In this document: positions 1-64,000 of the stretch, piece after piece
Layout of the letters: the number at the start of each line of letters is the position of its first letter
Position numbering within the stretch: position 1 is the first letter of the stretch
DNA from: Theionarchaea archaeon
GTDB taxonomy: Archaea; Methanobacteriota_B; Thermococci; Methanofastidiosales; SZ-28-30
Direction of reading: 5' to 3'
Length of the DNA: 64,000 bases
Assembly (NCBI GenBank): GCA_018992685.1
Contig: JACVGT010000019.1
Span: forward strand, 64,001-128,000
Program-made: the position numbers and the translations under genes
Notes under the pieces: generated by a model
Database searches by the model: none
Told to the model about the DNA's origin: nothing
What the model saw: only the letters and a program-made list of their open reading frames with translations

Positions 1-1920
1 ATGCCTGATCTGAGGACCGCACTCAATGCTGCTACAAGCGGAGGAACGGATCCTCTTGATATCATTGGATTTGATGCGTGTCTCATGGCCATGCTGGAGG
101 TGGAATATGAAGTCATGCCCTACTGTTCATACATGGTGGGGTCAGAGGAATCTGTACCCTTTGACGGGTGGGATTATCTCACCACCACCAACTGGCTGGT
201 CACAAACTTTGCCTGCACGCCTGATCAGCTTGCTTCCCGGATTGTCACAGACTATATGAACTTCTATGGATTCCTGGGATTTGAAACCCATTCTGCAGTA
301 GATTTGTCGCTCACCTCTGCTCTGGCAACTGCAGTCAGTACCATGGCAACTGATCTGGCCAATGGACTCCCCGGGTACTTTTCGGGAATTCAAGCTGCCC
401 GGGACCAGGTAGAAGTCTATATGGATTATGATTTCATCGATTTATACCATTTTGCTCAGTTGCTTCAGGCTGAGATACCTGATGCTCAGATCCAGATTGA
501 TACCCAGAACGTGATGAATGCTGTCACCGCTGCAGTAATCCAGGAAGGACATGGTGTATCCAACTCCGATTCCCACGGCGTCTCCATTTACTTTCCCTAT
601 GGATTTTGTAGCTACCTCTCCTCATACTCTCTGGAAACGAGCTTTGCTGCTTCAACAGCATGGGATGAGTTCCTGATATCGTACTATACCACTGTTCCTC
701 CGCCCACCCACTCTGTGGCTGTCATTGATGATGATAACGGAGGATGCGGAACCCTGACTAACGTTGAATCCTTCTACACCACCGTCCTGGATGCCTTGAG
801 TATCCCCTATGATTACTATAACGCTGCCATCCATGGCACTCCGAGCCTGAGTTACCTGCAGTCTCATGCGTTTGTAATCTGGTTCACAGGGTCAGATTTT
901 TCTACGACCCTGTCGCCTGCAGACGAGAATGTACTCATCCAGTACCTGATAGGAGGAGGGAAGCTCTTCTTTTCCAGCCAGGACTATGTATGGGACATAA
1001 AAAATGACGGCCGGTATCCCACCACGTTTCTGAGAACCTATCTGCACACAGAAACTGAAGGTGAAGACACGGGAGTGAACTACCTCACGGGAGAAGGAGG
1101 TAACGAAGTGGGGGATGGGTTCGCTTCTCTCCCCATGTGCTGGACCCCTCCTGCTTCCTGTGGATTCATGGACTATGCCGACAGAATAGATAAAGATGCT
1201 GCGTCAGAGTATGCTTTCCGTAATGAGGCAGGGGAATATGTGGCCCTGACCTTTTCGGGAACCTACGAAGTGGTGTTTTTTGCATTCAGGTTCGAAGGCA
1301 TCAGTTACGCAGATAGAGTCCTTATCATGCAGCGAATCTTTGATTTCCTTGGTCCTCTTCCCACCCTGGGCTCCCTCGCTGAACTGTTCAGCACGAATAC
1401 GTTCCTGGTCTCAGGAGACACAGCCTACGCCACTGATGTTCTGGGAGCCAGTAATATTGCTTTTGCCCTGGGACTTGCAGGTGCCTTGGAAAATCCAGAA
1501 GGAAGGACTGATCTCACCCTAACTACATGGGAGCACGACAACGGCAATTTGATTCCTGTCGGGGGACCTGCTGTTAACCCCATAGCCACTGAATTTAGTC
1601 TCTACTTCAACGTTACATACAACTACGTGCCGGGAGTGAGCTTTGAGATCTTTGCAGATGCCCAGTCAGCCTACCTGGATTTGACTCAGTATCCTCTGGA
1701 GGATATCGCAATGATCTATGTGGGTGAACAGAATAACCGGTACATTCTGCTGGTTTGGGGGTATGGGTGGCAGGGCACCTATGCGGCATCAGTATTCCTT
1801 GAAGATATTACCAACTGGAACCTGTATCAGGGAGCGCATATGATCATAGTGAGGTGGAATGATTTGAATATTGATGGGTTGGTGCAGGCTGGTGAAATTG
1901 TGGTGGAAGCATATGCATAA
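1..1920 (+). CDS. Clostripain-family (C11) cysteine peptidase, multidomain, 5'-truncated by the window edge
   Basis: DIIGFDACLMAMLEV...GSEE is the clostripain catalytic-Cys region, followed by SAVDL, DLYHFA and GVSIYFP. Next come a DDDNG/WFTG/GGKLFFSSQD domain and a C-terminal S-layer-like domain (GNLIPVGGPAVN, VWGYGWQGT). Confidence 0.8.
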   Translation: MPDLRTALNAATSGGTDPLDIIGFDACLMAMLEVEYEVMPYCSYMVGSEESVPFDGWDYLTTTNWLVTNFACTPDQLASRIVTDYMNFYGFLGFETHSAVDLSLTSALATAVSTMATDLANGLPGYFSGIQAARDQVEVYMDYDFIDLYHFAQLLQAEIPDAQIQIDTQNVMNAVTAAVIQEGHGVSNSDSHGVSIYFPYGFCSYLSSYSLETSFAASTAWDEFLISYYTTVPPPTHSVAVIDDDNGGCGTLTNVESFYTTVLDALSIPYDYYNAAIHGTPSLSYLQSHAFVIWFTGSDFSTTLSPADENVLIQYLIGGGKLFFSSQDYVWDIKNDGRYPTTFLRTYLHTETEGEDTGVNYLTGEGGNEVGDGFASLPMCWTPPASCGFMDYADRIDKDAASEYAFRNEAGEYVALTFSGTYEVVFFAFRFEGISYADRVLIMQRIFDFLGPLPTLGSLAELFSTNTFLVSGDTAYATDVLGASNIAFALGLAGALENPEGRTDLTLTTWEHDNGNLIPVGGPAVNPIATEFSLYFNVTYNYVPGVSFEIFADAQSAYLDLTQYPLEDIAMIYVGEQNNRYILLVWGYGWQGTYAASVFLEDITNWNLYQGAHMIIVRWNDLNIDGLVQAGEIVVEAYA

Positions 1921-1930
1921 GATGCATGTG

Positions 1931-2938
1931 ATGAAGGTAGCCATTCTTGGGCTCCTGATGGCTGGAATGATCTTCCCGGCATCCTGCTGCCTGTCAGATC
2001 CCACTGTGACGGTAATCTACAACCTGGATGTGAACATGGAATTGCTGAAACTCTTGAGTAAAGAAGGGTTTTCATTTCAACTGGTGGAGGACATTGTTCC
2101 TTCTTTTGGTGCTCCGGGCAGACGAGAATTCGCTGTGTACAGGGCGCATTACGGATTGGCCACGGCCATGGTCGCCTCTGACATGGTGGCCCTGAAGGCT
2201 CATGAAGAAAAGTACGACTGGGAAACCGGAGTAAAGACAGAACTGCTCTTTCTTCAGACAATTGGAGTCATTGGATACATCGATGTGGGAACAATCGCTC
2301 AGGTAGCTTCCTGGGACACTGCCTCTGGTAGGAATCTGTTTCTGGTTCCCGAAGGTGTGGACACCGTTGTGTTGGGGGATGACCAGTATCCTGCAGGACA
2401 ATCAGTGACAACTGACTACCTGTGCATCAAGAATGAGTGGCTTGCTGTTCCTGGAAATGCAACTGTCTCTGCACAGGGAAATGTTCTCACGGTGACCCTG
2501 TTGCGGTGCGGAGGAGAGATTATAGCAGACACGAGCAAACTGTCGCTATTTGGTCCCTTCAGAGAGGTAATTCTGGTGTGCAACTCAATAGACTATGAGA
2601 TGACTGGCAAAGAGCTGAGAACTATCCTCACTGAAAAAGGATACAGGGTAAGAAGGTTATCTCCCGATGAATTCAACGTATATCGGTGGTTTTCACCGAG
2701 AGTCGTCCTCCTGGGCGGTCATGAGGCGCCAGAAGGCATGGGAGATATTGTCGCGGCTCTCCTCAGTCAATCCGAAAAACAGATGATCGAAAAAACGGGT
2801 CCGTATCTCTTTGCCGTAGACGGCAGAGATTTCAGGAAGCAGTCCATGATTATTCTTGCTGGAAAAGATAGGGAGGGCACTCATGAAATTACACTGAGCA
2901 GAATCGATGATATTGTTATGTGGATTGAAGCATATTAG
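1931..2938 (+). CDS. Secreted or lipoprotein of unknown function with a C-terminal S-layer/cell-wall-binding-like domain
   Basis: Signal peptide MKVAILGLLMAGMIFPASCC and C-terminal VVLLGGHEAPEG...IILAGKDREGT. The start could be 1922. Confidence 0.6.
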   Translation: MKVAILGLLMAGMIFPASCCLSDPTVTVIYNLDVNMELLKLLSKEGFSFQLVEDIVPSFGAPGRREFAVYRAHYGLATAMVASDMVALKAHEEKYDWETGVKTELLFLQTIGVIGYIDVGTIAQVASWDTASGRNLFLVPEGVDTVVLGDDQYPAGQSVTTDYLCIKNEWLAVPGNATVSAQGNVLTVTLLRCGGEIIADTSKLSLFGPFREVILVCNSIDYEMTGKELRTILTEKGYRVRRLSPDEFNVYRWFSPRVVLLGGHEAPEGMGDIVAALLSQSEKQMIEKTGPYLFAVDGRDFRKQSMIILAGKDREGTHEITLSRIDDIVMWIEAY

Positions 2939-3197
2939 GAATGGACTTCATTCGCGGCCCGACTGGAAATCATCTTTCGAACTATTCCTGAAAATAAATG
3001 TAATCTGAAATATACAGTGCAAAAAAGCCCCCCACCTGTGAAGTGAGGAATTGACTGATATTCAGAATATCGCTGGACCCGTGTACAGAAATGAGGCAAA
3101 AACCAATATTCTCCTGTAACCTGCTACTCTTTTTTAGAATATTCGCAATTCATACACTTCATATTGTGTTTTTTACAATTTCCTGCCCATATTACTC

Positions 3198-3211
3198 AAA
3201 AAGCTTATAAG
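3198..3211 (+). promoter_or_regulatory. BRE/TATA promoter of the radical SAM gene
   Basis: aaaaagcttataag about 40 nt upstream of ATG 3249. Confidence 0.6.
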
Positions 3212-3248
3212 TCCAAATGGCAAAAAAGGGCAAAGAGGGAGACTTCCC

Positions 3249-4289
3249 ATGAAGAACCTTCATAGCCTAGTCCATAGCGTAGCAAAAGCCAAATACAGGC
3301 ATCAACCATACAAGATGACGTATGCGGTAACCTACCAGTGTAACGCACGGTGTAGAATCTGTAATATCTGGAAAGAATACGTGCAATTCCCCCAGAAGAT
3401 AGCAGAAGAATTGACTCTGCGGGAAATCAATGCCATTTTCTCGCAGTTCGATCTTTCATGGATTTCTCTGACCGGCGGGGAACCGTTTCTTCGGAATGAT
3501 CTTCTTGACGTTGTAACTACAATAGACGACTGCAGCCCCCGGTTGACCCTGCTGACTGTTCCCACCAATGGATCACTCCCTGAGACTACCCTTACCACGG
3601 TAGAGTCGATTCTGGAAGAGACTCACATTCCCAACGTTATTATCACCGTGAGTTTAGATGGGGATACGCTCCTCCATGACAGGCTGAGAGATGTACCCGG
3701 ATTGTGGAAAAAAGCCCGCACCACGTACGAACTTCTTTCAGCCATAGAAAATGACAGATTCAGTGTTTTGCTGGAGTTTACCGTCTCCAAGCACAACGCC
3801 GGCCATCTTGACAGAGCCATTAAATCCTTTGGCGCAGACTACTCAAAAGTGGTGATCACTGCTGCCCATTCGTCTTACTTCTACCGAACAGAACCTCACA
3901 GTCTCCATAATTCAGGTTCGGCCCTGCAGGTAGGCCAGTTCAATACTTCATGTCCAAAATATGATCCACAAAGTATTCTTTCTCTTCTTTATACCAAGAT
4001 ACTGGAAAAATATCTGATGGGAACTCCTATTTCTTTCCGCTGTGTTTCAGGTCGTTCATCCTTCTTTTTGGATCCTTATGGGGTCTTGTACCCGTGTATT
4101 ACCATGGATGCACCTTTTGGCAGCCTGCGTGAGGATTCGGTACAGGACATACTGGGCGGAGAACATGCTTCATCTATTGTCCATCGCATTAGAGAGGGTA
4201 AATGCCCAGGATGCTGGACTCCCTGCGAAGCATACCAGACAATAGTTGAGAACCTCCCGCAAGCAGTCATTGCAGCCTACATGAAGTGA
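3249..4289 (+). CDS. Radical SAM protein with SPASM/twitch domain
   Basis: CNARCRIC (CxxxCxxC), LTGGEP, and C-terminal CVSG..YPC..CPGCWTPC. Confidence 0.9.
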   Translation: MKNLHSLVHSVAKAKYRHQPYKMTYAVTYQCNARCRICNIWKEYVQFPQKIAEELTLREINAIFSQFDLSWISLTGGEPFLRNDLLDVVTTIDDCSPRLTLLTVPTNGSLPETTLTTVESILEETHIPNVIITVSLDGDTLLHDRLRDVPGLWKKARTTYELLSAIENDRFSVLLEFTVSKHNAGHLDRAIKSFGADYSKVVITAAHSSYFYRTEPHSLHNSGSALQVGQFNTSCPKYDPQSILSLLYTKILEKYLMGTPISFRCVSGRSSFFLDPYGVLYPCITMDAPFGSLREDSVQDILGGEHASSIVHRIREGKCPGCWTPCEAYQTIVENLPQAVIAAYMK

Positions 4290-4357
4290 CACGCAGTTCT
4301 GGTACAGCTTGTCCGTGACGAGGGAACATATTTAAGTTGTGGAATTCTGCTTGTCAA

Positions 4358-4759
4358 ATGCTGAAAGGAATGCTTATCCAGTTCGTCAAATTCTGCCTGG
4401 TAGGGAGCACCGGAGCTTTGATCAACCTGGGACTGCTCTACCTCCTTACTGAATTCTGTCACATGTGGTATATCCTTTCTGCTGCTGTGGGGTTCACGGT
4501 GGCTGTTCTAAACAACTTTGTGTGGAACAGATCGTGGACCTTCAAGAACAAAAGTCCCCGCATTCCCAGACAACTCCTCCTCTTCTTCATCATTAATGTC
4601 ATTTCTCTGTGTATCAACCTGTCTGTATTGTACATGCTCACTGAATACGCGGGGATGTGGTATATGAAAGCCCAGATTGTGGCTATTCTTGTGGCAGTCA
4701 GCAACAACTTCCTTGGAAACAGAAGGTTCACCTTCTCCCTTCTCGTCCTTAACTTTTGA
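4358..4759 (+). CDS. GtrA family membrane protein
   Basis: KFCLVG...NNFVWNRSWTF...NFLGNRRFTF, 4 TM segments. Confidence 0.9.
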   Translation: MLKGMLIQFVKFCLVGSTGALINLGLLYLLTEFCHMWYILSAAVGFTVAVLNNFVWNRSWTFKNKSPRIPRQLLLFFIINVISLCINLSVLYMLTEYAGMWYMKAQIVAILVAVSNNFLGNRRFTFSLLVLNF

Positions 4760-4845
4760 TGGTCTTCAATTCCGGACATACCCTCCCTGTCTGATATGGT
4801 TCCTGCCACATTCAGAGCCCGCTTACCAACCCTTAAAAGGAGTAC

Positions 4846-5595
4846 ATGGCTAGTACATCTGGTGATTTGTTGAACGCTCCATGCTTCAAAATCGAGGACA
4901 TTGAGCTGCCCACCATGATATGTGGATCAGCTCCTTTCATAGGACTTGGATACTTCGGATTCTCGGCTTTTAACTACAGAGTGAAATTCTACAATCATCC
5001 AGATAGTATGGCAGATATATTCGCCCATTTTGTCAGGCAGGGATGCAAGGGTGCACATGTCCTCTGCTATGACAATATTATCAAGGCGATAGAGATTGCA
5101 TATGAGGTAGAAAAATTCCCCATCATGGCGTCTCTGATTTCTGCAAAACCTGTAGCTTCTCAGCTCAAAGCCCTTTCTCGTCTGAAGACTGTCCTGGTCT
5201 TTGTGGATCCTTTACAGAGCGATGCCCTCGACGCGTCTGCGCTTCAGAATTCTGTCAAGTCCATACGAGATGCAGGAATGATTCCGGGTTTGGCAACGTA
5301 TACACCTGGTCACACAATCCCTGCAACTGAGAAAATGGGGCTGGATATTGCAGCATACCTCGTTCCGGTTAATAAAGAGGGGAGATACATGCACCCCACA
5401 AAAGAAAAGACGCTGGCTGCCATAGTCAGCACAGACAGGAAAATCGTCGCCATGAAGCCCCTGGCCATAGGGAAGATATCCCCTCGAGAAGGGTTCCCCT
5501 TCGTTCTGGATTACTGTGATGGATTCTGCGTGGGGTTCACCAGCAAGGAACAAGTTGACGAGGCGTATCAGGTTCTCAAAGAGATTACCCGCTAG
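4846..5595 (+). CDS. Aldo/keto-reductase-like TIM-barrel protein
   Basis: AMKPLAIGK motif and GFTSKEQVDE C-terminus; SD aggag upstream. Confidence 0.6.
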   Translation: MASTSGDLLNAPCFKIEDIELPTMICGSAPFIGLGYFGFSAFNYRVKFYNHPDSMADIFAHFVRQGCKGAHVLCYDNIIKAIEIAYEVEKFPIMASLISAKPVASQLKALSRLKTVLVFVDPLQSDALDASALQNSVKSIRDAGMIPGLATYTPGHTIPATEKMGLDIAAYLVPVNKEGRYMHPTKEKTLAAIVSTDRKIVAMKPLAIGKISPREGFPFVLDYCDGFCVGFTSKEQVDEAYQVLKEITR

Positions 5596-5634
5596 TCTTG
5601 GATTCCTGGATTGGCAATCGAACCTTGCTGTTGG

Positions 5635-6615
5635 CTAGGTCTGAGATCTGAGAACCTCATCAATGAGTGGTGTGCAGTCCAGTGCCAGCTCAGGGTACTC
5701 TTCAATAAATGTCTTTGAGGGAACAGTATTGGTCACCAGTAAGTCCTCTCCCAGAATCCCTACGAGTCTTCTCAGATTGTCTTCTCCAGTCATTAGCGGG
5801 AGAGCATGTGTCGCAGCAAAGGCAAACCGGCTGGCACCCTTTTTCAATGTGTGTTCTCTGGTCTTCAAGAGCGTCCCTCCTGTAAGAATAAGATCATCCA
5901 CAAAGGCCAGGGCTTTCCCTTCTACAGGAACGTCTCCCAGTAGTGTACTCTCAACTGAACTCGTCCTCTTCTTCCCAAATCCATCCAGTCCCAGACGGAC
6001 CTGCGCCCCCTCATCAGGAGCCACGAGTTCAGACCCGGGAAATCTCCTCCCGATCTCTTCAAGGAGGCGAGGCACCATTGACAGATCAATGACCTTCCCC
6101 GTGGCTTTCAGCGTGTTGAACCACTCCACGTTCCAGGGGTGGGGATCTATGATGCCCACTCGAGGACAGTAGTTCAGGAACAGGTCAAGGGCATTCCGTG
6201 CTGAATTACACTCACCTGTTCTCACTGCATGATCCTGCTTTCCTGAAGGCATGCAGGTAAGAAGCAGAAAGACGTCCCTGGGATTCTCAAGGGGAGTATT
6301 CACATACCGCTTGTGACCCACTTCTTCTACTGAATGTGGATCGTTCAGCAGATGCAGGATCTGGAGGACTTCGAAGATTCGATCCTGAGTCGTGAATTTC
6401 TCCTGCTCCAATTCACCTGAATAGCTCCCTGACTGGATGACACACACGTTCTCGCCCTGAAGCTTTTCAATTTCCTCTATGCGTGTGTACAGATCACCAT
6501 TGTAAAAGAATCGTTTTCCATCATAGTTCAGCCCTGAAGTGAACACCTGATACCCCTTCTTTTCGAGGGGCGCTTTCAGATGCTCAGCCCCTGAAGCCAG
6601 AATGAGCTTCCACAT
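5635..6615 (-). CDS. prs: Ribose-phosphate pyrophosphokinase (divergent)
   Basis: GDLYTRI, KQDH, APDEGA, PRPP-binding VDDLILTGGTL, ATHAL, VTNTVP. SD aggtga before ATG 6615. Confidence 0.75.
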   Translation of the reverse strand: MWKLILASGAEHLKAPLEKKGYQVFTSGLNYDGKRFFYNGDLYTRIEEIEKLQGENVCVIQSGSYSGELEQEKFTTQDRIFEVLQILHLLNDPHSVEEVGHKRYVNTPLENPRDVFLLLTCMPSGKQDHAVRTGECNSARNALDLFLNYCPRVGIIDPHPWNVEWFNTLKATGKVIDLSMVPRLLEEIGRRFPGSELVAPDEGAQVRLGLDGFGKKRTSSVESTLLGDVPVEGKALAFVDDLILTGGTLLKTREHTLKKGASRFAFAATHALPLMTGEDNLRRLVGILGEDLLVTNTVPSKTFIEEYPELALDCTPLIDEVLRSQT

Positions 6616-6619
6616 TTTC

Positions 6620-8566
6620 TCACCTTTTGAGCTCCAGGAGGCCATGCTCTTCCAGGAAGCTAAAATACCATTTCAGGAATTCCAGGGAGTTCTGCCCTGT
6701 TTCAAAGATGAGCAGCTCATTTATTTCTGAAAGTGTCCTCCTGCCATCGCTCCAGTAGACAGCCAGCGTTTCCAGAAGCCGGGATGTTTCAATTTCCCCC
6801 TGTTTTTTCTCGAACGCCTTTCGTTCTTCTAAGGACATGTCCAGGAGAACTCTGCGGGTGGAGATTGGCCCAGGGTATGTCCTCACAGGAACCCAGGTGC
6901 ATTCTTCTTGTTTCTTTTTCTCAGGAACCGTCTTATATGCTAACAATTTCTCTTTTTCAGAAGACACTACCTGATTCAGCTCCTTTTCAAGGGGCTCTGT
7001 AGAAAGTGTTGTAAGGGCCTTCACAGAACGTATGGCATGAATCTCCCTATCCAGGAGATAATCCATCTGTCCCAAGAAGTTCTGGGTCCCGTGGGGTTCT
7101 TTTTCCTTGTCTCCTTCTTTTCCCTTTTCCTTATCCTTTCCCCTTTTCCCGAGTTCATTTTCAGCCAGTATGGTAACAGCTTTCTGCACTCTATTGATGA
7201 CCCGTTCCTTGGCCTTTTCCAGGACAGTAAATGCCATCCACTGTGCTTCCTCTTCTCCTGCTGTAGCTATGAAATACGCATAGGTGGCTGTGAGAACGCC
7301 AACTCGTTTCATTGCGTCAGGATCGATCTTGTCCACTGTGTCCAGCGAAGAATGGTAAAACATGTCGGGCCATTGAATTATCATGGGGCAGGGAATCCCA
7401 ACAGAAGGATCTGATAGGACAAAGTGGTCACTTCCCCCAGAAAAAGGAGTTATCGCATGCCTGAATGTTGCGTACTTTGTGCTGTCAGAGAAATTGCCGA
7501 CCTCCTGGGTGAGCTCTCCGAATATCACCTCGGCCAGATCATTTGTGAAGGAAGGCATAGCATGAGGAGTTCTCTCCAGGAGCAGAGAAGACTTGCACAG
7601 GTCCTGGTTTTCCCCTACCATGTCCAGGTTAAGTGCTGCCACCATCCTGGGCAAGTCTTTCTCACGAGATGCAAGATACGCTACTGTACCATGGATTTCA
7701 GGCACCAGGAGAAATCGGATGCCTCTCCTTGGTTTTTTCAGCTTTCCGTCATTAATGAGATGGTTCAAACCCCTGGCCACCTCCATGAGTACACCATCTC
7801 CAGACGCATTGTCATTGGCGCTGGGCTGGGGATGGCAGAGGTGTGCTACCACTAAGACTTCCTCATCAGTCTCGCCAGGGATGAATGCATTCACGACTTC
7901 CATGTGCCCGGGGTATAATGATGACTTGATAGTTATTCTTCCTTTCACCTTCCTGTCTTGTGCCAGCAATTTCTTCAGATTCTCTCCTTGCCGGGGAGAG
8001 AGCACAAACCCAGATCCTCTCTCACCCCAGAATGAGAAGTAGTGAACAGCATCAGGAACATCAATCCGGGTTCTTCCACTGATTTCCCTGATTCCAGATG
8101 TCAGTATGGCTGCAGCCCCATAATGCAGGGCCAGATCTTTGATCTTTTCCAGAGGCAATGGTGAATGAACAATCTTCCCTTCGATATTCTGAAAATCCTT
8201 TTCATCGTCACCCTCAATATGGACGATTTCTGCTTCAACGCTCGCAGGATGACTTCTCTGTATCACTGAGGTTTTCTCATCTCTAAAATCTGCCCAGATT
8301 TTCCCATCAATTTCCAGGACAGCTGATTCAACTTTCCACTCATCGGGAAGCTGATACGACCAGTACATTGTCGTACCGTCTGCAGGAAACTCGTGCAGGT
8401 CACATTGAAGACCCCACTCCTTCATCCGGTTGCAGCACCACTGGGCTGCCTCCCTGAAATGTGGTGAAACCTGTATACGATGGAACCTCGCCACTTCGCT
8501 GGCCAGATTCTTTGCATTCCGGCCCGAAATCTCTTTCTCCACTGCGTGAAAGATGTAGTCAAACAT
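6620..8566 (-). CDS. M28-family Zn aminopeptidase-like protein (DUF4910 type) with PA-like domain
   Basis: AHLCHP..SANDNASG, PEIHGT, NLDMVG, GGSDH, YHSSLD and a C-terminal HTH-like region. Confidence 0.85.
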   Translation of the reverse strand: MFDYIFHAVEKEISGRNAKNLASEVARFHRIQVSPHFREAAQWCCNRMKEWGLQCDLHEFPADGTTMYWSYQLPDEWKVESAVLEIDGKIWADFRDEKTSVIQRSHPASVEAEIVHIEGDDEKDFQNIEGKIVHSPLPLEKIKDLALHYGAAAILTSGIREISGRTRIDVPDAVHYFSFWGERGSGFVLSPRQGENLKKLLAQDRKVKGRITIKSSLYPGHMEVVNAFIPGETDEEVLVVAHLCHPQPSANDNASGDGVLMEVARGLNHLINDGKLKKPRRGIRFLLVPEIHGTVAYLASREKDLPRMVAALNLDMVGENQDLCKSSLLLERTPHAMPSFTNDLAEVIFGELTQEVGNFSDSTKYATFRHAITPFSGGSDHFVLSDPSVGIPCPMIIQWPDMFYHSSLDTVDKIDPDAMKRVGVLTATYAYFIATAGEEEAQWMAFTVLEKAKERVINRVQKAVTILAENELGKRGKDKEKGKEGDKEKEPHGTQNFLGQMDYLLDREIHAIRSVKALTTLSTEPLEKELNQVVSSEKEKLLAYKTVPEKKKQEECTWVPVRTYPGPISTRRVLLDMSLEERKAFEKKQGEIETSRLLETLAVYWSDGRRTLSEINELLIFETGQNSLEFLKWYFSFLEEHGLLELKR

Positions 8567-8855
8567 AAAAAAAAATGAGGACTATGGCTTATAATCGTTG
8601 CGGTTTAAGCTGTGCAATAGCAGGAGCAGGAAATATGGTATTCCGGGAATCCCTGCCCTCAGAGATACTGTCTTTTCCTGGTAAGGAGATAGCACCATAG
8701 GCTACAGGGATGTGCTGCACGAAGGCAACTCCTTCCAGGCAGTGATACAGAAAAGAACCTGCTACTTTCCCTGCCTTGGAGAAAATAAAAGTAAAAATCG
8801 TTCCAGAATGGAACAATCGTCAGGTATCTTGTGCGAGTCTTTCGGTTCATCTCTC

Positions 8856-9650
8856 CTACGTGAGTGTTATCAGCCGTCCAATCCGTCCCACGCTGAGCTG
8901 GAGTACACCTCCATATGAATCCACGTACCCATTCTCGATTCGTACCCTGTCTCCAACTCCTGCCCAGCCTACCTGCTCATTCCAGAGGACGAGTACCACT
9001 CGGCCTGTATCATCCTTGAGAGCAGCATTACTGACACTGAGCGGTTCACCCCTCCGAGAACGTACAGGGCGAGGTTCTGACTTTTCCACGATCTCACCTT
9101 CAATTGTGACATTTTTCATGCCGACCCGTAGGTCCTGCACCTTTGTCATATCATACTGGTCGGATGGGTCCCTAACTAACTGATACCAGCGCCCCCTCCA
9201 TCCAGGCTCTCCGAATTCCCAGCCTATCTGGGTGAACCCCTGCTTCTCATAAAAGTTGGAGGTCCTCACATTCCACTCAGGAGTTCCCAACGTCCACAAT
9301 TTTACGTCAGGATGGATTTCCCAGAGAATCTCACATGCTCGCGTTCCTATACCCTGTCTGTGAACCTGGGGATCCACAAAGATGCGCTCCAGCACCCTGT
9401 GCGTTTTCCCCACAACACCCACCATGATGCCTCCCACGATAGTCTCATCCATCACGATCTTGAAGTAGTCTAGAAAACTCATGAACCGTACCTGCGCCTC
9501 CGGCGAATCGTAACCCGGAGGACCTCCCGGTTCAGGGCCTGGAGATCCCACTTCAATGTCTGTATGAAATGCTCTCTTACAGATATCTGCCAGAACAGCT
9601 GCATCTTCTTCCTGCGCCAATTCCAGCCGGACAGCCTTTTCTATCTCCAT
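8856..9650 (-). CDS. GNAT acetyltransferase fused to an SSB/RPA-type OB fold
   Basis: RIFVDPQVHRQGIG and NFYEKQGF (GNAT), then DLRVGMKNVTIEGEIVEK...DDTGRVVLVLWNEQ...RIENGYV...LQLSVGR (archaeal SSB OB fold). SD aaggaggg. Confidence 0.8.
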   Translation of the reverse strand: MEIEKAVRLELAQEEDAAVLADICKRAFHTDIEVGSPGPEPGGPPGYDSPEAQVRFMSFLDYFKIVMDETIVGGIMVGVVGKTHRVLERIFVDPQVHRQGIGTRACEILWEIHPDVKLWTLGTPEWNVRTSNFYEKQGFTQIGWEFGEPGWRGRWYQLVRDPSDQYDMTKVQDLRVGMKNVTIEGEIVEKSEPRPVRSRRGEPLSVSNAALKDDTGRVVLVLWNEQVGWAGVGDRVRIENGYVDSYGGVLQLSVGRIGRLITLT

Positions 9651-9847
9651 ACTTCTCTCCCTCCTTGAAGGTGCTGTTAAGAGATATTGTCTCATCTGGA
9701 TATCTCTTGCTGCATCCTATGTCTTCCTTCATCATCTTCTGCATGAAGAGATTCTTATAAAACTTGAGGTATTCCCTTCCGCGGCCAGTCCCTGTTCTCA
9801 GTCCCTTTTCCGCAACACAGACTCTCCTGCATGAAGGGTCCATACAT

Positions 9848-10960
9848 TCACGAACTGTCACCAGGTGGCTGCTTGTTACTGACGAGATACAACCCTGCGA
9901 AAATCAACAATAATATAGAAGGGAAAAATGACACATCAATGCACATGACAAAAACTGCCAGGACAATCGCATAGTACGGGAGGTTGCGTTGGTCTTTGAG
10001 AGCCTTCCTGTATAGGGTATTCAGCCCGGCACCAAAGAACCCCATCACTCCCAGTTCAAGAATGCCACCATCGAAAATCAGAGGCCCCATAATGGTGGAA
10101 GTGATATTACATGGATACCCAAACAGAAAAGGACCAATCACACTGGAAGAACTGAAATTCGACCATAACCCACCATGTGCAATGCCCCACCATCCTGCTT
10201 CGTGCACAATAGAATGTACGACGCCACAGGTGAAAGCTGAACGGTACAGGAGCAATTCCAGAGCATTGAATTTCCAGTCCTGGTACATCACACCGAGATA
10301 TCCCATGCCCACCACCAGCAGGAACAGGGGGACTGCTGAAACAACCATGTGACGAATCCTGATCTTGTCCAGCATATACAGAGATACAAAGACCACAAGT
10401 ATCAATTCCAGAATGTAAGCTCTGTAGGTAAATAATGATAGCAGAGCCAGAGCAGCCACAAAAGATAATCCTACCCTTTTCAGATCCCACTCTCTGGTCA
10501 TGAATGCCAGTCCCAGAAACACAAAAACATATCCTGCAATAAACACGATATTGACATTTGCCTGTCTCAATTCCGGGTCAAGAGCAGGGACTCCTTTCAG
10601 TACCAGCTGGGTCAAGATCAACACGATTCCAAGGGGAAAAAACCATTTCTTATCCAGACTCTGAATTGCTGCAAGAGAACCAATTGTCACAAAGGGCAAA
10701 ATGAGTCCGGGGAGGTGATATTCCTGATACGCGTAGAAGGTGGCCAGTACCACTGTTATGGCATAGTACAGGGTTCTGCTGTCTGGAAGGACTATCTGGC
10801 ATCCTGCTATATACCAAATGAGTCCCACGCCAACAAAGAGCACGGTCCGGGGATATAAGAAGAACCTGTCAGAAACATAGGAAAAACTCAGAACTCCAAT
10901 GACCGTGTACGCCACAAATCCAACGACAAAAATGTAGGGAGACACCAGCTTGTACTGCAT
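9848..10960 (-). CDS. Archaeal O-antigen/oligosaccharide repeat-unit polymerase-like membrane protein (DUF70 type)
   Basis: About 11 TM segments; motifs YRA, LYRSAFT, ITSTIMGPLIFDGG. Confidence 0.6.
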   Translation of the reverse strand: MQYKLVSPYIFVVGFVAYTVIGVLSFSYVSDRFFLYPRTVLFVGVGLIWYIAGCQIVLPDSRTLYYAITVVLATFYAYQEYHLPGLILPFVTIGSLAAIQSLDKKWFFPLGIVLILTQLVLKGVPALDPELRQANVNIVFIAGYVFVFLGLAFMTREWDLKRVGLSFVAALALLSLFTYRAYILELILVVFVSLYMLDKIRIRHMVVSAVPLFLLVVGMGYLGVMYQDWKFNALELLLYRSAFTCGVVHSIVHEAGWWGIAHGGLWSNFSSSSVIGPFLFGYPCNITSTIMGPLIFDGGILELGVMGFFGAGLNTLYRKALKDQRNLPYYAIVLAVFVMCIDVSFFPSILLLIFAGLYLVSNKQPPGDSS

Positions 10961-10990
10961 GCACCATCACAGGGAGTACCTTTAAAATCT

Positions 10991-12073
10991 TTACGGCAGG
11001 AAGTCCTTGTGCTCGATCTTCTCAGGAAGATACTCCTTTGCCACAAATTCAAGGCTCTTATTGGCCAGAGCCTGCTGCTCAATTCTCACTCCCAATTTCA
11101 AGCACAATTCCAGCTCTTTCTGCCATTTCTTATGTCTGAACCATTCGTAGGACTTCAGTTCCTTTATCCGTGACTTGTCAGTGTTTTTCAATTTCTCTGT
11201 CACTGAATGCAGCCCATACTGTTCAATGTCTCTCATGGTCATGCCCACGAATTTGGCATCCGGCACACTCAGTCGTTTGGAAAGGTATGCCAGATTCATA
11301 GACCCTTGTTTAATGGTGGAATAGATGTACCATCCATACGGGTCGCCATCAGTAAAGATGATAACAGGTAAGGTCCTCTCATAGTGTAATCGGTGTATCA
11401 GCCGTCTCACGCCCCGGGGAGCCTGACCCTGACAGGCAATGATGATTGCGCCATTATTCTGAGCGAATTTTTCCTCAATCAGTCGATCTGCCATGGCAGC
11501 AGTCTCTACCACCAGAATGTACTCTGCACTGACCTCAGGGAACTCAATATCTTCCACAGTACCAGGAACGGCCCATCCTCCCCTCCCCAGTCTGCTGGCA
11601 TTGAATTCATCACCATCATCTCGTATCACAATATCACCGTACATGTACCCGCGCCTGTCAGCCGTTAGATTGAGTTGCTCTCTCAGGAGATCAAGGGAGA
11701 CTTCAATGTCCTCAGCAATGGCATTGCTCTCGGTCTGATCATCAAACGTGTTCTCTCTCGATCCTGAAATACTGTGTTTCAGGGCATAGTACAGTTCACG
11801 AATGCCGGCATGCTTTCCTTCCTCCACCAGCCTCCTGCAGTAGCTGGCCACTAGCAACGTCTGCATGAACTTTCGTGTATGAGCCACATTCATGTAGTAT
11901 CTCTTGGAATGCTTGTCTCCCAGGACCAGCATTCTGCTGCTCTCGTCGAAACTGACATTACCCAATCCCCGTTGGGGAATCTTCATATAGGGACTTCTTC
12001 CCTTGTCAATCTGATCGTATACTGATAGCCCGAATTGTTCAAGGCTTTCTTCAATTTTCTTCATGATAATCAC
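10991..12073 (-). CDS. top6A: DNA topoisomerase VI subunit A
   Basis: RELYY catalytic Tyr, TOPRIM VVET and TDGDPYG, EQQAL. Confidence 0.97.
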
Positions 12074-13626
12074 TCCGCCTGTTCACCATATTTCTTGGCA
12101 ATGACTGCATACAGCTTCTCTTCCACAGAAGAGTTCTTTTCCATCTTGATAAGGTTGCTCAGAGCGCGTGCAGTCTCTGGAGCATACTTACGGAGAGTAT
12201 CCCGTTTCTTCTTCTTCTCGTGAGCCCGTCTCTTTCCTCTGAGAAAACTCTTCAGGGATCTGCCTGCATCCATGACTCCATTCCTGATTTCAGAGTAGAT
12301 CTCCTCTTCCATGGCGACGGCCTGCTTCCCTGCAGACGTGTAGGGGATGTGTGTGGAAACCAGGTTAATAAAGAGGGTCAGAGGTGTCTTGTCCTCTTCT
12401 TTCACTCCATACCGCTTCCATTCTACAGAGTTTACTGCTTCAGTAATAGCACAGCCTCCCTGGTCAAAAATGAGAGGTGCGCTATTGGCGTAGCGAATAA
12501 TGTCGATACCATTGGTGGAGTTGTGGTTTCCCCCATATGCAACGCCCACTTCTACAATAAAGGGAATTCCTCCTTTGTAGGTGACTGCAGAGCGGGTGGT
12601 GGCATACACAAACTCTGGGTCTATGGTGGATTCCAGGCCCTTCCTCACATTCTCATCTCCTATGGCGATCAGTCCTTCTGTAGGTGGTGCCATGAATTTC
12701 ACCTGACTGAAGGCCTGCACCAGCTCTTCTGCTTCCTTCCAGGTCAGCTTGCCGGGATTCTTGCCCAGAGAAAAGGAAATCAACTTCTCTATATCTCTCA
12801 GGCGAGTCTTACTTATGCGAACGAAATCATTGAGGAGAAATGAGGAAACGGTTCTCTTATCCGTATGCCTGGCCATCAAGAGCATGTCATGAGGAGAAAT
12901 TCCCTGCGGGTGGGGTTTGATCTCCTTGGGAGATTTAGGAATTGTGGTGATGCTGCGCTCGAAGAGGAGCTTTGAGCCATCGGGCTCGACAAACGTGATG
13001 GTAGCATGAGGGTTGGAAATGGATGTCATCCGCAAGTAATTGTACGGGCTATACCGGGATTTGTTGTACAGCACTTTCTTGGCCTCAACCAAGAGCTTTG
13101 TCCCCCTCCACTTCTCGTCATTCTTCCGTTTTTTCTTGTGGACAATTCTCCCGATGTTGTGTTCCACATCAATCTGTACTTCGCATTTTACGATATGTGA
13201 ATCGCCGGTAGAAGTAATGACAACTGAGGGTTTCCCAGTGGTAACCTGAGAGTACATGACTGCGCCCGAAATGCCGATTCCCTGCTGGCCCCGGGACTGG
13301 ATATTACGGTGGGCTTTACTTCCTGCCAGCATGCGTCCAAAGACCTCCGGAATATAACCCAAGGGAATGCCTGATGCATTATCCTCAATGGCAACCCTGT
13401 AGTGCTCGCTACCCAGTTCCTCAATTTCAACTCTGATATCGGGGAGAATTCGTGCATCTTCGCACGCATCCAGTGCATTGGTTACTCCTTCGTGGATCAA
13501 GGTGGTCAACGAGCGAATCTTCCCCGTGTAGCCCAGCATGGCTGCATTCTTCCTGAAGAATTCGGAAACACTCTGCACCCTGAAATCCTTGAAGATGTCA
13601 TTAGCGTGACGGCTTTCCTGATTCAT
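12070..13626 (-). CDS. top6B: DNA topoisomerase VI subunit B
   Basis: [37 protein letters not shown] (GHKL ATPase), PYTSAGKQA. Confidence 0.97.
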
Positions 13627-13704
13627 GAAGATACCTCATTTGTAGTAATTCCGATCTTTTCATGGTTTACGTAATATTCTACTGTTTCATCTTTTCGGGC
13701 ATAC

Positions 13705-13719
13705 CTTATAAAATTTGCG
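13705..13719 (-). promoter_or_regulatory. BRE/TATA promoter of top6BA
   Basis: cgcaaattttataag on the minus strand upstream of top6B. Confidence 0.55.
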
Positions 13720-13783
13720 GTAGTGCAGGAGAAAAGTGAAAATCGCAGAGAGTGCACCGTCGGAAGGCGATGACAAGACGTTC

Positions 13784-14188
13784 TCAACCCTTCCTGGTAA
13801 CCAGCACATCTTCCTTTTCTAACAAATAGTAAATCGTTCTCCTGGGAATTCTTAATCTCCTGGAGATTTCAGTTATTGGCGTACCTTCCTTCAAAAGCCT
13901 GGAAATCTCCTTGATATCCTGTTCTGTGTAGCGAGGGGGTCTTCCCACTGGAATATCTCCTTTCTGTAGGGAGACACGGGCTTTCTCCAGGTAGGCCCTG
14001 ACTCGCTGAGAAGTCTGGACAAAAATGCTGGGAGGCAGGATGACGACCTTGAGGTTTTCTCCATGCTCCAGGAGGGCCAAAAGCACATCCATACCCAGAA
14101 TACGTGGAACATATACCCTTCTTTCTGAGAATCCTTCCTTGATCTCAGCGATCAATGCCTCCTTATTTCTGGACTCAAAGACTTTAAT
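13784..14188 (-). CDS. DUF1699-like protein with C-terminal HTH; start probably ATT 14188 (alternative TTG 14155)
   Basis: PPSIFVQTSQRV...GRPPRY...ISRRLRIPRRTIYY. The frame stays open up to the GGGPS TGA. Confidence 0.7.
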   Translation of the reverse strand: MKVFESRNKEALIAEIKEGFSERRVYVPRILGMDVLLALLEHGENLKVVILPPSIFVQTSQRVRAYLEKARVSLQKGDIPVGRPPRYTEQDIKEISRLLKEGTPITEISRRLRIPRRTIYYLLEKEDVLVTRKG

Positions 14189-14944
14189 TCAGGATTCCCC
14201 CTTGATTGCTCTTACTATGGGAGACAATACACGTTCAATGTTCTCTGCCTTCTCTATGATGGTGCCTGTCACCACAATATCTGCCCCTGCTTTTACCACC
14301 CGGGAGGCCTGTTCTGGGGTGCGAATTCCTCCTCCCACCACAATAGGAATATCCACCATCATCCGCACCATGGAAATCATGCTGTCAGGTACTGGCTCTG
14401 AAGCACCCGACCCTGCCTCCAGATAGATCAGGTCCATGCCCATGAACTGAGCAGCTAGGGCATAGGCAGCTGCTATCTTGGGTTTCCTCCGTGGGATAGC
14501 ATCGGCCTCAGCTACCCATCCCACTGTTTCCCCGGGCTCCACCACAAGGTACCCCATGGGCAGTGGTTCCAACTGGAACATTTTCACAGAATATGCCCCC
14601 AGGGCCTGGGCCTTCGTGATGAAGTAGGGATTTCTAGAGTTCAGAATACTCATGAAGAAGATGGCATCTGCATACGAAGAAACTGCAGACCAATTACCGG
14701 GGAAAATGATCACTGGCAGGGTACAGCCCTTCTTGATGCCCTTAATGGTGAGATCATTAATCTGCCCTACTGCAGAGCTAGAACCCCCCACCATGATGGC
14801 GTCACATCCTGCCTTTTCAATGGCAGCAGCCATTTTGTCAACAGTTTCAATATCCACTCCATCGGGGTCAATCAGGGCAAAATGAAGCTTTTCCGTGGCA
14901 AGCTTCCTGGCAATGTAGTCAGAGACCTTTCCCATGACCTTCAC
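14189..14944 (-). CDS. Geranylgeranylglyceryl phosphate synthase
   Basis: [33 protein letters not shown]. Confidence 0.95.
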
Positions 14945-15084
14945 GCCCTGCGTTCTTTTGCCTTGGGCCTGAGTTTATCATATCCACATTTTCTGCATCG
15001 CTTCGCCCGCCAGGCGTTTCTGGCATTGCACTTCATACAGATTCTCACGTTGAACAGTCTTTTCTGAGCTTCAGGTGATTTCAA
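14941..15084 (-). CDS. rpl40e: 50S ribosomal protein L40e (not in the ORF track)
   Basis: Manual translation [47 protein letters not shown]; TTG start with aggag upstream. Confidence 0.95.
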
Positions 15085-15088
15085 ATTC

Positions 15089-15580
15089 TCACTCTCCTAA
15101 GTATGTTTGCTGAATACTGATGACTTCCTTGCTGGATTGAGCTTGGGCATACGATTCAAGCAATTCTTGGTTCAGACGCATAAAAGTCTTTCCCCACCTG
15201 AACTTCGAGAGGATACTTAAAGCTTTCGACTTTTCCTCCAGAATGTACAGAGCAGCAGCGAGAGCTTCCGCTGTAGACAGCTTGGTGGGCTTGCCGAAGT
15301 TCACAGGGTTTGCTGCCACAAGGTAAGGGAGGGCTCTCCTGTGTCTGAACTTCTTGGTGAACTGGGGTTTCCTATTCCAGGAATAGTCCAGGGCTGTCAA
15401 AGAAGAGTACATGGCATCTTCAGGGGAGAGGGCTCTGATACTGAATGGATCCAAGACAAGGGTGGAATAGGGGATCTCCCGGAATGAATGAACAATAGTA
15501 ACTAGGTTGAATTTAGCAAGCCGAAGAGCGGTGCATTTCTTTGGGTCGCAGTGTCCAGCGTGATAAACATAAATATTCAC
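15089..15580 (-). CDS. tsr3: 16S rRNA aminocarboxypropyltransferase Tsr3
   Basis: [37 protein letters not shown]. Confidence 0.93.
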
Positions 15581-15919
15581 AGATTCACAAAAGAAGGAAC
15601 CTTTTTAAAGTTCACCGTTCTCCATCTCGGAAGAACGTGGACTGTGAGTGTGGGATTTTGAATACCTTCACTCTGTGTACGCCGGCCAGCTGATTATCTC
15701 CATATGTTGTTTCTTCTCCCAGGTGCGAGAAGCTCTCCACAATAGTTCCTGGTGGAAGCAATGCCCAGAACGGTGCAACCCCCTGGAATGACCACAGTGC
15801 TCATGATGTGTGAGAGCCCATACCGAGGCTGCCCAGTCCAGGAATCAGCCAAAAGATATATATTACTTAAACGCAGGATGAAGAGGTAGAAAAGAACCGT
15901 CGAATTGGAGATGTACATC

Positions 15920-16144
15920 ATGAACTGGCTCGGCAAAATTGGGGTTACGCTTTTCCTGGCAGGGTGGACGTGCTTCTTCAGTATGTTTGTTGCTGCATTC
16001 CTGGGAGGTCCGAAGTTTCTGTTCCAGATTCTCCTCATGGGATTTTCCTTGGATGCCTTTCTGGGATTTGTTCTTATGTTCATATCGGTCTTGTATGATC
16101 GGTACAGGCAGTTGAAAACCGAAGAGATTCACCCCCGGATCTAG
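15920..16144 (+). CDS. Small 2-TM hypothetical membrane protein
   Basis: Two hydrophobic helices and a charged tail; ggag SD; upstream aaaagatatata TATA. Confidence 0.6.
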   Translation: MNWLGKIGVTLFLAGWTCFFSMFVAAFLGGPKFLFQILLMGFSLDAFLGFVLMFISVLYDRYRQLKTEEIHPRI

Positions 16145-16238
16145 GGATGATGCTGAAGGTGTGAGAACACGTTCTCAATGGCGCTCCTGGGTGCAGAGAG
16201 GAGAACAACCTTTTTAACATTTGACAAAACACTGTTTC

Positions 16239-17306
16239 ATGGTATGGCGCTACCTTGAAGTCAGAGAACGTGATGTGCCCAGATGCAATGCAATCCATGC
16301 TGTTCTGGCAAAGGGCATCAATCAGGGAATAACCCCCAATACTGTCTTTCTGGAGGAATGTCCAGACTATGTTCTATCTCTGGGAAGAAACCAATGTCCT
16401 GAGGAGGAAATACACATTGAAGCATGCAGAGCCCTGAATGTGAAGATTGAGCGCAGGGACACAGGAGGAGGAGCAGGGCTCATGGTCCCCGGTTCTACCT
16501 CATGGGGAGTCTGTGTTGATATTGCAGATCCTCTGGTCTCCCATGACATGAATGAAAACATGAGAAGGTTTTCTGAAGGAGTTGTGAGAGGTCTTCAGAT
16601 TTTAGGACTGAACGCCTACTTTTCCCCTGTCAATGATATTGACGTTGATGGAAAAAAAATAGGGGGAATCACTGCCCTGGTGAGAGGGAAGGCTCTCCTG
16701 ATTTATGGATCAGTGATTGCAGATTTTGACGCAGAGAAGTGGACACACGTCTCAAGGGCCCCGCCCATAAAGCTAGAGAAAAAGGGCGTTTCCTCAATAA
16801 GAAAGAGAATGACCACCCTCACGCAAGAACTGGGTGGAACGACCCCCCCTTCACAGGTTCGGGAAGCTCTTGTCAAGGGATATGAAGAAAGTCTTCATGT
16901 CACCCTGGAGAAGAAAGGGCTGTCTCCCGCTGAACTGGAGATTTGGGAAAAAGAAATCAAGCGGTTTTCTTCGCCAGATTTCGTCTTGAGACCCCGACAT
17001 CCATGTAGGCTGCGGCTGGGAAAATACGTACATCCTGCAGAAAAAGGGATTATCATTGTTTCTGTGTACCTGCTCGAGGGGAAGATAGCTGATCTCGGCA
17101 TATCGGGAGATTTCATGCAGATTTCTGATTTCGACTTTGAAGAACTGACAGGCCACCTCTTTGGCCTCCCCGCAGAAAAGGAGTGTATTTACACGGCAGT
17201 TACAAATTTCTTCCAAAAGAAGAACGCAACTCTCCTGGGAGTCACCCCGGAAGACTTTGCACAGGCAATCACTGGTGCTGTATCATCGTTTCAAGAAGAT
17301 GAGTGA
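16239..17306 (+). CDS. lplA: Lipoate-protein ligase A (catalytic plus C-terminal domain)
   Basis: SLGRNQ, RRDTGGGA, NDIDVDGKKIGG, C-terminal ISGDF. Confidence 0.9.
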   Translation: MVWRYLEVRERDVPRCNAIHAVLAKGINQGITPNTVFLEECPDYVLSLGRNQCPEEEIHIEACRALNVKIERRDTGGGAGLMVPGSTSWGVCVDIADPLVSHDMNENMRRFSEGVVRGLQILGLNAYFSPVNDIDVDGKKIGGITALVRGKALLIYGSVIADFDAEKWTHVSRAPPIKLEKKGVSSIRKRMTTLTQELGGTTPPSQVREALVKGYEESLHVTLEKKGLSPAELEIWEKEIKRFSSPDFVLRPRHPCRLRLGKYVHPAEKGIIIVSVYLLEGKIADLGISGDFMQISDFDFEELTGHLFGLPAEKECIYTAVTNFFQKKNATLLGVTPEDFAQAITGAVSSFQEDE

Positions 17307-17727
17307 TCAGACGTGCAGCCTCAGGAATCGCCTTCTGGACGGGTTCTGTCGGTGACTCAGAAAAGGTCTCTGTGTCCTGAACCTCAATTCCCACCACGAC
17401 GATGCGAGAAGGCATTTCCCCAGGAAAGAGGGTCTTCCCCAGGTTGATGGCTTCAGAGAACGACACATCATGGCTGGAAGACGTGTGAAGCGCCCCTGAG
17501 ATCTGTGATTCATTCAGAACAGAAATAGTCCCTGGAGGGTTACCAAGCTTTACTGCATCCACTACGATCACCACGTCATATCCCAGAATGTGGTCCAGCA
17601 AGGAAAATCCACCAACAGACGCCTCCACCACATTTGCCGGGACATCCTCCAGTTCTCTCACGGTAAGAATCCCCACGGCATCATCACTCAAAATGGGATT
17701 TCCAATGCCCATAACAAGTATTTTCAT
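17269..17727 (-). CDS. Hydrogenase maturation protease
   Basis: GIGNPILSDDAVG, VDAV, SSHD. Confidence 0.92.
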   Translation of the reverse strand: MKILVMGIGNPILSDDAVGILTVRELEDVPANVVEASVGGFSLLDHILGYDVVIVVDAVKLGNPPGTISVLNESQISGALHTSSSHDVSFSEAINLGKTLFPGEMPSRIVVVGIEVQDTETFSESPTEPVQKAIPEAARLITHLLETMIQHQ

Positions 17728-18152
17728 TTTTTGTCCTTTTGCACAGCTTTGATTTCTGCGTCCAGCCAGTGATGTATCTCATCTCGCTCTGACATCAGGT
17801 GAGCCAGGTCATCCATAGAATCTGGTTTCACCAGAATGAGCCATCCATCACCGTACGGATCATCATGTACGGGGGAGGGAGCATCCAGGAGAGGGGCATT
17901 CGTGTCCACCACCTCTCCAGATACCGGCATGACCATTTCTCCAACCCATTTCCCCGATTCCACAGTGCCAAAGATGTCATCTCTTTCAAAGTGTGTCCCC
18001 TTTGGAGGAAGATCTACATATTCGATCTTTCCAGCCAGTTTCACTGCAAAATCGATGACACCTATCCTGAGAACATCTCCTTCACGACGTACCCATGCAT
18101 ACTCTCTGGAATAGAACAGGTCGTCAGGCATGTCGTAGTCTCCAACCTTCAT
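17724..18152 (-). CDS. gcvH: Glycine cleavage H-like lipoyl carrier protein
   Basis: GTVESGKWV lipoyl-Lys motif, PVSGEV, DPYGDGW. TATA tttttatag about 22 nt upstream of ATG 18152. Confidence 0.88.
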   Translation of the reverse strand: MKVGDYDMPDDLFYSREYAWVRREGDVLRIGVIDFAVKLAGKIEYVDLPPKGTHFERDDIFGTVESGKWVGEMVMPVSGEVVDTNAPLLDAPSPVHDDPYGDGWLILVKPDSMDDLAHLMSERDEIHHWLDAEIKAVQKDKK

Positions 18153-18882
18153 GAAAGAAGGTACGAGACAGTCTATAAAAAGATGCTGGTACTGGGAAAG
18201 AAGGTATCTCCCGCCAGTGTGCCTGTTGGACACTCCACAAGGGCTCAGCCATCCACATGGGATAGCATGGCGCGTGAGAACCCGGGGACGTCTTCCTGGC
18301 CCCGTCCCTCTCCGGACAGCAAGCACCATTACACAGGTACCCATCAGCTACTCTCTGATCCCTTCCTGCCTCATCTTTTGTGCATGGGAAGCTGTATTTG
18401 TTGTATCATTGCGAAAGAAACCACACGGAAAGAGGAAAATCAACTTCTCGGTATTTTCAGCGGGCTCTCAGCTAAAAAGAATATCTCAAAAACACAGAAC
18501 ATAAGAAAGATCGAATTACGCATTTAAGAAACCCAAAGATTTATAAAGTAAATGATACCCATTGTAGATGATTGGGAGGGTAAATCCCCCAGAGGCTCAA
18601 CAAACTATTGCCCCCATATTCTCCTTCTTAAACACGAGGCCTCTCAAGTGGAGAGCCCATATCCCAATCAATATTGTGAGTCCATGGTCTTACTTTTTCA
18701 CCTCTCTCGCATCAGAAGGGTTCGCAGTCCCACTATATGGATTCTCCAAGCACCAGAAAGAGGCATGACAGGATCTTTGCGGGGATTCTCCTCTTGAAGT
18801 GCATCAGGTCGCATCGCATGAATTCCAGCATCAGAAGGTGAGAACCGTAATCTATAAATATTGTCATTTGGAAAGAGAGAAC

Positions 18883-19587
18883 ATGAAAAAGGTGAAAACA
18901 GGTGTTGCTGGATTGGACAAGATGCTAAACGGCGGTCTCATTGCAGAACGACCCTATCTTGTTTCAGGTGTCCCGGGTGCAGGAAAATCTATATTCGGGA
19001 TGCAATTTCTCATGCAGGCTGTCCAGGAAGGCAAGAGTGGTATCTACATTACCATGGAAGAAAGGAAAAGGGGATTGAAGCAGAACTTCGAGGTCTTTGG
19101 CTGGGATATTGACAAAGTCCGCGTGGTGGAAGCTACGCCTGAGCTGGGCAACAACATGTGGGAAATCCGGGCTGAAGCATCCTTCATTAACATGACTCTT
19201 AACATGAACAATCTTACTGACACCATTCGACAGCATCTGGTTTCAGGCGTTGATCGGATTGTACTGGATTCAATCACCACGCTCAAGATGCTGTATCCGT
19301 CCCAGGTAGATGCCAGAAGGGAAATTCTCTCCATGATTCACTTTCTGACCGATACAGGCTGCACATCCTTGCTGCTGGCAGAGAAGTGGGATGATGGAAG
19401 ATCAATGGAAAGCTTCCTGGCAGAGGGATCAATTGAACTACGGATCATTGAAGAAAAAGGAATAAAGAAAAGGGCTATTGAAATAAAGAAAATGCGAGGG
19501 ACTGACTTCGACGAGCAGTGGAGGCCCATGAAGATCACCAGACAGGGAATCATTGTCTACGCAGATGAAGCGCTGTTCAAGCCGTGA
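18883..19587 (+). CDS. KaiC/RAD55-like RecA-superfamily ATPase (single domain)
   Basis: TGVAGLDKMLNGG, Walker A GVPGAGKS, IVLDSIT, KMRGT. Confidence 0.9.
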   Translation: MKKVKTGVAGLDKMLNGGLIAERPYLVSGVPGAGKSIFGMQFLMQAVQEGKSGIYITMEERKRGLKQNFEVFGWDIDKVRVVEATPELGNNMWEIRAEASFINMTLNMNNLTDTIRQHLVSGVDRIVLDSITTLKMLYPSQVDARREILSMIHFLTDTGCTSLLLAEKWDDGRSMESFLAEGSIELRIIEEKGIKKRAIEIKKMRGTDFDEQWRPMKITRQGIIVYADEALFKP

Positions 19588-19591
19588 TACC

Positions 19592-20023
19592 ATGTTTGAA
19601 GTGGCCATTTCTTTGAACAGCAAAGAGGCCAGTTCACGACTTTTGGCGTTGCTAGAAGAACAGAAATTCGATTATCAGATCATCAGAGGAATCCGTGACC
19701 CAGAAGGATACAGGGAGCTGGAAGTGAGAGTGCTCTATCCCTCGATTTTCTGGGTTACCATTACACCCTCGAAAGACAAGAAATTCAAGGTTGCATCATT
19801 ATTCAGTGTACATGGGTTAGAAAGCAAATTCGAGCAACAGGGAGAAACGTACGAGCTGGGACCTCAACTGGCCCGTCAGCACATGGAAAGTCTGCTCTTC
19901 AAGTTCATTTACGCAGGGGAAAGACCTTGGAGTTTTGAGAAGGGCTCCTTCTTCTCTCGGGTGGAGCCAGAAAAAGTAGCCGCCAAGCAGAAATGGGAAA
20001 AATTTTTGGGAGAGGAACTGTAG
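19592..20023 (+). CDS. Hypothetical protein cotranscribed with the KaiC-like gene
   Basis: Open frame starting 4 nt after the previous stop, protein-like composition. Confidence 0.65.
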   Translation: MFEVAISLNSKEASSRLLALLEEQKFDYQIIRGIRDPEGYRELEVRVLYPSIFWVTITPSKDKKFKVASLFSVHGLESKFEQQGETYELGPQLARQHMESLLFKFIYAGERPWSFEKGSFFSRVEPEKVAAKQKWEKFLGEEL

Positions 20024-20031
20024 AACCAGAA

Positions 20032-20229
20032 CTATCCTCCCTGAGTAAAAGCCATGAGCAAGAACCAGCCGATGATTACTGCAAAAGACCCGTAGAACAG
20101 CAATTGAGTCCTTCGAGCTTTCTTTCTCCTCTCTTCGTAGATACTTTCACATCGATCCGAGCAGAACTTTTCATCTGTCGGAATTGCTTTTTCGCAAATA
20201 ATGCAGTGTCTGTGTTGCTGAATTGCCAT
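20032..20229 (-). CDS. DUF2116 family Zn-ribbon membrane protein
   Basis: HRHCIICEKAIP..FCSDRC followed by a C-terminal TM helix; SD aggtga. Confidence 0.85.
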   Translation of the reverse strand: MAIQQHRHCIICEKAIPTDEKFCSDRCESIYEERRKKARRTQLLFYGSFAVIIGWFLLMAFTQGG

Positions 20230-20341
20230 GTCATCACCTACACCGGTTTCAAGAGCACACTTATAAGGGTTTGCATGATCATTATCATCTTCAAAATGCA
20301 GAAAACCTCACCAGAAGCTGCAGGATTTGTCACAACCATCG

Positions 20342-20716
20342 TCACGTCTCGAGGTATCCCTCATCATCAACCTCTCCGAACAGGCTTTGCATCATTTCCT
20401 CCATGAATTCTCTTCCCTTGTTGAACAATTCCCTGCCCCTGTCAGTAATAGCGTAGTATTTCCGATTGGGTCTTCCTTCTTTGCTTTCCACCCATTCCGT
20501 AGTTACATACCCTTCCTTTTTCAGGTTGTAAAAGACCACATAGCTGGTAACAGTGGCAGCCTCCCACTCAAACCGGTTCCTTATCTGTTTTTTTATCTCA
20601 TATGCATACATCGGTCGCTCCATCAGCAGGCGTAGCACGTACAGCCACATGACTTCTTTGGTCATCTTGGTTTTCAGTCGCTCCAGTGGCACTATATCAC
20701 CATCATTTCTAATCAT
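20342..20716 (-). CDS. PadR family transcriptional regulator
   Basis: RPMYAYEI...YNLKKEGYV...RKYYAITDRG. Confidence 0.9.
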   Translation of the reverse strand: MIRNDGDIVPLERLKTKMTKEVMWLYVLRLLMERPMYAYEIKKQIRNRFEWEAATVTSYVVFYNLKKEGYVTTEWVESKEGRPNRKYYAITDRGRELFNKGREFMEEMMQSLFGEVDDEGYLET

Positions 20717-20794
20717 TGATTCCTTTAAAACATTTTTGCCGGTGCACTATTTTCTAACCATAAAATATATAAAGCATATGTCAGTACTAGTTCC

Positions 20795-21886
20795 ATGGCG
20801 AAAATCAAGATCGCAATAGCAGGAGTAGGGAATTGTGCCTCCTCTCTCATACAAGGACTGGAATACTACAAGAATGCAGAACCTGAACAAGTGATCGGAT
20901 TAATGCATCATGATGTGAATGGGTATGAACTCTCAGATGTTGAAGTAGTTTGTGCTTTTGATATCGATGAACGGAAAGTGGGGAAGGACGTGTCCCAGGC
21001 CATTTTTGCTCCCCCCAACTGCACGGTAGTGTTTTCGGAGGTTCCCTATCGTGGAATAGAGGTTAAGATGGGCCCCGTTCTGGATGGAGTTGCCCCTCAC
21101 ATGGCACAATACGATGAAGACAAGACCTTCAAACCAAAGAATTCCGAGCCCTGCGATGTAGTGGAAGAGCTCAAGAAGAGCAAGGCTGATATGCTGATCA
21201 ACTATGTTCCTGTGGGATCCGAGCAGGCTGCCCAATTCTATGCTCAGGCCTGTCTGGACGCAGGATGTGGATTCGTTAACTGTATGCCCGTGTTCATTGC
21301 ATCTAATCTAGCATGGGGAAAGAAATTTGAGAAAGCAGGAATACCAGTTGTGGGAGATGACATCAAATCCCAGCTGGGAGCTACTATTGTTCACAGAGTC
21401 CTTACCAAATTATTCAACGATAGAGGGATTAAACTGGATCGGACGTACCAGCTCAATACTGGAGGAAATACAGATTTCTTGAACATGCTAGCCATGGATC
21501 GATTGAAGTCCAAGAAGATCTCCAAGACTGAGGCAGTGCAGTCCCAGCTCGATACACCACTCAACCCAGACAACATCCATATTGGACCTTCCGATTATGT
21601 GCCCTGGCAGAAAGACAATAAGATCTGTTTTCTGCACATGGGGGGACGGATGTTTGGAAGTGTTCCTCTTGAATTGGAGCTCCGGTTGTCAGTAATTGAT
21701 TCTCCGAATTCGGGAGGATGTGCCATTGATGCCATCAGGTGCCTTAAATTAGCTCTTGACCGAGGAATTTCAGGCCCGCTGCTGTCCATCTCATCGTATA
21801 CAATGAAACATCCGCCTGTTCAGTACTCAGATTCGGAAGCCCGAATCTTCGTAGAAGAGTACATCAAAGGAACAAGAGAGCGCTAA
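20795..21886 (+). CDS. ino1: myo-inositol-1-phosphate synthase
   Basis: GVGNCASSL, YVPVGSE, GDDIKSQLGAT, GGNTDFLNM, SKKISKT, DSPNSGG. Confidence 0.97.
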   Translation: MAKIKIAIAGVGNCASSLIQGLEYYKNAEPEQVIGLMHHDVNGYELSDVEVVCAFDIDERKVGKDVSQAIFAPPNCTVVFSEVPYRGIEVKMGPVLDGVAPHMAQYDEDKTFKPKNSEPCDVVEELKKSKADMLINYVPVGSEQAAQFYAQACLDAGCGFVNCMPVFIASNLAWGKKFEKAGIPVVGDDIKSQLGATIVHRVLTKLFNDRGIKLDRTYQLNTGGNTDFLNMLAMDRLKSKKISKTEAVQSQLDTPLNPDNIHIGPSDYVPWQKDNKICFLHMGGRMFGSVPLELELRLSVIDSPNSGGCAIDAIRCLKLALDRGISGPLLSISSYTMKHPPVQYSDSEARIFVEEYIKGTRER

Positions 21887-22006
21887 CACTGCAACACGGA
21901 ATTGCGGGGATTCTCTTTTCTTCTTCTGCCCGCCTGCAATGGTACGCTGTAATTCCCTCTGCCGTCACAATCTCTTTGAGGGTCCTGTGTCACACTGCGG
22001 GAAATG

Positions 22007-22747
22007 CTACAGTTCCATGGGGGCCAGGTAGAAGGTCAGCCTGAGCCCTTCCACAGGAAAGCTTATTCGTAAGGGAAGGTTCTTGTTTCCCATGTTGATG
22101 CGCACTCTGTCTGAAATATAGGAAGAATGGAGAAAACTGATGAGGTAACCCAAATTAAATCTGGAACAACACTTCTCTTTAACTTCAAATTGCTTTATTG
22201 ATTCACTACTCCTCTCAATGCAGATTCTTGCTCTTTCTGTGTCCCCTTCGGCAGATATGACCAGTGCTTCAGGTGTAGCCTCAAACAAGACAGAATTAGC
22301 AACTATGGCAGCGTCACCAATCCCTTCCTTGAACACAGAAACATCCATCTCTATGGAAACGGGATAATCCACATCAATGGACGGCAAAACCTCCACCTGG
22401 GGTTCCAGCAGCAGGCACTGGAACTGACGTTCGATGGAACTCTTCAGGATAAAATCCATGGTTCCCCCATTCAATTCCATGAACATGCCATCCCCCATAT
22501 GAATTCTCCTGGATACTTTCCTAAGCGCATTCATGGAAAGGCCAATAGTCTGCTCGTCCGTAGAAGAATATTCATTGAAGAACGAGCTGTACAAATCTAA
22601 TTCCACCTTGCACACGAGTGAAGGATCACAGGCTTCCATGCTCAGTTGGTTCTCCCTCAAAAAGAAGATGGCCTCATCTACAAGGTCAGACATTGATTCT
22701 ATAATGTATTTCAAGTTCTTGGCGTCACTGAGGAAAGCCCTGAACAT
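22007..22747 (-). CDS. pcn: PCNA DNA sliding clamp (divergent)
   Basis: LVDEA, DPSLV..V.L, ISAEGD, FYLAP; 246 aa. Confidence 0.9.
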   Translation of the reverse strand: MFRAFLSDAKNLKYIIESMSDLVDEAIFFLRENQLSMEACDPSLVCKVELDLYSSFFNEYSSTDEQTIGLSMNALRKVSRRIHMGDGMFMELNGGTMDFILKSSIERQFQCLLLEPQVEVLPSIDVDYPVSIEMDVSVFKEGIGDAAIVANSVLFEATPEALVISAEGDTERARICIERSSESIKQFEVKEKCCSRFNLGYLISFLHSSYISDRVRINMGNKNLPLRISFPVEGLRLTFYLAPMEL

Positions 22748-23056
22748 AGTGATTTTCTTCTTTCTAGGCTATTAAAGCTTTCGCTCAATCGGGTGTGTTC
22801 AATGAGGAAGCGATTTTTCTGTTACATACAGATGGAACCAGGTATTCCTATTTTGGAGACTATCCCGAGATTAAATGATTTTTAGAAAAATATGAGTACT
22901 CTAGTTACTATGCAAAGGAAGAATATGCTGCTTCTGAAGAATGATCACAAAATGCAGAATATCTTGCTGGAAAAGAATTGACCAGGACAATGGAGAATTG
23001 GGAGGTACCTTCCTACAAAAACCAGCAAAATAGTAAGGCTGCAATAACCTTAAATG

Positions 23057-23080
23057 GAAAGAAAAAGAAAAGAAAGAAGG
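23057..23080 (-). terminator. Oligo-pyrimidine (U-rich) terminator of the C25 gene
   Basis: ccttctttcttttctttttctttc directly after the stop on the minus strand. Confidence 0.5.
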
Positions 23081-23081
23081 A

Positions 23082-25430
23082 TTATCTTCTTATTCTTACG
23101 GCAGCACCTAACAGCATAAGCAGTCCAACCAGGGTCGTTCCCAGACAGCTGCTGGCGTTGCTGACCTCGCACGTGACAGAGTCTTCAGTCTCGTACACAC
23201 CATCAACGTATCCCTCGGCCTTTACAGTGTGGTCACCATCGGAGTATGCGGTGGTATCCCAGCTGTACTGGAAGGGTGCTGATGTGTCTTCTGCCTTGTA
23301 CGTACCATCAATGTACCACTTGACAGAGTCGCAGTTACTGGATGCAGTACAGGTAACAGTGTCAGAGACTGTCTCTCCTGACGTTGGGTCGGTGACAGTT
23401 ACGTAGTACTCCACTTCATTGTCCACCGTGACGGTGACTGAGTCACTGTCTTTCAGTGAGCCAGACACGTAGCCCTCGGCAAGTACGGTGTGGCTGCCCT
23501 CAGAGTATGAGGTAGTATCCCAGGTGTAGTCGAAGGGTGATGCTGTGTCATCCTTTACCAGTGAGCCATCGATGTAGAACTTGACTTCGTCGATTGATCC
23601 AGTAATGGATGTGGTAACGCCCACAGTTCCAGAAACGGTTGATCCGTTGGACGGGTTGGTAATAGTCACTGAGTCAGGTGGCGGAGTTGTTCCTCTCTGG
23701 GTAAGGCAGGGTGACTCGGGGTCTCCTACCAGATTTCTCTCGTAGAAGCACCATCTGTAGGTGGTGTTGCTGCTGGCGGAAGATGCTAGGTAGCTTCTTG
23801 CCTTGTTCAGCATATCACCGAGCTTCTCCTGACCATCACTCCAGCAGGCTCTGAACTCAGCAATACAGAACTCACCAGAGTATGTACATGCATTCAGAGT
23901 GGAGAACCAGCCATAGTTGTCATTGTAGATTGCTGCAATTGCACCATTGTTGGCGTCCATGACGTATGCTTCTGCTAGGCAGTCGTCAGCCTCAATCTGT
24001 CCTGTAATACAGGCAACACTGGTGGTCCAGGGCCAGAAGGTGTTGGTCATGCTGGCGACATTTGAGTTGTACCAGCTTACCGTACCGCCAACCTCGTAGT
24101 TGAGATAGTAGACGTTGGTATTTCCGTGTCCAATATGGGCCACTGCAATGGTGTCCTGAGCCCAGTGGGAGATCCACGCTGAGGTGGTAACAGTACCATC
24201 CTCTTCGAAGAGGTAGTCAATGTAGTAACCAGATGGAATGTAGTTGTCACACCCGTAGGCCAGGCATGTGGAATCGGGGCTGTTGTTAGCCTGCACTCTG
24301 GACTGGTGGAGCAAGACTCTCTCAGGCTTGGCAGCCTGTTCATAGGCGATTACCTTGTTGACAAAGTTCGAGGCCTCTGTTACACTCTGACAGGGTGCTC
24401 TTCCGACAGCAACCTCTGCACCGAAGTCGACCCCATCGCCAGTCTCACCATATGTGCTGTCACCATCTGAGTTGTGGGAACCATCCAGGTGCCCGAAGTA
24501 CATGTCAGCCAGCATATCAGAATCAGTGTATCCACCAGTGGACACGTAGAATCCTCTGTAGGGGACAGCAGAAACGTCTCCACCAAGCAGGACGTACTTT
24601 GTACCATTGTTGGTGTACTTGTCAATGATGAAGTTTCTCATCTTCATCGGTGTGTCTGTACCGCTGTAGTTTGAACTGATCCAGCTCACTGTGTAGACAG
24701 TTGCTCCGTTGACAAATCCGGCCTTGTGGGTAGCCAGGGTCTGGAATGTTGACTGCATGGTATCGTTGGTGATGATGATGTACTCTTCTGTTGCCAGGGG
24801 GACTGCGCCATCTTCGTATGTTACCAGGACTTCAGGGTTGTCCACGAGAGCCGAAACATCTGCCTTGTCAGCAGCCAGTCCTCTGTACAGCTTGTTCTTC
24901 ATACCCTTTCCGAACTGTACTTCTACAGTCATCTTTGGATAGAACTTCACTGTTCCAGACTTTGGCATGTACTGAACAGGGAACAGGTTCACCTTCAATA
25001 TGGCAAATCCCTTGACGTAATCTACACCGACAACCTGGAATACCTCGCTGGGGTACATGTTGTTGGAGCCGTAGATTGCCTCGTTCCTGCCAATAGTCAC
25101 GGGGGTGTCACTGTATGTGCAGGGCAGCTGAGCCCATGGGAGTTCGATTCCCTTCTGCACAATTGGCTGTCCGTGCTTTACCTTGACGTCCTTTAATTCT
25201 GCACCCTGTGGAAGCAGGATGCTCACTGCTCTGTAAGGTACCAAAGGCGCTCCGGGTTCCTCCCAAATCTGAGTGTCAGCTACCATGTAATCACCGCATG
25301 TTGGGCAGGCACTCATCTGGACCACTTCAAATGTGTAGTCCGCACCGAAATTGTCGTTCGTAGAAAAAGCTGCAGGCAAACTCAGACTTAGCATTATCAC
25401 GAGCGCTATCGTTATAGTTTTACCTTTCAT
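23082..25430 (-). CDS. Secreted gingipain-family (C25) cysteine peptidase with propeptide, two Ig-like domains and C-terminal anchor
   Basis: Signal peptide, YVLLGGD, AVGRAP, catalytic HIGHG and SVAC, NLVGDP, two repeats VT.T.P..G.TVS..V...YIDG...PF.Y.WDTT, then SSCLGT+TM+RIRR. Confidence 0.92.
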   Translation of the reverse strand: MKGKTITIALVIMLSLSLPAAFSTNDNFGADYTFEVVQMSACPTCGDYMVADTQIWEEPGAPLVPYRAVSILLPQGAELKDVKVKHGQPIVQKGIELPWAQLPCTYSDTPVTIGRNEAIYGSNNMYPSEVFQVVGVDYVKGFAILKVNLFPVQYMPKSGTVKFYPKMTVEVQFGKGMKNKLYRGLAADKADVSALVDNPEVLVTYEDGAVPLATEEYIIITNDTMQSTFQTLATHKAGFVNGATVYTVSWISSNYSGTDTPMKMRNFIIDKYTNNGTKYVLLGGDVSAVPYRGFYVSTGGYTDSDMLADMYFGHLDGSHNSDGDSTYGETGDGVDFGAEVAVGRAPCQSVTEASNFVNKVIAYEQAAKPERVLLHQSRVQANNSPDSTCLAYGCDNYIPSGYYIDYLFEEDGTVTTSAWISHWAQDTIAVAHIGHGNTNVYYLNYEVGGTVSWYNSNVASMTNTFWPWTTSVACITGQIEADDCLAEAYVMDANNGAIAAIYNDNYGWFSTLNACTYSGEFCIAEFRACWSDGQEKLGDMLNKARSYLASSASSNTTYRWCFYERNLVGDPESPCLTQRGTTPPPDSVTITNPSNGSTVSGTVGVTTSITGSIDEVKFYIDGSLVKDDTASPFDYTWDTTSYSEGSHTVLAEGYVSGSLKDSDSVTVTVDNEVEYYVTVTDPTSGETVSDTVTCTASSNCDSVKWYIDGTYKAEDTSAPFQYSWDTTAYSDGDHTVKAEGYVDGVYETEDSVTCEVSNASSCLGTTLVGLLMLLGAAVRIRR

Positions 25431-25478
25431 GTATCTTTCACCTCCTATGAGATGTGTGTGTACTTTATCCCCTTTGTC

Positions 25479-25493
25479 TTTATAAACTTTTCG
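25479..25493 (-). promoter_or_regulatory. BRE/TATA promoter of the C25 gene
   Basis: cgaaaagtttataaa, followed by SD aggaggtga at 25438-25446. Confidence 0.65.
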
Positions 25494-25830
25494 GTTTTAA
25501 TTACGTGTGTGAATAAATCTCTCCGATTCTGCATACCAAAATCTAAACATATACATGTAGAGATCATCTGTTGACACAAAAGTCCGAATTTTGTTACATT
25601 AGGAAACTTCATCCTAATTCGAATAAAAGGAATTCTTTCATATTCCCTCTTTTTCTAAAGATGTCTGACACTGGTTCAAAGATCAGATTTGGGCTACCGA
25701 ATAGAACTTCTATTTTGAATAGAATTCCGAAATGTCTCCGTGACTCTGGAGCGAATTCTGGAAAATCCTCAAATACTCACTGTCGGACAGAGAGCAGTAT
25801 GAATGTGGAGTGTCTGACTGCACGATAAGT

Positions 25831-27810
25831 CTACGAACTGAAGTTCTCGAGTATTTTTCCATAGATGGCCTTCTCTTTCCCCGAGCTCTTCTTGAACAAT
25901 TTTTCCACAATGAGCTCCGGTGTTGACTTTCCCACCGTTCCAAACACAGGTTGTCTGTCAACCACCAATTCTAACCGTTCATCCAGCCCTGTGGCTTCAA
26001 TGCCGTCGATGCGTGCTGTGGTCAATTCCGAGATCTCTTTCCCCAGGTGGGTAACCAGAGTGCACAACGCATGTTCGTTTTGAGCCAGAAATGTCAGGAA
26101 AGATGCGATGATTTTAGCCGCAGAGCCGGGTTCAGTTATCGCCTCCAGCTCATCAATGAGCACCAACTTTTTGGTTATTGACAAGGCCAGGGGAATCAAG
26201 CTTCTGATGGTGCTTTCAAAGGCGCCTGCATCCTGGCTCTTGGGCTTCCTCAGATAGATGATCTCTTCACAGATCGGGCAAAAACACTCCTCAGCAGGGA
26301 CAAAGAACCCCATCTGAGCCAGGATCTGGATATACAGTATAGTCTCCAGCAACGTGGTCTTTCCTCCAGAATTGGCACCTGTCAGGACCACCGTGCGATC
26401 CGAGGTTGCAAATTCATGGGGAGTCTTCCCAATCTTGTAGGAAACAGGCTGCGCATTCTTAATGGTGATGCTTGTCCCGCCTGTGAAGCTCAATCCAGTC
26501 TCCACAAAAGAGGGAGCAGTCATCTTATATTCAGAAAAGAACCTCCCGACAGCTAGCTTGAAGTCCAGTTCGTGCATGTCCCTCTCTTTTTCTAGGAGGT
26601 ATTCCCAGTTCTTGCCAACGCGGGCAGCATTTCGTGATGCTTTGAACTCCTTCAAGGCCTGACCTTTTCTGATGTCATCTTTCAGTTCCTCAATTCCATC
26701 CCTGTCAGCTTCAACAGGGTACGTCAGTTCGAGAGAGAATGGTTCTGCACGTATGCCAACCTTCTCAGTAACCTCCCTGTTGGCTTCACCTACCAGTCGA
26801 CCATACAGTGAAACAACAGAATCCGGGATGGATTTCCTCAGAGCCAGCACAGGGTCTGTCCGCATCTGCTGCATCATGGACAGGATCTCTTTTCCCTTGA
26901 GCTCAATCTGCTCCTGCTGCATAGCCTCATCAAATTGCCTGTTTATTCTGTCTTCCAGTTCAGCCACCAGAGCTTCAATATCGTACTCTTTGAATGAAGT
27001 TTTCTCCTTCAATGTTTCCAGAGCGGATCGAACCTCCTTTAATCGAAGATCCTCCTGGTGAAGGATCTCACTGATTTCACACATCAAAGAGATTGTTCTC
27101 TCATTCTCAGCGAATTTTTCAACCTCAAGTTCGGGAATAACTTCTTCAAGTGCAAAGTCGTCATACAGAAACTGCACATCAGAGCATTCCAGCAAGTGTT
27201 CATACAGGGCTGATTCTGCAGTATAAACATAAAACACCAGAGGGTACTGCTCTACGGCAGAAATATCTGCAGGGTCTTCCACAAGCAGTACATCACAATA
27301 TTCATTTTTCAGGTCTGCGTATACCTCAACCGAATCAACGACAATGACCCGATCCCTGTACTTCTTCTTTCTGGGTACTGTAAGAGGACTGAGGCGACGC
27401 AGGTTCTCCAGTAGCTGAGACACAGCTTCATCGGTGAGAAGCCTGACAAACTCAGCTGCCTCTTTCGAGTATTGAAGTCTCTTCTTAATGATATCTTCAC
27501 TGGTAACGGGGTAGTAGACCAGGATCCTGTTTTTTCCGTTCTGCGTACAGGGGTATTCCTGCAGTCTCTCCAGAAGATCCTCATAGACGTCTGAGGCATC
27601 GCCACACAGAATGTCCTGGAATTTCTCCCCTGTCTGTACCTCGTAGGCCTGACGCAGTATGCTGAGAGCTGTCTTCCTGCCCAGCCCGGGAACCTCCATC
27701 AACTTTTCGATCTCCAGATTCTCAACAATCTGTTCAGCAGAAGAGCCGTAGTACTCTCTGATCTTTCTGGCTATTCCGGGAGTAGTTACCTTGTCCAGCA
27801 TAATCATCAA
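25831..27810 (-). CDS. Archaeal MutS-like ATPase with N-terminal HhH (MutS2/MutS5-like)
   Basis: HhH EVPGLGRKTA, Walker A GANSGGKTT, AGAFES, IDELEAITEPG, VTHL. Confidence 0.88.
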   Translation of the reverse strand: MMIMLDKVTTPGIARKIREYYGSSAEQIVENLEIEKLMEVPGLGRKTALSILRQAYEVQTGEKFQDILCGDASDVYEDLLERLQEYPCTQNGKNRILVYYPVTSEDIIKKRLQYSKEAAEFVRLLTDEAVSQLLENLRRLSPLTVPRKKKYRDRVIVVDSVEVYADLKNEYCDVLLVEDPADISAVEQYPLVFYVYTAESALYEHLLECSDVQFLYDDFALEEVIPELEVEKFAENERTISLMCEISEILHQEDLRLKEVRSALETLKEKTSFKEYDIEALVAELEDRINRQFDEAMQQEQIELKGKEILSMMQQMRTDPVLALRKSIPDSVVSLYGRLVGEANREVTEKVGIRAEPFSLELTYPVEADRDGIEELKDDIRKGQALKEFKASRNAARVGKNWEYLLEKERDMHELDFKLAVGRFFSEYKMTAPSFVETGLSFTGGTSITIKNAQPVSYKIGKTPHEFATSDRTVVLTGANSGGKTTLLETILYIQILAQMGFFVPAEECFCPICEEIIYLRKPKSQDAGAFESTIRSLIPLALSITKKLVLIDELEAITEPGSAAKIIASFLTFLAQNEHALCTLVTHLGKEISELTTARIDGIEATGLDERLELVVDRQPVFGTVGKSTPELIVEKLFKKSSGKEKAIYGKILENFSS

Positions 27811-28121
27811 ACCGGTCTCAAGTCGATAATGGTGGAGTCTATCCGGGCTTTCAGCCCATGAACAATCAGGAGATTGCCTTCCACCGTGGCAAGTTCTGCA
27901 ATGTCAACGCCCAGGGGATTCGGTCTTCCTGTGTATTCTGTTGCAAAGACTCCTCGCTGCTCGTAGAAGGGCTTGTTCTCAGGATTCTGAACCCAGTATA
28001 TGACCATGACTTTGTGATGGCTATCCAATCCAGCGAGCTGTTCTTCATATTCTTTATCTATGAGCAATTTGAAGGTATCTCCTTCGATTTCGATGATTTT
28101 TCCAATGGATTTCAGCTGCAT
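27807..28121 (-). CDS. TrmO/TsaA-like SAM-binding protein (short, divergent)
   Basis: LKSIG, GVFAT...RPNPLG, IIDLRP. Confidence 0.75.
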   Translation of the reverse strand: MQLKSIGKIIEIEGDTFKLLIDKEYEEQLAGLDSHHKVMVIYWVQNPENKPFYEQRGVFATEYTGRPNPLGVDIAELATVEGNLLIVHGLKARIDSTIIDLRPV

Positions 28122-28125
28122 TCTG

Positions 28126-29760
28126 TCACTCTCCTAAGATCTCATGCAGTCGGTCTATGTCATCTGCTTCTTCCGGACTCTTGTCTTCTCTCATCCTGAC
28201 CACCCGCGGAAATCGAAGTGCATAGCCCGATTCATAGTTGGGTGATTTTTGGACTTCTTCATACGCCACTTCCACCACCAGGTAGGGTATTAACTTAACG
28301 GTCTTCCCCTTCTGTTCTATGATGTACGGGGTGAGCTTATCGGTCAATTCCTTGAACAGTTCATCAGTGATGCCTGTACCCACCTTGCCAATTTCCATGA
28401 AGGTGCCCTGCTCATCCCTGATCCCCAGGAGGAAAGAGGCCAGCCAGTGGGCCCTCCGTCCTTCTCCCCATTCAGCTCCAATGATGGCCAGATCCAGAGT
28501 CTCCATGGTCTCTTTAATTTTCAGCCATTTCTTCCCCCGAGCACCCGGCTGGTACACAGATTCCACATCTTTAATCATCAATCCCTCATGCCCCATCTTG
28601 ATTGACTGGTTGAAGAACTCCTGAGCCTCTTCAACATCCTCTGTAACCAGAACGGTAGATATCTGAGCTGATGCTCCTTCCCTGACGAGAGCCTCCAGGA
28701 CTTCGCGTCTCTTTCTGAAAGGAAAATCAAGGAGGGGACCATCTTTGTACAGCACGTCAAAGACATACAGGCTCAACGGGATCTTCTCCATCATCTCCTG
28801 TATATCATATTTTCGTCTCAGTCTCCTCAGAACGTACTGGAAAGGACGGGGGTGATCATGTTCCATGGCCACAATCTCTCCTTCGACAATGGCATCTTCC
28901 ACAATACTCTTTCTCACGGCTCCCACCACATCGGGGAGGGCAGAGGTGATGTCCTCCAGCCTCCGGGAAAAAATTTTTATCTTCTTTCCCTTCTTGTGAA
29001 TCTGTGCCCTTGATCCATCATACTTTATCTCGCAGGATAAGAGATGCATGCGCTCTTTTGCCTCCTGGAGGGTGGCTACCTGGGCAAGCATGAACTTGAT
29101 GGGCCTGAAAAATGTTATGTCCAGCTTATCCAAATCTGCCACATTCTTCCTGGCTGTCTTTGCCACCAACCCGAAATCATTGGTCAGCATGTATGCTCTC
29201 TCCACCTGAGAGGGATCGCAGCCGAACCCCCGGGCTACAGCATCCCGCACAGTCCCTTCTCCAATGCCTGTGCGCATGGTGCCCAGAACAATCCGTACCA
29301 GGTACCGAGCTTCCTTTCCTGTAGCTGAGGAAAACAGATTAGACAAATACTTGAGCTTTTTCTCCTGAGAACGTGCTCCAGAAAACTCACTGAGCTTAGT
29401 CAATATTTCATATACATATTCAACAGATAACTCTTCTGAAAATAGAATGACCTGTTTTTTCTCATTGATGGCTCTTTCACAGGCTTTCCCCATGTCCCCT
29501 TCTTCTCTGACATATTCTTCGATCATAGATTCAGGGACACCTGACACGGTGGAAACTACACGGATTACCAGTTTGGTGCCTACCCCGAGTTCTGCATCCA
29601 TCCAATCAGGAAACACTTTCCCCAGGAGGAAGTAAACCACAACATCTAGGACATCTTCTGGACTCTCCTTCAAGAACTGGGAGACAATGTCTGTCATTTC
29701 CAACCTCTTTGTCGTGTCCTCCAGAGATTCATATACACTGATGAGTGTGGAAAACTTCAT
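28126..29760 (-). CDS. lig: ATP-dependent DNA ligase
   Basis: KYDGSR adenylation motif, EGEIV, FDVLY, EGLMIK, WLKIK, ALRFPR. Confidence 0.97.
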   Translation of the reverse strand: MKFSTLISVYESLEDTTKRLEMTDIVSQFLKESPEDVLDVVVYFLLGKVFPDWMDAELGVGTKLVIRVVSTVSGVPESMIEEYVREEGDMGKACERAINEKKQVILFSEELSVEYVYEILTKLSEFSGARSQEKKLKYLSNLFSSATGKEARYLVRIVLGTMRTGIGEGTVRDAVARGFGCDPSQVERAYMLTNDFGLVAKTARKNVADLDKLDITFFRPIKFMLAQVATLQEAKERMHLLSCEIKYDGSRAQIHKKGKKIKIFSRRLEDITSALPDVVGAVRKSIVEDAIVEGEIVAMEHDHPRPFQYVLRRLRRKYDIQEMMEKIPLSLYVFDVLYKDGPLLDFPFRKRREVLEALVREGASAQISTVLVTEDVEEAQEFFNQSIKMGHEGLMIKDVESVYQPGARGKKWLKIKETMETLDLAIIGAEWGEGRRAHWLASFLLGIRDEQGTFMEIGKVGTGITDELFKELTDKLTPYIIEQKGKTVKLIPYLVVEVAYEEVQKSPNYESGYALRFPRVVRMREDKSPEEADDIDRLHEILGE

Positions 29761-29902
29761 GGGAAACGGTAGAAAACGATTCATATAAAGGTTATGTGCA
29801 TGGGGATGGGGATTGCAGGTGGAATATTCTATATCTTCTCCTGGTGTCTTCTGTCTCGGGGTGTTTCTGAACCATGACGATCCGGCCTTGCCACTGGTTC
29901 AC

Positions 29903-30328
29903 TCATCCTGAGTAGGATTCAAGTGTTCTCCTATTCCTGAACCTGAAATAGAGAAGAAGGCACACGGTAGTATTTCCTACCAGGAGGAGGAAAAGTCTCT
30001 GTACGTCCGACGGTGCCACAAAAATAGCAAGATACACGCAAAAAACGATGACACAAAAAATGTCTACGTAGAATTCCAAAATGGCACCGAACCACAAAGG
30101 GTATCCTCCCCCGACTTTTCTCTTCCAAAAGTCATAGGAGAGTCCAAATTTCGTTCCCGTCATCATGAAAAATCCATTAATTATGCCGAAAATCGCCAAA
30201 GGAATCCCCGCAAGGAAAGGGCGGATTACTCTGCCCGTATAGAACTGAAGGTACAGAAAGATTACTAGAAGGCCAAATGAGAGACAGAGCGAGGCAAACC
30301 CAAATAACTTCCTGATTTCTGGCTCCAT
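29903..30328 (-). CDS. 4-TM hypothetical membrane protein, paralogue A
   Basis: Four hydrophobic segments; aligns with 30654-31079. Confidence 0.75.
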   Translation of the reverse strand: MEPEIRKLFGFASLCLSFGLLVIFLYLQFYTGRVIRPFLAGIPLAIFGIINGFFMMTGTKFGLSYDFWKRKVGGGYPLWFGAILEFYVDIFCVIVFCVYLAIFVAPSDVQRLFLLLVGNTTVCLLLYFRFRNRRTLESYSG

Positions 30329-30653
30329 GAGGTAGGTTGATGAGTGAGAATAAAAGTGTTTCTATCCCCTCTTGTCTCCTTTTCTTGAAGAGACACATGG
30401 GGTGCTTGTTGGCTCAAGACGAGATATTCATCTCTCTCTGATTTGTGGTGGTAATGTGGCTCAAAGCCTTCAACTGAGTGAGTGTACTGAAATCCTGAAC
30501 ATTTAGATGGGCACCTGCCATAAAAGCACATTGAAATGTCAGACCTTTAGGTCAGACTATACGAGTTTACAGGTTTTCAGATTCGCCAAAATTCTTGAAT
30601 GAATTCCATTCTCAATCTCAAAAGGAGAAATCTTGCAGCCCATCTCGTTCTTT

Positions 30654-31079
30654 TCACCGTGAGTCAATGTAGGGCCTCTCATTGTCAAACCTCAGATAAA
30701 GAAGAACACACACAATAGTATTTCCCGCCAGCAACACGAATAGTCGCTGTACGATTGAATGTGTAACAAAGACGGCAAGAAAAACACAGAAAATGATAAT
30801 ACTCCCTATGACAACATACGACGTAAGAAGTGGTCCCAGCCATTGAGGCCACTTCAACCGGGACCTTGGTTTTCCGAAATCGTACGAGAGGCCCGGTTTC
30901 TTTCCAGTCATCATGTGGAGTCCCCTGATCATGACTGTGACACAAAGCAGGAGCAGGGGAGCAAGAAGTCGAAGACTCCATATCCCTGTATAGGCCTGAA
31001 GTAGCAGGACTCCTATGAGGAATGCGAAGGAAAAACACACAGCAGCAAACCCTGTTATCCTGGTGACCTGGGGTTGCAT
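30654..31079 (-). CDS. 4-TM hypothetical membrane protein, paralogue B
   Basis: Same length (141 aa); shared LQ.YTG, MMTG.K.GLSYDF, QRLF.LL.GNT.VC.LLY.RF. Confidence 0.75.
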   Translation of the reverse strand: MQPQVTRITGFAAVCFSFAFLIGVLLLQAYTGIWSLRLLAPLLLLCVTVMIRGLHMMTGKKPGLSYDFGKPRSRLKWPQWLGPLLTSYVVIGSIIIFCVFLAVFVTHSIVQRLFVLLAGNTIVCVLLYLRFDNERPYIDSR

Positions 31080-31327
31080 GAGTCATGTTACCAAGTATTC
31101 TTAAAAGAGTTTCTATTCCTATGTTGTGAGTTTCCTCCATGAACAAAGGTATTCGTCAGTCTATCAAGAAATTCAGAATCTCTATTGTCTGAAATTCTAG
31201 AAAAGGATTTACCTCCCAACACAAGGAGTTTACTTACATGAATATAGAATCAATAGTCACTCCAGAATATATAGAATGTATAGGCAAGCCTTTTATATAG
31301 GGTATCCCTTACCACTCAGGTGACATT

Positions 31328-32560
31328 ATGAAGGGTCCTTTAAGTATTGGAATTGGATTTAGTGACACTGGCGATGCTGAAAAAGCAGCAAAAGACGCAC
31401 AAGAGATGGCAGGAACGAAAATTGGCTTTGCTATTCTGTTCTCCTCCTCTCACTATGATCCCACCAAGGTATATGAGGACACATCCTCAGTGTTCAAAGA
31501 CGCAAACATCATTGGGTGTACGACAGCAGGCGAACTGTGCAACCTGGCAAAGAATACTACCACAGATTCTGTGGCTGTTCTGGGCATCGGTGGAGCTCGT
31601 ATGCGAACAGCAGTGGGTGTGGGAACTGGTCTCTCACAACGAGGAGAGCAGGCAGGTGCAGAGGCTGCTACTTCAGCGTATCAATCTTTGAATTTTGATC
31701 CTTATACCATGTTTGTGGGAATGATGCATAAGACGCCTCTTGACCTGGTTAAGATGAAGATGTTCTTGAATGTCATCATACCAGACGGTCTTTCTGCAGG
31801 GGAAGAGAATTTTCTGAGAGGACTGGTAACAGTGACAGGACGAAATTCTCCCATAATTGGCGGTTCTGCTGGAGACGATCTCGACCTGAAGAAGACATAC
31901 CAATTCGGCAATGGAGTGTACAGTGATGCAGGAGTCCTGGGAGTTATTACCGGGGGCATCAAGCTGGGAACTGCTATCGGAAACAGTTATGTCCCTGTCT
32001 CGGGGAAAGGAGCCGCAGTGACCAAGTCCAAAGGGAGAACAGTTCAGGAGTTTAACAACAGACCCGCAGGTGAGGTGATGAAAGAACTGCTGGGCGTTGA
32101 CGAGCTGACCTTTGACCTCAATGCACAGAAACCCCTGGGATTCAAGAGTGTGGATGTCTCCAATGAGTATGTGATACGCAGCATCAGCCAGGAGAACCCT
32201 GATGGGAGTCTGAATTTCTTTTCTGAGATTCCTCAGGGTGTGTACTTCAGCGTTATGGAGACTAACAAAGAACTCCTGGAAAAGCGATTCAGTGAGACAC
32301 TGAGAAAGGCTTTATCTGACGCTGGGAATCCCAAGGAAGTGGGCGCTGTGGTAGTATTCAATTGTATTTACAAGCACCTTGCCAACGTCCGGTGCGGGTG
32401 CAATGACTTTTCTGTCATACGAGAAGAACTGGGAAGGGATGTTCCAGTAATTGGGTTCAATACGTATGGTGAGCAAGGCTCAACCTCAGGAGGCGCAGTG
32501 GGACATCACAACCAGACCTCATCGCTCATGATTATTGGGAATGAGCTGGTATCACAGTGA
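31328..32560 (+). CDS. Stand-alone FIST (FIST-N plus FIST-C) sensory protein
   Basis: IGCTTAGE, IIGGSAGD, FNC, GFNTYGEQ, HHNQT; SD aggtga. Confidence 0.9.
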   Translation: MKGPLSIGIGFSDTGDAEKAAKDAQEMAGTKIGFAILFSSSHYDPTKVYEDTSSVFKDANIIGCTTAGELCNLAKNTTTDSVAVLGIGGARMRTAVGVGTGLSQRGEQAGAEAATSAYQSLNFDPYTMFVGMMHKTPLDLVKMKMFLNVIIPDGLSAGEENFLRGLVTVTGRNSPIIGGSAGDDLDLKKTYQFGNGVYSDAGVLGVITGGIKLGTAIGNSYVPVSGKGAAVTKSKGRTVQEFNNRPAGEVMKELLGVDELTFDLNAQKPLGFKSVDVSNEYVIRSISQENPDGSLNFFSEIPQGVYFSVMETNKELLEKRFSETLRKALSDAGNPKEVGAVVVFNCIYKHLANVRCGCNDFSVIREELGRDVPVIGFNTYGEQGSTSGGAVGHHNQTSSLMIIGNELVSQ

Positions 32561-32932
32561 CGATTCTCTCAGATCAAGACCAGAGTTATATCCTCCTACC
32601 TTTCCTTTTTTGCAGAAAACATCTTTGTCTTCGGTGGTTTGCTGGTAGAATGGTTCTTTGCAGTTCGATTCTTTCATTACCTCATTGATGCAGACAACTT
32701 CTCACGTGGTGCCCTCCCCATAGGTCTGTCGACCTGTGTTCTGCCACTTCTCGTCACCTTGCCAGCATACGACATGGTCTGAACGTGTTTTCTGCACTTC
32801 ATGCAAGTATCTCCTGTTGTGGCTCTATCCTTGCGACCTCAGAGAGCGTGGGGGTGCACGTTTTTCCTGTGACACAAATGAAGACGCCGTGAAGAAAGGT
32901 ATCTTTAAAAAGAAGGACGCAAAGGAGTAAAG

Positions 32933-33313
32933 ATGAAAGTGAAACTAGCAATACTCTTGGGCATACTTCTCCTATCCAGCTACCCAGTTGCTGGCCTTGC
33001 AGTCATACCGCCTCCTCCTCCCCCATCTGTTCCTCAGCCCCCGAATTCAAATAGCATGATGGCTCCTCTTGCTCAGAACAGGCTTTCAATCGTTCTTTCC
33101 TTACAGCAAGAAGCCTACGATCTTCTGGATCAGGCCAGTGAACAGGGACTGGACGTTGAGGATATTGCGAATTCCATTTCGGAAGCGGATGCCCTTGTGG
33201 AGAAAGCCAGACAGATTGTCCTGTCAAACCCCATTTCTGCCCTCAATATGCTGAGGGAAGCTGCTAAAATCTACGAAAAGGCAATATCAGACCTCGAGAC
33301 ACTCCTGAGTTAG
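32933..33313 (+). CDS. Small secreted protein with poly-Pro linker and helical domain
   Basis: Signal peptide, then PPPPPPSVPQPP; SD aaggag; TATA ctttaaaa. Confidence 0.7.
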   Translation: MKVKLAILLGILLLSSYPVAGLAVIPPPPPPSVPQPPNSNSMMAPLAQNRLSIVLSLQQEAYDLLDQASEQGLDVEDIANSISEADALVEKARQIVLSNPISALNMLREAAKIYEKAISDLETLLS

Positions 33314-33377
33314 GTTTTATTTCTATTTTCTTATTTTTGTTCATTTCCACAGCCTTTGCTCACTCATGTCTACGAGG

Positions 33378-33830
33378 TTATGGTTCCTCCTTCGTGGTAA
33401 AGAAGCACCCACAGGTCACTGACTTTCCCACGCCTTTTACCTCCCTCAATCTGTCAATCACCAATTCGCCGATCTTTTCCAGGGAAGAAGATCGTACCTT
33501 GATCATAATGTCCCACTCCCCTGATATGAGATGGACCTCGCACACACCCTCCAATTCAGCAATCTTCTGTGCTACTTCCCGCTGCTTGACGTCCGCTGTG
33601 GGGAGGAATGAGACCAGAATAAAGGCAGTCACCGGGATTCCAATCTTTTTGTAATCAGGGATGACAGTGAACTTCTTGATTATTCCGTCCTGGATCATTT
33701 TCTTGATTCTGTGATGAACAGTTGTCCTGGGAATTCCCATCTTCTTGGAAATCTCCTTCGTTTTCAGTCGTGAATTGCTCTTCAACATCTTGATGATTGT
33801 CTCATCCTTATCATCCAACATGATTATCAT
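33378..33830 (-). CDS. Lrp/AsnC family transcriptional regulator
   Basis: LDDKD..II..L..NSR, TTVHHRIKKM..DGIIKKF, EVHLISGEWD. The start could be 33821. Confidence 0.95.
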   Translation of the reverse strand: MIIMLDDKDETIIKMLKSNSRLKTKEISKKMGIPRTTVHHRIKKMIQDGIIKKFTVIPDYKKIGIPVTAFILVSFLPTADVKQREVAQKIAELEGVCEVHLISGEWDIMIKVRSSSLEKIGELVIDRLREVKGVGKSVTCGCFFTTKEEP

Positions 33831-33866
33831 AATGACAATTACTATATATAAATGCTTGCATACATC

Positions 33867-33906
33867 CAACAATATGACCATTTTTTTATCCAAAAGTTTA
33901 AGAAGG
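33867..33906 (+). promoter_or_regulatory. Promoter/operator motif copy 1 (upstream of the PEPCK-like gene)
   Basis: caacaatatgaccatttttttatccaaaagtttaagaagg, similar to 35789-35828. Confidence 0.55.
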
Positions 33907-33920
33907 GTTCCCGGACTACA

Positions 33921-35750
33921 ATGAGAATGCTTGAAGTAGAGCCAGGGTACTACCTGGATGAATCCCAGGTGATGGTAGCCCCACAGGACCAGGATTTCAT
34001 GTCACTGTTGAAAGACTACTATGTCATAACGAAAGATGGTCAGTACCTGTTTGCTTCCCAACAGACAGGAAGAAGGCCTGACAGAGTCTTCTATATGGTG
34101 CCTCCGGGGTACAGGCTGGGAAAGAACCAGAAAGCTTTTGACCCGGAGACAGGACACCAGCTCTACGCCATTGTGAAAGAGTATCTCAGAACCGTTCCTA
34201 CCATCGTTCAGGATGGAATTCAGGGGGATCCGGGATATGAAACGGGGATCAGGGTGGTCATAAGCATAGAGAATCCACACAGTGCGTATCTTGGTTGGTT
34301 TGGAAAGCTGATGATTTTTCCTCCCAAAAAGTCCGTGAAGGTGAGCTGCTTCAACTACATTGTACCAGAAAGACTTCCCACACGGTACATCACGAAGATC
34401 AGGAGCGTCTGGCCTGATTACAGCCCCGGTGAGCCCATTACGCTGTATGACTTTACTGGCATTGAAACGGATGTACGACGGGTGATCAGTCTGGGAGTGG
34501 ACTACTTCGGTGGTGCCTACAAGAAGCCCAACCTGACAATGGTGTGGAACAGGGGGGAGTATGACGGTCTCATATCATACCATGCTGGATGTACAAGGGA
34601 CATGGTCATGAAAGGACTGAGTGGTACGGGGAAGACCACGCTCACGGTGGGACCAACCATTGAACAAGATGACGCACTGCTTGGAATTCCCGAATACACC
34701 AACGGAAGAATCGCCCGTGTCCGTATCATAGGACTGGAGGCTGCAAGCTTCGCTAAATCAGAAGAACTCACCCCGGAAAGCCCCGAGTGGGAAGGGTTGA
34801 TGAAATCCAGGTCCGTGGAATCAGGAACCCGCCACATTGTCCTGGCCCTGAATATTGATTGTGAGGGTGTGTTCTTTGTCACAAGGACAAGCGGCAATCA
34901 CAGAGTCAGAGTCCCCCTGAAAATACCGGGACATCCCATTGGCTCACTCCTGTGCACAGACTATACACAGAGCAGGACCACCAATGGACGATTCATCTTC
35001 CAGTTCAACGAGCTTAATAAAGAGTGGAGCAGGGAGCCCCTGTACCTGAGATGCGAAGGTCTTGCTTTCAAGAGAGCCACCATTCTTGATCCCGTATTCC
35101 GGGTCCTTGACCCTCTCATGGCTGTCGCCCTAGACAGTGCCTGCGAGACCAAGATAACCTCAGCCATTGCTGGCCAGACAATTGGAAAAAAAGTCATGTC
35201 CTATGCCGCAACTGATTTCATGGCAGGCGAGGAATCCCGTCAGGCTCTGCTGAAGCTGACAGTATATCAGGATCTGGGACTGGATTTCTCAGGGGGCCTG
35301 TTGTTCTTCATAGTGAATTCCGGATACTATGGAAGTACAGAGAGGAAAAAAGGAGAGAAGATACCAGTGAAGGACACGAAGAGACTCATCGATCTAGTCA
35401 TCCATAAGAGAATTAAGAAGTGGCTGCCACATCCCATTTTCAGGTATCTGATTCCGCACCCAGAAGAACTTGAATGTGAACACTGCATAAAAAACTACGC
35501 ACGACGGTTTAATCCCCTGAATTACTACAGCCCTGAGAAGGTCCTGGAGCTGGCAAGAAGGGACATAAAAGAGAGAACAGCCTTTCTGGAGGGGCTATTC
35601 GGTAATGAAGAGGGCGGAGACGAACTATATGAGGTTATCCATGTGTGGGACTCACTTGACCTTCCCACTGTCGATGAGCTGGAGGCTTTCTATGAAGCAC
35701 ACTATGCTGTAACCGAGGAACCCCTGACTCAGGCTCTTTACTGGTTTTGA
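33921..35750 (+). CDS. Divergent PEP carboxykinase (ATP)-like protein
   Basis: YFGGAYKK, HAGC, P-loop GLSGTGKTTLT, QDD, FAK, TTNGR. Confidence 0.7.
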   Translation: MRMLEVEPGYYLDESQVMVAPQDQDFMSLLKDYYVITKDGQYLFASQQTGRRPDRVFYMVPPGYRLGKNQKAFDPETGHQLYAIVKEYLRTVPTIVQDGIQGDPGYETGIRVVISIENPHSAYLGWFGKLMIFPPKKSVKVSCFNYIVPERLPTRYITKIRSVWPDYSPGEPITLYDFTGIETDVRRVISLGVDYFGGAYKKPNLTMVWNRGEYDGLISYHAGCTRDMVMKGLSGTGKTTLTVGPTIEQDDALLGIPEYTNGRIARVRIIGLEAASFAKSEELTPESPEWEGLMKSRSVESGTRHIVLALNIDCEGVFFVTRTSGNHRVRVPLKIPGHPIGSLLCTDYTQSRTTNGRFIFQFNELNKEWSREPLYLRCEGLAFKRATILDPVFRVLDPLMAVALDSACETKITSAIAGQTIGKKVMSYAATDFMAGEESRQALLKLTVYQDLGLDFSGGLLFFIVNSGYYGSTERKKGEKIPVKDTKRLIDLVIHKRIKKWLPHPIFRYLIPHPEELECEHCIKNYARRFNPLNYYSPEKVLELARRDIKERTAFLEGLFGNEEGGDELYEVIHVWDSLDLPTVDELEAFYEAHYAVTEEPLTQALYWF

Positions 35751-35788
35751 CACAAAGACAATATTTCGGTAAGGAATTGTACTTTTTT

Positions 35789-35828
35789 CAACATAGAGAC
35801 GACATTTTTAACAAAATGTTTAATAAGG
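35789..35828 (+). promoter_or_regulatory. Promoter/operator motif copy 2 (upstream of asnA)
   Basis: caacatagagacgacatttttaacaaaatgtttaataagg, containing the inverted repeat acatttt-N4-aaaatgt. Confidence 0.55.
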
Positions 35829-35847
35829 TGGGGAATATGAACACTGT

Positions 35848-36784
35848 ATGAAATCAATCGAAGACGCTGTCAGATTCAGGTATTTGAATATACGCACTGA
35901 CAGGTCACGAGCTATCCTGAAGATACAACACGTACTCATAGGCGCCCTGAGAGAGTTCCTCACAGAACATGGATTCTGCCAGATTCTGGCACCTGTGGTG
36001 GGTCCAGTTACTGATCCGGGTATCAGAGGGGCTGGCATCGTTCACTTTGATTTTTATGGAACGTCCTACGCCATTATGAGCAGTATGATTCTGTACAAGC
36101 AAATGGCTTTGGGCGCTTTTGAGAGCATTTTTTCTCTGTCACCCAATGTGCGGCTTGAGGAAGCATCCACCATTGACACCGGAAGGCATCTGGCTGAATT
36201 CTACCAGCTTGACCTTGAGTCTGCCAGGAAGAGTTGCCAGGAGATGATGGACCTGGGAGAAGGAATGATATGTCACTCTATGGACGCAATACGAGAATGC
36301 TCGGAGGAACTGGATACCCTGGGCAGACATCTTCCTTCTTTACACCCCCCCCTTCAAGAGGATAGCCCATAGAACACTTGAAGAACAGCTGTCCATACAC
36401 GGTGAAATACCGTTTGAGAAAGAATATGATCTTTCCAGGGCTTCTTCAGAACCATTTTGGATCTATGATTATCCTGTGGGGTCTCGAGGGTTTTACTACC
36501 TGGAAAAAGATGGGGTTCTCAAGTCCATGGATTTGATCATGCCTGAAGGGTTTGGAGAAGTCATCTCCGGGGGAGAACGAGAGGTTAGATATGAGGAAGT
36601 GAGAAGGCTCCTCACGAAAGAGGGAATTGCTGATGAGTACTCCTGGTATCTGGATATGTTGAAGGCAGGTGTCCCGCCTTCAGCAGGATTTGGGTTGGGC
36701 ATTGAACGGTTTACACGCTATGTGTGCGGGCTGGACCACATCTGGGAGAGTTCCCCCTTCCCAAAAGTTCCCGGTATTCCATAA
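35848..36784 (+). pseudogene. asnA: Archaeal asparagine synthetase A (AsnRS-like), split by a +1 frameshift at a C8 run (36345-36352)
   Basis: SMILYKQ, SPNVRLE, TGRHLAEFYQLDLE in frame 1. Removing one C gives LHPPFKRIAHR...PFWIYDYP...GEVISGGERE...SAGFGLGIERF...FPKVPG. Confidence 0.85.
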
Positions 36785-36901
36785 TGGTGATGGATACGTG
36801 GTGACTCAGGGTTCCAGGAGCACAGGCAGGGGAATCTGCACTTTAATCTCCTGTAATTCGTGGATAGAGAAGAGAGGAGTCTGTCCTCCTCCACCACATT
36901 C

Positions 36902-37993
36902 TCAGAATTCTCGAGCAACAGGCCTGTGGGCATTCCATAGTTGAGCCGGATTGAGACAGGTGAATTCCTTTGAAAGGCAGGGAGCTATCAGTGACATAAC
37001 ATTCCCTCCACCACTGATCCATTTTTCCCACGCCTGTTTGGCGCGGCCGTCGGAAGCGTACAATCCCATGCTCTTGAACGGTTCCAGACTCTCCTGGTCG
37101 TACAGGAAACTCCATATCGCCAATTCCATTTCAAGGTCCTGAGTTAGCTTGAAAAACCTTTCAACAAATTCGGCTTGTTCTGATTCGCTGCTCTCCCAAC
37201 CTGGAGGACTGGAATCTGTGTGCTAGCCAATCTCAACAAATGCGATGGGGTTTTGTGTGTGCTGTTGAATGTCTGTGTAGTAGTCTGCGGGGATTTTTGA
37301 AGGCGTCTCATATATCAATCCCGGATAGGTGGTGAAGGCTGCAATGTCTGAAGCGAATCTATCAAGGAGGAACCAGTGAGCAGTCTCTGGATCATTTGCA
37401 CCGCCATATAATCCGCCGTTCAGTCCTTTCATTTTTTCCAGTTGAAAGACAGTGAAGACCACAGTGCTTGGTGACACTTCTTTCACTGCATCATACACCT
37501 CACGGTAGAGCGTGACGAATTTCTCAAAGTCAGCAGGGGACTTTTGATAGAGAACATTCACCTCAATGCCGAAGCCGAGATATTCGGGGCTATGTGTTCG
37601 GGCAAAGGTGACTGCACTGGTCACGTAAGTCTGGGTTGTCGCTTCATTCAGGGGGCGTGCTACCCTTCCAGTAGACTGTGTGAAAAATTGAGTTAATACG
37701 AGGGGAGTATAGTGGTAGGTTGAAGCCAAGTCTGTTATGACGGCTGGACCGCCCCTGTCTGTCTCAAGCTCAATCCAATCTCCAGTCCAGGATATGATTT
37801 CTCCTGCCAGGACCGCTTTCTCAAAGAACTCTGTGAAATCATCAGCCCGGAAGCTCTTTGGAGAAAGACTGACACCTTTCAGTGGAATGGATTCCCTTCT
37901 GGTTTCTGCCAGATGACTGTCTTCCTGCCCAATGCAGGTAGTCAGTAGGGCCACAATGACAAGGATGATCATTATTCCTGCTGGGTTCTTCAT
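36902..37993 (-). pseudogene. Glycoside-hydrolase-like (clan GH-A TIM barrel) lipoprotein interrupted by an in-frame TAG at 37223-37225
   Basis: Lipobox LLTTC, GIEVN, FTTYP, FVEIG*; the same frame continues HTDSSPPGWESSESEQAEF...WSFLYD...SMGL...K.AW. Confidence 0.75.
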
Positions 37994-38179
37994 GGCATCG
38001 TCTTGTTCTCACCAGTTAAGTGGTTTACCCTTGCAGGGCCAGGAGACCCAGAAGCTGAACCCAGAGATTCCAGTCCTCCCGGTGTTGCCTTCTTGTGCTG
38101 TAGCGACGGCATTCATTTCCGTGCCGGCCCCACCCTTGTGAACAAAAACCCTTTTGTAGGTCGAGGTCTGAGATAGCTC

Positions 38180-38704
38180 ATGAGGATCGCCATTACAGGG
38201 ACCCCGGGTGTGGGAAAGACTTCTGTAGCAAGAGAAATATCTGAAGCATTGGGACTAACCCTTATCGACATATCTGCAGTGGCTGAGAAAAGTGGGGCAG
38301 TAGTGGGAAAAGAAGAAGACAGTCTGGTGGTGGATGTAGAGACCGTGAAGAAATCTCTTGAATCGGTGGATAATATCGTTATCGATTCACATTTCGCAGA
38401 AATGTTCGATGTGGATTTCGTGTTTGTGCTGCGCTGTGAACCCTCGACTCTCTGTGAGAGATTGAAAGCGAGAGGATATTCACAGGAAAAGATACGGGAG
38501 AACGTTTTGGCCGAGATACTGGACTATTCTCTGCAAAATGCTCTCACATTTCACCAACCAGAGAAGATCTTTGAAATTCTTGAGAATCCTGTCCGAGAAA
38601 TAGTGAGTGTCATTAACAATCCAGATACCAAGAGAAGCGCAGCCTGTGGGAGTAAAACCCAGTTCCTCACTGAAGAGAATTTAGCCTTGGTGAGAGAATG
38701 CTAA
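38180..38704 (+). CDS. Adenylate kinase, AK6/Fap7 type
   Basis: ITGTPGVGKT, DSHF, LRC.P..L.ERL..RGY...KI.EN..AE. Confidence 0.9.
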   Translation: MRIAITGTPGVGKTSVAREISEALGLTLIDISAVAEKSGAVVGKEEDSLVVDVETVKKSLESVDNIVIDSHFAEMFDVDFVFVLRCEPSTLCERLKARGYSQEKIRENVLAEILDYSLQNALTFHQPEKIFEILENPVREIVSVINNPDTKRSAACGSKTQFLTEENLALVREC

Positions 38705-38795
38705 CCTGTCTGCTGGAGGCAGGTTCATATGATGTGATGAAGACAGGATACTCACACCATGAACCTTTTTTAGCAATGGGAACGTAGGGTTCACA

Positions 38796-39629
38796 ATGAT
38801 CATTCGGGAGTTTGATCCCTGGAAGTCACGCCTGTGTACCTGTCCACCCAAATACTCTCTGAATCCCTACACAGGATGTGATCATCGATGTGTGTACTGT
38901 TATATTACGGGGTACATTACGAATGCTTTCCACTGCAGGCCAAAATCTGATCTGTTGACCAGTTTGAAAAGGGAATTGAAGAAGATCGACAGCCATAAAA
39001 TCATCTCTATGGCAAACAGTTCAGATCCCTACCCTCAGCTGGAGAGGAAGATGGAATTGACCAGGAAGGTGGTTCTCCTGTTTGCCAGGGAGAACTTCAT
39101 GTTCCACATTGTCACCAAGTCTGATCTCGTAACCCGGGACATTGATGTGTTGAAAGATGCAGCCTGCGCTGTTGCAATCACGATTACCACCATGGACGAG
39201 GTCCTTGCCAGGAGGCTGGAACCAGGGGCGCCTCCTCCTGAAAAGAGAGTTGAAGCACTGAGACGACTGAAAGAGAGCGGAATTCCAGTCTCTGTGAGAA
39301 TTGATCCCATTATCCCTGGGGTTACAGCCCCTGAAGAAGTGCTTCAACAGGTCCCCTTTGTCGACCATGTGACAGCTTCCACACTGAAACTGCGACCTGA
39401 TGCAATCAGGAGAATGATGGCAGCAGTTCCAGAGGTAATGGCAACTCTGAAACCCCTCTATACCGAAAGGATTGGAAATGCCCTGTACTTACCTGAAAGA
39501 GTCCGGTTTCATACGTTGAACTCACTTGAAAAAGCGTGCAGAGAGAACAACGTGTCATTTGGCACCTGCAGAGAAGGGTTGAACAGTGGAAGTAGCTGTG
39601 ATGGGAGTCATCTTATACGTGACAGGTGA
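38796..39629 (+). CDS. Radical SAM protein (SPL-like archaeal family)
   Basis: LNPYTGCDHRCVYCY, SSDPYP, RIDPIIP, CREG..CDGSH. Confidence 0.88.
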   Translation: MIIREFDPWKSRLCTCPPKYSLNPYTGCDHRCVYCYITGYITNAFHCRPKSDLLTSLKRELKKIDSHKIISMANSSDPYPQLERKMELTRKVVLLFARENFMFHIVTKSDLVTRDIDVLKDAACAVAITITTMDEVLARRLEPGAPPPEKRVEALRRLKESGIPVSVRIDPIIPGVTAPEEVLQQVPFVDHVTASTLKLRPDAIRRMMAAVPEVMATLKPLYTERIGNALYLPERVRFHTLNSLEKACRENNVSFGTCREGLNSGSSCDGSHLIRDR

Positions 39630-39655
39630 GAGAGTTCCCACCGGGTGTAGTGCAA

Positions 39656-40168
39656 TCAGATAGGCTGAGAAGCCTCAATAGCCTCTCGGGCAAATTGGTC
39701 CTTCTTGCATGATATACAGTAAGATTCAATGTTGTTCCTGTCCTTATCAAGGAGTCCGACCTTTTCTATCTTCTTTCTGATCTCTTCCATGTGTCTCCTG
39801 GTAGTAATCACTTTCCCACATCCCTGACACAGGATAAGGTCATGTTCAATCTCATCATAGGACTCTGCCCTGTTTAAGGTGGCCATTTCAAACTTCTGGG
39901 TAAGGTTGATCCCCTCCCAGGGGCAGATATCCTGGCAGCTCCGGCAAAAAATGCACAACCCATGGTCGATTCTCATGGTCCTGGTCTTTTTCTCATCTAC
40001 AATGGTGATGGCCTTTGGGGGGCACACCGCAGCGCAGGCGCCGCACCCAACGCACTCATCGGTGAACTCTGTCCTCCCTCTGAATCCTTCAGGGGCTGGA
40101 GAAGGCTCAAACGGATATTTTACTGTAAAAGGTTTCTTAAACAAGGAAAATAGTGCTTCAAGTTCCAT
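39656..40168 (-). CDS. Membrane-bound hydrogenase Fe-S subunit (MbhN/NuoI-like)
   Basis: T.KYPF, CVGCGACAAVCP, CIFCRSCQDICP plus extra CxxC pairs. Confidence 0.9.
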   Translation of the reverse strand: MELEALFSLFKKPFTVKYPFEPSPAPEGFRGRTEFTDECVGCGACAAVCPPKAITIVDEKKTRTMRIDHGLCIFCRSCQDICPWEGINLTQKFEMATLNRAESYDEIEHDLILCQGCGKVITTRRHMEEIRKKIEKVGLLDKDRNNIESYCISCKKDQFAREAIEASQPI

Positions 40169-41052
40169 TAAATCACCACCCTTACGAGATCAATGACTGC
40201 CAGAACCGCCATGTATTTCCAGAAGAAAACAAAACTCTGTTCTGTCTTCACCCTGGCTGAAATGACCTTGATAAAAATGAACAGGAGCCACAACAGCCCA
40301 CCAGTAATCAAGAACATCCACCAGTTCTGCCAGAAGAACAGGATAACTACCAGAGAGATCACCGTAAACACTTTGACCTGGTTGGAAAGGGTGAAAATTG
40401 CCAACCTGTACCCGGAGTACTCCACCAGAGGTCCTCCCAGAATTTCCTGTTCGGCTTCTGGTATGTCGAAGGGTTGCAACCCGATCTTGGCGGGTACAAT
40501 GCTCAAGAAGGCAATGCAGGCAAAGGGAAGCTGGTAGAACAACATGCCGTGAACTTCCTGGGCCTCAGCTATTCCTGTCAAGGAAAAACTGCCTGCCCTC
40601 ACTGCCACCGCCACAATGGAAATTGCCAGGGGCAGTTCATAGGCAAAGAGCTGGGTTACTTCTCTCGATCCTCCCACAGCGCCAAAGGGGCTGGCTGAAG
40701 AAAATCCTCCAACTGCCAGCATGATTGACGACATGTTCAGCACATAAATGACCACAATCACATCGCCAGCAAAGGACAGTCCCCACACCGGGAACAGCAT
40801 GGGCACCACCAGGATAGAAGCCAGAGCAATGATGGGAGCCCAGGTGAACAGAGCGCCCGCTTTCTCAGGCCTAACACTGTCTTTGGACAGTAACTTCACG
40901 AAATCATAGAAGGGCTGCAAAAATGGTGGGCCACGTCTGTTCTGCATGCGTGCTCTCACCTTTCGGTACATCCCTGCATACAGGAACGTCATCACCGAGG
41001 TGAATAACAGCCCCGGAATGATGAAAATCGAAATCAATGGATTGAGACTCAT
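40168..41052 (-). CDS. Membrane anchor subunit (MbhM/NuoH-like)
   Basis: ARMQNRRGPP..QPFYDFVKL, PFDIPEAEQE..GPLVEYSG. SD aggtga overlaps the upstream stop. Confidence 0.92.
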   Translation of the reverse strand: MSLNPLISIFIIPGLLFTSVMTFLYAGMYRKVRARMQNRRGPPFLQPFYDFVKLLSKDSVRPEKAGALFTWAPIIALASILVVPMLFPVWGLSFAGDVIVVIYVLNMSSIMLAVGGFSSASPFGAVGGSREVTQLFAYELPLAISIVAVAVRAGSFSLTGIAEAQEVHGMLFYQLPFACIAFLSIVPAKIGLQPFDIPEAEQEILGGPLVEYSGYRLAIFTLSNQVKVFTVISLVVILFFWQNWWMFLITGGLLWLLFIFIKVISARVKTEQSFVFFWKYMAVLAVIDLVRVVI

Positions 41053-41056
41053 GATA

Positions 41057-42142
41057 TCACCTATCCGTACAGCAGAAACACGGGTCAATGCTTGCCAGCG
41101 TAATAGGAACGTCACCCAGGGTGTCCCCCTCCAGCATCACCGGGACTGCCTGTACATTGGCATATGTGGGGGCACGTATTTTCACCCGCTCAGGATAAAA
41201 GGTGCCGTTGGACCTGACATAGTGGAACACTTCTCCGCGAGGAGCTTCGTATCTTCCAACTCCTTCGCCAGGTGGGATTTCTTTCACTGGAACTGCTATT
41301 TCCTTTCCCTTCAACCCCTTGAGAGCTGCTACTGCCTGTCTGATGATTTTCACTGATTCGAAAACCTCAAGGAGCCTGACTTTTGCCCTGGCCATATTAT
41401 CTTCTTCATCCAGGACGATTTTCTCGAAGTCCACTCTATCATATGCAAGGTGTGGATCATCCTTCCTCACATCAACAGCATAGCCTGACGCTCGGGCCAG
41501 AGGACCTACTGTACACAGCCTCCGTGCATCGTCTCTGGGCAGTGTCCCAGTTCCTACCAGTCGTGCTCTGATGGTCCTGTTTCTCAGGAAAGAATCAATG
41601 TAGTGTTCTGTCCTGCGCTCCACAACCTCGAGAGCGGTCAGCAGACCCGGGATCTGCTTTTCAGTGATGTCCTTCCTGCATCCTCCAACAGTATTCCATG
41701 CGTAATGGTTCCTGTTACCCGTTATTGTTTCAAGCTGATCCAGAACGAATTCTCTGTCTCTCCACGTGTACATGAACAGTGTTTCAATCCCTATTATTTC
41801 AGCAGCTATTCCCGCCCACAACAAGTGGGAGTGAATCCTTTCCAGCTCAGCAATGATCATCCTCGAGTATTCAGCTCTTTCAGGCAGTGTGACACCAGCA
41901 ATGTCCTCTACTGCCTGTGTGAATGCCAGAGGATGGGACATGGAACAGATGCCGCAGATTCGTTCCACCAGTAGTATGTCCTGTTCATAGGTTTTTCTTT
42001 CTGCAAGCTTCTCTACGCCTCTGTGGTTGTATCCCATGGTAATATCTACGTTGATGACTTTTTCTCCTTCTGCATACACTTTCAAGCGCTCAGGTTCTGC
42101 CAGAGCCAGGTGCTGGGGTCCAAATTGTACAACGACATCCAT
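41057..42142 (-). CDS. Group-4 [NiFe]-hydrogenase large subunit (MbhL/EchE-like)
   Basis: GPQH, HRGVEK, L1 ERICGICSMSH, L2 DPCFCCTDR then stop. Confidence 0.95.
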   Translation of the reverse strand: MDVVVQFGPQHLALAEPERLKVYAEGEKVINVDITMGYNHRGVEKLAERKTYEQDILLVERICGICSMSHPLAFTQAVEDIAGVTLPERAEYSRMIIAELERIHSHLLWAGIAAEIIGIETLFMYTWRDREFVLDQLETITGNRNHYAWNTVGGCRKDITEKQIPGLLTALEVVERRTEHYIDSFLRNRTIRARLVGTGTLPRDDARRLCTVGPLARASGYAVDVRKDDPHLAYDRVDFEKIVLDEEDNMARAKVRLLEVFESVKIIRQAVAALKGLKGKEIAVPVKEIPPGEGVGRYEAPRGEVFHYVRSNGTFYPERVKIRAPTYANVQAVPVMLEGDTLGDVPITLASIDPCFCCTDR

Positions 42143-42143
42143 T

Positions 42144-42563
42144 TCAATACCTCCTCAAAGGATATTCTGTATAGTCATCAGGAAGGAACAGGTGCCGGGG
42201 ATCGGGGTGATTGACCACAATGATACCCATCATTTCCATGGCTTCCCTCTCGTACCAGGCTGCAGATGGGTAGAAATCAGATATGGTCTCAATCCTGGGA
42301 TTTCCCCGTGGAGCAGACGTCTTCAGGCTCACCTGCAGGGGGGTAATCTCGAAGTGATAGACCAGTTCCAGCTCTTCGCCCAGGTCCACAGAAGAGATCA
42401 CTGAGAGGTGGCCTCCCATATCCTGAAAGAGCTTGACTGCCTGTCTGTGGGATCCATTCTGCACCTTGATAAATACTCTGTTTCTCCGCGTCGGGGTAAC
42501 CTCCAGCACATTCTCCCTGAGATGAGTTCTCAACATTTCTTTCAACTCCGGAACAGTGACCAT
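42144..42563 (-). CDS. MbhK/NuoC-like subunit
   Basis: AWYEREAMEMMG...HPDPRHLFLPDD..YPLRR. Confidence 0.9.
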   Translation of the reverse strand: MVTVPELKEMLRTHLRENVLEVTPTRRNRVFIKVQNGSHRQAVKLFQDMGGHLSVISSVDLGEELELVYHFEITPLQVSLKTSAPRGNPRIETISDFYPSAAWYEREAMEMMGIIVVNHPDPRHLFLPDDYTEYPLRRY

Positions 42564-42992
42564 TTACTCACCCCACAGAGCATTCAGTGCCGTGACAACC
42601 CCGTGCAGAATGGCCTGAGGCCTCGGTGGACATCCCGGAATGTATGCAGCCACCGGAATTACCTTGTCCGCAGGGCCATATGATGCATAGGTCTCATTGA
42701 AGATGCCTTTGGTGATGGCACAGGAACCAATGGCTACTGCAGCCTTTGGGTCCATGGTTTGCTCATATAATCGTTTCAGTACATCCCTTGTCTTTAGTGT
42801 AATAATTCCAGTCACTACGATGATATCTGCATGACGAGGATTTGGCTTTAAGACTCCTCCAAACCGTTCCACATCAAACCGGGGGGCAAGAGCGGCCAGA
42901 ACTTCGATATCGCAGTTATTGCATGACCCGCAGCTCACGTGAAGCAGCCAGGGGGATTTCTTCCTGCAGTAATTCACCATTTTATCCAGCAT
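42564..42992 (-). CDS. [NiFe]-hydrogenase small subunit (MbhJ/NuoB-like)
   Basis: SCNNCDIE, PRHAD, IGSCA, YIPGCPPRP. Confidence 0.95.
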   Translation of the reverse strand: MLDKMVNYCRKKSPWLLHVSCGSCNNCDIEVLAALAPRFDVERFGGVLKPNPRHADIIVVTGIITLKTRDVLKRLYEQTMDPKAAVAIGSCAITKGIFNETYASYGPADKVIPVAAYIPGCPPRPQAILHGVVTALNALWGE

Positions 42993-44809
42993 TAAACCAC
43001 CCTCCACAAATACACGATCACCACAACAAGAGTGAATACTACCCAGAACACGTAGTTCTGCAGCAGTCCGCTGTGTTCAGATTTCAGGTACCGGTAGAAT
43101 CGGCCAAGCGGAGCCATGATACCATAGTACAGGTTTGAACCACCTATATTGACATAGTAGTCTTCTTCCCCACAGATATATACGTCGTCTCTGGCATCAG
43201 GCTTCTTGTCTGATTTGTCTGATTCTGGCGCCAACGCTTTCCCTGTCCTTAGGGTCAAGAACACAAAGGCCATGAGAAACAGCAGTACCAGCGAGATCAT
43301 GACAGGACTCCAGTACGCATATTCAAGGTTCAACCCCAGGTTGTAGGCACCCACGTCCACCGGGACACCCAGGAGGGAAGAGGACGCTTTCCCTACCAGC
43401 GTCAGAGGCAGCCTGGGGTAGACGCCAAATATGATGCATGTTACCGCAAGGATACCCATGGGGACCTTCATCAGGAAGGGAACATCTTTCACCTCTCTGA
43501 ATTCCTCTTTGAGCTGGCCCAGGAATGCAGAGTCCAGAGCCTTCAAGAACGAGCTCAAGGTGCCAACACTGGCCAGGATCAGGACTACGGTGAAAAAGTA
43601 GTACTCCTTCTGGTAGGTACCCACGTAAAGCATCCACTTGCTGACGAACCCATTGAAGGGAGGGACTCCTGAAATTGCCAGCGCCCCTATGAAAAAGCAG
43701 AACGTGGTAAAAGGCATCTTCTTGGAAAGTCCACCCATCCTGTCAAGGTCCCACGTGCCAATCCGGTAGAAAACAGCCCCTGCACACAGGAAGAGGAGCC
43801 CTTTGTATACGGCATTGTTCATGAGATGGAACAGCCCTCCTGAGACTCCCAGAGGTGTCGCCAGTCCGATACCTGCTATAATATAGCCGAGCTGGGAGAC
43901 AGCGTGATAGGACAGCAGCCGTTTGAAGTCGTGCTGCACCAGAGCCATCATGACACCCACGAAGGCTGTAATCACGCCGAAGGTTGCAATCATAGGGCTC
44001 GTGGCATCCATGGCATCAAACACCACGTACAGGACACGGGCAAGAAGATAGACACCAGCCACCTTGAAGGTACCTGCCAGGAGCATGCCCGTGGGAGTGG
44101 GAGCTGCAGGGTAACTGTCAGCAGCCCAGAAATGGAGCGGTACAATCCCTGCCTTGAATCCGAATCCCACAACAAAGAATGCCAGAGCAACAATGTCCAC
44201 AGATGACATGACGATCTTTGACGTGAGGTCCACCATGTTCAGAGTCTGGTACTGGGCATACAGCAGTGCCACTCCAAACAGGATAAACGTGGATACGACA
44301 CCACCCAACGTCAACAACTTGAAAGCAGCTTCCGCTGAATCCCATTTTCTGTGATATGACACCAGAGCATAGGTGGAAACTGACATGATCTCAAAGAAGA
44401 CGTACAGGTTAAACATGTCCCCTGTGAGGACGACACCTGAAATTCCTGCAATCTGGAGACAGAACAGCGTGTAAAACTTTCCTCTGCGGGGATCTTTCCT
44501 CATATAGGGGACAGCATACAGTGCAGAGAAAGAAGCCATTCCTGCTGCCACGCACGCTGCAAAGAGGGATAGTGCGTCAACATACAAGGTAATACCATAG
44601 GGGGGGCTCCTGTTACCCAGTGCATAGACAATCACATCACCAGAGAGAACCTGCGATATCATGGTCAGTCCGCATACCAGGCTCCCTACAAACGCCAGGA
44701 AGGGAATGTAATCCCGCAGCCGGCCTGACCCCAGTCCTACAAGGGGAGTTATGAACGCTGCAGACAGAGGCAGCAAAACCATGAAAATGGGTGCATGTTC
44801 AGTAATCAT
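42992..44809 (-). CDS. Antiporter-like subunit MrpD/MbhH with an MbhI-like C-terminal extension
   Basis: DMFNLYVFFE, KAGIVPLHFW, KRLLSYH, PPFNGFVSKW, then YICGE...HSGLLQNYVFW. Confidence 0.9.
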   Translation of the reverse strand: MITEHAPIFMVLLPLSAAFITPLVGLGSGRLRDYIPFLAFVGSLVCGLTMISQVLSGDVIVYALGNRSPPYGITLYVDALSLFAACVAAGMASFSALYAVPYMRKDPRRGKFYTLFCLQIAGISGVVLTGDMFNLYVFFEIMSVSTYALVSYHRKWDSAEAAFKLLTLGGVVSTFILFGVALLYAQYQTLNMVDLTSKIVMSSVDIVALAFFVVGFGFKAGIVPLHFWAADSYPAAPTPTGMLLAGTFKVAGVYLLARVLYVVFDAMDATSPMIATFGVITAFVGVMMALVQHDFKRLLSYHAVSQLGYIIAGIGLATPLGVSGGLFHLMNNAVYKGLLFLCAGAVFYRIGTWDLDRMGGLSKKMPFTTFCFFIGALAISGVPPFNGFVSKWMLYVGTYQKEYYFFTVVLILASVGTLSSFLKALDSAFLGQLKEEFREVKDVPFLMKVPMGILAVTCIIFGVYPRLPLTLVGKASSSLLGVPVDVGAYNLGLNLEYAYWSPVMISLVLLFLMAFVFLTLRTGKALAPESDKSDKKPDARDDVYICGEEDYYVNIGGSNLYYGIMAPLGRFYRYLKSEHSGLLQNYVFWVVFTLVVVIVYLWRVV

Positions 44810-45156
44810 TCTTTCAACCCCCTGATTTCTGTAATGTCCAGGGTGCCATAATGTCGGTAGAGGACAATAGCTATACTCAAGGCAAGAGCAGTGACACTGA
44901 GCCCGATGACAATGCTGGTCAGCACCAGTGCCTGGGGCAAGGGATCTACCATGACAGCAGTTTCAGAGGTTACGTCAGGCAGGACCACAATGGGAGGTGA
45001 CCCGCCCTGAACGTACCCTGTGGCAATAAGGAAATATTGAACCGCATAGTCCATCAGACTGAGTCCCACCACGATTTTGATGAGATTCTTCTTTACCATG
45101 ACAGCATACAATCCAATGACAAATACAATAGTGCAGACGATATAGTCGATATTCAT
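44806..45156 (-). CDS. MrpC/MbhG subunit
   Basis: NLIKIVVGL, DPLPQALVLTSIVIG. Confidence 0.92.
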   Translation of the reverse strand: MNIDYIVCTIVFVIGLYAVMVKKNLIKIVVGLSLMDYAVQYFLIATGYVQGGSPPIVVLPDVTSETAVMVDPLPQALVLTSIVIGLSVTALALSIAIVLYRHYGTLDITEIRGLKE

Positions 45157-45581
45157 GGGGGACTCCTCCTCATGTTGTTGAAAATGGCTGTCAGCTCTGT
45201 CCCCACTTTAACACCAATTGCAATGTAGATCGGACCCAGAATCCCTGCGCTGAGCAACGTTCCTGGTTGTCCCAGTCCAACAGCATTCCACAGGAAATTT
45301 CCTCCTTTCAGTATGCCAATACACCCGAGGCCAATGAAACACAAGGCTGCTACACTTTCGAGAGCAGTCATCACTGATTCGGGAATTCTCAGTGTGCCAA
45401 ATCCCAGGTAGAGCAGGATGATGCTTGAAGCAATGATGGTACCTCCCTGAAACCCACCTCCAGGTGTCAGATGGCCATGAACAAAGATATAGACCCCATA
45501 CACAAAAGCCAGGGGGAAAACCACGCGGGTTATGCTCTTCACAATGACACTGGGTTCGCGGGGGTCCTCATTCTTTTTCAT
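45153..45581 (-). CDS. MrpB/MbhF subunit
   Basis: GHLTPGGGFQGG. Confidence 0.92.
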   Translation of the reverse strand: MKKNEDPREPSVIVKSITRVVFPLAFVYGVYIFVHGHLTPGGGFQGGTIIASSIILLYLGFGTLRIPESVMTALESVAALCFIGLGCIGILKGGNFLWNAVGLGQPGTLLSAGILGPIYIAIGVKVGTELTAIFNNMRRSPP

Positions 45582-45849
45582 TGTCTTCCCTCCGCTTCCT
45601 CCAGAATAGTGCAGCCACTCCTGTCGTCGCAGTGAACAGGACAGTGACTTCTCCCAGCGTGTCATATCCTCTATAGTCCAGCACAATATTCGTCACCAGG
45701 TTGGTGGCTCCGGCTTCTTCAAGTCCGTCTTCCAGGTAGTGCTCTCCGACCCCGATAGAATGGTCTCCAAACCTGTTGACACCAGTAACTGTGTAGATCA
45801 GAACTGACATCAGTAATCCCAGCAAGAGATAGCTCAGTGCACGCTTCAT
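45568..45849 (-). CDS. MbhE-like subunit
   Basis: NLVTNIVLDYRGYDTLGE. Confidence 0.9.
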   Translation of the reverse strand: MKRALSYLLLGLLMSVLIYTVTGVNRFGDHSIGVGEHYLEDGLEEAGATNLVTNIVLDYRGYDTLGEVTVLFTATTGVAALFWRKRREDNEKE

Positions 45850-46082
45850 TCTTCTGACCTCCGGGTATGGCTAATGGCTAAAAGCAGGATAAATGTGGAC
45901 AGAGCAGCCCCAATAGCAACTTCTGTCATGGCTACATCTGGAGCCTGCAGCTGATAGAAGAGTAAAGCCAGGCACAGGCTGCACATCCCCAGAGACACGG
46001 CTGTATATATCAGATCTTTGAACTCTACGGCCACCAGCGCACTGGCAGCAAAGAGCACCAGCAAGATGAGATGTGAGATCAT
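45846..46082 (-). CDS. MbhD-like subunit (DUF4040)
   Basis: APDVAMTEVAIG. Confidence 0.9.
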   Translation of the reverse strand: MISHLILLVLFAASALVAVEFKDLIYTAVSLGMCSLCLALLFYQLQAPDVAMTEVAIGAALSTFILLLAISHTRRSEE

Positions 46083-46405
46083 TCAAACTCCTCCTTGAAC
46101 GCGTCATAACTCCCGATTTTCATGCGGGTTCCTGATCTGTATGCAGCCCGGGCTATTGCATGGGCAGATGTTGGATTTCCCAGGACAATGAAGACGATGA
46201 TAATGACAGCTTTGATGGCCACTTCTCCCTGCATGAGGAGTGCCACACCCAGAAGCGTGCACATGGCACCCAGCGTGGTGCATTTGGTGGCTGCATGCAT
46301 CCGGGTGAACATGTCGGGAAGTCGAAGCAATCCAATAGCACCCACCAGGAGAAAGAAGGTGCCTATTGCGATGAGAATATCTGCGATGAGAGTTCCTGCC
46401 ATCAT
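46079..46405 (-). CDS. MrpG/MbhC subunit
   Basis: RLPDMFTRMHAATK, PTSAHAIARAA. Confidence 0.92.
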   Translation of the reverse strand: MMAGTLIADILIAIGTFFLLVGAIGLLRLPDMFTRMHAATKCTTLGAMCTLLGVALLMQGEVAIKAVIIIVFIVLGNPTSAHAIARAAYRSGTRMKIGSYDAFKEEFE

Positions 46406-46665
46406 AATCCTCCCTCCAAGTAACGTGCAATGGCAATAACAGCAATAAAACTCAGCAGCGCGTAGATAATTGCCACATCTATCAACCACGTTCTATTATA
46501 GACAACGCCAAGAACAACCAGGAGAGCAGTAGTAATGGTGGTAGCAGCATCCAGAGCAATGACCCGGTCCCCTGCTGTAGGACCTTTCACGGCTCTCAAG
46601 AATGAAAGCAGAAATGCGAAAGAAATGACAAATACTGCACCCTGCAGAAAAGAGAGTTCCATCAT
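46402..46665 (-). CDS. MrpF/MbhB subunit
   Basis: KGPTAGDRVIALD. Confidence 0.92.
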   Translation of the reverse strand: MMELSFLQGAVFVISFAFLLSFLRAVKGPTAGDRVIALDAATTITTALLVVLGVVYNRTWLIDVAIIYALLSFIAVIAIARYLEGGL

Positions 46666-47153
46666 GAAAACACCTTGTTCAAGAATCTCATGAATCGGCC
46701 AGTAATCATCTCTGCAGCTTCCTGTGGGTTATACGTTTGAATGTTCAGCCAGTGCACATAGAAATTAGTGCCCACAACGTCCAGCGTAAGGGTCCCGGGA
46801 GTCAGAGTAATTGAATTTGCCAGAAGAGTCCTTCCGTAGTCTGACTGCAGGGATACAGGTACCCGGACGATTCCTGGGTTTATGGGCATTCTCGGATGGA
46901 GCACTCGATAGGCCACATCAAGGTTGGATTTGATGATCTCCCAGAGCAGGGCAGGGATATACACGAGGAAGAAGACCACTCTCCTGGGATGAAGGCTCAC
47001 AGCAGGGAACAGGTTCCTGGACAGGACTGCCACGATGAAAGCTGCAAGCAACCCCACTGCAAGAGGAGGATACCCCTGTTCCTGGATTTCAGACCAGGTC
47101 AGAAGAACCCACAGGATCAACGTTGCGATGAATGCAGAGATACATTGCTTCAT
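46662..47153 (-). CDS. MrpE/MbhA subunit
   Basis: NLDVA, LANSITLTPGTLT, YVHWL. Confidence 0.92.
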   Translation of the reverse strand: MKQCISAFIATLILWVLLTWSEIQEQGYPPLAVGLLAAFIVAVLSRNLFPAVSLHPRRVVFFLVYIPALLWEIIKSNLDVAYRVLHPRMPINPGIVRVPVSLQSDYGRTLLANSITLTPGTLTLDVVGTNFYVHWLNIQTYNPQEAAEMITGRFMRFLNKVFS

Positions 47154-47157
47154 AGGT

Positions 47158-48336
47158 TCACCTCAGAACTTCCACCACTTTGGTAGAGTCCATTTCCACT
47201 CTAATACCCGCGTCAGCCAGTTGATTCCGTACTGAAGGGGTTATAAACGGCATTGTTCCCATGATCACAGGGATCTTTTGTGACGCCAGTGCAAGAGCAG
47301 CTGTCAACATCCTGGGGTCTCTCCACCTGGGCATGAGGACCGTGAGGGCTCGTATCCCCAGGAGTTTTGCCGGCTCGCAGCATCCCGCATTGATCACACA
47401 GGGGACCTGGAATTCGTTCATGAGAGCACATTGATGATCAGGATGTTCCAGCAGGCCACATGTCAAGTTCAGAACCATGAATTTCTGGCTGATCAACTGG
47501 TGAACGATGGCATCGAGGTTCCAGGTGCTCTTTCCAGACGCACAGCCCATGATTGCCACCACTCCCGCAATGAGACCAGAATCCACCGCCTTGTTGAGTG
47601 TTTCAGTGTCCACAGGATAACCCACTGTTGCACGTCGAGGAGTAACCTTTCTGAACGATGCCTGGTCCCTCCTGGAGAAATTTTCAACAGCAGTCTCACA
47701 GGCAGCAGCCACATCTCCACCTTGATACACATAGTCTATCATGTCGCCCGCTTCTTCAAGAATGTCAATTCCACCCAGCAGGGGAATCCCGAAATTCGAG
47801 GCAGCTTCCGCCCCTTCACACAGGGCACCTACAAGGTTAATCCCTCTGGCAGTGCGTCCCCTGGCCAGATCCCTCATTTTCTGACTTCTGGCCTGCTTTA
47901 TTATGTCAGGAGAGTATACAGTGGTCACAATGTTCACTGCGTCCTTCTGTAAGACTCCAAGGCCAGACTCAACATTCCGAGGTTTTTTCTGATCTGACTG
48001 CCACTGGCCAACCAGCGTCTGCGAAGGTTCCAGAATGGAACCACTGGCTTTCACCAGATCCTGAATAGTAACCCCTGCCTCATGGGTGTGAATCATCCTA
48101 TCTAGTGAAAGAGGCACAGAGATTCCCACTCCATAATCAGTCAATCCCTTGAGGACATGCAGTCCCAGGTTCACAACATTCATACCTTCTGCATCAATCC
48201 CACAGGCCCCCACGTGGGGTTCTTCATCAAAAGGGTTTACAATACATGGCCCTAAATCACAATACGTACACATCATACCGGCAGAAGCCAGCTCATTCTG
48301 AGGCTTCTGAGCCTGTAATCGATCCATTGTTTTCAT
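47158..48336 (-). CDS. Miniaturised, degenerate anaerobic CO dehydrogenase (CooS/HCP superfamily) homologue
   Basis: DRLQAQKPQ...CTYCDLGPCIVNPF...GACG, ESGLGVLQKDAVNI, GINLVGALCEG, AVENFSRR, GVVAIMGC, AGCC; only 392 aa. Confidence 0.85.
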   Translation of the reverse strand: MKTMDRLQAQKPQNELASAGMMCTYCDLGPCIVNPFDEEPHVGACGIDAEGMNVVNLGLHVLKGLTDYGVGISVPLSLDRMIHTHEAGVTIQDLVKASGSILEPSQTLVGQWQSDQKKPRNVESGLGVLQKDAVNIVTTVYSPDIIKQARSQKMRDLARGRTARGINLVGALCEGAEAASNFGIPLLGGIDILEEAGDMIDYVYQGGDVAAACETAVENFSRRDQASFRKVTPRRATVGYPVDTETLNKAVDSGLIAGVVAIMGCASGKSTWNLDAIVHQLISQKFMVLNLTCGLLEHPDHQCALMNEFQVPCVINAGCCEPAKLLGIRALTVLMPRWRDPRMLTAALALASQKIPVIMGTMPFITPSVRNQLADAGIRVEMDSTKVVEVLR

Positions 48337-48797
48337 GCCTTTCCTCTCCTCTCTTTCATGATCTGTGAAAACTCACCATATACGAGAGCATTGGTGGGGC
48401 AGGCACGGACACATGCGGGTCCTCCTACATTCCTGCACAGGTCACACTTTACCATTATCTGTCCACGGGAATCAGGTTCAATGATTCCAATGGGACAGGC
48501 CACACTGCACGATCTGCACCCGATACACAGACCATCATCGATAACCACGATGCCATCGTCTCCCTTTTCAATGGCGTCCACCGGGCAGGCTTCCATGCAG
48601 GGAGGAACCTCACAGTGACGGCAGCTGAGCACAACAGTCTGTGTATTATCACCCTTCAGGAAAATCCGAGTCTTGGGAAGAAGAGGTGCAGTAAGAGCCT
48701 GGTATACCGTGTCTGCATGCTTCCATGCCATGGAACATGCTACTTCACAATTGCGGCAAGCCACACATCGCTCTGAATCATAATAAAGTGCTTTCAT
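48333..48797 (-). CDS. CooF/HycB-like 4x[4Fe-4S] ferredoxin
   Basis: CVACRNCEVAC, CRHC..PCMEACP, CIGCRSCSVACP, KCDLC...PACVRACP. Confidence 0.92.
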   Translation of the reverse strand: MKALYYDSERCVACRNCEVACSMAWKHADTVYQALTAPLLPKTRIFLKGDNTQTVVLSCRHCEVPPCMEACPVDAIEKGDDGIVVIDDGLCIGCRSCSVACPIGIIEPDSRGQIMVKCDLCRNVGGPACVRACPTNALVYGEFSQIMKERRGKA

Positions 48798-48820
48798 TCG
48801 GGAACCCCTTCTGGTGCTAC

Positions 48821-48835
48821 CTTTTAAATTTTACG
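48821..48835 (-). promoter_or_regulatory. BRE/TATA promoter of the CooF-like/CooS-like/Mrp-Mbh operon
   Basis: cgtaaaatttaaaag about 25 nt upstream of ATG 48797 (near-leaderless). Confidence 0.55.
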
Positions 48836-49351
48836 CATGAAAACACATGTCCTCCGTGGACCCCCATGTCTCCCCTCTCATCGGGCAATAGTATCCTAGA
48901 ATCTGTATTTATCGTGTGGATGTGCCTTGTCAAATCCATGGTACCTCCTCACAGCCAGGTAGCCCACGCTGCTTCTGTATCTTGCCAGGCTATCGATTTC
49001 AGCACAGACAATGATCTGGAAAAGTGTCAACGAAAGAAGAGAAAGCATTCTCCTGGGTGTGAAAGATTACGATACGATTCCTGGGTTGAAAGGTATTGCC
49101 TGTTCCCGCCCCAGGTTCGACAGCATGCCACGGATTATCAGTATCTGTAGAACCCAACTCCTGAACGTGGGTAGAGAATGGTTACGAGCTTCTTTCCCTC
49201 AAGAAGTATGACTACTCCTCTTTCAGTCTCAGCTGGGCGATCACTCATAGGGCAGGCCTCGCACCCTGACCGGGGAAAAGTTTTTATGCTCACCTCCATC
49301 ATGTAATAACGCTAAGAGTTATTGATTAACAACATCGGCCCGAGGCACACC

Positions 49352-50152
49352 ATGAGCAAAGAACTGCTGATCCAGAAAGGCAAAGAAATGCTGCTCGAAA
49401 CGGGAGCCAAAGCTCTGCTGTTGTATGTTGAATCAGATTCAGATTTGGGACTTGCGCCTGAGAACACCATTTTTGTGTATGACAACAAGAAGTTCAGTGA
49501 AATTGATGACACGGGAGTTCTCATTCCACTGAACGTAAGTCCTGAAGAGAGAATGAACCTCGCTATTGCCGGAGCCATGGAAAAAGGCCTGCTCCACAAG
49601 AATGACAAAGTGATATACGTGAATAATAACAGTATTTCATTAAAAACAGCGAAAGAACAAATGGATAAAGGGATATACAAGATCCTGTTCACTGCCGCAA
49701 ATATTGACCCTGACGTGGTCAAAGAAGTCCTGGAAATCGCTGTTGAATTGGGGAAGAAAGGGCGAGAAGGAAAGCCTGTAGGAAGCACCTTCATCATTGG
49801 AGACTCAGGAGAAGTCATGAACAGGTCAACTCAGATCACATACAATCCCTTTCAGGGGAGCATGGTCAATATTCAGGACGACGTGGTGCGCAGCATGATA
49901 AAGGAGTATTCAAGGTTGGATGGAGCTTTTATCATTAGTGGCAAAGGGAAGATCATTGCGGCAGCACGATTTCTTGAATGCGGAAAGGAAGGAATCAAGA
50001 TGCCCAAAGGATTGGGTGCTCGTCACATGGCTGCAGCATGGATAACCAAGAAGACAGATAGCATTGGTGTTGTCCTCTCAGAATCAGATAATATGATTCG
50101 TGTCTTCTGGGACGGTGAGATGATTGAAGAGCTCGATCCTGAGAAGTTGTAG
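49352..50152 (+). CDS. dacZ: Diadenylate cyclase, DacZ type
   Basis: GREGKPVG, LDGAFII, GLGARHMAAA, VLSES; next to mscS. Confidence 0.85.
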   Translation: MSKELLIQKGKEMLLETGAKALLLYVESDSDLGLAPENTIFVYDNKKFSEIDDTGVLIPLNVSPEERMNLAIAGAMEKGLLHKNDKVIYVNNNSISLKTAKEQMDKGIYKILFTAANIDPDVVKEVLEIAVELGKKGREGKPVGSTFIIGDSGEVMNRSTQITYNPFQGSMVNIQDDVVRSMIKEYSRLDGAFIISGKGKIIAAARFLECGKEGIKMPKGLGARHMAAAWITKKTDSIGVVLSESDNMIRVFWDGEMIEELDPEKL

Positions 50153-50155
50153 GAG

Positions 50156-50983
50156 GTGATGCTGATTTCATTTATTGAGGAATGGTTTGGACAAGTGATC
50201 AATCAACTGGAAGAACTGATCCCTCGACTGGTTAAATTCCTGGGAATCCTCATAGTCGCCTATATTCTGGGGAGAATTCTCGCCTGGCTGGTAGCCACAA
50301 TTCTTCGCAAACTGGAGTTTGAGCGGCTGACCAAGAAATCAGAGGCAGAGAGAATTGCACGACGATTCGGCATGTCGTTAATTGGACTGATTGGATCGGT
50401 TGTGAAGTGGACCATTTATCTGATCGGGCTGCAGGTGGCTGTTGAAGCTGCTGGTCTTGATATTCTCAATCGGTTGATGCGGGGGATTGTCAGTTACATG
50501 CCCAACCTCATTCTGGCTCTAGCTATCTTCATTGTGGGAATACTGATAGCTGAGAAAGTGGGCAACTTTGTGCAGGGTCTGGCCGAAGATGAAAAGGTTC
50601 CTCGATTCTGGATCCTGGGAAACCTTGTGCGGTACACAATATATCTGGTCGTAATGATTATGGCCCTCTCACAACTGAAGATATCCACTGATGTCCTGAT
50701 AATCGTTACCGGTTCGATCTTTGCTGCCATCGGGTTGATTGTAGTCATTAGTTTGAGAGATGTTGGACCAAACGTTGCTGCAGGGATCCATTTGCTGTAC
50801 GAAAAGACATTGAACGTCGGAGATACAGTCAAAGTCGGCCGGTATGAAGGGATCATTGAAGATATTGGCATTGTGAAATCTATCATAAAGAATGAAGAGG
50901 GAGAGTTCATTGTCATCCCCAACTCACAGTTGATGAGAAGCATCATAATAAAGAAACTGTCTCCTGAAGAAGCACTGGAGTAG
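50156..50983 (+). CDS. mscS: Small-conductance mechanosensitive channel
   Basis: TM-helix repeats, NVAAG, VGDTVKVG..EG.IEDIG, IPNS. Confidence 0.88.
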   Translation: MMLISFIEEWFGQVINQLEELIPRLVKFLGILIVAYILGRILAWLVATILRKLEFERLTKKSEAERIARRFGMSLIGLIGSVVKWTIYLIGLQVAVEAAGLDILNRLMRGIVSYMPNLILALAIFIVGILIAEKVGNFVQGLAEDEKVPRFWILGNLVRYTIYLVVMIMALSQLKISTDVLIIVTGSIFAAIGLIVVISLRDVGPNVAAGIHLLYEKTLNVGDTVKVGRYEGIIEDIGIVKSIIKNEEGEFIVIPNSQLMRSIIIKKLSPEEALE

Positions 50984-51164
50984 TCAGAGGCTTCTCATTT
51001 GTTTTGGCTGAGAAGGGGACACAGTCACGAGGCTCGTGATGTCATTACAGTCCCGGACCACAGAAAGAACATGGCTCTATGGGGGTTTCCTTTTTTCTCT
51101 TGTTCCTGATTGAGAGAAGTGACTGATTGGGAAAGTATTTAAAGGAACAACAATCTTGAAGGAT

Positions 51165-52358
51165 ATGAAAGTTCTGGCTGTATTCATGACTCTTTTGCTG
51201 GTAACAATGTCAGCATATGGGGAATTTGGACACGCCTCGCAGGTCATACTTCTGGTGGTTGATGGGGGTGACCCAGAGGTACTGTCTTTGGAAGGATTTC
51301 CTGTTGAAGGTCAAGGTACTGCTGTCTTCCCCCCCATGACCAGCACTGGACATATATCTCTTCTAACTGGAGTGTATCCCTCCCACCACGGCATCCTGGC
51401 CAATGAGTACAATGATGAACAGAAAACCCGGACCTACACATCCGATATGATAGAAGCTAAGACTCTCTTTGAAATCCTGAAGGAAAACAGGAAGAAGGGA
51501 ATATTCATTTCTGGCAAGAAGGGATTGGCCGCCCTTGCAGGTGCAACAGCGAATCTGACAGTAAGTCCCGACTCCTATCCAGTGTACCTGAGAGATCCAC
51601 CTCAGGATCAGGAGGGACTGACCCGCTGGCTCTTTGAAGCGATTACAGAAATTGACATACGAGAGCATCCTGACTTTTTTTGTGTCAATATTCCCATTCT
51701 AGATGGTGTTGGACATACGTACGGACCTTCCTCAGAGGAGTGTGAAGAGGCTGCCAGATTGGTGGAGGATTTGATTTATTCCTTGAGAGATTCCCTGGAC
51801 AGTGAGACAGCCCTGATCGTGACCAGTGACCATGGAATGAGTTCTGTGTCCAAAACTGTCCCCATTCATGCCCTGTTGAGGGCGGCGGGCTATGCGACCT
51901 GGCCACTGCATGTGGGTCGATGTGCATTCCTCTATGACGTGGAAGAGGGTGCAAGAGAGTTTGTTTCTAACCTTGAAGGAGTAGAGAGGATTGTTGAGCC
52001 TGACGCGTATCCCACGTTACATGTTGATCATGAGAGTGCTCCTGATCTGATCCTTGTGGCAAAGAAGGGATACCTGTTCATTCCAGAACCATTGCTGCAA
52101 TACTACAGAGGGATGCATGGTTCATTTGATGAACAGGATATACCTCTTTATATGACTGGAGCGGGGATTTCCTCTGGGTATGTTGAGTGTAGTCAGGTGG
52201 ACATTGCTCCTCTGGTGGTGGAGCTTCTTGGTCTTGAACCTGGGGTTGCATTTGATGGTTCAGTGCCCCAGGTACAAGAGAAAAAGGTTCAAGGGTACGG
52301 AATCCTGGTGGTAGCAGGAGTCGTCCTCTACCTCATCGGAAGGAACCTGTGGAGGTAA
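51165..52358 (+). CDS. Alkaline phosphatase/nucleotide pyrophosphatase superfamily protein, membrane-anchored
   Basis: VVDG, TGVYPSHHGI..N, D.VGH.YGP, TSDHGM, GMHG; signal peptide and C-terminal TM. Confidence 0.88.
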   Translation: MKVLAVFMTLLLVTMSAYGEFGHASQVILLVVDGGDPEVLSLEGFPVEGQGTAVFPPMTSTGHISLLTGVYPSHHGILANEYNDEQKTRTYTSDMIEAKTLFEILKENRKKGIFISGKKGLAALAGATANLTVSPDSYPVYLRDPPQDQEGLTRWLFEAITEIDIREHPDFFCVNIPILDGVGHTYGPSSEECEEAARLVEDLIYSLRDSLDSETALIVTSDHGMSSVSKTVPIHALLRAAGYATWPLHVGRCAFLYDVEEGAREFVSNLEGVERIVEPDAYPTLHVDHESAPDLILVAKKGYLFIPEPLLQYYRGMHGSFDEQDIPLYMTGAGISSGYVECSQVDIAPLVVELLGLEPGVAFDGSVPQVQEKKVQGYGILVVAGVVLYLIGRNLWR

Positions 52359-52484
52359 GACCTCCATTCAGCGCAGATGCGGGTTGTCACAGTAAAGCTC
52401 ATATACATTGAGGTCCGTGCATTGATTGATGGTTGAGCTAACTCAGGTTGGATGCTCACGAGAAGCCACCATGAGGTGCTGGCT

Positions 52485-53924
52485 ATGGATATTTTGAATG
52501 TGCAGCAACGGTTGAATTCTGATGTAGAGAAAATGATAACAGAGAGGGACATTCAGGGACTGGTAACCACATTAGAGAAGGGAAAAGACTTTGCAACCCG
52601 AATGAGAGCAGCTGAAGGCCTAGGATTTATCAGAGATGAGAGAGCCATTACACCATTAATGAACCTATTGAAGAGGAACCGAGGTGACGTCAAAGCTCTT
52701 GCACTCGTAGCTCTGGGGAGAATTCAGGGCAGAAGGGCTACTCAACTCCTTATTGACACGTTGAAAGATGATTCTCCTTACTGCCGCGAAGTATCAGCGA
52801 TGATGCTCGGAGACTCAGGGGATGAGAGAGCTGTCGCCCCACTGATAGAGGCATTGAATGACCTGGATCATATTGTCGGGGAGAAAGCACGGTGGGCTCT
52901 GGTGGAGTTTGGAACGATGGCATTGTATCCGCTGATAGATGCACTTGAACATGGAAGCTCAGGAACTCGAGAGGCAGCAATCCGGGCTCTGGGAGAAATA
53001 GGTGATGAACAGGCTACCTCTCCTCTGATACGGGCACTTGAGGACGAAAAGGATACCATACGCGAGGCGGCAGCTCAGGCCCTGGGAAGGATGAAGGGTA
53101 AGAGAGCTGTTCAACCCTTGATTCGCCTTCTTGAGGACAGGAACCCCAGTTGCCGCGAAGAAGCTGCTCGGGCTTTAGGTCTGATCAAGGATGGAGGAGC
53201 AGTAGGTGCTCTAATCAACATCTGTGGAGACGAAAACAAGGACGTTCGAGAGTCCGCAGTTCAAGCACTGGGAGAACTGGGTGATAAACGAGCCGTTGCT
53301 TCATTAACGAATTCTCTCCAAGACACGAATAAAGAGGTTCGGAAAGCAGCAGTTCAATCCCTCGGCAAAATAGGAGAAGAACAGGTGAAAGAACTTCTTA
53401 TTCGGCTGTTACAGGAGAGTGACCGTACGTTACGGGAAGGAGCAGCAATGGCCCTGGGAGAGCTTCAGGAACTCAGAGCAGTAGATCCTCTCATATACGC
53501 TCTAGAGGACCCCAGTGGAAGGGTCCGTGAAGCAGCAATCAGAGCACTGGGGATGCTCAGAGATAGAAGAGCTCTTGAACCATTGAGACGGGCGCTCAAA
53601 GAAGAATGGATTCGATGTAGCGTCAGGATGATGGGCTTTGAAACCAGAGTTACCAATTTGCCGGTCCTTGACAATAATTGGAATCAAATGCAGATTCTGA
53701 GCGCTCTCTACGAAATTCAGGGTGATAAGACCACACAATCTTTGATTGAAGCCCTCGAGGAGGCACAAATCAACATTGGGAGAGATCTGACGCAGACCAT
53801 CCACGACTACATTGAGAGATGGGGCGAAGTATTCCCTGGAGTCACCCGTGCTCAAAACAGATTCTTGAGAGCCTGGAGAATTCTCAAAGAAGGATTGACA
53901 GACACAGAGCGGGAATCGCAGTAG
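52485..53924 (+). CDS. HEAT/PBS-lyase repeat protein
   Basis: About 10-11 31-aa repeats R.AA..ALG.I.D.RAV.PLI.AL.D; SD gaggtg. Confidence 0.9.
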   Translation: MDILNVQQRLNSDVEKMITERDIQGLVTTLEKGKDFATRMRAAEGLGFIRDERAITPLMNLLKRNRGDVKALALVALGRIQGRRATQLLIDTLKDDSPYCREVSAMMLGDSGDERAVAPLIEALNDLDHIVGEKARWALVEFGTMALYPLIDALEHGSSGTREAAIRALGEIGDEQATSPLIRALEDEKDTIREAAAQALGRMKGKRAVQPLIRLLEDRNPSCREEAARALGLIKDGGAVGALINICGDENKDVRESAVQALGELGDKRAVASLTNSLQDTNKEVRKAAVQSLGKIGEEQVKELLIRLLQESDRTLREGAAMALGELQELRAVDPLIYALEDPSGRVREAAIRALGMLRDRRALEPLRRALKEEWIRCSVRMMGFETRVTNLPVLDNNWNQMQILSALYEIQGDKTTQSLIEALEEAQINIGRDLTQTIHDYIERWGEVFPGVTRAQNRFLRAWRILKEGLTDTERESQ

Positions 53925-53985
53925 TTACCTGTACAGAGCGAGGCACCACAAGAAGAAAAGGCAGAAAAAAGGTTATAAAGACTAT

Positions 53986-54492
53986 CTAGGAAACCTCGAG
54001 ATCAGTGACCCACCATACCCAGGCTTCAGGAGCATACACCTCTTGAGCGTCCTCTGAAAATACAATCTTCAATGGTCCACCTGACTTGGTGCCAATCTCC
54101 TCACCATCTGCAGTATAGGCAATGAGAATACCGAGACCCAGATCCTCTGCCTTAATCACTGCAGAATAACCATCAGTTGCCACCACTGTTACTTCTGCGA
54201 AATTCTCTGCCCCGAGGTAATCCAGGATGTCCTTCAGTAAGACACCGCCATACTCTATGGTGACCTCCAGGTGGGGATCTGGTATGACAATTGTGGTGTA
54301 GAGCAGTGACTTCAGAGTTTCCATGTCAAATTGAAATGAGCTTCCTGCGTTGACCTTTCCAATGTTTCCAGATACGGTGAGTACCACTTCCCCCTGTGGC
54401 CCGGGGACACTCACAGATTCCGTCTGTGAATCAGGTTGTTGAGTGAGGCACCCCACCATGAACATCAGTCCTATAACAAGCAGCCGTTTCAT
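53986..54492 (-). CDS. Lipoprotein with a molybdopterin-dependent oxidoreductase (sulfite-oxidase-like) fold
   Basis: Lipobox MVGC; GVLLKDIL, ATDGYS, IAYTADGE, GGPLKIV, WVWWV; SD ggaggtga. Confidence 0.75.
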   Translation of the reverse strand: MKRLLVIGLMFMVGCLTQQPDSQTESVSVPGPQGEVVLTVSGNIGKVNAGSSFQFDMETLKSLLYTTIVIPDPHLEVTIEYGGVLLKDILDYLGAENFAEVTVVATDGYSAVIKAEDLGLGILIAYTADGEEIGTKSGGPLKIVFSEDAQEVYAPEAWVWWVTDLEVS

Positions 54493-54497
54493 TGCTA

Positions 54498-56063
54498 TCA
54501 CCTCCTTACAAAGTTGGTTAGTCCGAATCTTTTTAAAGGAATAATTACCCCAATCCCAAATACGGTGGCAAAAAACGCCATGAACATTCTCTCCACTGGA
54601 TAAATAAATAGAAATGCCCTGAAGATTCCTGTATTTAATTCAAGAACCTGAACAGCCAGGAAATTTCCAATCATCAAGTCAGAAAGAACTGCAAATCCAG
54701 AGATCACAAAGTATGCTACAGAGAGTTTCTCCAGAGAAATGTTCAAGAAGAAGGATATGCCCAGAATCACCAGAGCTGCGAATATCAGAAGCCATCCCAG
54801 ATGATTCATATAGAGGGGCAGGACTTTTTCACCATAGTACGTGAAGGTACTGATCAGAGTAATTTCATGCCCAAGAGATTCTGTGGAGAAGGGGATTCTT
54901 TCATCCAGCCGTAACAGTTCAGTTCTCATGACCTGGGACTGCAACGAGAGCAGGAGAACCTGCTGCATCAATCCCAGAATCCCCGCAGCAAGAAATGTAA
55001 ATCCGCACCATTTCCTCAGTGATTCGACAGGTTTCAGATGCACTACAGCGAACAGAAGAACTCCCAGAATGACTGCAGCATAAGCCAGAAGCCTGAACCC
55101 GGAGTACCATCCTGACTCACCCATTGAGGATGATACCTCAATTCCCAGAGTGGCAATTACTGACACGAGCAGTCCACAGAGAGACACCAGGAACCACACC
55201 TTGAACGTATCAGAATCAAGAGCCAGGACTCCAAGAGCACAGGTACTGCAGAAAAGTACGGTACTCACCAACAGAAGGCTTTCACCATACGTCCCGTACG
55301 CTCCTGCAATGGCGAGTATCCCACTGACCACAGTAAGACCACCGGAGATCTTCCTTACTCTGGGCAGGTCTCTCATCACAGCAATCAGGATTCCAGCAAC
55401 ACCTGCTGTGCCACACACAATGCCTGTGCCCAGAATCCACAATCCACTGAGGGTCACGACTATCCACGCACCTCCTACTAAACTCACCCCTGCTAGCAGA
55501 AACCATATTCCTGCTCCTCTGAACCCTACCAGCTCACCATACTGCACGTGGATCCATTCTCCCAGGTGCTCTCTGAATAGCAGTCCCAATCCCAGAAAGA
55601 GAAGCGGCATATAGGGGTAGTAGTACAGTTCCCTCCCGATTGAAGTTGAATACCACAGCAGAAGAACCCCCACCATGACTACACAGGCTGTCTTCCATTT
55701 CTTGTGGGCCAGTAACCCTGCAGTGGCTGCTCCCACAGTGGGAGGAATGAACGTCAGCAACCCAAAAATCGCTCCTTGAGGCGCGAGAATCTGTCCCACA
55801 AAACCCCCTGCAGCAGCAGCATATGTCCCCAGGACGGGTCCCAGAAGGACACCCACCAGGGGCTCCAATGCCACCGCAGCAGAAATCACCTTGCCAACAC
55901 CTGCTACCACAGTCACCGGAATGAATGCAGCTACTGCCATAACTGCTGCCATTATCCCGCTAAAAGCGATTTCCTGTGCAGTTAGCCTTTGAGGAACTAT
56001 CGCACCAATTCTATCACGCAGTCGCTGACCAAGTGTCATCGATATCCATCCTGTGTAGATCAT
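54498..56063 (-). CDS. Polytopic membrane protein resembling an ECF S-component with a large internal insertion
   Basis: N-terminal IAFSGIMAA...PLVGVLLGP..G...GGFVG and C-terminal DLMIGN...YPVER.F...AT..G, separated by about 270 aa of extra TM helices. Confidence 0.6.
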   Translation of the reverse strand: MIYTGWISMTLGQRLRDRIGAIVPQRLTAQEIAFSGIMAAVMAVAAFIPVTVVAGVGKVISAAVALEPLVGVLLGPVLGTYAAAAGGFVGQILAPQGAIFGLLTFIPPTVGAATAGLLAHKKWKTACVVMVGVLLLWYSTSIGRELYYYPYMPLLFLGLGLLFREHLGEWIHVQYGELVGFRGAGIWFLLAGVSLVGGAWIVVTLSGLWILGTGIVCGTAGVAGILIAVMRDLPRVRKISGGLTVVSGILAIAGAYGTYGESLLLVSTVLFCSTCALGVLALDSDTFKVWFLVSLCGLLVSVIATLGIEVSSSMGESGWYSGFRLLAYAAVILGVLLFAVVHLKPVESLRKWCGFTFLAAGILGLMQQVLLLSLQSQVMRTELLRLDERIPFSTESLGHEITLISTFTYYGEKVLPLYMNHLGWLLIFAALVILGISFFLNISLEKLSVAYFVISGFAVLSDLMIGNFLAVQVLELNTGIFRAFLFIYPVERMFMAFFATVFGIGVIIPLKRFGLTNFVRR

Positions 56064-56078
56064 TACACTGGATGATCA

Positions 56079-56090
56079 TATTGTACAATA
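56079..56090. promoter_or_regulatory. Perfect 12-bp palindrome, candidate operator
   Basis: tattgtacaata next to tatataag between divergent genes. Confidence 0.45.
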
Positions 56091-56121
56091 GGTATATAAG
56101 GTTTTTCCCCCATGGTACCAC

Positions 56122-56622
56122 ATGGAACAACCGCTGCTTTCCATAACTGATGACGTGCTGCCGTATGTCATATTCCTTCCCTCAGACAGAGATACACAGA
56201 TGAAAATGCTGTCTGCTGTTTTTGGGTCTGAAGTCAACCTGAAGATACTCACCCAGTTCTGTGGGAGTGACAGGGTATATCAAAAGGCGCTCATTGACGA
56301 GTTACCCTACTCCAACAAGACTATTATCAATCATTTGAAGGAGTTGGTATCCCTGGAGGTCTTGAAAGAAGGAATGGAAAAACAGGAGGGGGAAAAAAAT
56401 GTGTGGGTCAAGTATTTTGAAGTAGAACCGTCCAGGAGATGGCTTATTTTCCTCATCTATGATCCTGAAACTATTTCTCCAGAGACCATGCAGGAGCTTA
56501 TAGTGGAAGTGGTCCGGTATTATGTCAAGAGAATCATGGAGCTGGCTGCTGAGTTTGGGATAGACGAACAGGTCATCAGAAACCTCTTTGAGGATGGAAT
56601 CCATGGGCAAGAAGGTGGATAA
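56122..56622 (+). CDS. Winged-HTH (ArsR-like) transcriptional regulator
   Basis: YQKALIDELPYSNKTIINHLKELV..EVL. Confidence 0.7.
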   Translation: MEQPLLSITDDVLPYVIFLPSDRDTQMKMLSAVFGSEVNLKILTQFCGSDRVYQKALIDELPYSNKTIINHLKELVSLEVLKEGMEKQEGEKNVWVKYFEVEPSRRWLIFLIYDPETISPETMQELIVEVVRYYVKRIMELAAEFGIDEQVIRNLFEDGIHGQEGG

Positions 56623-56692
56623 TTTCAGTTCCTCATCTCTGGAAAACGGGACTATCAGTGACGACCACATCCTTAGAACCGGCACGCCAATT

Positions 56693-57538
56693 TTGAATGA
56701 TGTAGTGTGTATTGGCCCTGCAGCTGTAGATACTGTTTTCCTGGTGAAGGAATTCCCTGTATCGGATGAGATTTCTCTTGCCTCCTGGTCAAGAGAATTC
56801 TTCGGGGGTTCATCAGCAAATGTGGCAGTGGGACTGTCACGGCTGGGGTTCTACTCAGGACTGGTCAGCAAGGTGGGGAGAGATTCAAGGGGCGTTGGCC
56901 TTCTCAGCAAGCTGATCTCAGAAGGAGTTGATATCCGAAAGATCTCTATCTGTGATAAGACTGCTCAGAGCGTAGTCCTGATCAACGAGGAGGGGGAGAA
57001 AGTAATTGTGGCAGATACGCAGTGTGCACTGAGAACAGAAGAGGATGTACCTGCAGGGTATCTTGCCAAGAGTAGAGCGTTATATCTTGGAGAGTGCTTC
57101 CTACCAGCAGCTGCGAAAGCAGTGGAACGAGCTCTGGAGGAGGGGCTACACATCTTTCTCAGGCTGAAAAATGTCCATCTCTCCTTTTTGCTGGATCTGG
57201 AAAGGATTGTCAGGAATGCTGACTTTGTCATCATGAATGAAAAGACTCATGCACAAATGAAGGAGACCCGTGAGAATTTTGTCATCACCAGGGGAAAAAG
57301 AGGGTGTTACCACCCGGCAGAAGACATTGAAGTACAGGGTATGTCTGTTCCCTGTCTAGATACGACGGGAGCAGGAGACGCCTTCTGTGCAGGATTCATC
57401 TGTCAGGTGATGGAAGGGAAGTCTGTGCCAGAGGCCCTCAGGTTTGCCAATGCAGCGGGAGCAGCATCCACAACACGGTATGGGGCCATGGATAGCATGC
57501 CTTCACTCAGTGAAGTGGAATCACTCCTGAAGCACTGA
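56693..57538 (+). CDS. PfkB family carbohydrate kinase
   Basis: GGSSANVAVGLSRLG, MNE, TRGKRG, DTTGAGDAF. Start uncertain (TTG 56693 or ATG 56603). Confidence 0.9.
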   Translation: MNDVVCIGPAAVDTVFLVKEFPVSDEISLASWSREFFGGSSANVAVGLSRLGFYSGLVSKVGRDSRGVGLLSKLISEGVDIRKISICDKTAQSVVLINEEGEKVIVADTQCALRTEEDVPAGYLAKSRALYLGECFLPAAAKAVERALEEGLHIFLRLKNVHLSFLLDLERIVRNADFVIMNEKTHAQMKETRENFVITRGKRGCYHPAEDIEVQGMSVPCLDTTGAGDAFCAGFICQVMEGKSVPEALRFANAAGAASTTRYGAMDSMPSLSEVESLLKH

Positions 57539-58006
57539 ATGGAACTTCCTCAGGCATGCTCGGCAGAATTCAACACTCTTGTAATCGGTATCAGACAGGA
57601 TGTTGGAAAAGTGCATCACACATTGGGGATTCGGACAGTGAACAAGTGATAGTACGTGGCCCAACTCATGAACAGCTTCCTTTGTTATCCGTTCTTCCAG
57701 ACGAGGTCCCTGCAGCCTGGCAGTGGAGATTATGGCATTGGCACCAGGTGCATAGCCGAAAATGTAATTGAGGCCTTGAGCATACAGGTCCACAGTGGTG
57801 ATGAGGAGATGGTGACCTTTCCTGATTTCCACTATATCCATAAAGGGATACACCAGGTATTGTCCTCTTGTAGGGTCGTATGCTTTCTCTGGTATTGGCT
57901 GTTCCTCTCCAATAGAACAAGAAAAGCCCATGGACTCCAAGTGGGACTTAACTACCTCCAGCAGGGTTCTTTCAATAGTTCCAACGGACACAATGATCAC
58001 TTCCAT
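57521..58006 (-). CDS. Archaemetzincin (M54 Zn peptidase)
   Basis: KEAVHELGHVLSLVHC..CVM.FSN....D.K...FC..C. Confidence 0.93.
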   Translation of the reverse strand: MEVIIVSVGTIERTLLEVVKSHLESMGFSCSIGEEQPIPEKAYDPTRGQYLVYPFMDIVEIRKGHHLLITTVDLYAQGLNYIFGYAPGANAIISTARLQGPRLEERITKEAVHELGHVLSLVHCPNPQCVMHFSNILSDTDYKSVEFCRACLRKFHSVLQE

Positions 58007-58190
58007 GATTTCTCTTGGCTCAAGGACATAAAGAGTCTTCTTCGTTACACGGTGGATAATTCAAGAGCGTCCATAATTCCAAGAGGAATCTCCAACAGTC
58101 ATGGTCGAGACCGCGACACTTCACCAACATTTCCTGACCTTCACAACCTTTTTATACCTCGACTATTCTTCCCATGTGCTGGGTTTTACT

Positions 58191-61049
58191 ATGGCAACTG
58201 ACAGAATCTTCATCAAAGGTGCATCTCAGCACAACCTGAAAAATATAGACGTAGAGATACCGCGGAACAGTCTGGTGGTGATTACTGGTGTTTCAGGTTC
58301 AGGGAAGTCCTCTTTGGCCTTTGATACCATCTATGCTGAGGGACAGAGGCGCTATGTGGAATCCTTATCGGCCTACGCCCGTCAGTTTCTGGAACAGATG
58401 GACAAGCCCGATGTGGAATACATTGAAGGGTTGTCTCCCGCCATCTCTATTGAACAGAAAGGAGTGAGCAAGAACCCCCGCTCTACCGTGGGGACGGTTA
58501 CTGAAATATATGATTATTTACGATTGCTGTACGCCAGAATTGGTGTCCCTCATTGTCCCGAATGTGGGAAAGAGATCAGAAAGCAGACGCCGCAGGAGAT
58601 TGTGGACCAGGTGCTGGTATTCCAGGGGAAAGAAATCTCTGTGTTGTCCCCCATTGTGAGAGGCAGAAAAGGGATCTATAAGAGAGAGCTGGAGAACCTC
58701 CTGGCCCAGGGATTTACCAGAGCACGCGTTGACGGGGTAATCAGGCACCTGGATGAGGAAGAAATAGACCTGGAGAAGTACAAGAAACATGACATTGAGG
58801 TAGTGGTGGACACCCTTACTGTCTCTCCAGACGAGAAAGAACGAATCGCTGATTCTGTGGAAATGGCCCTGGATCTCAGTGAGGGACTGGTGATCATATC
58901 GACCCCTGAAGACCACATGTATTCTGAACATTTCTCGTGTCCTGACTGTGGCATTTCTTTTGAAGAACTGGAACCCCGGATGTTCTCATTCAACTCACCT
59001 TTTGGGGCCTGTCCTGAATGCCACGGGCTGGGAGAGAGGATGCGCATTGACCCTGAAAAAGTGCTTGACAGCAGACGGTCCATCCGAGAAGGTGCCATTC
59101 GACCCTGGAAGTCTTCCAACCAGGACGGGTACTACATGTCAAAATTGTCCCAGCTGGCAGCGCATCTGAAAATCCCCATGGACAAGCCACTGAAAGAGGT
59201 TCCTCAGAAGACCCTTGATATAATATTATATGGTACACGAGAGCCCATTCATTATGTATTTGAAGGTGACAGGTCCAGATGGGAATATACCGGAGGATTT
59301 GAAGGAGTCATCACCAACCTCAAGAGACGGTACAGCCAGACCAAGTCTGAGTACATCCGATCAGAAATTGAAACCTTCATGAGCAGCATAGCGTGTCCTG
59401 TTTGCAAGGGAAAGCGGCTGAAGCCAGAGAGCCTGTCAGTGACCATACAGGATATGTGCATCACAGACATTACAGAAATGTCCATAAAGGAAGCACAAGA
59501 GTTCTTTGATACACTTGACCTGTCAGAAAAGGAACAGATAATTGCAAAGCAGATTTTGAAGGAGATCAACGAACGGCTGGGGTTCATGGTTTCAGTCGGG
59601 CTGGAATACCTCACCCTTGATAGAAAAGCTGCTACATTATCTGGAGGAGAAGCTCAGAGGATTCGCCTGGCAACCCAGATAGGGTCATCGTTGATGGGTG
59701 TTCTGTACATACTGGATGAACCTTCCATCGGACTGCACCAGAGGGACAATGCCAGGCTGCTGGCCACCTTGCAGCAGCTGAGAGACCTGGGGAACACCGT
59801 GATTGTCATTGAGCACGACGAAGCTACCATGAGAGCTGCAGACCACATCATTGATATGGGACCAGGAGCAGGACTGCATGGAGGGTACGTCGTTGCCCAT
59901 GGAACAGTCACTGATGTCTGTCAGAACCCTCGATCACTGACAGGAAAATACTTGAAGGGTGAACTGTCCATTGAAGTGCCGGCGCAGAGGCTGGAATGGA
60001 ATCGGAGTCTCACCATGAAGGGCGTGCGCCATAATAATTTGAAGAATGTTGATGTGGAAATACCACTGGGAGTATTTGTCTGTATAACAGGTGTCTCAGG
60101 ATCTGGGAAATCATCACTGGTGGATGATACACTGCACAAGGCACTAGCCCAGTACTTCTACGGTTCCTCAGAGAAACCAGGAGCATTTGATGGCATGGAA
60201 GGACTGGAAGCTGTGGATAAGGTAATTATTATTGATCAATCTCCCATTGGAAGGACTCCCCGGTCCAATCCTGCCACATATACGGGTGCCCTCTCCCCCA
60301 TACGACAGCTGTTTTCTCAGATGCCTCAATCCAAGAAGCGGGGGTATAGGCCAGGACGATTCTCGTTCAATGTGAAGGGAGGGCGATGTGAGGCCTGCAA
60401 GGGACATGGACTGGTGAAAATTGAGATGCACTTTTTGCCAGATGTGTATGTACCATGCGAAGTGTGCAAGGGCAGACGGTTCAACAGAGACACACTGAGT
60501 GTCCGATACAAGGGAAAGAGCATTGCAGATGTTCTGGACATGAGCGTGGAAGAGGCTTTGGATTTCTTTGAGAACATACCCACAGTCAAGAGAAAGTTGA
60601 AAACGCTGTATGATGTGGGAATGGGATATATCAAACTGGGGCAACCTGCCACCACGTTGTCTGGAGGAGAGGCCCAGAGAGTGAAACTGTCCCGTGAACT
60701 GTCCAAGAAAGGAACTGGAAGCACCCTGTACATACTGGATGAACCCACCACTGGACTGCATTTTGATGATATCTTGAAACTGCTCAATGTGCTCAAGAAG
60801 CTGGTGAAGCGAGGAAACACTATCCTGGTCATTGAACACAACCTGGACGTGATAAAGACTGCAGACTACATCATTGACCTGGGACCTGAGGGGGGAGAAG
60901 AGGGAGGATATGTTGTGGCCACGGGTACTCCTGAGCAGGTGGCCCAGACAGACACTCACACAGGGAGATTCCTGAGAAAGGTACTTCATGAAGAAGCACA
61001 CAGCATTGAGGAGTCAAGCTCAGAAAGAGCCGGTATCTCTGCATCCTAG
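58191..61049 (+). CDS. uvrA: Excinuclease ABC subunit A
   Basis: Two ABC domains (GVSGSGKSS twice, LSGGEAQR twice), Zn fingers, FSFN motifs. Confidence 0.98.
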
Positions 61050-61242
61050 AGGCAAGCAAAGAATACTCCTTTTCTCCTTCATCATCTCTTCTTATGAGGG
61101 TGCACCAACCGTGTCTTGATGGGGTCTTGCTACGTGACCTCTCTCCGATATTTTTCCACTGCTCTTGCGTAACCTCTTTATGGTGTGTTCTGCTAAACAC
61201 AAATGTGTTCGTAGCATACAGAAATGAACAGAGGTAGTTCAA

Positions 61243-61521
61243 ATGGAAAAGCAGGAAGAATTCATCAAAATGCTGGGTTCTAAGGCCACTCGGAGTATAC
61301 TGCAGTTTCTGGACAGGGAGGAGAAAGCGAGATACAAGCAATTTCAGGAGTTTGTGAATACACACACCCTGAACACCCGCCTCAGAGAACTCATGGACTA
61401 TGACCTCATTCAGCACCACATGGTTAGAGAAGACACCAGGAAGGAATGGTACGAACCAACTGAACGAGGCCGAAAGGCTCTCCAACTGCTGAATGAACTG
61501 GCAGAAATGGTAGACTGTTGA
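61243..61521 (+). CDS. HxlR-like winged-HTH regulator
   Basis: TLNTRLRELMDYDLI...YEPTERG; SD gaggt. Confidence 0.75.
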   Translation: MEKQEEFIKMLGSKATRSILQFLDREEKARYKQFQEFVNTHTLNTRLRELMDYDLIQHHMVREDTRKEWYEPTERGRKALQLLNELAEMVDC

Positions 61522-61821
61522 GATTTCCGGAGCAGTTCTGTTCCGGCGTGAGTTCGTACGGTCCAAAAAGTCATCTGCTGGGCTCGGAGGGGCGAAAAAA
61601 CATTCATTTTTTTCTGCTGTTAACAGACCAGATTCACTTTTTCAGTAGTCATTCATCCGCAGACTGAAGAATCACATTAAGACCACAAAATCACTTCATG
61701 AGAAAAAGAAGGCAATTCAGAAGATTTTCGGCCTATTTCGCATAAATTCTTTCAGCCTATCATGGGGAGATAGAGATGATCAACCACAAAAGTTAATAAG
61801 TATTTGAAGCATATAGAAATC

Positions 61822-62283
61822 ATGAAGAGAGTAGCACTCGTGGCGTTGGTGTTGATGATCCCGGTTCCCGCTATGGCACAGCAGATGTGCTGGATTTCAC
61901 CTGCAGAAGGCAGTGAGAATATTGTGATACTGAGGGTTGAGCACACTGCCACGATTCCAAATGATGAGTATGTTGTCATCTATAATACTGGTAGGACATC
62001 AGTTGATCTGTCCGGATGGGTGGTTTTTGACAGTTATTACGAAACCTACAGGCATCTCCCACCCACAGCGCGGACAGACCCACTCATCACGATGCATATT
62101 TATCGGATACCGTATGGGGTGGTACTGAAATCCCACTGCTGGGTCAGGATTTGCTCAGGTTATGGAAAGAATAATGGACTGTACCTGTATCGAGACTTGA
62201 GAACACAGTGGCTCAAAGATGAGGGGGATACGCTCTACTTGATGGATAACTACTGTAATCTGATCAGTCAGTTCACCTGGTGA
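61822..62283 (+). CDS. Secreted lamin-tail-domain protein
   Basis: Signal peptide; DEYVVIYNTG..VDLSGW, GDTLYL.D. Confidence 0.8.
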   Translation: MKRVALVALVLMIPVPAMAQQMCWISPAEGSENIVILRVEHTATIPNDEYVVIYNTGRTSVDLSGWVVFDSYYETYRHLPPTARTDPLITMHIYRIPYGVVLKSHCWVRICSGYGKNNGLYLYRDLRTQWLKDEGDTLYLMDNYCNLISQFTW

Positions 62284-62564
62284 ACAAAAAAAGGAAAAAA
62301 GAGGGATTGGATCGATCTCTCTTCTTGACAACCTTCTCCTTTCTTTTTCCCGTATCCCCACTGTACTTTGAAGATCCTTTCTTATAAATATATGGGGCTC
62401 TTGGTACTTTTTTGCATAATTCGTGATTCAGCTATGATACTCTCACTGCATGATTATTCTCGTATATCTTGGCAGCATTCCTGAGATACTGTAGTCATTT
62501 CTCTCCAGTAGATACCGTACTGGTCAGGTACCCATTTCTTATGTTATAGAATCTCAAAAGGGTT

Positions 62565-63029
62565 ATGGATGTGCACTACAAGGTAATAGAGGACAGAAGG
62601 GAGCTTGGGGCATCTAGATTTCTGAGATACAAGGTTTTTGTAGAGGAACAGAAGGTCCCTGAATGCCTCGAAAAGGATCGGTTGGATGATGGATCGATTC
62701 ATGTCATTGCATGCAGGGGAAGAAGAGTCATCGGGACCGGTAGGATAACAGCAGCACACGGCAATGCGAAAATATCAAGATTGGCAGTCGAAAGAAAGGA
62801 AAGAGGAAAGGGATTAGGCAGAGGAATTATGCTCGAATTGGAGAGTATCGCTAAGAGGAAGGGAGTCAAGAAAATTATATTAAGTTCGAACTTCCAGTCT
62901 ATTCCGTTTTATGAAAAGCTCGGATATAGGAAGAGAGGAAGCCCCTTTGTTGAGTGTGGGGGCGAAGTCCAGGGGATGACAAAGTGTCTGAGTCTCAGCC
63001 CATCTTCTCAAGGCCGCCTCCAGGATTAG
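62565..63029 (+). CDS. GNAT acetyltransferase (ElaA/YjcF-like)
   Basis: LRYKVFVEEQ.VP, RLAV....RGKGLG, FYEKLGY. Confidence 0.88.
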   Translation: MDVHYKVIEDRRELGASRFLRYKVFVEEQKVPECLEKDRLDDGSIHVIACRGRRVIGTGRITAAHGNAKISRLAVERKERGKGLGRGIMLELESIAKRKGVKKIILSSNFQSIPFYEKLGYRKRGSPFVECGGEVQGMTKCLSLSPSSQGRLQD

Positions 63030-63178
63030 GAGAAGGTTCTGGATGAATTGCTGGTCCGCTGGAGGATTGAGGACGAAGGGATGTGCGTACCTGGATACAA
63101 GAAAAGCCAAAAGACAGACAAAAAGCTCCACAGGACAGTAATTGTTGCACCAGGAGAATTAATCTCAAGATCGGAAGA

Positions 63179-63251
63179 CGCCGCCGCCAGGACTTGAACC
63201 TGGAACCATCCGCTTAACAGGCGGGCGCTCTGCCAATTGAGCTACGGCGGC
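63179..63251 (-). tRNA. tRNA-Asn(GTT), intronless, CCA not encoded
   Basis: GCCGCCG TA GCTC AATTGGCA GAGC G CCCGC CTGTTAA GCGGA TGGTT CCAGG TTCAAGT CCTGG CGGCGGC G folds as a cloverleaf. Confidence 0.97.
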
Positions 63252-63273
63252 TGTGAGATTATCGGACTAGCTG

Positions 63274-63287
63274 TTTATAAGTCTTTC
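63274..63287 (-). promoter_or_regulatory. BRE/TATA promoter of tRNA-Asn
   Basis: gaaagacttataaa about 23 nt upstream of the tRNA 5' end. Confidence 0.65.
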
Positions 63288-63614
63288 TTACCCTTCCAGA
63301 TTTGTAATATAAGAGATTGCATCAGAAGCCTCTTTTGGGTATAATAAAGCTTACAGAGCTTGCATATAAAAGCTTTTCGGTGTGAACTCTTTCTCAAAAA
63401 GCTCCCATATTGTTAATAATAGATTCTCATTCTTGTACATTGCTAAATCAGTTACATCATTCCTTTTCTCTTTTTGATTTTTGATGGAAGTTAGGCAAAA
63501 TATTATTAATTTTCATCAAATAGCATTATATATTGAGTTTATTTTTACCATGTGAATGGTTCATAGTCTCTTTCACAAAAAAACTATCACCTAGTATCAT
63601 AGGAAATTTTCGAC

Positions 63615-63962
63615 ATGGTAAAAGTAAGTAAAATGTCAGATGAAGACGTCTTGGAGTTGTACAGGGAGGGATTAACCAATCGCCAGATAGCAGACAGGCT
63701 AGGTGTCACACTACCTGCTGTCCAGTACCGACTACAGAATCTAGAGCTGATGAACAACTTCCACCACTACAAGCCTGCAGATCCCACAGAGGTAAAGATT
63801 CTTCACGACATGAGATTGACCACGGTAGGGATCTCGCAGTTACTCAGAACGAATGCCAAAACGAGTCTAGAAACCATGAAAGATCTGGAGCTGGAAGACA
63901 ACTGCAACAGACTCGAGGAACTACTGAGGAAAGACAGTCAGGAATGTGAATGTGGTGATTGA
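63615..63962 (+). CDS. Small HTH DNA-binding protein (two HTH-like repeats)
   Basis: LYREGLTNRQIADRLGVT..AVQYRL, then a degenerate second copy. Confidence 0.75.
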   Translation: MVKVSKMSDEDVLELYREGLTNRQIADRLGVTLPAVQYRLQNLELMNNFHHYKPADPTEVKILHDMRLTTVGISQLLRTNAKTSLETMKDLELEDNCNRLEELLRKDSQECECGD

Positions 63963-64000
63963 TCGTATTGAGTTTAGTTCCCTCTATTCTAACACTTTCA

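Follow-up and report, generated by a model that had tools for sequence, protein, structure and literature searches.

Among the closest described counterparts of the locus reported here are the CO-respiring and H2-evolving hydrogenase clusters of Thermococcus and Pyrococcus. In the Mrp-Mbh-Codh cluster of T. onnurineus (cooF-cooS-cooC-mch-mnh; HydDB group 4b), cooF and, directly after it, cooS open a hydrogenase-Mrp operon, and CooS has ~650 aa and full motifs; in the Thermococcus CO system NuoC is fused to NuoD and the gene order ends with the Mrp genes. CooF takes its electrons at the D-cluster (PMC6344411), and the available part of PMC4731540 proposes a 2:1 CooS:CooF ratio for T. onnurineus. 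The Pyrococcus/Thermococcus MBH (group 4d; order MrpE-F-G, D, E, B, C, D(H), NuoB-C-D-H-I) comes without an input module, and its MbhN lacks a Cys quartet. For the Escherichia coli formate hydrogenlyase (FHL; FdhF-HycB-HycF-HycG-HycE), the accessible portion of PMC9474812 describes a path from the input enzyme, a molybdoenzyme, through a four-cluster ferredoxin, a NuoI-like subunit and the small subunit to the NiFe site, and reports that the HycF-type extension (CxxC-x33/34-CxxC) binds the ferredoxin subunit HycB.

The locus compared with these systems lies in a 64,000-nucleotide stretch of DNA (the window) from an uncultured sediment member of the Theionarchaea and consists of 15 minus-strand genes: cooF, a cooS homolog whose product we call CooS*, and the genes of an Mrp-type group 4 [NiFe] hydrogenase and membrane arm in Mbh order (Table 1). 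A preliminary description had placed these ORFs correctly behind a TATA box but had counted 14 genes, although its own list totals 15. The genes overlap at 11 of the 14 junctions, and the other three are gaps of 0, 1 and 4 nt; if the preferred downstream ATG starts are used, mrpD and nuoB overlap by just 1 nt and nuoD and nuoH are separated by 4 nt. The TATA 9-mer was identical and equally spaced in all six loci having upstream DNA, and the transcript is probably leaderless. The proposed parallel to the Thermococcus CO clusters held for the cooF-cooS head but not for the remainder, which follows the Mbh order rather than mch-mnh.

Table 1. Coordinates of the promoter element, genes and CooS* segments within the window
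Feature	Position	Strand	Basis or remark
Archaeal TATA box TTTAAAAGG	48820..48828	-	22 nt upstream of cooF ATG
CooF-type 4x[4Fe-4S] ferredoxin-like subunit, 154 aa	48333..48797	-	Pfam Fer4_11
CooS*, CODH-fold protein, 392 aa	47158..48336	-	Prismane E 2e-22
CooS* residues 11-19, former D-cluster segment, predicted CooF docking patch	48280..48306	-	co-fold interface
CooS* B-cluster motif C23-C26-C31-C45	48202..48270	-	Cys kept in 25/25 + 9/9 short-family sequences
MrpE/MbhA, 163 aa	46662..47153	-	PF01899
MrpF/MbhB, 87 aa	46402..46665	-	PF04066
MrpG/MbhC, 108 aa	46079..46405	-	PF03334
MbhD, 78 aa	45846..46082	-	PF13244
MbhE, 93 aa	45568..45849	-	PF20501
MrpB/MbhF, 142 aa	45153..45581	-	PF04039
MrpC/MbhG, 116 aa	44806..45156	-	PF00420
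MrpD/MbhH antiporter-like subunit, 605 aa	42992..44809	-	PF00361
Hydrogenase small subunit (NuoB/MbhJ-like), 142 aa from ATG	42564..42992	-	PF01058; alternative GTG at 43007
NuoC/MbhK-like subunit, 139 aa	42144..42563	-	PF00329
Group 4 [NiFe] large subunit (NuoD/MbhL-like), 361 aa	41057..42142	-	PF00346 + PF00374
NuoH/MbhM-like membrane anchor, 294 aa from ATG	40168..41052	-	PF00146
NuoI/MbhN-like 2x[4Fe-4S] subunit, 170 aa	39656..40168	-	top NCBIfam match: formate hydrogenlyase Fe-S subunit

Pfam upheld the subunit identities proposed earlier, with the domains Fer4, Prismane, MNHE, MrpF, PhaG, MbhD, MbhE, MnhB, Oxidored_q2, Proton_antipo_M, Oxidored_q6, Complex1_30kDa, Complex1_49kDa plus NiFeSe_Hases, NADHdh and Fer4 along the operon. 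The NiFe motifs of the large subunit are intact, as first described (L1 ERICGICS, L2 DPCFCCTDR), and together with the NuoB/C/D/H/I core and an antiporter-like subunit they identify a group 4 energy-converting [NiFe] hydrogenase. The best PDB match of the large subunit was Pyrococcus furiosus MBH (6cfw_L), to whose MbhL type it is 40 to 42% identical; unlike MbhL it ends directly after L2, with no C-terminal maturation tail. In a tree that had no backbone resolution and did not include the CO-linked large subunit (43% identity), it formed a clade of its own (100/100) outside the Thermococcales Mbh clade (100/100) and the Mfh clade. Its nearest outside relatives are 52 to 57% identical, the named ones being bacterial (Omnitrophota, WOR-1, Aerophobetes and others); Mrp-linked enzymes of Omnitrophota have been termed 4g (PMC8542988). 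Assignment to group 4d was rejected on the position of the large subunit outside the MbhL clade and the presence of an input module, and assignment to group 4b (formate/CO-respiring, Mrp-linked) on the separate NuoC and NuoD and the position outside the Mfh clade. The 605-aa MrpD/MbhH protein is probably a fusion of MbhH and MbhI, which are separate in MBH, as suggested by its matches to 117- to 122-aa ORFs located after MbhH in three Mbh operons of Thermococcales (E values of 1e-6 to 7e-8). A motif scan of the genome found hypA/B/C/D/F-like ORFs. NuoI carries a C-terminal HycF-type Cys quartet (C114, C117, C151 and C154), which is present in Mfh- and CO-linked homologs, including that of the G119 cluster (43% identity), and absent from 3/3 MbhN rows.

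CooS* retains the CODH fold (model pLDDT of 87; Foldseek CODH match E value of 1e-22; Z of 26.5 and rmsd of 2.3 A over 372 residues against CODH 6t7j), and all four B-cluster Cys are invariant in 34/34 short-family sequences in the residue table. The claim that this 392-aa protein lacks key CODH residues was borne out. In all 25 CooS* sequences the D-cluster Cys pair is replaced by Asn (Asn14 at the Cys39 position) and Met/Leu, His261 is Tyr or Asn, Cys333 is deleted, and the acid-base residues His93 and Lys563 are Tyr and Arg, respectively; the 392-aa protein of the window also lacks His96 and Cys294. Of the C-cluster ligands, Cys295, Cys446, Cys476 and Cys526 are kept in 23 to 25 of the 25 sequences (C173, C265, C293 and C320 in CooS*). 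Eleven deletions separate CooS* from Thermococcus CooS, and its TIGR01702 score was 90 bits against a curated cut-off of 478. CooS* was therefore rejected as a Ni,Fe-CODH despite its fold and B-cluster. Single features of this kind do occur elsewhere: the D-cluster is also absent from some clade A CODH groups, and His93>Tyr is common in CODH clades C, D and G. The mini-CooS of Thermosinus (clade G) is likewise shortened through internal deletions and lies near cooF, but according to the available part of PMC3328121 it retains all 11 Cys and the His, four of which 12 ligands are missing from CooS*, and CooS* was rejected as a mini-CooS. In trees that did not include the named mini-CooS sequence, CooS* fell beside P0200/P0178 (SH of 94, with a long-branch warning), a placement left unsupported by a mixture model (quick tree); P0200, a short protein with complete motifs, lacks the deletion over Cys333. 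The CODH surveys checked drop proteins below 400 (or 550) aa, so CooS* would escape them.

These losses bear on the idea that CooS* is still a CO dehydrogenase, though one with an unusual cluster, and that the complex carries out CO respiration to H2 like its Thermococcus counterpart. The CODH fold, the cooF-cooS order, the CO-type NuoI and the four retained cysteines fit it, and so does the presence of cooC in the genome. The preliminary description was right that the window holds no cooC, in which the operon differs from that of T. onnurineus, but this was misleading, since a CooC homolog lies elsewhere in the host genome (G000:C8:82209-83045; 39% identity, E value of 2e-43). That gene is, however, unlinked, and its ortholog in G003 adjoins cdhA; with CdhA/ACS encoded in 3/3 relatives, the host probably has a true CODH/ACS elsewhere. 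Further against CO oxidation by CooS*, only the complete-motif groups E-1, F-1 and F-2 accompany energy-converting hydrogenases in Inoue 2019, and every group in Table 2 of that study has Cys, Asp or Glu at the Cys2 position of the C-cluster. In RfCODH, a single Cys333-to-Asp change goes with a drop to 13 mU/mg (PMC13592312). We consider this explanation improbable, and CooS* appears to have lost both CO activity and nickel. Carboxydothermus hydrogenoformans CODH-V (clade D) and RfCODH (clade B) are likewise CODH scaffolds with little or no reported CO activity; unlike CooS*, they are full length and keep the D-cluster, and incomplete-motif groups of their kind were not found with energy-converting hydrogenases.

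CooS* resembles the hybrid cluster protein (HCP, class III) in lacking a D-cluster, in its B-type cubane and dimer, and in an acidic residue at the Glu434 position (Asp/Glu in 23/25 sequences). Three Cys and the acidic 561 position correspond to HCP ligands, but CooS* has neither the His nor the Cys ligand that would correspond to His261 and Cys333, and Cys replaces Glu at 295; this assignment was also rejected; in structure (Z of 26.5 versus 22.8) and sequence CooS* is nearer to CooS. The four C-site Cys and the acidic residue exceed the obvious needs of a passive wire and would fit a catalytic site equally well.

The order with the hydrogenase was kept in 6/6 other Theionarchaea-type loci, so the lack of synteny that the preliminary description named as a refuting result was not found. 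Three of the four genomes of family f1 encode CooS* together with its CooF and an ortholog of the large subunit; in the fourth, G003 (91% complete), none of these was found. A standalone sister family (~30% identity, with large deletions common to both) occurs in an NM3-like family, so the miniaturization is not tied to the operon. It keeps only the B-cluster and Cys526, the C-site Cys being lost except C320. In 6/7 f4 genomes neither this CooF nor an orthologous hydrogenase was found, yet the sister family persists, indicating that the fold has some complex-independent role. Within the operon, CooS* evolves fastest (57 to 63% identity to distant orthologs versus 70 to 89% for the others), and this, with its eleven deletions, might suggest a cooS remnant in decay or a cap that is purely structural and has no redox role. 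The relaxed selection that decay would entail was looked for, and purifying selection was found instead (dN/dS of 0.067, 0.103 and 0.123), with intact ORFs of 390 to 397 aa in 25 clusters (56 to 86% identity). Decay is thereby refuted, and with the deletions also present in the sister family and the B-cluster Cys invariant, a purely structural part is very improbable.

The 154-aa subunit upstream of CooS* is a four-cluster ferredoxin in which the first cluster motif is followed by an insertion of the CooF type (residues ~29 to 41). The insertion is common to Thermococcales CooF rows and absent or shorter in FdhB, HydN and AOR-type rows; this and the gene position identify the subunit as CooF. 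Its local identity is nevertheless 47 to 53% to FdhB-type proteins versus 38 to 40% to CooF, and the tree did not separate CooF from FdhB. Co-folding of a CooS* dimer with CooF scored 0.74 (best of three controls, 0.00), with at least 91% of contacts agreeing between runs and a partner pLDDT of at least 82; the mark for this score is reached by 116/157 solved complexes and 2/215 mismatched pairs, counts only roughly valid here. The predicted contacts join CooS* residues 11 to 19 of both copies to the first-cluster loop of CooF, which would sit on the dimer axis in the place left by the lost D-cluster, in agreement with the 2:1 ratio proposed for T. onnurineus. Pairwise identity over residues 11 to 19 was 0.90 in the Theionarchaea-type family and 0.14 in the standalone family; interface residues scored 0.79 versus a mean of 0.67 where CooF is present, and 0.18 versus 0.47 where this CooF was not found. 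The Theionarchaea half of this comparison is not independent, since the co-fold alignment contained the same conservation, and the model may reflect ancestral CooS-CooF docking because CooF takes electrons at the D-cluster. By analogy with HycB-HycF, as far as PMC9474812 is available, the distal face of NuoI is probably occupied by CooF. The docking model, the HycF-type NuoI and the conservation contrast support the earlier suggestion of a repurposed input module.

We favor the reading, at a probability of roughly 0.45, that the membrane complex is of the CO-respiring type and that its CODH became a nickel-free Fe-S electron inlet, probably fed by ferredoxin. One complex would combine the Mrp Na+/H+ module, the hydrogenase and a docked input arm, (CooS*)2-CooF-NuoI, built as in CO-respiring hydrogenases; a CODH-fold protein would stand where FHL has its molybdoenzyme, and the membrane arm, unlike that of FHL, is a full Mrp set. 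CooS* would be an iron-sulfur cap with its two B-clusters wired directly into CooF, and the four C-site cysteines would probably carry a simplified Fe-S center, also wired to CooF. CooS* would be the entry point for low-potential electrons. Their likeliest source is soluble ferredoxin, which CdhA or 2-oxoacid and aldehyde oxidoreductases would reduce, and they would pass through CooF, NuoI and NuoB to the NiFe site for H2 evolution and ion pumping, with CO chemistry left to the true CODH. A shrunken CODH relative kept under selection without its parts for CO use points to an undescribed electron feed into respiration, and the literature searches found no description of a cooF-CooS*-hydrogenase architecture, in line with the preliminary description.

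The main rival, which we regard as rather unlikely, is that CooS* is an enzyme for a non-CO substrate. Its remodeled C-site (C173, C265, C293, C319/C320, Asp/Glu340, Arg342 and Tyr68) would bind a hybrid-like or site-differentiated Fe-S(-O) cluster and either support H2-evolving respiration by oxidizing a small low-potential donor or reduce an acceptor, e.g., a nitrogen or sulfur oxide, with H2 via reverse electron flow. Retention of the C-site Cys here and their loss in the standalone family suit such an enzyme, as do the deletions, among them residues 365 to 406 (Thermococcus numbering), which could open the site, and the precedent of repurposed CODH scaffolds (CODH-V and clade B RfCODH; PMC13592312). 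Tyr68, Glu177, Cys320, Glu321, Lys324 and Trp338 are invariant in all 34 short sequences, and position 342 is always basic, but most of these positions are invariant in full-length CooS too and may be structural. Two of seven hybrid-cluster ligand positions (His261 and Cys333) are gone, Cys446 is His in 2/25 and Cys476 Tyr in 1/25 sequences, and the operon contains no substrate-supply gene.

Alternatively, CooS* might not carry the main electron flux but might tune or protect the hydrogenase as a gate or as a sensor of redox state or gas, binding CO, NO or O2 at a labile Fe-S site. Such a role would suit the loss of the catalytic His and proton relay with clusters kept, the reduced ligand set of the standalone family, and the redox-dependent binding of the FHL input subunit reported in the available part of PMC9474812. 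Pfam, however, found only Prismane in CooS*, with no DNA-binding or signaling domain, and its place in the operon and its predicted interface match a subunit for catalysis or electron input, leaving a sensor or gate an improbable alternative to the ferredoxin-fed inlet. Several members of the family are labeled "hydroxylamine reductase" by JGI.

We found 15 packed minus-strand genes in the hydrogenase operon, one more than the 14 of the preliminary description, whose layout, strand and subunits otherwise stood. Its claim of intact NiFe motifs was borne out, with L1 reading ERICGICS and L2 DPCFCCTDR, and the large subunit terminates directly after L2. The proposed TATA box was likewise confirmed: TTTAAAAGG lies 22 nt upstream of the operon's first ATG, a spacing kept in 5/5 other loci with upstream DNA. 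A sigma-70 promoter scan gave 10 sites versus 9.6 expected, which is chance level. When four RNA runs were compared, run X5 exhibited a 233-nt contig of ~90% identity across the cooF/cooS* junction (window 48250-48482) and a 260-nt contig in mrpD; these derive from a relative, may be DNA, and are a weak hint at most. Here CooS* denotes the 392-aa CooS homologue encoded by the second gene.

Features of the window and of the genome that holds it
Feature	Location	Orientation	Remarks
15-gene operon	window 39656-48797	-	ferredoxin, CooS*, MrpE/F/G, MbhD/E, MrpB/C/D, NuoB/C/D/H/I homologues; tightly packed
dacZ (diadenylate cyclase) and small mechanosensitive channel gene	window 49322-50983	divergent from operon	
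490-aa HEAT-repeat protein	window 52452-53924		
256-aa ORF	window 37223-37993		hydrophobic N-terminus, no Pfam match
Radical SAM (SPL-like) gene	window 38796-39629	converges on operon's end	
Ehb-like operon, standalone Mrp antiporter, two more NiFe hydrogenases	contigs C15:625-7924; C16:16091-21534; C1:110167-112346; C8:55959		

The parallel drawn earlier with the CO clusters of Thermococcus held for the content, cooF-cooS-hydrogenase-Mrp, but not for the gene order, which is that of MBH; MBH was also the best PDB match of the large subunit. In the canonical cooF-cooS-cooC-hydrogenase-mrp cluster (G119, the one of six comparison regions with this layout) the order differs and NuoCD is fused. 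MbhI is probably fused to MbhH in the operon. After the large-subunit tree was rebuilt without the long outgroups which had distorted the first, the protein was placed in a separate clade (100/100) that excludes the Thermococcales Mbh, Mfh and Ehb clades; the backbone had no resolution. Its nearest outside relatives share 52-57% identity, the named ones being bacterial, and it may belong to HydDB group 4g, described in the available text of PMC5037454 and PMC8542988 as a loose cluster whose function is not known. At three loci of family f2 (L040, L048 and L049), a four-gene NuoB/C/D/I group 4 hydrogenase was found between hyp-like genes; no membrane subunits occurred in the fetched stretches, and the enzyme may be soluble or split.

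The protein search for CooS*, which scored 7,999 word-sharing candidates only, returned 25 full-length clusters, query counted (390-397 aa, 56-86% identity), and two partial ones, below which the matches fell to full-length CooS at E 1e-17. Named close homologues of both CooS* and the large subunit were Theionarchaea, an ESM Atlas search with CooS* yielded Prismane/CODH clusters only, and the family was labelled "hypothetical protein" or "hydroxylamine reductase" in databases. Synteny with the hydrogenase was conserved: the ferredoxin preceded CooS* and mrpE followed it in 6/6 other loci (L017, L018 and L027-L030, two of them duplicated by L031 and L032), the L017 contig carrying just the last 41 ferredoxin codons. 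The complete operon order was observed in L018 and L027, while the remaining loci run into contig edges. Within family f1, CooS* and the orthologues of the ferredoxin and the large subunit were all present in the genome of the window (G000), G001 and G002, whereas a search of G003 (91% complete) recovered no copy of any of them.

Relaxed selection on cooS*, raised in the preliminary description, was not observed. The dN/dS (Nei-Gojobori) was 0.067 for the window versus G001 and 0.103 and 0.123 for two further pairs, values which are rough owing to a dS of 1.1-1.7; in the other six of nine pairs, saturation at synonymous sites precluded a ratio. Six of the seven other operon genes compared between the window and G001 gave 0.016-0.091, and conservation across the operon is lowest for CooS*. 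A decaying cooS pseudogene was ruled out by the intact ORFs in relatives, the dN/dS and the deletions common to a sister family, and a frameshifted full-length cooS by an ORF that is whole and covers the CODH chain from residue ~40 to ~620, as well as by the equal length of the relatives. CooS* is very probably a selected, non-CODH subunit of the hydrogenase complex, a conclusion considerably firmer than the mechanism favored below. A relic or purely structural cap is the least probable of the readings considered.

The AlphaFold model of CooS* (pLDDT 87, pTM 0.86) matched CODHs with Z 26.5 and an rmsd of 2.3 A over 372 residues, and a class III HCP with Z 22.8. Residue positions were transferred via a Thermococcales CooS alignment and counted over 25 hydrogenase-linked (Theionarchaea-type), 9 standalone (sister family) and 22 full-length sequences. 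The C. hydrogenoformans CODH-II numbering was drawn in part from the available text of PMC10502027.

Key CODH residues in the two CooS* families and in full-length CooS (number of sequences)
Position	Theionarchaea-type (25)	Standalone (9)	Full-length (22)
Four B-cluster Cys	25	9	21-22
Cys39	0	0	22
Cys47	0	0	19
93	Tyr 25	Tyr 9	His 22
His261	0	0	22
Cys333	deleted	deleted	22
Cys295	25	0	22
Cys446	23	0	22
Cys476	24	0	22
Cys526	25	9	22
563	Arg 25	Lys 9	Lys 22

As had been noted earlier, key CODH residues are missing from CooS*: Cys39, Cys47, His93, His261 and Cys333 were found in 0/25 hydrogenase-linked sequences, and Lys563 is Arg in 25/25. Judged from these losses, a Ni-containing C-cluster is unlikely, and CooS* as an atypical CODH is improbable. 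The hydrogenase-linked family could plausibly carry a simpler Fe-S site; in this family an additional Cys stands ahead of Cys526 in 21/25 sequences and the HCP Glu-ligand position is Asp/Glu in 23/25, versus 0/22 full-length CooS. HCP itself, the label used by JGI, was ruled out by the ligand set. A His265 CODH variant reportedly gains hydroxylamine reductase activity; no account of it was found in the literature searched.

A ~30%-identical version of CooS* was found in 6/7 genomes of family f4 (NM3-like), and a survey of 133 genomes from the phylum detected the short form in just these six and G000-G002. The f4 gene is flanked by an amino-acid-kinase-family gene on one side and by an F420 ligase gene on the other (Pfam-checked in L019); no Mrp or group 4 genes were present in the fetched f4 loci around it, and a CooF orthologue was found in 0/7 f4 genomes at E 1e-25. 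The two families formed one clade (support 100) with the same set of large deletions. Furthermore, dacZ-mscS lies 2.4-3.5 kb from the standalone gene in 6/6 f4 loci and sits beside the head of the operon both in the window and in 3/6 other loci. Together these data point to a single origin of both families, inherited at one locus. The standalone proteins (L019-L024) have 387-396 aa, with the B-cluster, Tyr93, Cys526 and Lys563 as the sole key residues kept. In one f4 locus (L020:2406-5661, genome G006), an F420-type hydrogenase trio (large subunit, protease, fused small/FrhB) was divergent from the standalone gene; it was not seen at the other five loci.

Trees gave CooS* no placement among the CODH clades. 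The CooS* profile scored clade-E-like full-length CooS highest (138-142 bits), with 52-74 bits for two other short CooS proteins, P0200 and P0178, and local clade-D-like CooS. The full-length CooS of f3 and f4 (L050-L053, L055) has Glu at Cys295 and Tyr at His93 (clade-D, CODH-V-like) and is not the nearest relative of CooS*. P0200 (437 aa) appears to be a complete-motif mini-CooS, and in P0178 (412 aa) His93 is replaced by Tyr, Lys563 by Arg, and His261 is missing; the two suggest that CooS was miniaturised repeatedly.

The operon ferredoxin has the insertion of Thermococcales CooF, which the FdhB- and HydN-type rows do not have. Its local identity was higher to FdhB types than to CooF, the tree left it unplaced between them, and 0/12 of its PDB matches were named CooF. 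The C-terminal CxxC-x33-CxxC of NuoI is common to Mfh- and CO-linked subunits and missing in 3/3 MbhN rows; in E. coli FHL, according to the accessible part of PMC9474812, such an extension attaches HycB, a CooF-like connector to the input enzyme. In Thermococcales loci L025 and L060-L063, the genes after the cooC/cooF-cooS clusters encode a NuoI-like protein that carries this Cys quartet, a flavoprotein-like product and a HydN-type ferredoxin, with no hydrogenase in the fetched stretches.

A co-fold of a CooS* pair and a single ferredoxin chain (alignments A1, 27 rows, and A3, 13 rows) gave a score of 0.74, the best of three controls giving 0.00. The co-fold mark was reached by 116/157 solved complexes and 2/215 mismatched pairs, counts only roughly valid here. 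Contact agreement between runs was at least 91% and partner pLDDT at least 82, and the co-fold supports binding of CooF to CooS*. In the closest contacts, the CooF first-cluster loop met residues 11-19 of each CooS* copy, chiefly Asn14, which occupies the Cys39 position, so that in the model CooF would cap the two-fold axis at the former D-cluster site; the CooF insertion also contacted CooS*. In the Theionarchaea-type family the 18 interface residues had a pairwise identity of 0.79 (attained in 3.8% of random draws) versus an average of 0.67. The corresponding values were 0.18 versus 0.47 in the standalone family, where window 11-19 ranked 364/383, and 0.51 versus 0.51 in full-length CooS. 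Since CooF is reported to receive electrons from the CODH D-cluster (PMC6344411, available text), the pose may be an ancestral likeness. No CooS-CooF structure was found in the literature searched.

We favor, with a probability of roughly 0.45, a CO-type respiratory complex in which the CODH has most likely been reduced to a nickel-free Fe-S inlet. Soluble ferredoxin would deliver electrons to CooS*, which would pass them to CooF, bound at the former D-site, and on through NuoI and NuoB to the NiFe site, with H2 made and ions pumped. That the remodelled cluster of CooS* instead acts on a new substrate is possible, if rather unlikely. A fuller form of that idea is about as likely: the CODH scaffold would have been rebuilt as a new respiratory input enzyme, a D-cluster-less dimer using its partner's cluster as a substitute for the D-cluster, with a new nickel-free hybrid-like Fe-S(-O) site (4-5 Cys plus Asp/Glu) and a non-CO substrate. 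If true, an unknown energy-conserving reaction would exist in sediment archaea, and the standalone family would represent a second, further-reduced activity of the CODH scaffold. A role of CooS* as sensor or gate has only a slim chance.

The architecture had been called a candidate for an undescribed system, and no account of the CooS* family or the operon was found in the main texts searched, mostly open-access, or in the accessible part of PMC9258230; supplementary annotation or hydrogenase tables may list the operon. The kind of complex is known, and CooS* is an apparently undescribed protein family. Going by the text available for each, the CODH surveys examined drop proteins of <400 aa (PMC8776680, PMC13056359, PMC13240472) or <550 aa (PMC6344411), limits below which the CooS* family falls. 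PMC6344411 confines hydrogenase coupling to complete-motif CODHs, a rule to which the operon is a conserved counter-example. The known mini-CooS retains all ligands (PMC3328121, in part), and RfCODH (PMC13592312) and CODH-V (PMC10502027), as far as their accessible texts go, are repurposed CODH scaffolds but are full length and off respiratory hydrogenases. Mrp-linked group 4 hydrogenases are modular complex I relatives whose input modules set what an organism can respire, and cooF-cooS-hydrogenase synteny alone is an unsafe basis for calling CO respiration. CooS* is a natural 392-aa minimal CODH scaffold, and the model of a partner cluster replacing the D-cluster also bears on CooF docking to ordinary CooS. 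A comparable complex was earlier transferred into P. furiosus (PMC4731540, available part), which puts the CooS* question within experimental reach.

The absence of cooC from the window, noted in the preliminary description, does not extend to the genome: the whole genome (91% complete) encodes CooC on contig C8. The genome had one PF03063 locus, and no cdh cluster was found in it; CdhA, CdhC and CdhD/E were present in 3/3 other f1 genomes. The end of contig C21 matched the cdh-bearing G001:C19 up to 4603 and then stopped, ~2 kb before G001 cdhE (L057, L046), and cdh/acs is therefore likely missing through an assembly gap. An organism without cooC or CODH was accordingly not upheld. The available text of PMC9635834 likewise describes both the Wood-Ljungdahl pathway and Ehb as retained in Theionarchaea. 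A motif scan found Hyp-like genes in the genome, and genes read from sequence as aldehyde-oxidoreductase-like adjoin related ferredoxins.

Follow-up and report, generated by a model that had tools for sequence, protein, structure and literature searches.

Does a carbon monoxide dehydrogenase (CODH) relative that lacks ligands of two of its metal clusters still oxidise CO, does it serve another purpose, or is it decaying? The question is raised by a gene for a CooS-like protein (P0001, here called short CooS) in the stretch of Theionarchaea DNA that was analysed (64,000 nucleotides; the window). Few metalloenzyme scaffolds are as old or as thoroughly studied as CODH, and to our knowledge CODH-V is the only characterised case in which it has been repurposed. 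Theionarchaea are widespread sediment archaea, and we know of no cultured member. The gene encodes a much smaller version of the enzyme, which is under strong purifying selection, appears to carry a different ligand set and seems hard-wired into a respiratory hydrogenase. The original prediction took it for a shortened CooS with a remodelled C-cluster.

Fold, size and selection

The relation of the protein to CooS is far above chance. Pfam PF03063 matches it with an E-value of 1.8e-22, CODH-II is found by PDB sequence search (E 3e-19), and in a Foldseek search of the PDB all matches listed are CODH or CODH/ACS structures (TM-score on the query 0.77-0.86). Sequence identity in the structural alignments to solved CODHs is 17-20 %. 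Profile-profile alignment (hhalign) of the short CooS family with 18 canonical CooS sequences gave a probability of 99.9 % over 394 columns. The three-domain CODH fold is seen in an AlphaFold model built with 109 sequences (mean pLDDT 93.8, pTM 0.91) and in the Foldseek matches. An earlier model from the family alone (25 sequences, pLDDT 65.3) was too poor and was discarded. A look-up in the ESM Atlas returned only generic Prismane/CODH clusters.

Ten deletions, each of 12-42 residues (MAFFT), make short CooS about 244 residues smaller than canonical CooS, and about 93 of the deleted residues fall within the N-terminal helical domain. Judged by sequence, it is a strongly shortened CODH relative from which part of the Ni-Fe active site is gone. 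The cut-off of the CooS equivalog model TIGR01702 is not reached (90 vs 478 bits, in three separate stretches).

The deletions and the ligand losses described below could be read as marks of a functionless CODH remnant in decay. This reading is already disfavoured and has very little probability. Short CooS belongs to a tightly related family with 26 further clusters, in which every organism name given is Theionarchaea; 24 of these clusters are full length (390-397 aa) with undisrupted frames, so that intact homologues of similar length do exist. Between the window and a second locus, L001 (86 % identical protein), the dN/dS of short CooS is 0.067 with a dS of 1.11. In the same comparison the neighbouring hydrogenase genes span 0.016-0.107 (NuoB 0.016, MnhE 0.091, CooF 0.107), and short CooS falls inside that range. 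In a third locus, L002, the protein is 60 % identical and the synonymous sites are saturated against the window. The gene is thus under strongly purifying selection, and a compact fold is modelled confidently. The site Cys occur in 23-25 of 25 members and the position in the operon is conserved, with the same gene order in all three loci; selection instead of decay, as originally proposed, is borne out.

No description of the short CooS family was found in the literature listings and text passages searched by topic. According to the portions available of four CODH surveys (PMC6344411, PMC8776680, PMC13056359, PMC13240472), their length or ligand filters would exclude it. If the site is catalytic, the same filters may have hidden functional relatives.

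Cluster ligands and predicted dimer

Canonical residues are numbered as in the C. hydrogenoformans CODH-II chain (1su6_A/7zx6_X), mapped by the profile-profile alignment to the 18 canonical CooS, and counts refer to the 25 short CooS family members in alignment A1, which are 56-86 % identical to the window protein. The assignment of cluster ligands among the residues named below follows the known structure of CODH-II. PDB titles list the CODH mutants H93A, C295D and K563A, and for Cys295 the role as a CODH-II ligand (PDB 1su6) is backed by the available part of PMC13240472.

The B-cluster is fully kept, as had been predicted: Cys48, Cys51, Cys56 and Cys70 correspond to C23, C26, C31 and C45, each present in 25/25. 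Both D-cluster Cys are replaced, Cys39 by N14 (Asn in 25/25) and Cys47 by M22 (20 Met, 5 Leu). Four residues of the full six-residue C-cluster set (His261, Cys295, 333, 446, 476, 526) are present. Cys295 and Cys526 are retained in every member as C173 and C320, Cys446 as C265 in 23 (two have His) and Cys476 as C293 in 24 (one has Tyr); these exceptions count against the mechanism proposed below. His261 is replaced by Y141 (23 Tyr, 2 Asn), Cys294 by L172 and His259 by T139. Neither hhalign nor MAFFT places a Cys at position 333, which falls at Y204-D208, bordering a deletion of 42 residues, with the two placements about 4 residues apart; at Y204, the approximate position, 23 of 25 members have Tyr. 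Proper alignment by either method thus does not restore the ligands that the original prediction had reported as missing, and each replacement that it named is correct. Its claim that the catalytic Lys region is changed needs an amendment: Lys563 is indeed replaced in all 25 members but not simply lost, since the substitute is a conservative Arg (R342). The acid-base residue His93 is Tyr (Y68) in 25/25. In the HxxH region, which the original prediction gave as absent, the alignment is too poor for more than a rough judgement, and an invariant His85 is present there. An invariant Glu321 adjoins Cys320.

A further invariant Cys, Cys213 (25/25), lies in the helix directly after the 42-residue deletion. 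It was considered as an equivalent of Cys333, being 40 residues past C173, but both hhalign and MAFFT put it in the next helix, opposite a non-Cys residue, so that it is a new Cys without a canonical counterpart.

The His/Cys to Tyr changes of short CooS are concerted. These changes, Cys213 and the hydrogenase operon described below were absent from the original prediction, and they shape the functional reading most.

The retention of four C-cluster Cys with a fifth invariant one, and the conservative Lys to Arg change, would suit a protein that is still a CO dehydrogenase. Short CooS would then be part of a compact CODH-CooF-Mbh complex for CO-driven H2 production, with an atypical Ni-Fe-S cluster in which Tyr141 serves for His261 and Cys213 for Cys333. 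His93 to Tyr is also found in the published clade G, according to the available text of PMC6344411. Against this, two direct ligands are absent from their canonical positions, both acid-base residues are changed and the CooS equivalog score is far below its cut-off. In CODH-V the change of Cys295 to Glu is by itself enough to remove CO/CO2 activity (Jeoung 2022, cited by PMC13240472 and PMC13056359 in their accessible parts).

The original prediction had left open whether the protein belongs to the published mini-CooS. The mini-CooS of Thermosinus carboxydivorans, although short, conserves each of the 11 cluster Cys as well as the His (Techtmann 2012, PMC3328121), and the group is placed in clade G (Inoue 2022, PMC8776680), as far as the available text of these papers goes. 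Both proteins are CooS shortened by internal deletions and both adjoin a cooF gene. The T. carboxydivorans protein (P0317, 482 aa) has all D-, B- and C-cluster ligands, whereas short CooS lacks two D-cluster and two C-cluster ligands. Over fragments, P0317 and the window protein share about 25 % identity (E 2e-7). P0183, P0140, P0258 and others share 42-50 % identity among themselves and with P0317. The named members of the mini-CooS group are bacterial (Negativicutes and Syntrophales). In a tree of 94 sequences, a quick search with long branches that leaves out P0317 itself, a branch with SH-aLRT 97 separates the group from the short CooS family. From the ligands and the tree, the short CooS family is distinct from the published mini-CooS and falls in another clade.

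Short CooS was also predicted to form a homodimer, with a score of 0.88 against 0.00 for the best of 3 controls, a pass that may reflect the model's memory of, or likeness to, solved CODH dimers. Among proteins of solved structure, 20 of 30 homodimers and 1 of 23 single chains reach the mark for this score, counts that apply only roughly here because a custom alignment was used. At least 96 % of contacts agree between runs, with a partner pLDDT of at least 90. In the predicted dimer the B-cluster loop (residues 24-32) contacts two segments of the partner chain, residues 337-341 and 361-364, and the interface includes the C-site flanks (residues 139, 172, 203, 205 and 268-269). The B-cluster of one chain would therefore lie beside the C-site of the other, as in CooS.

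Canonical CooS-type Ni-CODHs (CODH-II and the CODHs of D. vulgaris and Thermococcus sp. AM4) thus resemble short CooS in fold, B-cluster motif, the positions of four C-cluster Cys, predicted dimer geometry and a CooF-type partner. They differ from it in having the D-cluster Cys, His261, Cys333, His93 and Lys563, and in their length.

The hydrogenase operon

The operon of short CooS also encodes a poly-ferredoxin of the CooF type and a group-4 [NiFe] hydrogenase that includes Mrp subunits (Table 1).

Table 1. Coordinates in the window of the short CooS gene and the other genes of its operon.
Product	Position	Strand	Basis and remarks
CooF-like ferredoxin, first operon gene	48333..48797	minus	154 aa; Pfam Fer4_11 and related families
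Short CooS-like protein P0001	47158..48336	minus	392 aa, ATG start
MnhE-type Mrp subunit (MbhA position)	46662..47153	minus	PF01899 E 1.9e-42
MrpF/PhaF-type subunit	46402..46665	minus	PF04066
MnhG-type subunit	46079..46489	minus	PF03334, match over residues 39-117
78-aa ORF in the small-membrane-subunit position	45871..46107	minus	ORF pick alone
MbhE-type subunit	45568..45849	minus	PF20501
MnhB-domain subunit	45153..45686	minus	PF04039; start uncertain (overlaps previous ORF)
NuoK/MnhC-like subunit	44806..45156	minus	PF00420
MnhD/NuoL-like antiporter subunit	42992..44809	minus	605 aa; PF00361 E 7.8e-62
NuoB-like hydrogenase small subunit	42564..43007	minus	147 aa; PF01058; NuoB family above cut-off
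NuoC-like subunit	42144..42563	minus	PF00329
Group-4 [NiFe] hydrogenase large subunit	41057..42142	minus	361 aa; PF00346, PF00374
NuoH-like membrane subunit	40168..41115	minus	PF00146 E 2.8e-65
NuoI-like 2x[4Fe-4S] subunit, last operon gene	39656..40168	minus	Fer4 families; two CxxCxxCxxxCP motifs

The stop codon of the CooF-like gene and the start codon of short CooS overlap as ATGA, and MnhE starts 4 nt past the short CooS stop. Four CxxCxxCxxxC-type motifs account for the 16 Cys of the CooF-like protein, which therefore probably carries four [4Fe-4S] clusters. Its NCBIfam matches (HydN/HybA/DmsB-like) are all under the cut-offs, and the L002 copy is 79 % identical. In the large hydrogenase subunit neither CxxC pair is disrupted, the first lying in RICGIC towards the N-terminus and the second in DPCFCC at the C-terminus; the protein is 84-92 % identical in L002 and L001 and has a dN/dS of 0.03-0.04 (0.044 for the window vs L001). 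The translation of the NuoB-like subunit carries the proximal-cluster Cys. The true start of the MnhG-type subunit is probably further downstream than the ORF start, because the ORF overlaps the previous gene and because of where its Pfam match lies; the L002 homologue has 103 aa.

The order of the CooF-like, short CooS and Mrp-Mbh genes is identical in the window, L001 and L002, all three loci with readable context. The operon is flanked by genes for DacZ, MscS and a radical SAM protein, which are unrelated to it. A 168-aa ORF at 49312-49818 (minus strand) was considered as the beginning of the operon, but with no family match and the well-supported DacZ gene on the opposite strand it is treated as spurious. 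From the operon neighbourhood in the 64-kb window, no substrate-related gene or candidate substrate emerged.

Clusters of CODH, CooF and an energy-converting hydrogenase are known, among them the Thermococcus CODH-Mbh type. Like these, the operon joins CooF and CooS-like genes directly to those of a group-4 [NiFe] hydrogenase that includes antiporter subunits of the Mrp type, and this layout (hydrogenase context in the available text of PMC8776680) is a further point for a protein that still oxidises CO. The operon differs from such clusters in that short CooS lacks the defining C-cluster set and in that a scan of 69 of the 70 ORFs in the window found no CooC nickel-insertion ATPase; one may be encoded elsewhere in the genome. 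On balance, activity as a CO dehydrogenase is unlikely.

Proposed role and short relatives

The reading preferred here, to which a probability of roughly 0.45 is given, is that short CooS is a CODH-derived redox subunit which would no longer be a canonical Ni-CO dehydrogenase and would be wired to the hydrogenase. It would form a CODH-like homodimer, with the B-cluster loop of one chain against the former C-site of the other and a B [4Fe-4S] cluster kept in each chain. The former C-site would hold a non-canonical, probably Ni-free Fe-S cluster with Cys173, Cys265, Cys293, Cys320 and possibly Cys213 as ligands, in a pocket lined by Tyr68, Tyr141, Tyr204 and Arg342, which stand where canonical CooS has His93, His261, Cys333 and Lys563. 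A Ni-free Fe-S centre at this site, as the original prediction suggested, is plausible.

Electrons would pass from the C-site to the B-cluster of the partner chain. As short CooS has no D-cluster, they would go from there straight to the co-translated four-cluster CooF-like ferredoxin, and then through the NuoI-like and NuoB-like subunits to the [NiFe] site of the Mrp-Mbh type hydrogenase, which would reduce protons and move ions across the membrane. Short CooS thus probably feeds electrons to the ion-pumping hydrogenase of its operon. The remodelled site would be the electron-entry (substrate) end of the chain, with a substrate other than CO; the alternative direction would be from H2 to the substrate. 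In the CODH architecture the chain of clusters comes to a dead end at the C-site. A putative cluster in such a place, kept under purifying selection, is easier to account for if it is a reaction site and not a relay.

A competing possibility, itself doubtful, is that short CooS has no catalytic role and serves for electron transfer or docking. The B-cluster and either a plain [4Fe-4S] cubane or a purely structural second cluster would then make short CooS an adaptor from ferredoxin or another carrier to the CooF-like protein and Mbh. The loss of His261 and Cys333, with the three bulky Tyr, would close the open Ni/Fe1 sub-site, and four Cys in such a closed pocket could hold a plain cubane without an open coordination site, which fits this role. 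Other groups of CooS-like proteins have the B-cluster alone (e.g. P0166, P0177, P0211, P0224), so scaffolds of this kind are viable, and the operon has no substrate-related gene. On the other hand, a relay cluster in the dead-end C-site would have no onward partner, and the invariant Tyr and Arg at the second-sphere positions 93 and 563 (25/25) are more than a structural cubane seems to need. The need for an adaptor is also unexplained, because the Mbh of Thermococcales accepts electrons from ferredoxin without a module like short CooS.

The closest relatives bear on both readings. A sister short family (P0123, P0124, P0271-P0281; 363-404 aa), with names given from Methanofastidiosa, is 28-33 % identical to the short CooS family and is its sister in the tree (SH-aLRT 99). 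It shares the loss of the D-cluster, the kept B-cluster, Tyr at position 93 and the equivalent of Cys526 followed by Glu. It differs in that C173, C213, C265 and C293 are absent (0/12 each), in that invariant Cys occupy the positions of V137, L186 and S270 (12/12 each), and in having Lys at 563 and His at the position of N316. That a family without four of the five C-site Cys is still conserved favours the docking subunit, and the core role of the short clade may not need the short CooS site. The sister family has four invariant Cys outside the B-cluster but, apart from the Cys526 equivalent, at other positions, which favours a remodelled and not a lost site.

A precedent for a repurposed C-site on the CODH scaffold is CODH-V of C. 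hydrogenoformans (clade D, PDB 7b7q), in which the site has no Ni-Fe cluster and there is no CO/CO2 activity (Jeoung 2022, cited in the accessible parts of PMC13240472 and PMC13056359). According to the same sources, CODH-V is full length (629 aa), keeps the D-cluster and differs chiefly by Glu295, whereas short CooS has 392 aa, retains Cys295 (C173, 25/25) and lacks His261 and Cys333.

It could be proposed that short CooS is a stress enzyme like CODH-V or hybrid-cluster protein (HCP), reducing hydroxylamine, NO or peroxide and standing beside the hydrogenase by chance. Six of the 26 related clusters are annotated by JGI as 'hydroxylamine reductase (hybrid-cluster protein)', the Pfam family is shared (Prismane/CODH), CODH-V is a CODH scaffold with an iron-oxo hybrid cluster (available part of PMC13240472), and Glu321 and the Tyr residues could supply oxygen ligands. 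However, HCP does not occur among the 37 PDB sequence hits or the NCBIfam hits (both at E <= 1) or among the Foldseek matches listed, CODH-V is among the weakest PDB matches (E 7e-4) and position 295 is Cys, not Glu. The tight translational coupling within a respiratory hydrogenase operon in 3/3 loci is also unlike stand-alone stress genes. A stress enzyme is therefore quite improbable.

A bolder form of the preferred reading, put forward tentatively, makes the short CooS family the catalytic head of a new energy-conserving 'X : proton oxidoreductase'. A previously unseen five-Cys Fe-S cluster in the Tyr/Arg pocket would oxidise or reduce some small non-CO substrate and so drive the Mrp-Mbh hydrogenase, and the sister family would be a second, differently ligated version. 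If this held for both families, the CODH C-site could be rebuilt more than once. A catalytic site in short CooS would mean a new substrate-coupled, hydrogen-evolving respiration in Theionarchaea and would offer a minimal CODH scaffold for cluster engineering.

The public labels 'hydroxylamine reductase' and 'anaerobic CO dehydrogenase catalytic subunit' for short CooS and the sister proteins are probably wrong, and because of such labels archaea that oxidise CO or detoxify NO could be overcounted.

Fold and cluster ligands of P0001

P0001, the short CooS-like protein of the window, matches the Prismane/CO dehydrogenase family of Pfam in three stretches (E 1.8e-22), and the CooS equivalog model TIGR01702 matches it at only 90 bits (cut-off 478). 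The 37 PDB sequences found at E <= 1 all belong to CODH or CODH/ACS, with C. hydrogenoformans CODH-II as the closest (E 3e-19); hybrid cluster protein is absent from these matches. A structure model from a 109-sequence alignment was confident (pLDDT 93.8, pTM 0.91), an earlier one from family sequences alone having been poor (pLDDT 65.3). All PDB matches listed by Foldseek for the model are CODH (TM-score on query 0.77-0.86, identity 17-20 %).

Cluster ligands are assigned as in CODH-II. Partial backing for this assignment comes from PDB mutant titles and from the consulted part of PMC13240472. In the alignment with the CODH-II PDB sequence, the B-cluster is kept (Cys48/51/56/70 are C23/C26/C31/C45) and both D-cluster positions are changed (Cys39 to N14, Cys47 to M22). 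His93 became Y68, His259 T139, His261 Y141, and Cys294 L172, while Cys295, Cys446 and Cys476 correspond to C173, C265 and C293. The remaining three positions were placed by profile-profile alignment of 25 family members with 18 canonical CooS (probability 99.9 %, 394 columns). Cys526 matches C320 and Lys563 matches R342, an invariant Arg in the family. The Cys333 equivalent falls near Y204-D208, bordering a 42-residue deletion; two aligners differ by about 4 residues here, and the range holds no Cys.

The residue list of the original prediction (B-cluster kept; D-cluster, His261, Cys294 and Cys333 lost; Cys295, 446, about 476 and 526 retained) was borne out in full, and careful alignment by either route did not restore the missing ligands. 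Tyr stands at three lost His/Cys positions in 23-25 of the 25 family members, the match of Tyr204 to Cys333 being alignment-dependent, and Cys213 is a new invariant Cys. The shortening relative to canonical CooS comprises ten deletions of 12-42 residues each, with about 93 deleted residues coming from the N-terminal helical domain. Set beside the CODH fold and these ligand losses, a true but atypical CO dehydrogenase is a quite unlikely reading of P0001.

Family distribution and selection

Searching 5.8 billion proteins by word index brought up another 26 family clusters (E 1.6e-230 to 2.2e-118). Apart from two partial ones of 330 and 337 aa, these (24 clusters) are 390-397 aa long, so intact homologues of similar length do exist; the next match, a canonical CooS, reached only E 3.6e-17. 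Where NCBI gives an organism name, as it does for five clusters, the source is always a Theionarchaea MAG. Run exhaustively against 1.84 billion representatives, an HMMER profile gave 240 matches at E <= 1e-3. No more than four of them reached E <= 1e-30: the representative of the family itself, a fragment of 173 aa, and P0123 (396 aa) and P0124 (389 aa), two short proteins that are full-length and distantly related.

Six family clusters carry the JGI label hydroxylamine reductase. Despite this label, the PDB matches to CODH make an HCP-like or CODH-V-like stress enzyme very improbable. Public labels on P0003, P0010, P0012, P0014, P0016, P0020 and P0123 read 'hydroxylamine reductase (hybrid-cluster protein)' or 'anaerobic carbon-monoxide dehydrogenase catalytic subunit'; neither is supported for these short proteins by the membership tests.

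Judging by the parts consulted, the stated filters of four CODH surveys would all exclude the P0001 family. Removed were proteins <550 aa and <200 bits (PMC6344411), those <400 aa, with additional ligand checks (PMC8776680), and those <400 aa or with any C-cluster Cys change (PMC13240472); PMC13056359 required >400 aa and the key clusters. The literature search, which covered texts in part, found no description of the family.

Between the window and L001, one of two related genome loci, the P0001 gene has a dN/dS of 0.067 (Nei-Gojobori), with dS at 1.11, near saturation. Values for neighbouring genes are 0.044 (large subunit), 0.016 (NuoB), 0.091 (MnhE) and 0.107 (CooF, against the second locus, L002, where synonymous sites are saturated relative to the window). 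The earlier proposal of selection rather than decay is thus supported, and decay of the gene is hardly credible. The homologue is 86 % identical in L001 (Theionarchaea) and 60 % in L002 (an uncultured Thermococci archaeon). The large subunit is 84 % identical in L002, so P0001 evolves faster, as expected of a peripheral subunit. A non-catalytic electron-transfer or docking subunit ranks second among the readings and is conceivable, if rather unlikely.

Published mini-CooS and the sister family

Ligands were tabulated for 112 sequences: nine family members, 18 canonical CooS, and 85 matches of 380-700 aa taken from 149 representatives (the other 64 were excluded for length). One group of 431-492 aa CooS-like proteins retains nearly all ligands. 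A search with its member P0183 recovered the rest of the group and the 482-aa 'Prismane' protein of Thermosinus carboxydivorans Nor1 (P0317, 50 % identical), which has all ligand Cys and His261. The group is therefore identified with the mini-CooS of Techtmann 2012 (PMC3328121, consulted in part). P0317 shares only 25 % identity with P0001 over 162 residues (E 2e-7).

Phylogenetic analysis (94 rows; IQ-TREE quick search, LG+G4) left out 18 rows that were fragments or lacked the B-cluster or C-terminus. The nine P0001-family rows form one clade (SH-aLRT 100) with P0123 and P0124 as sister (99), and both are loosely joined to two proteins of 472-473 aa (89). A branch with support of 97 parts the mini-CooS group from this short-family set, which lies on the canonical-CooS side. 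Since the tree is unrooted and its branches are long, it is claimed only that the P0001 family and mini-CooS are not the same clade. The two 472-473 aa proteins, P0268 and P0270, are an intermediate form: the D-cluster, the B-cluster and Cys446, 476 and 526 persist in them, and His93, His261, Cys295 and Cys333 are changed. Another group, distinct and well supported (421-553 aa; P0166, P0177, P0211, P0224, P0240, P0264, P0145, P0236), has only the B-cluster, with Asp for Cys39 and Gly, Ser, Asn, Lys or Glu for the C-site Cys. Ligand-deficient CooS scaffolds are therefore widespread beyond the P0001 family.

The sister family (P0123, P0124, P0271-P0281) comprises 13 clusters of 363-404 aa, two of them NCBI-named Methanofastidiosa or Methanofastidiosia and one of these annotated 'anaerobic carbon-monoxide dehydrogenase catalytic subunit'. 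Its 12 aligned proteins share three traits with the P0001 family: all four Cys of the B-cluster, Tyr at 93, and a Cys526 equivalent with Glu as the next residue. However, Cys is found in none of the 12 at the C173, C213, C265 and C293 positions, and in all 12 at those of V137, L186 and S270. Its eight invariant Cys are thus the four of the B-cluster and four others; each family has at least four conserved non-B Cys, with only one in common. The three new Cys suggest a swap of ligand set, and the site looks rebuilt rather than lost. In the predicted dimer their positions would adjoin interface residues facing the partner's B loop. The exact P0001 ligand set is therefore not essential to the wider clade.

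Operon, predicted dimer and neighbourhood

Features of the operon and its surroundings
Feature	Position	Strand	Remarks
CooF-like protein		-	First operon gene; 154 aa, 16 Cys in four ferredoxin motifs
P0001 gene	47158-48336	-	Second; sole ORF here, 392 aa, ATG start; start overlaps CooF-like stop as ATGA
MnhE		-	Third; begins 4 nt after P0001 stop
MrpF, MnhG, small ORF, MbhE, MnhB, NuoK-like		-	Next, in this order
MnhD-like antiporter subunit (605 aa), NuoB-like small subunit, NuoC-like		-	Next, in this order
[NiFe] large subunit		-	After NuoC-like; 361 aa, both CxxC pairs intact
NuoH-like, NuoI-like two-cluster protein		-	Operon end, in this order
168-aa ORF	49312-49818	-	No family match; antisense to DacZ gene
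DacZ-type diadenylate cyclase	49322-50152	+	Divergent, upstream of operon
MscS-type channel	50156-50983	+	Divergent, upstream of operon
DacZ in L002	905-1705	-	
MscS in L002	98-901	-	
Hydrogenase maturation endopeptidase	17269-17727	-	TIGR00072 above cut-off
NosP-like protein	31328-32560	+	410 aa; 155 bits, cut-off 450
Asparagine synthetase A / AsnRS-like	35848-36372	+	Profile 27-197
Asparagine synthetase A / AsnRS-like	36476-36784	+	Profile 245-349

The operon follows the Mrp-Mbh arrangement of Thermococcales, and its gene order and sizes recur in L001 and L002; the remaining 14 loci of the genome scan carry canonical CooS and are bacterial. A scan of 69 of the 70 window ORFs turned up no CooC, ACS or canonical CODH. 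An architecture of a CODH-fold protein with a B-cluster and a second Cys-rich site, working with a CooF-like protein and a hydrogenase, is much better supported than any role of the C-site. Tentatively, with a probability of roughly 45 %, P0001 is a redox module in which electrons enter a CooF-Mbh chain at the remodelled, probably Ni-free C-site. Statements on its metal content, its substrate, the direction in which electrons flow and any physical contact with the hydrogenase are inferences.

In canonical CODH, electrons go from the C-cluster to the other chain's B-cluster, and a redox-active C-site therefore requires a dimer. The bridging D-cluster is absent from the P0001 family. A homodimer was predicted with a score of 0.88 (best of three controls 0.00), contact agreement between runs of at least 96 % and pLDDT of at least 90. 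Of 30 proteins solved as one-chain pairs, 20 attained the mark, as did 1 of 23 known as single chains; here these counts hold only roughly, since our own alignment was used. The B-cluster loop (24-32) would contact the partner's 337-341 and 361-364, adjoining R342, and the C-site-flanking residues 139, 172, 203, 205 and 268-269 would also lie at the interface. The predicted wiring is that of canonical CODH, a pass that may reflect likeness rather than independent evidence, since CODH dimers are already solved.

Archaeal marker genes in the window are topoisomerase VI, GGGP synthase, PCNA and DacZ. The divergent DacZ-MscS pair is kept in L002, though nothing evident ties it to the hydrogenase. 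The 168-aa ORF, considered as an extra operon gene, is probably not a gene. The window large subunit stops directly after its C-terminal Cys motif and has no extension to cleave, so the maturation endopeptidase probably serves another hydrogenase. The protein hit by the NosP (nitric-oxide-sensing protein) model, about 7 kb past the operon's far end, might sense gases or redox state. The two adjacent asparagine synthetase A / AsnRS-like ORFs look like one gene that is split, or broken by a stretch of about 100 nt.
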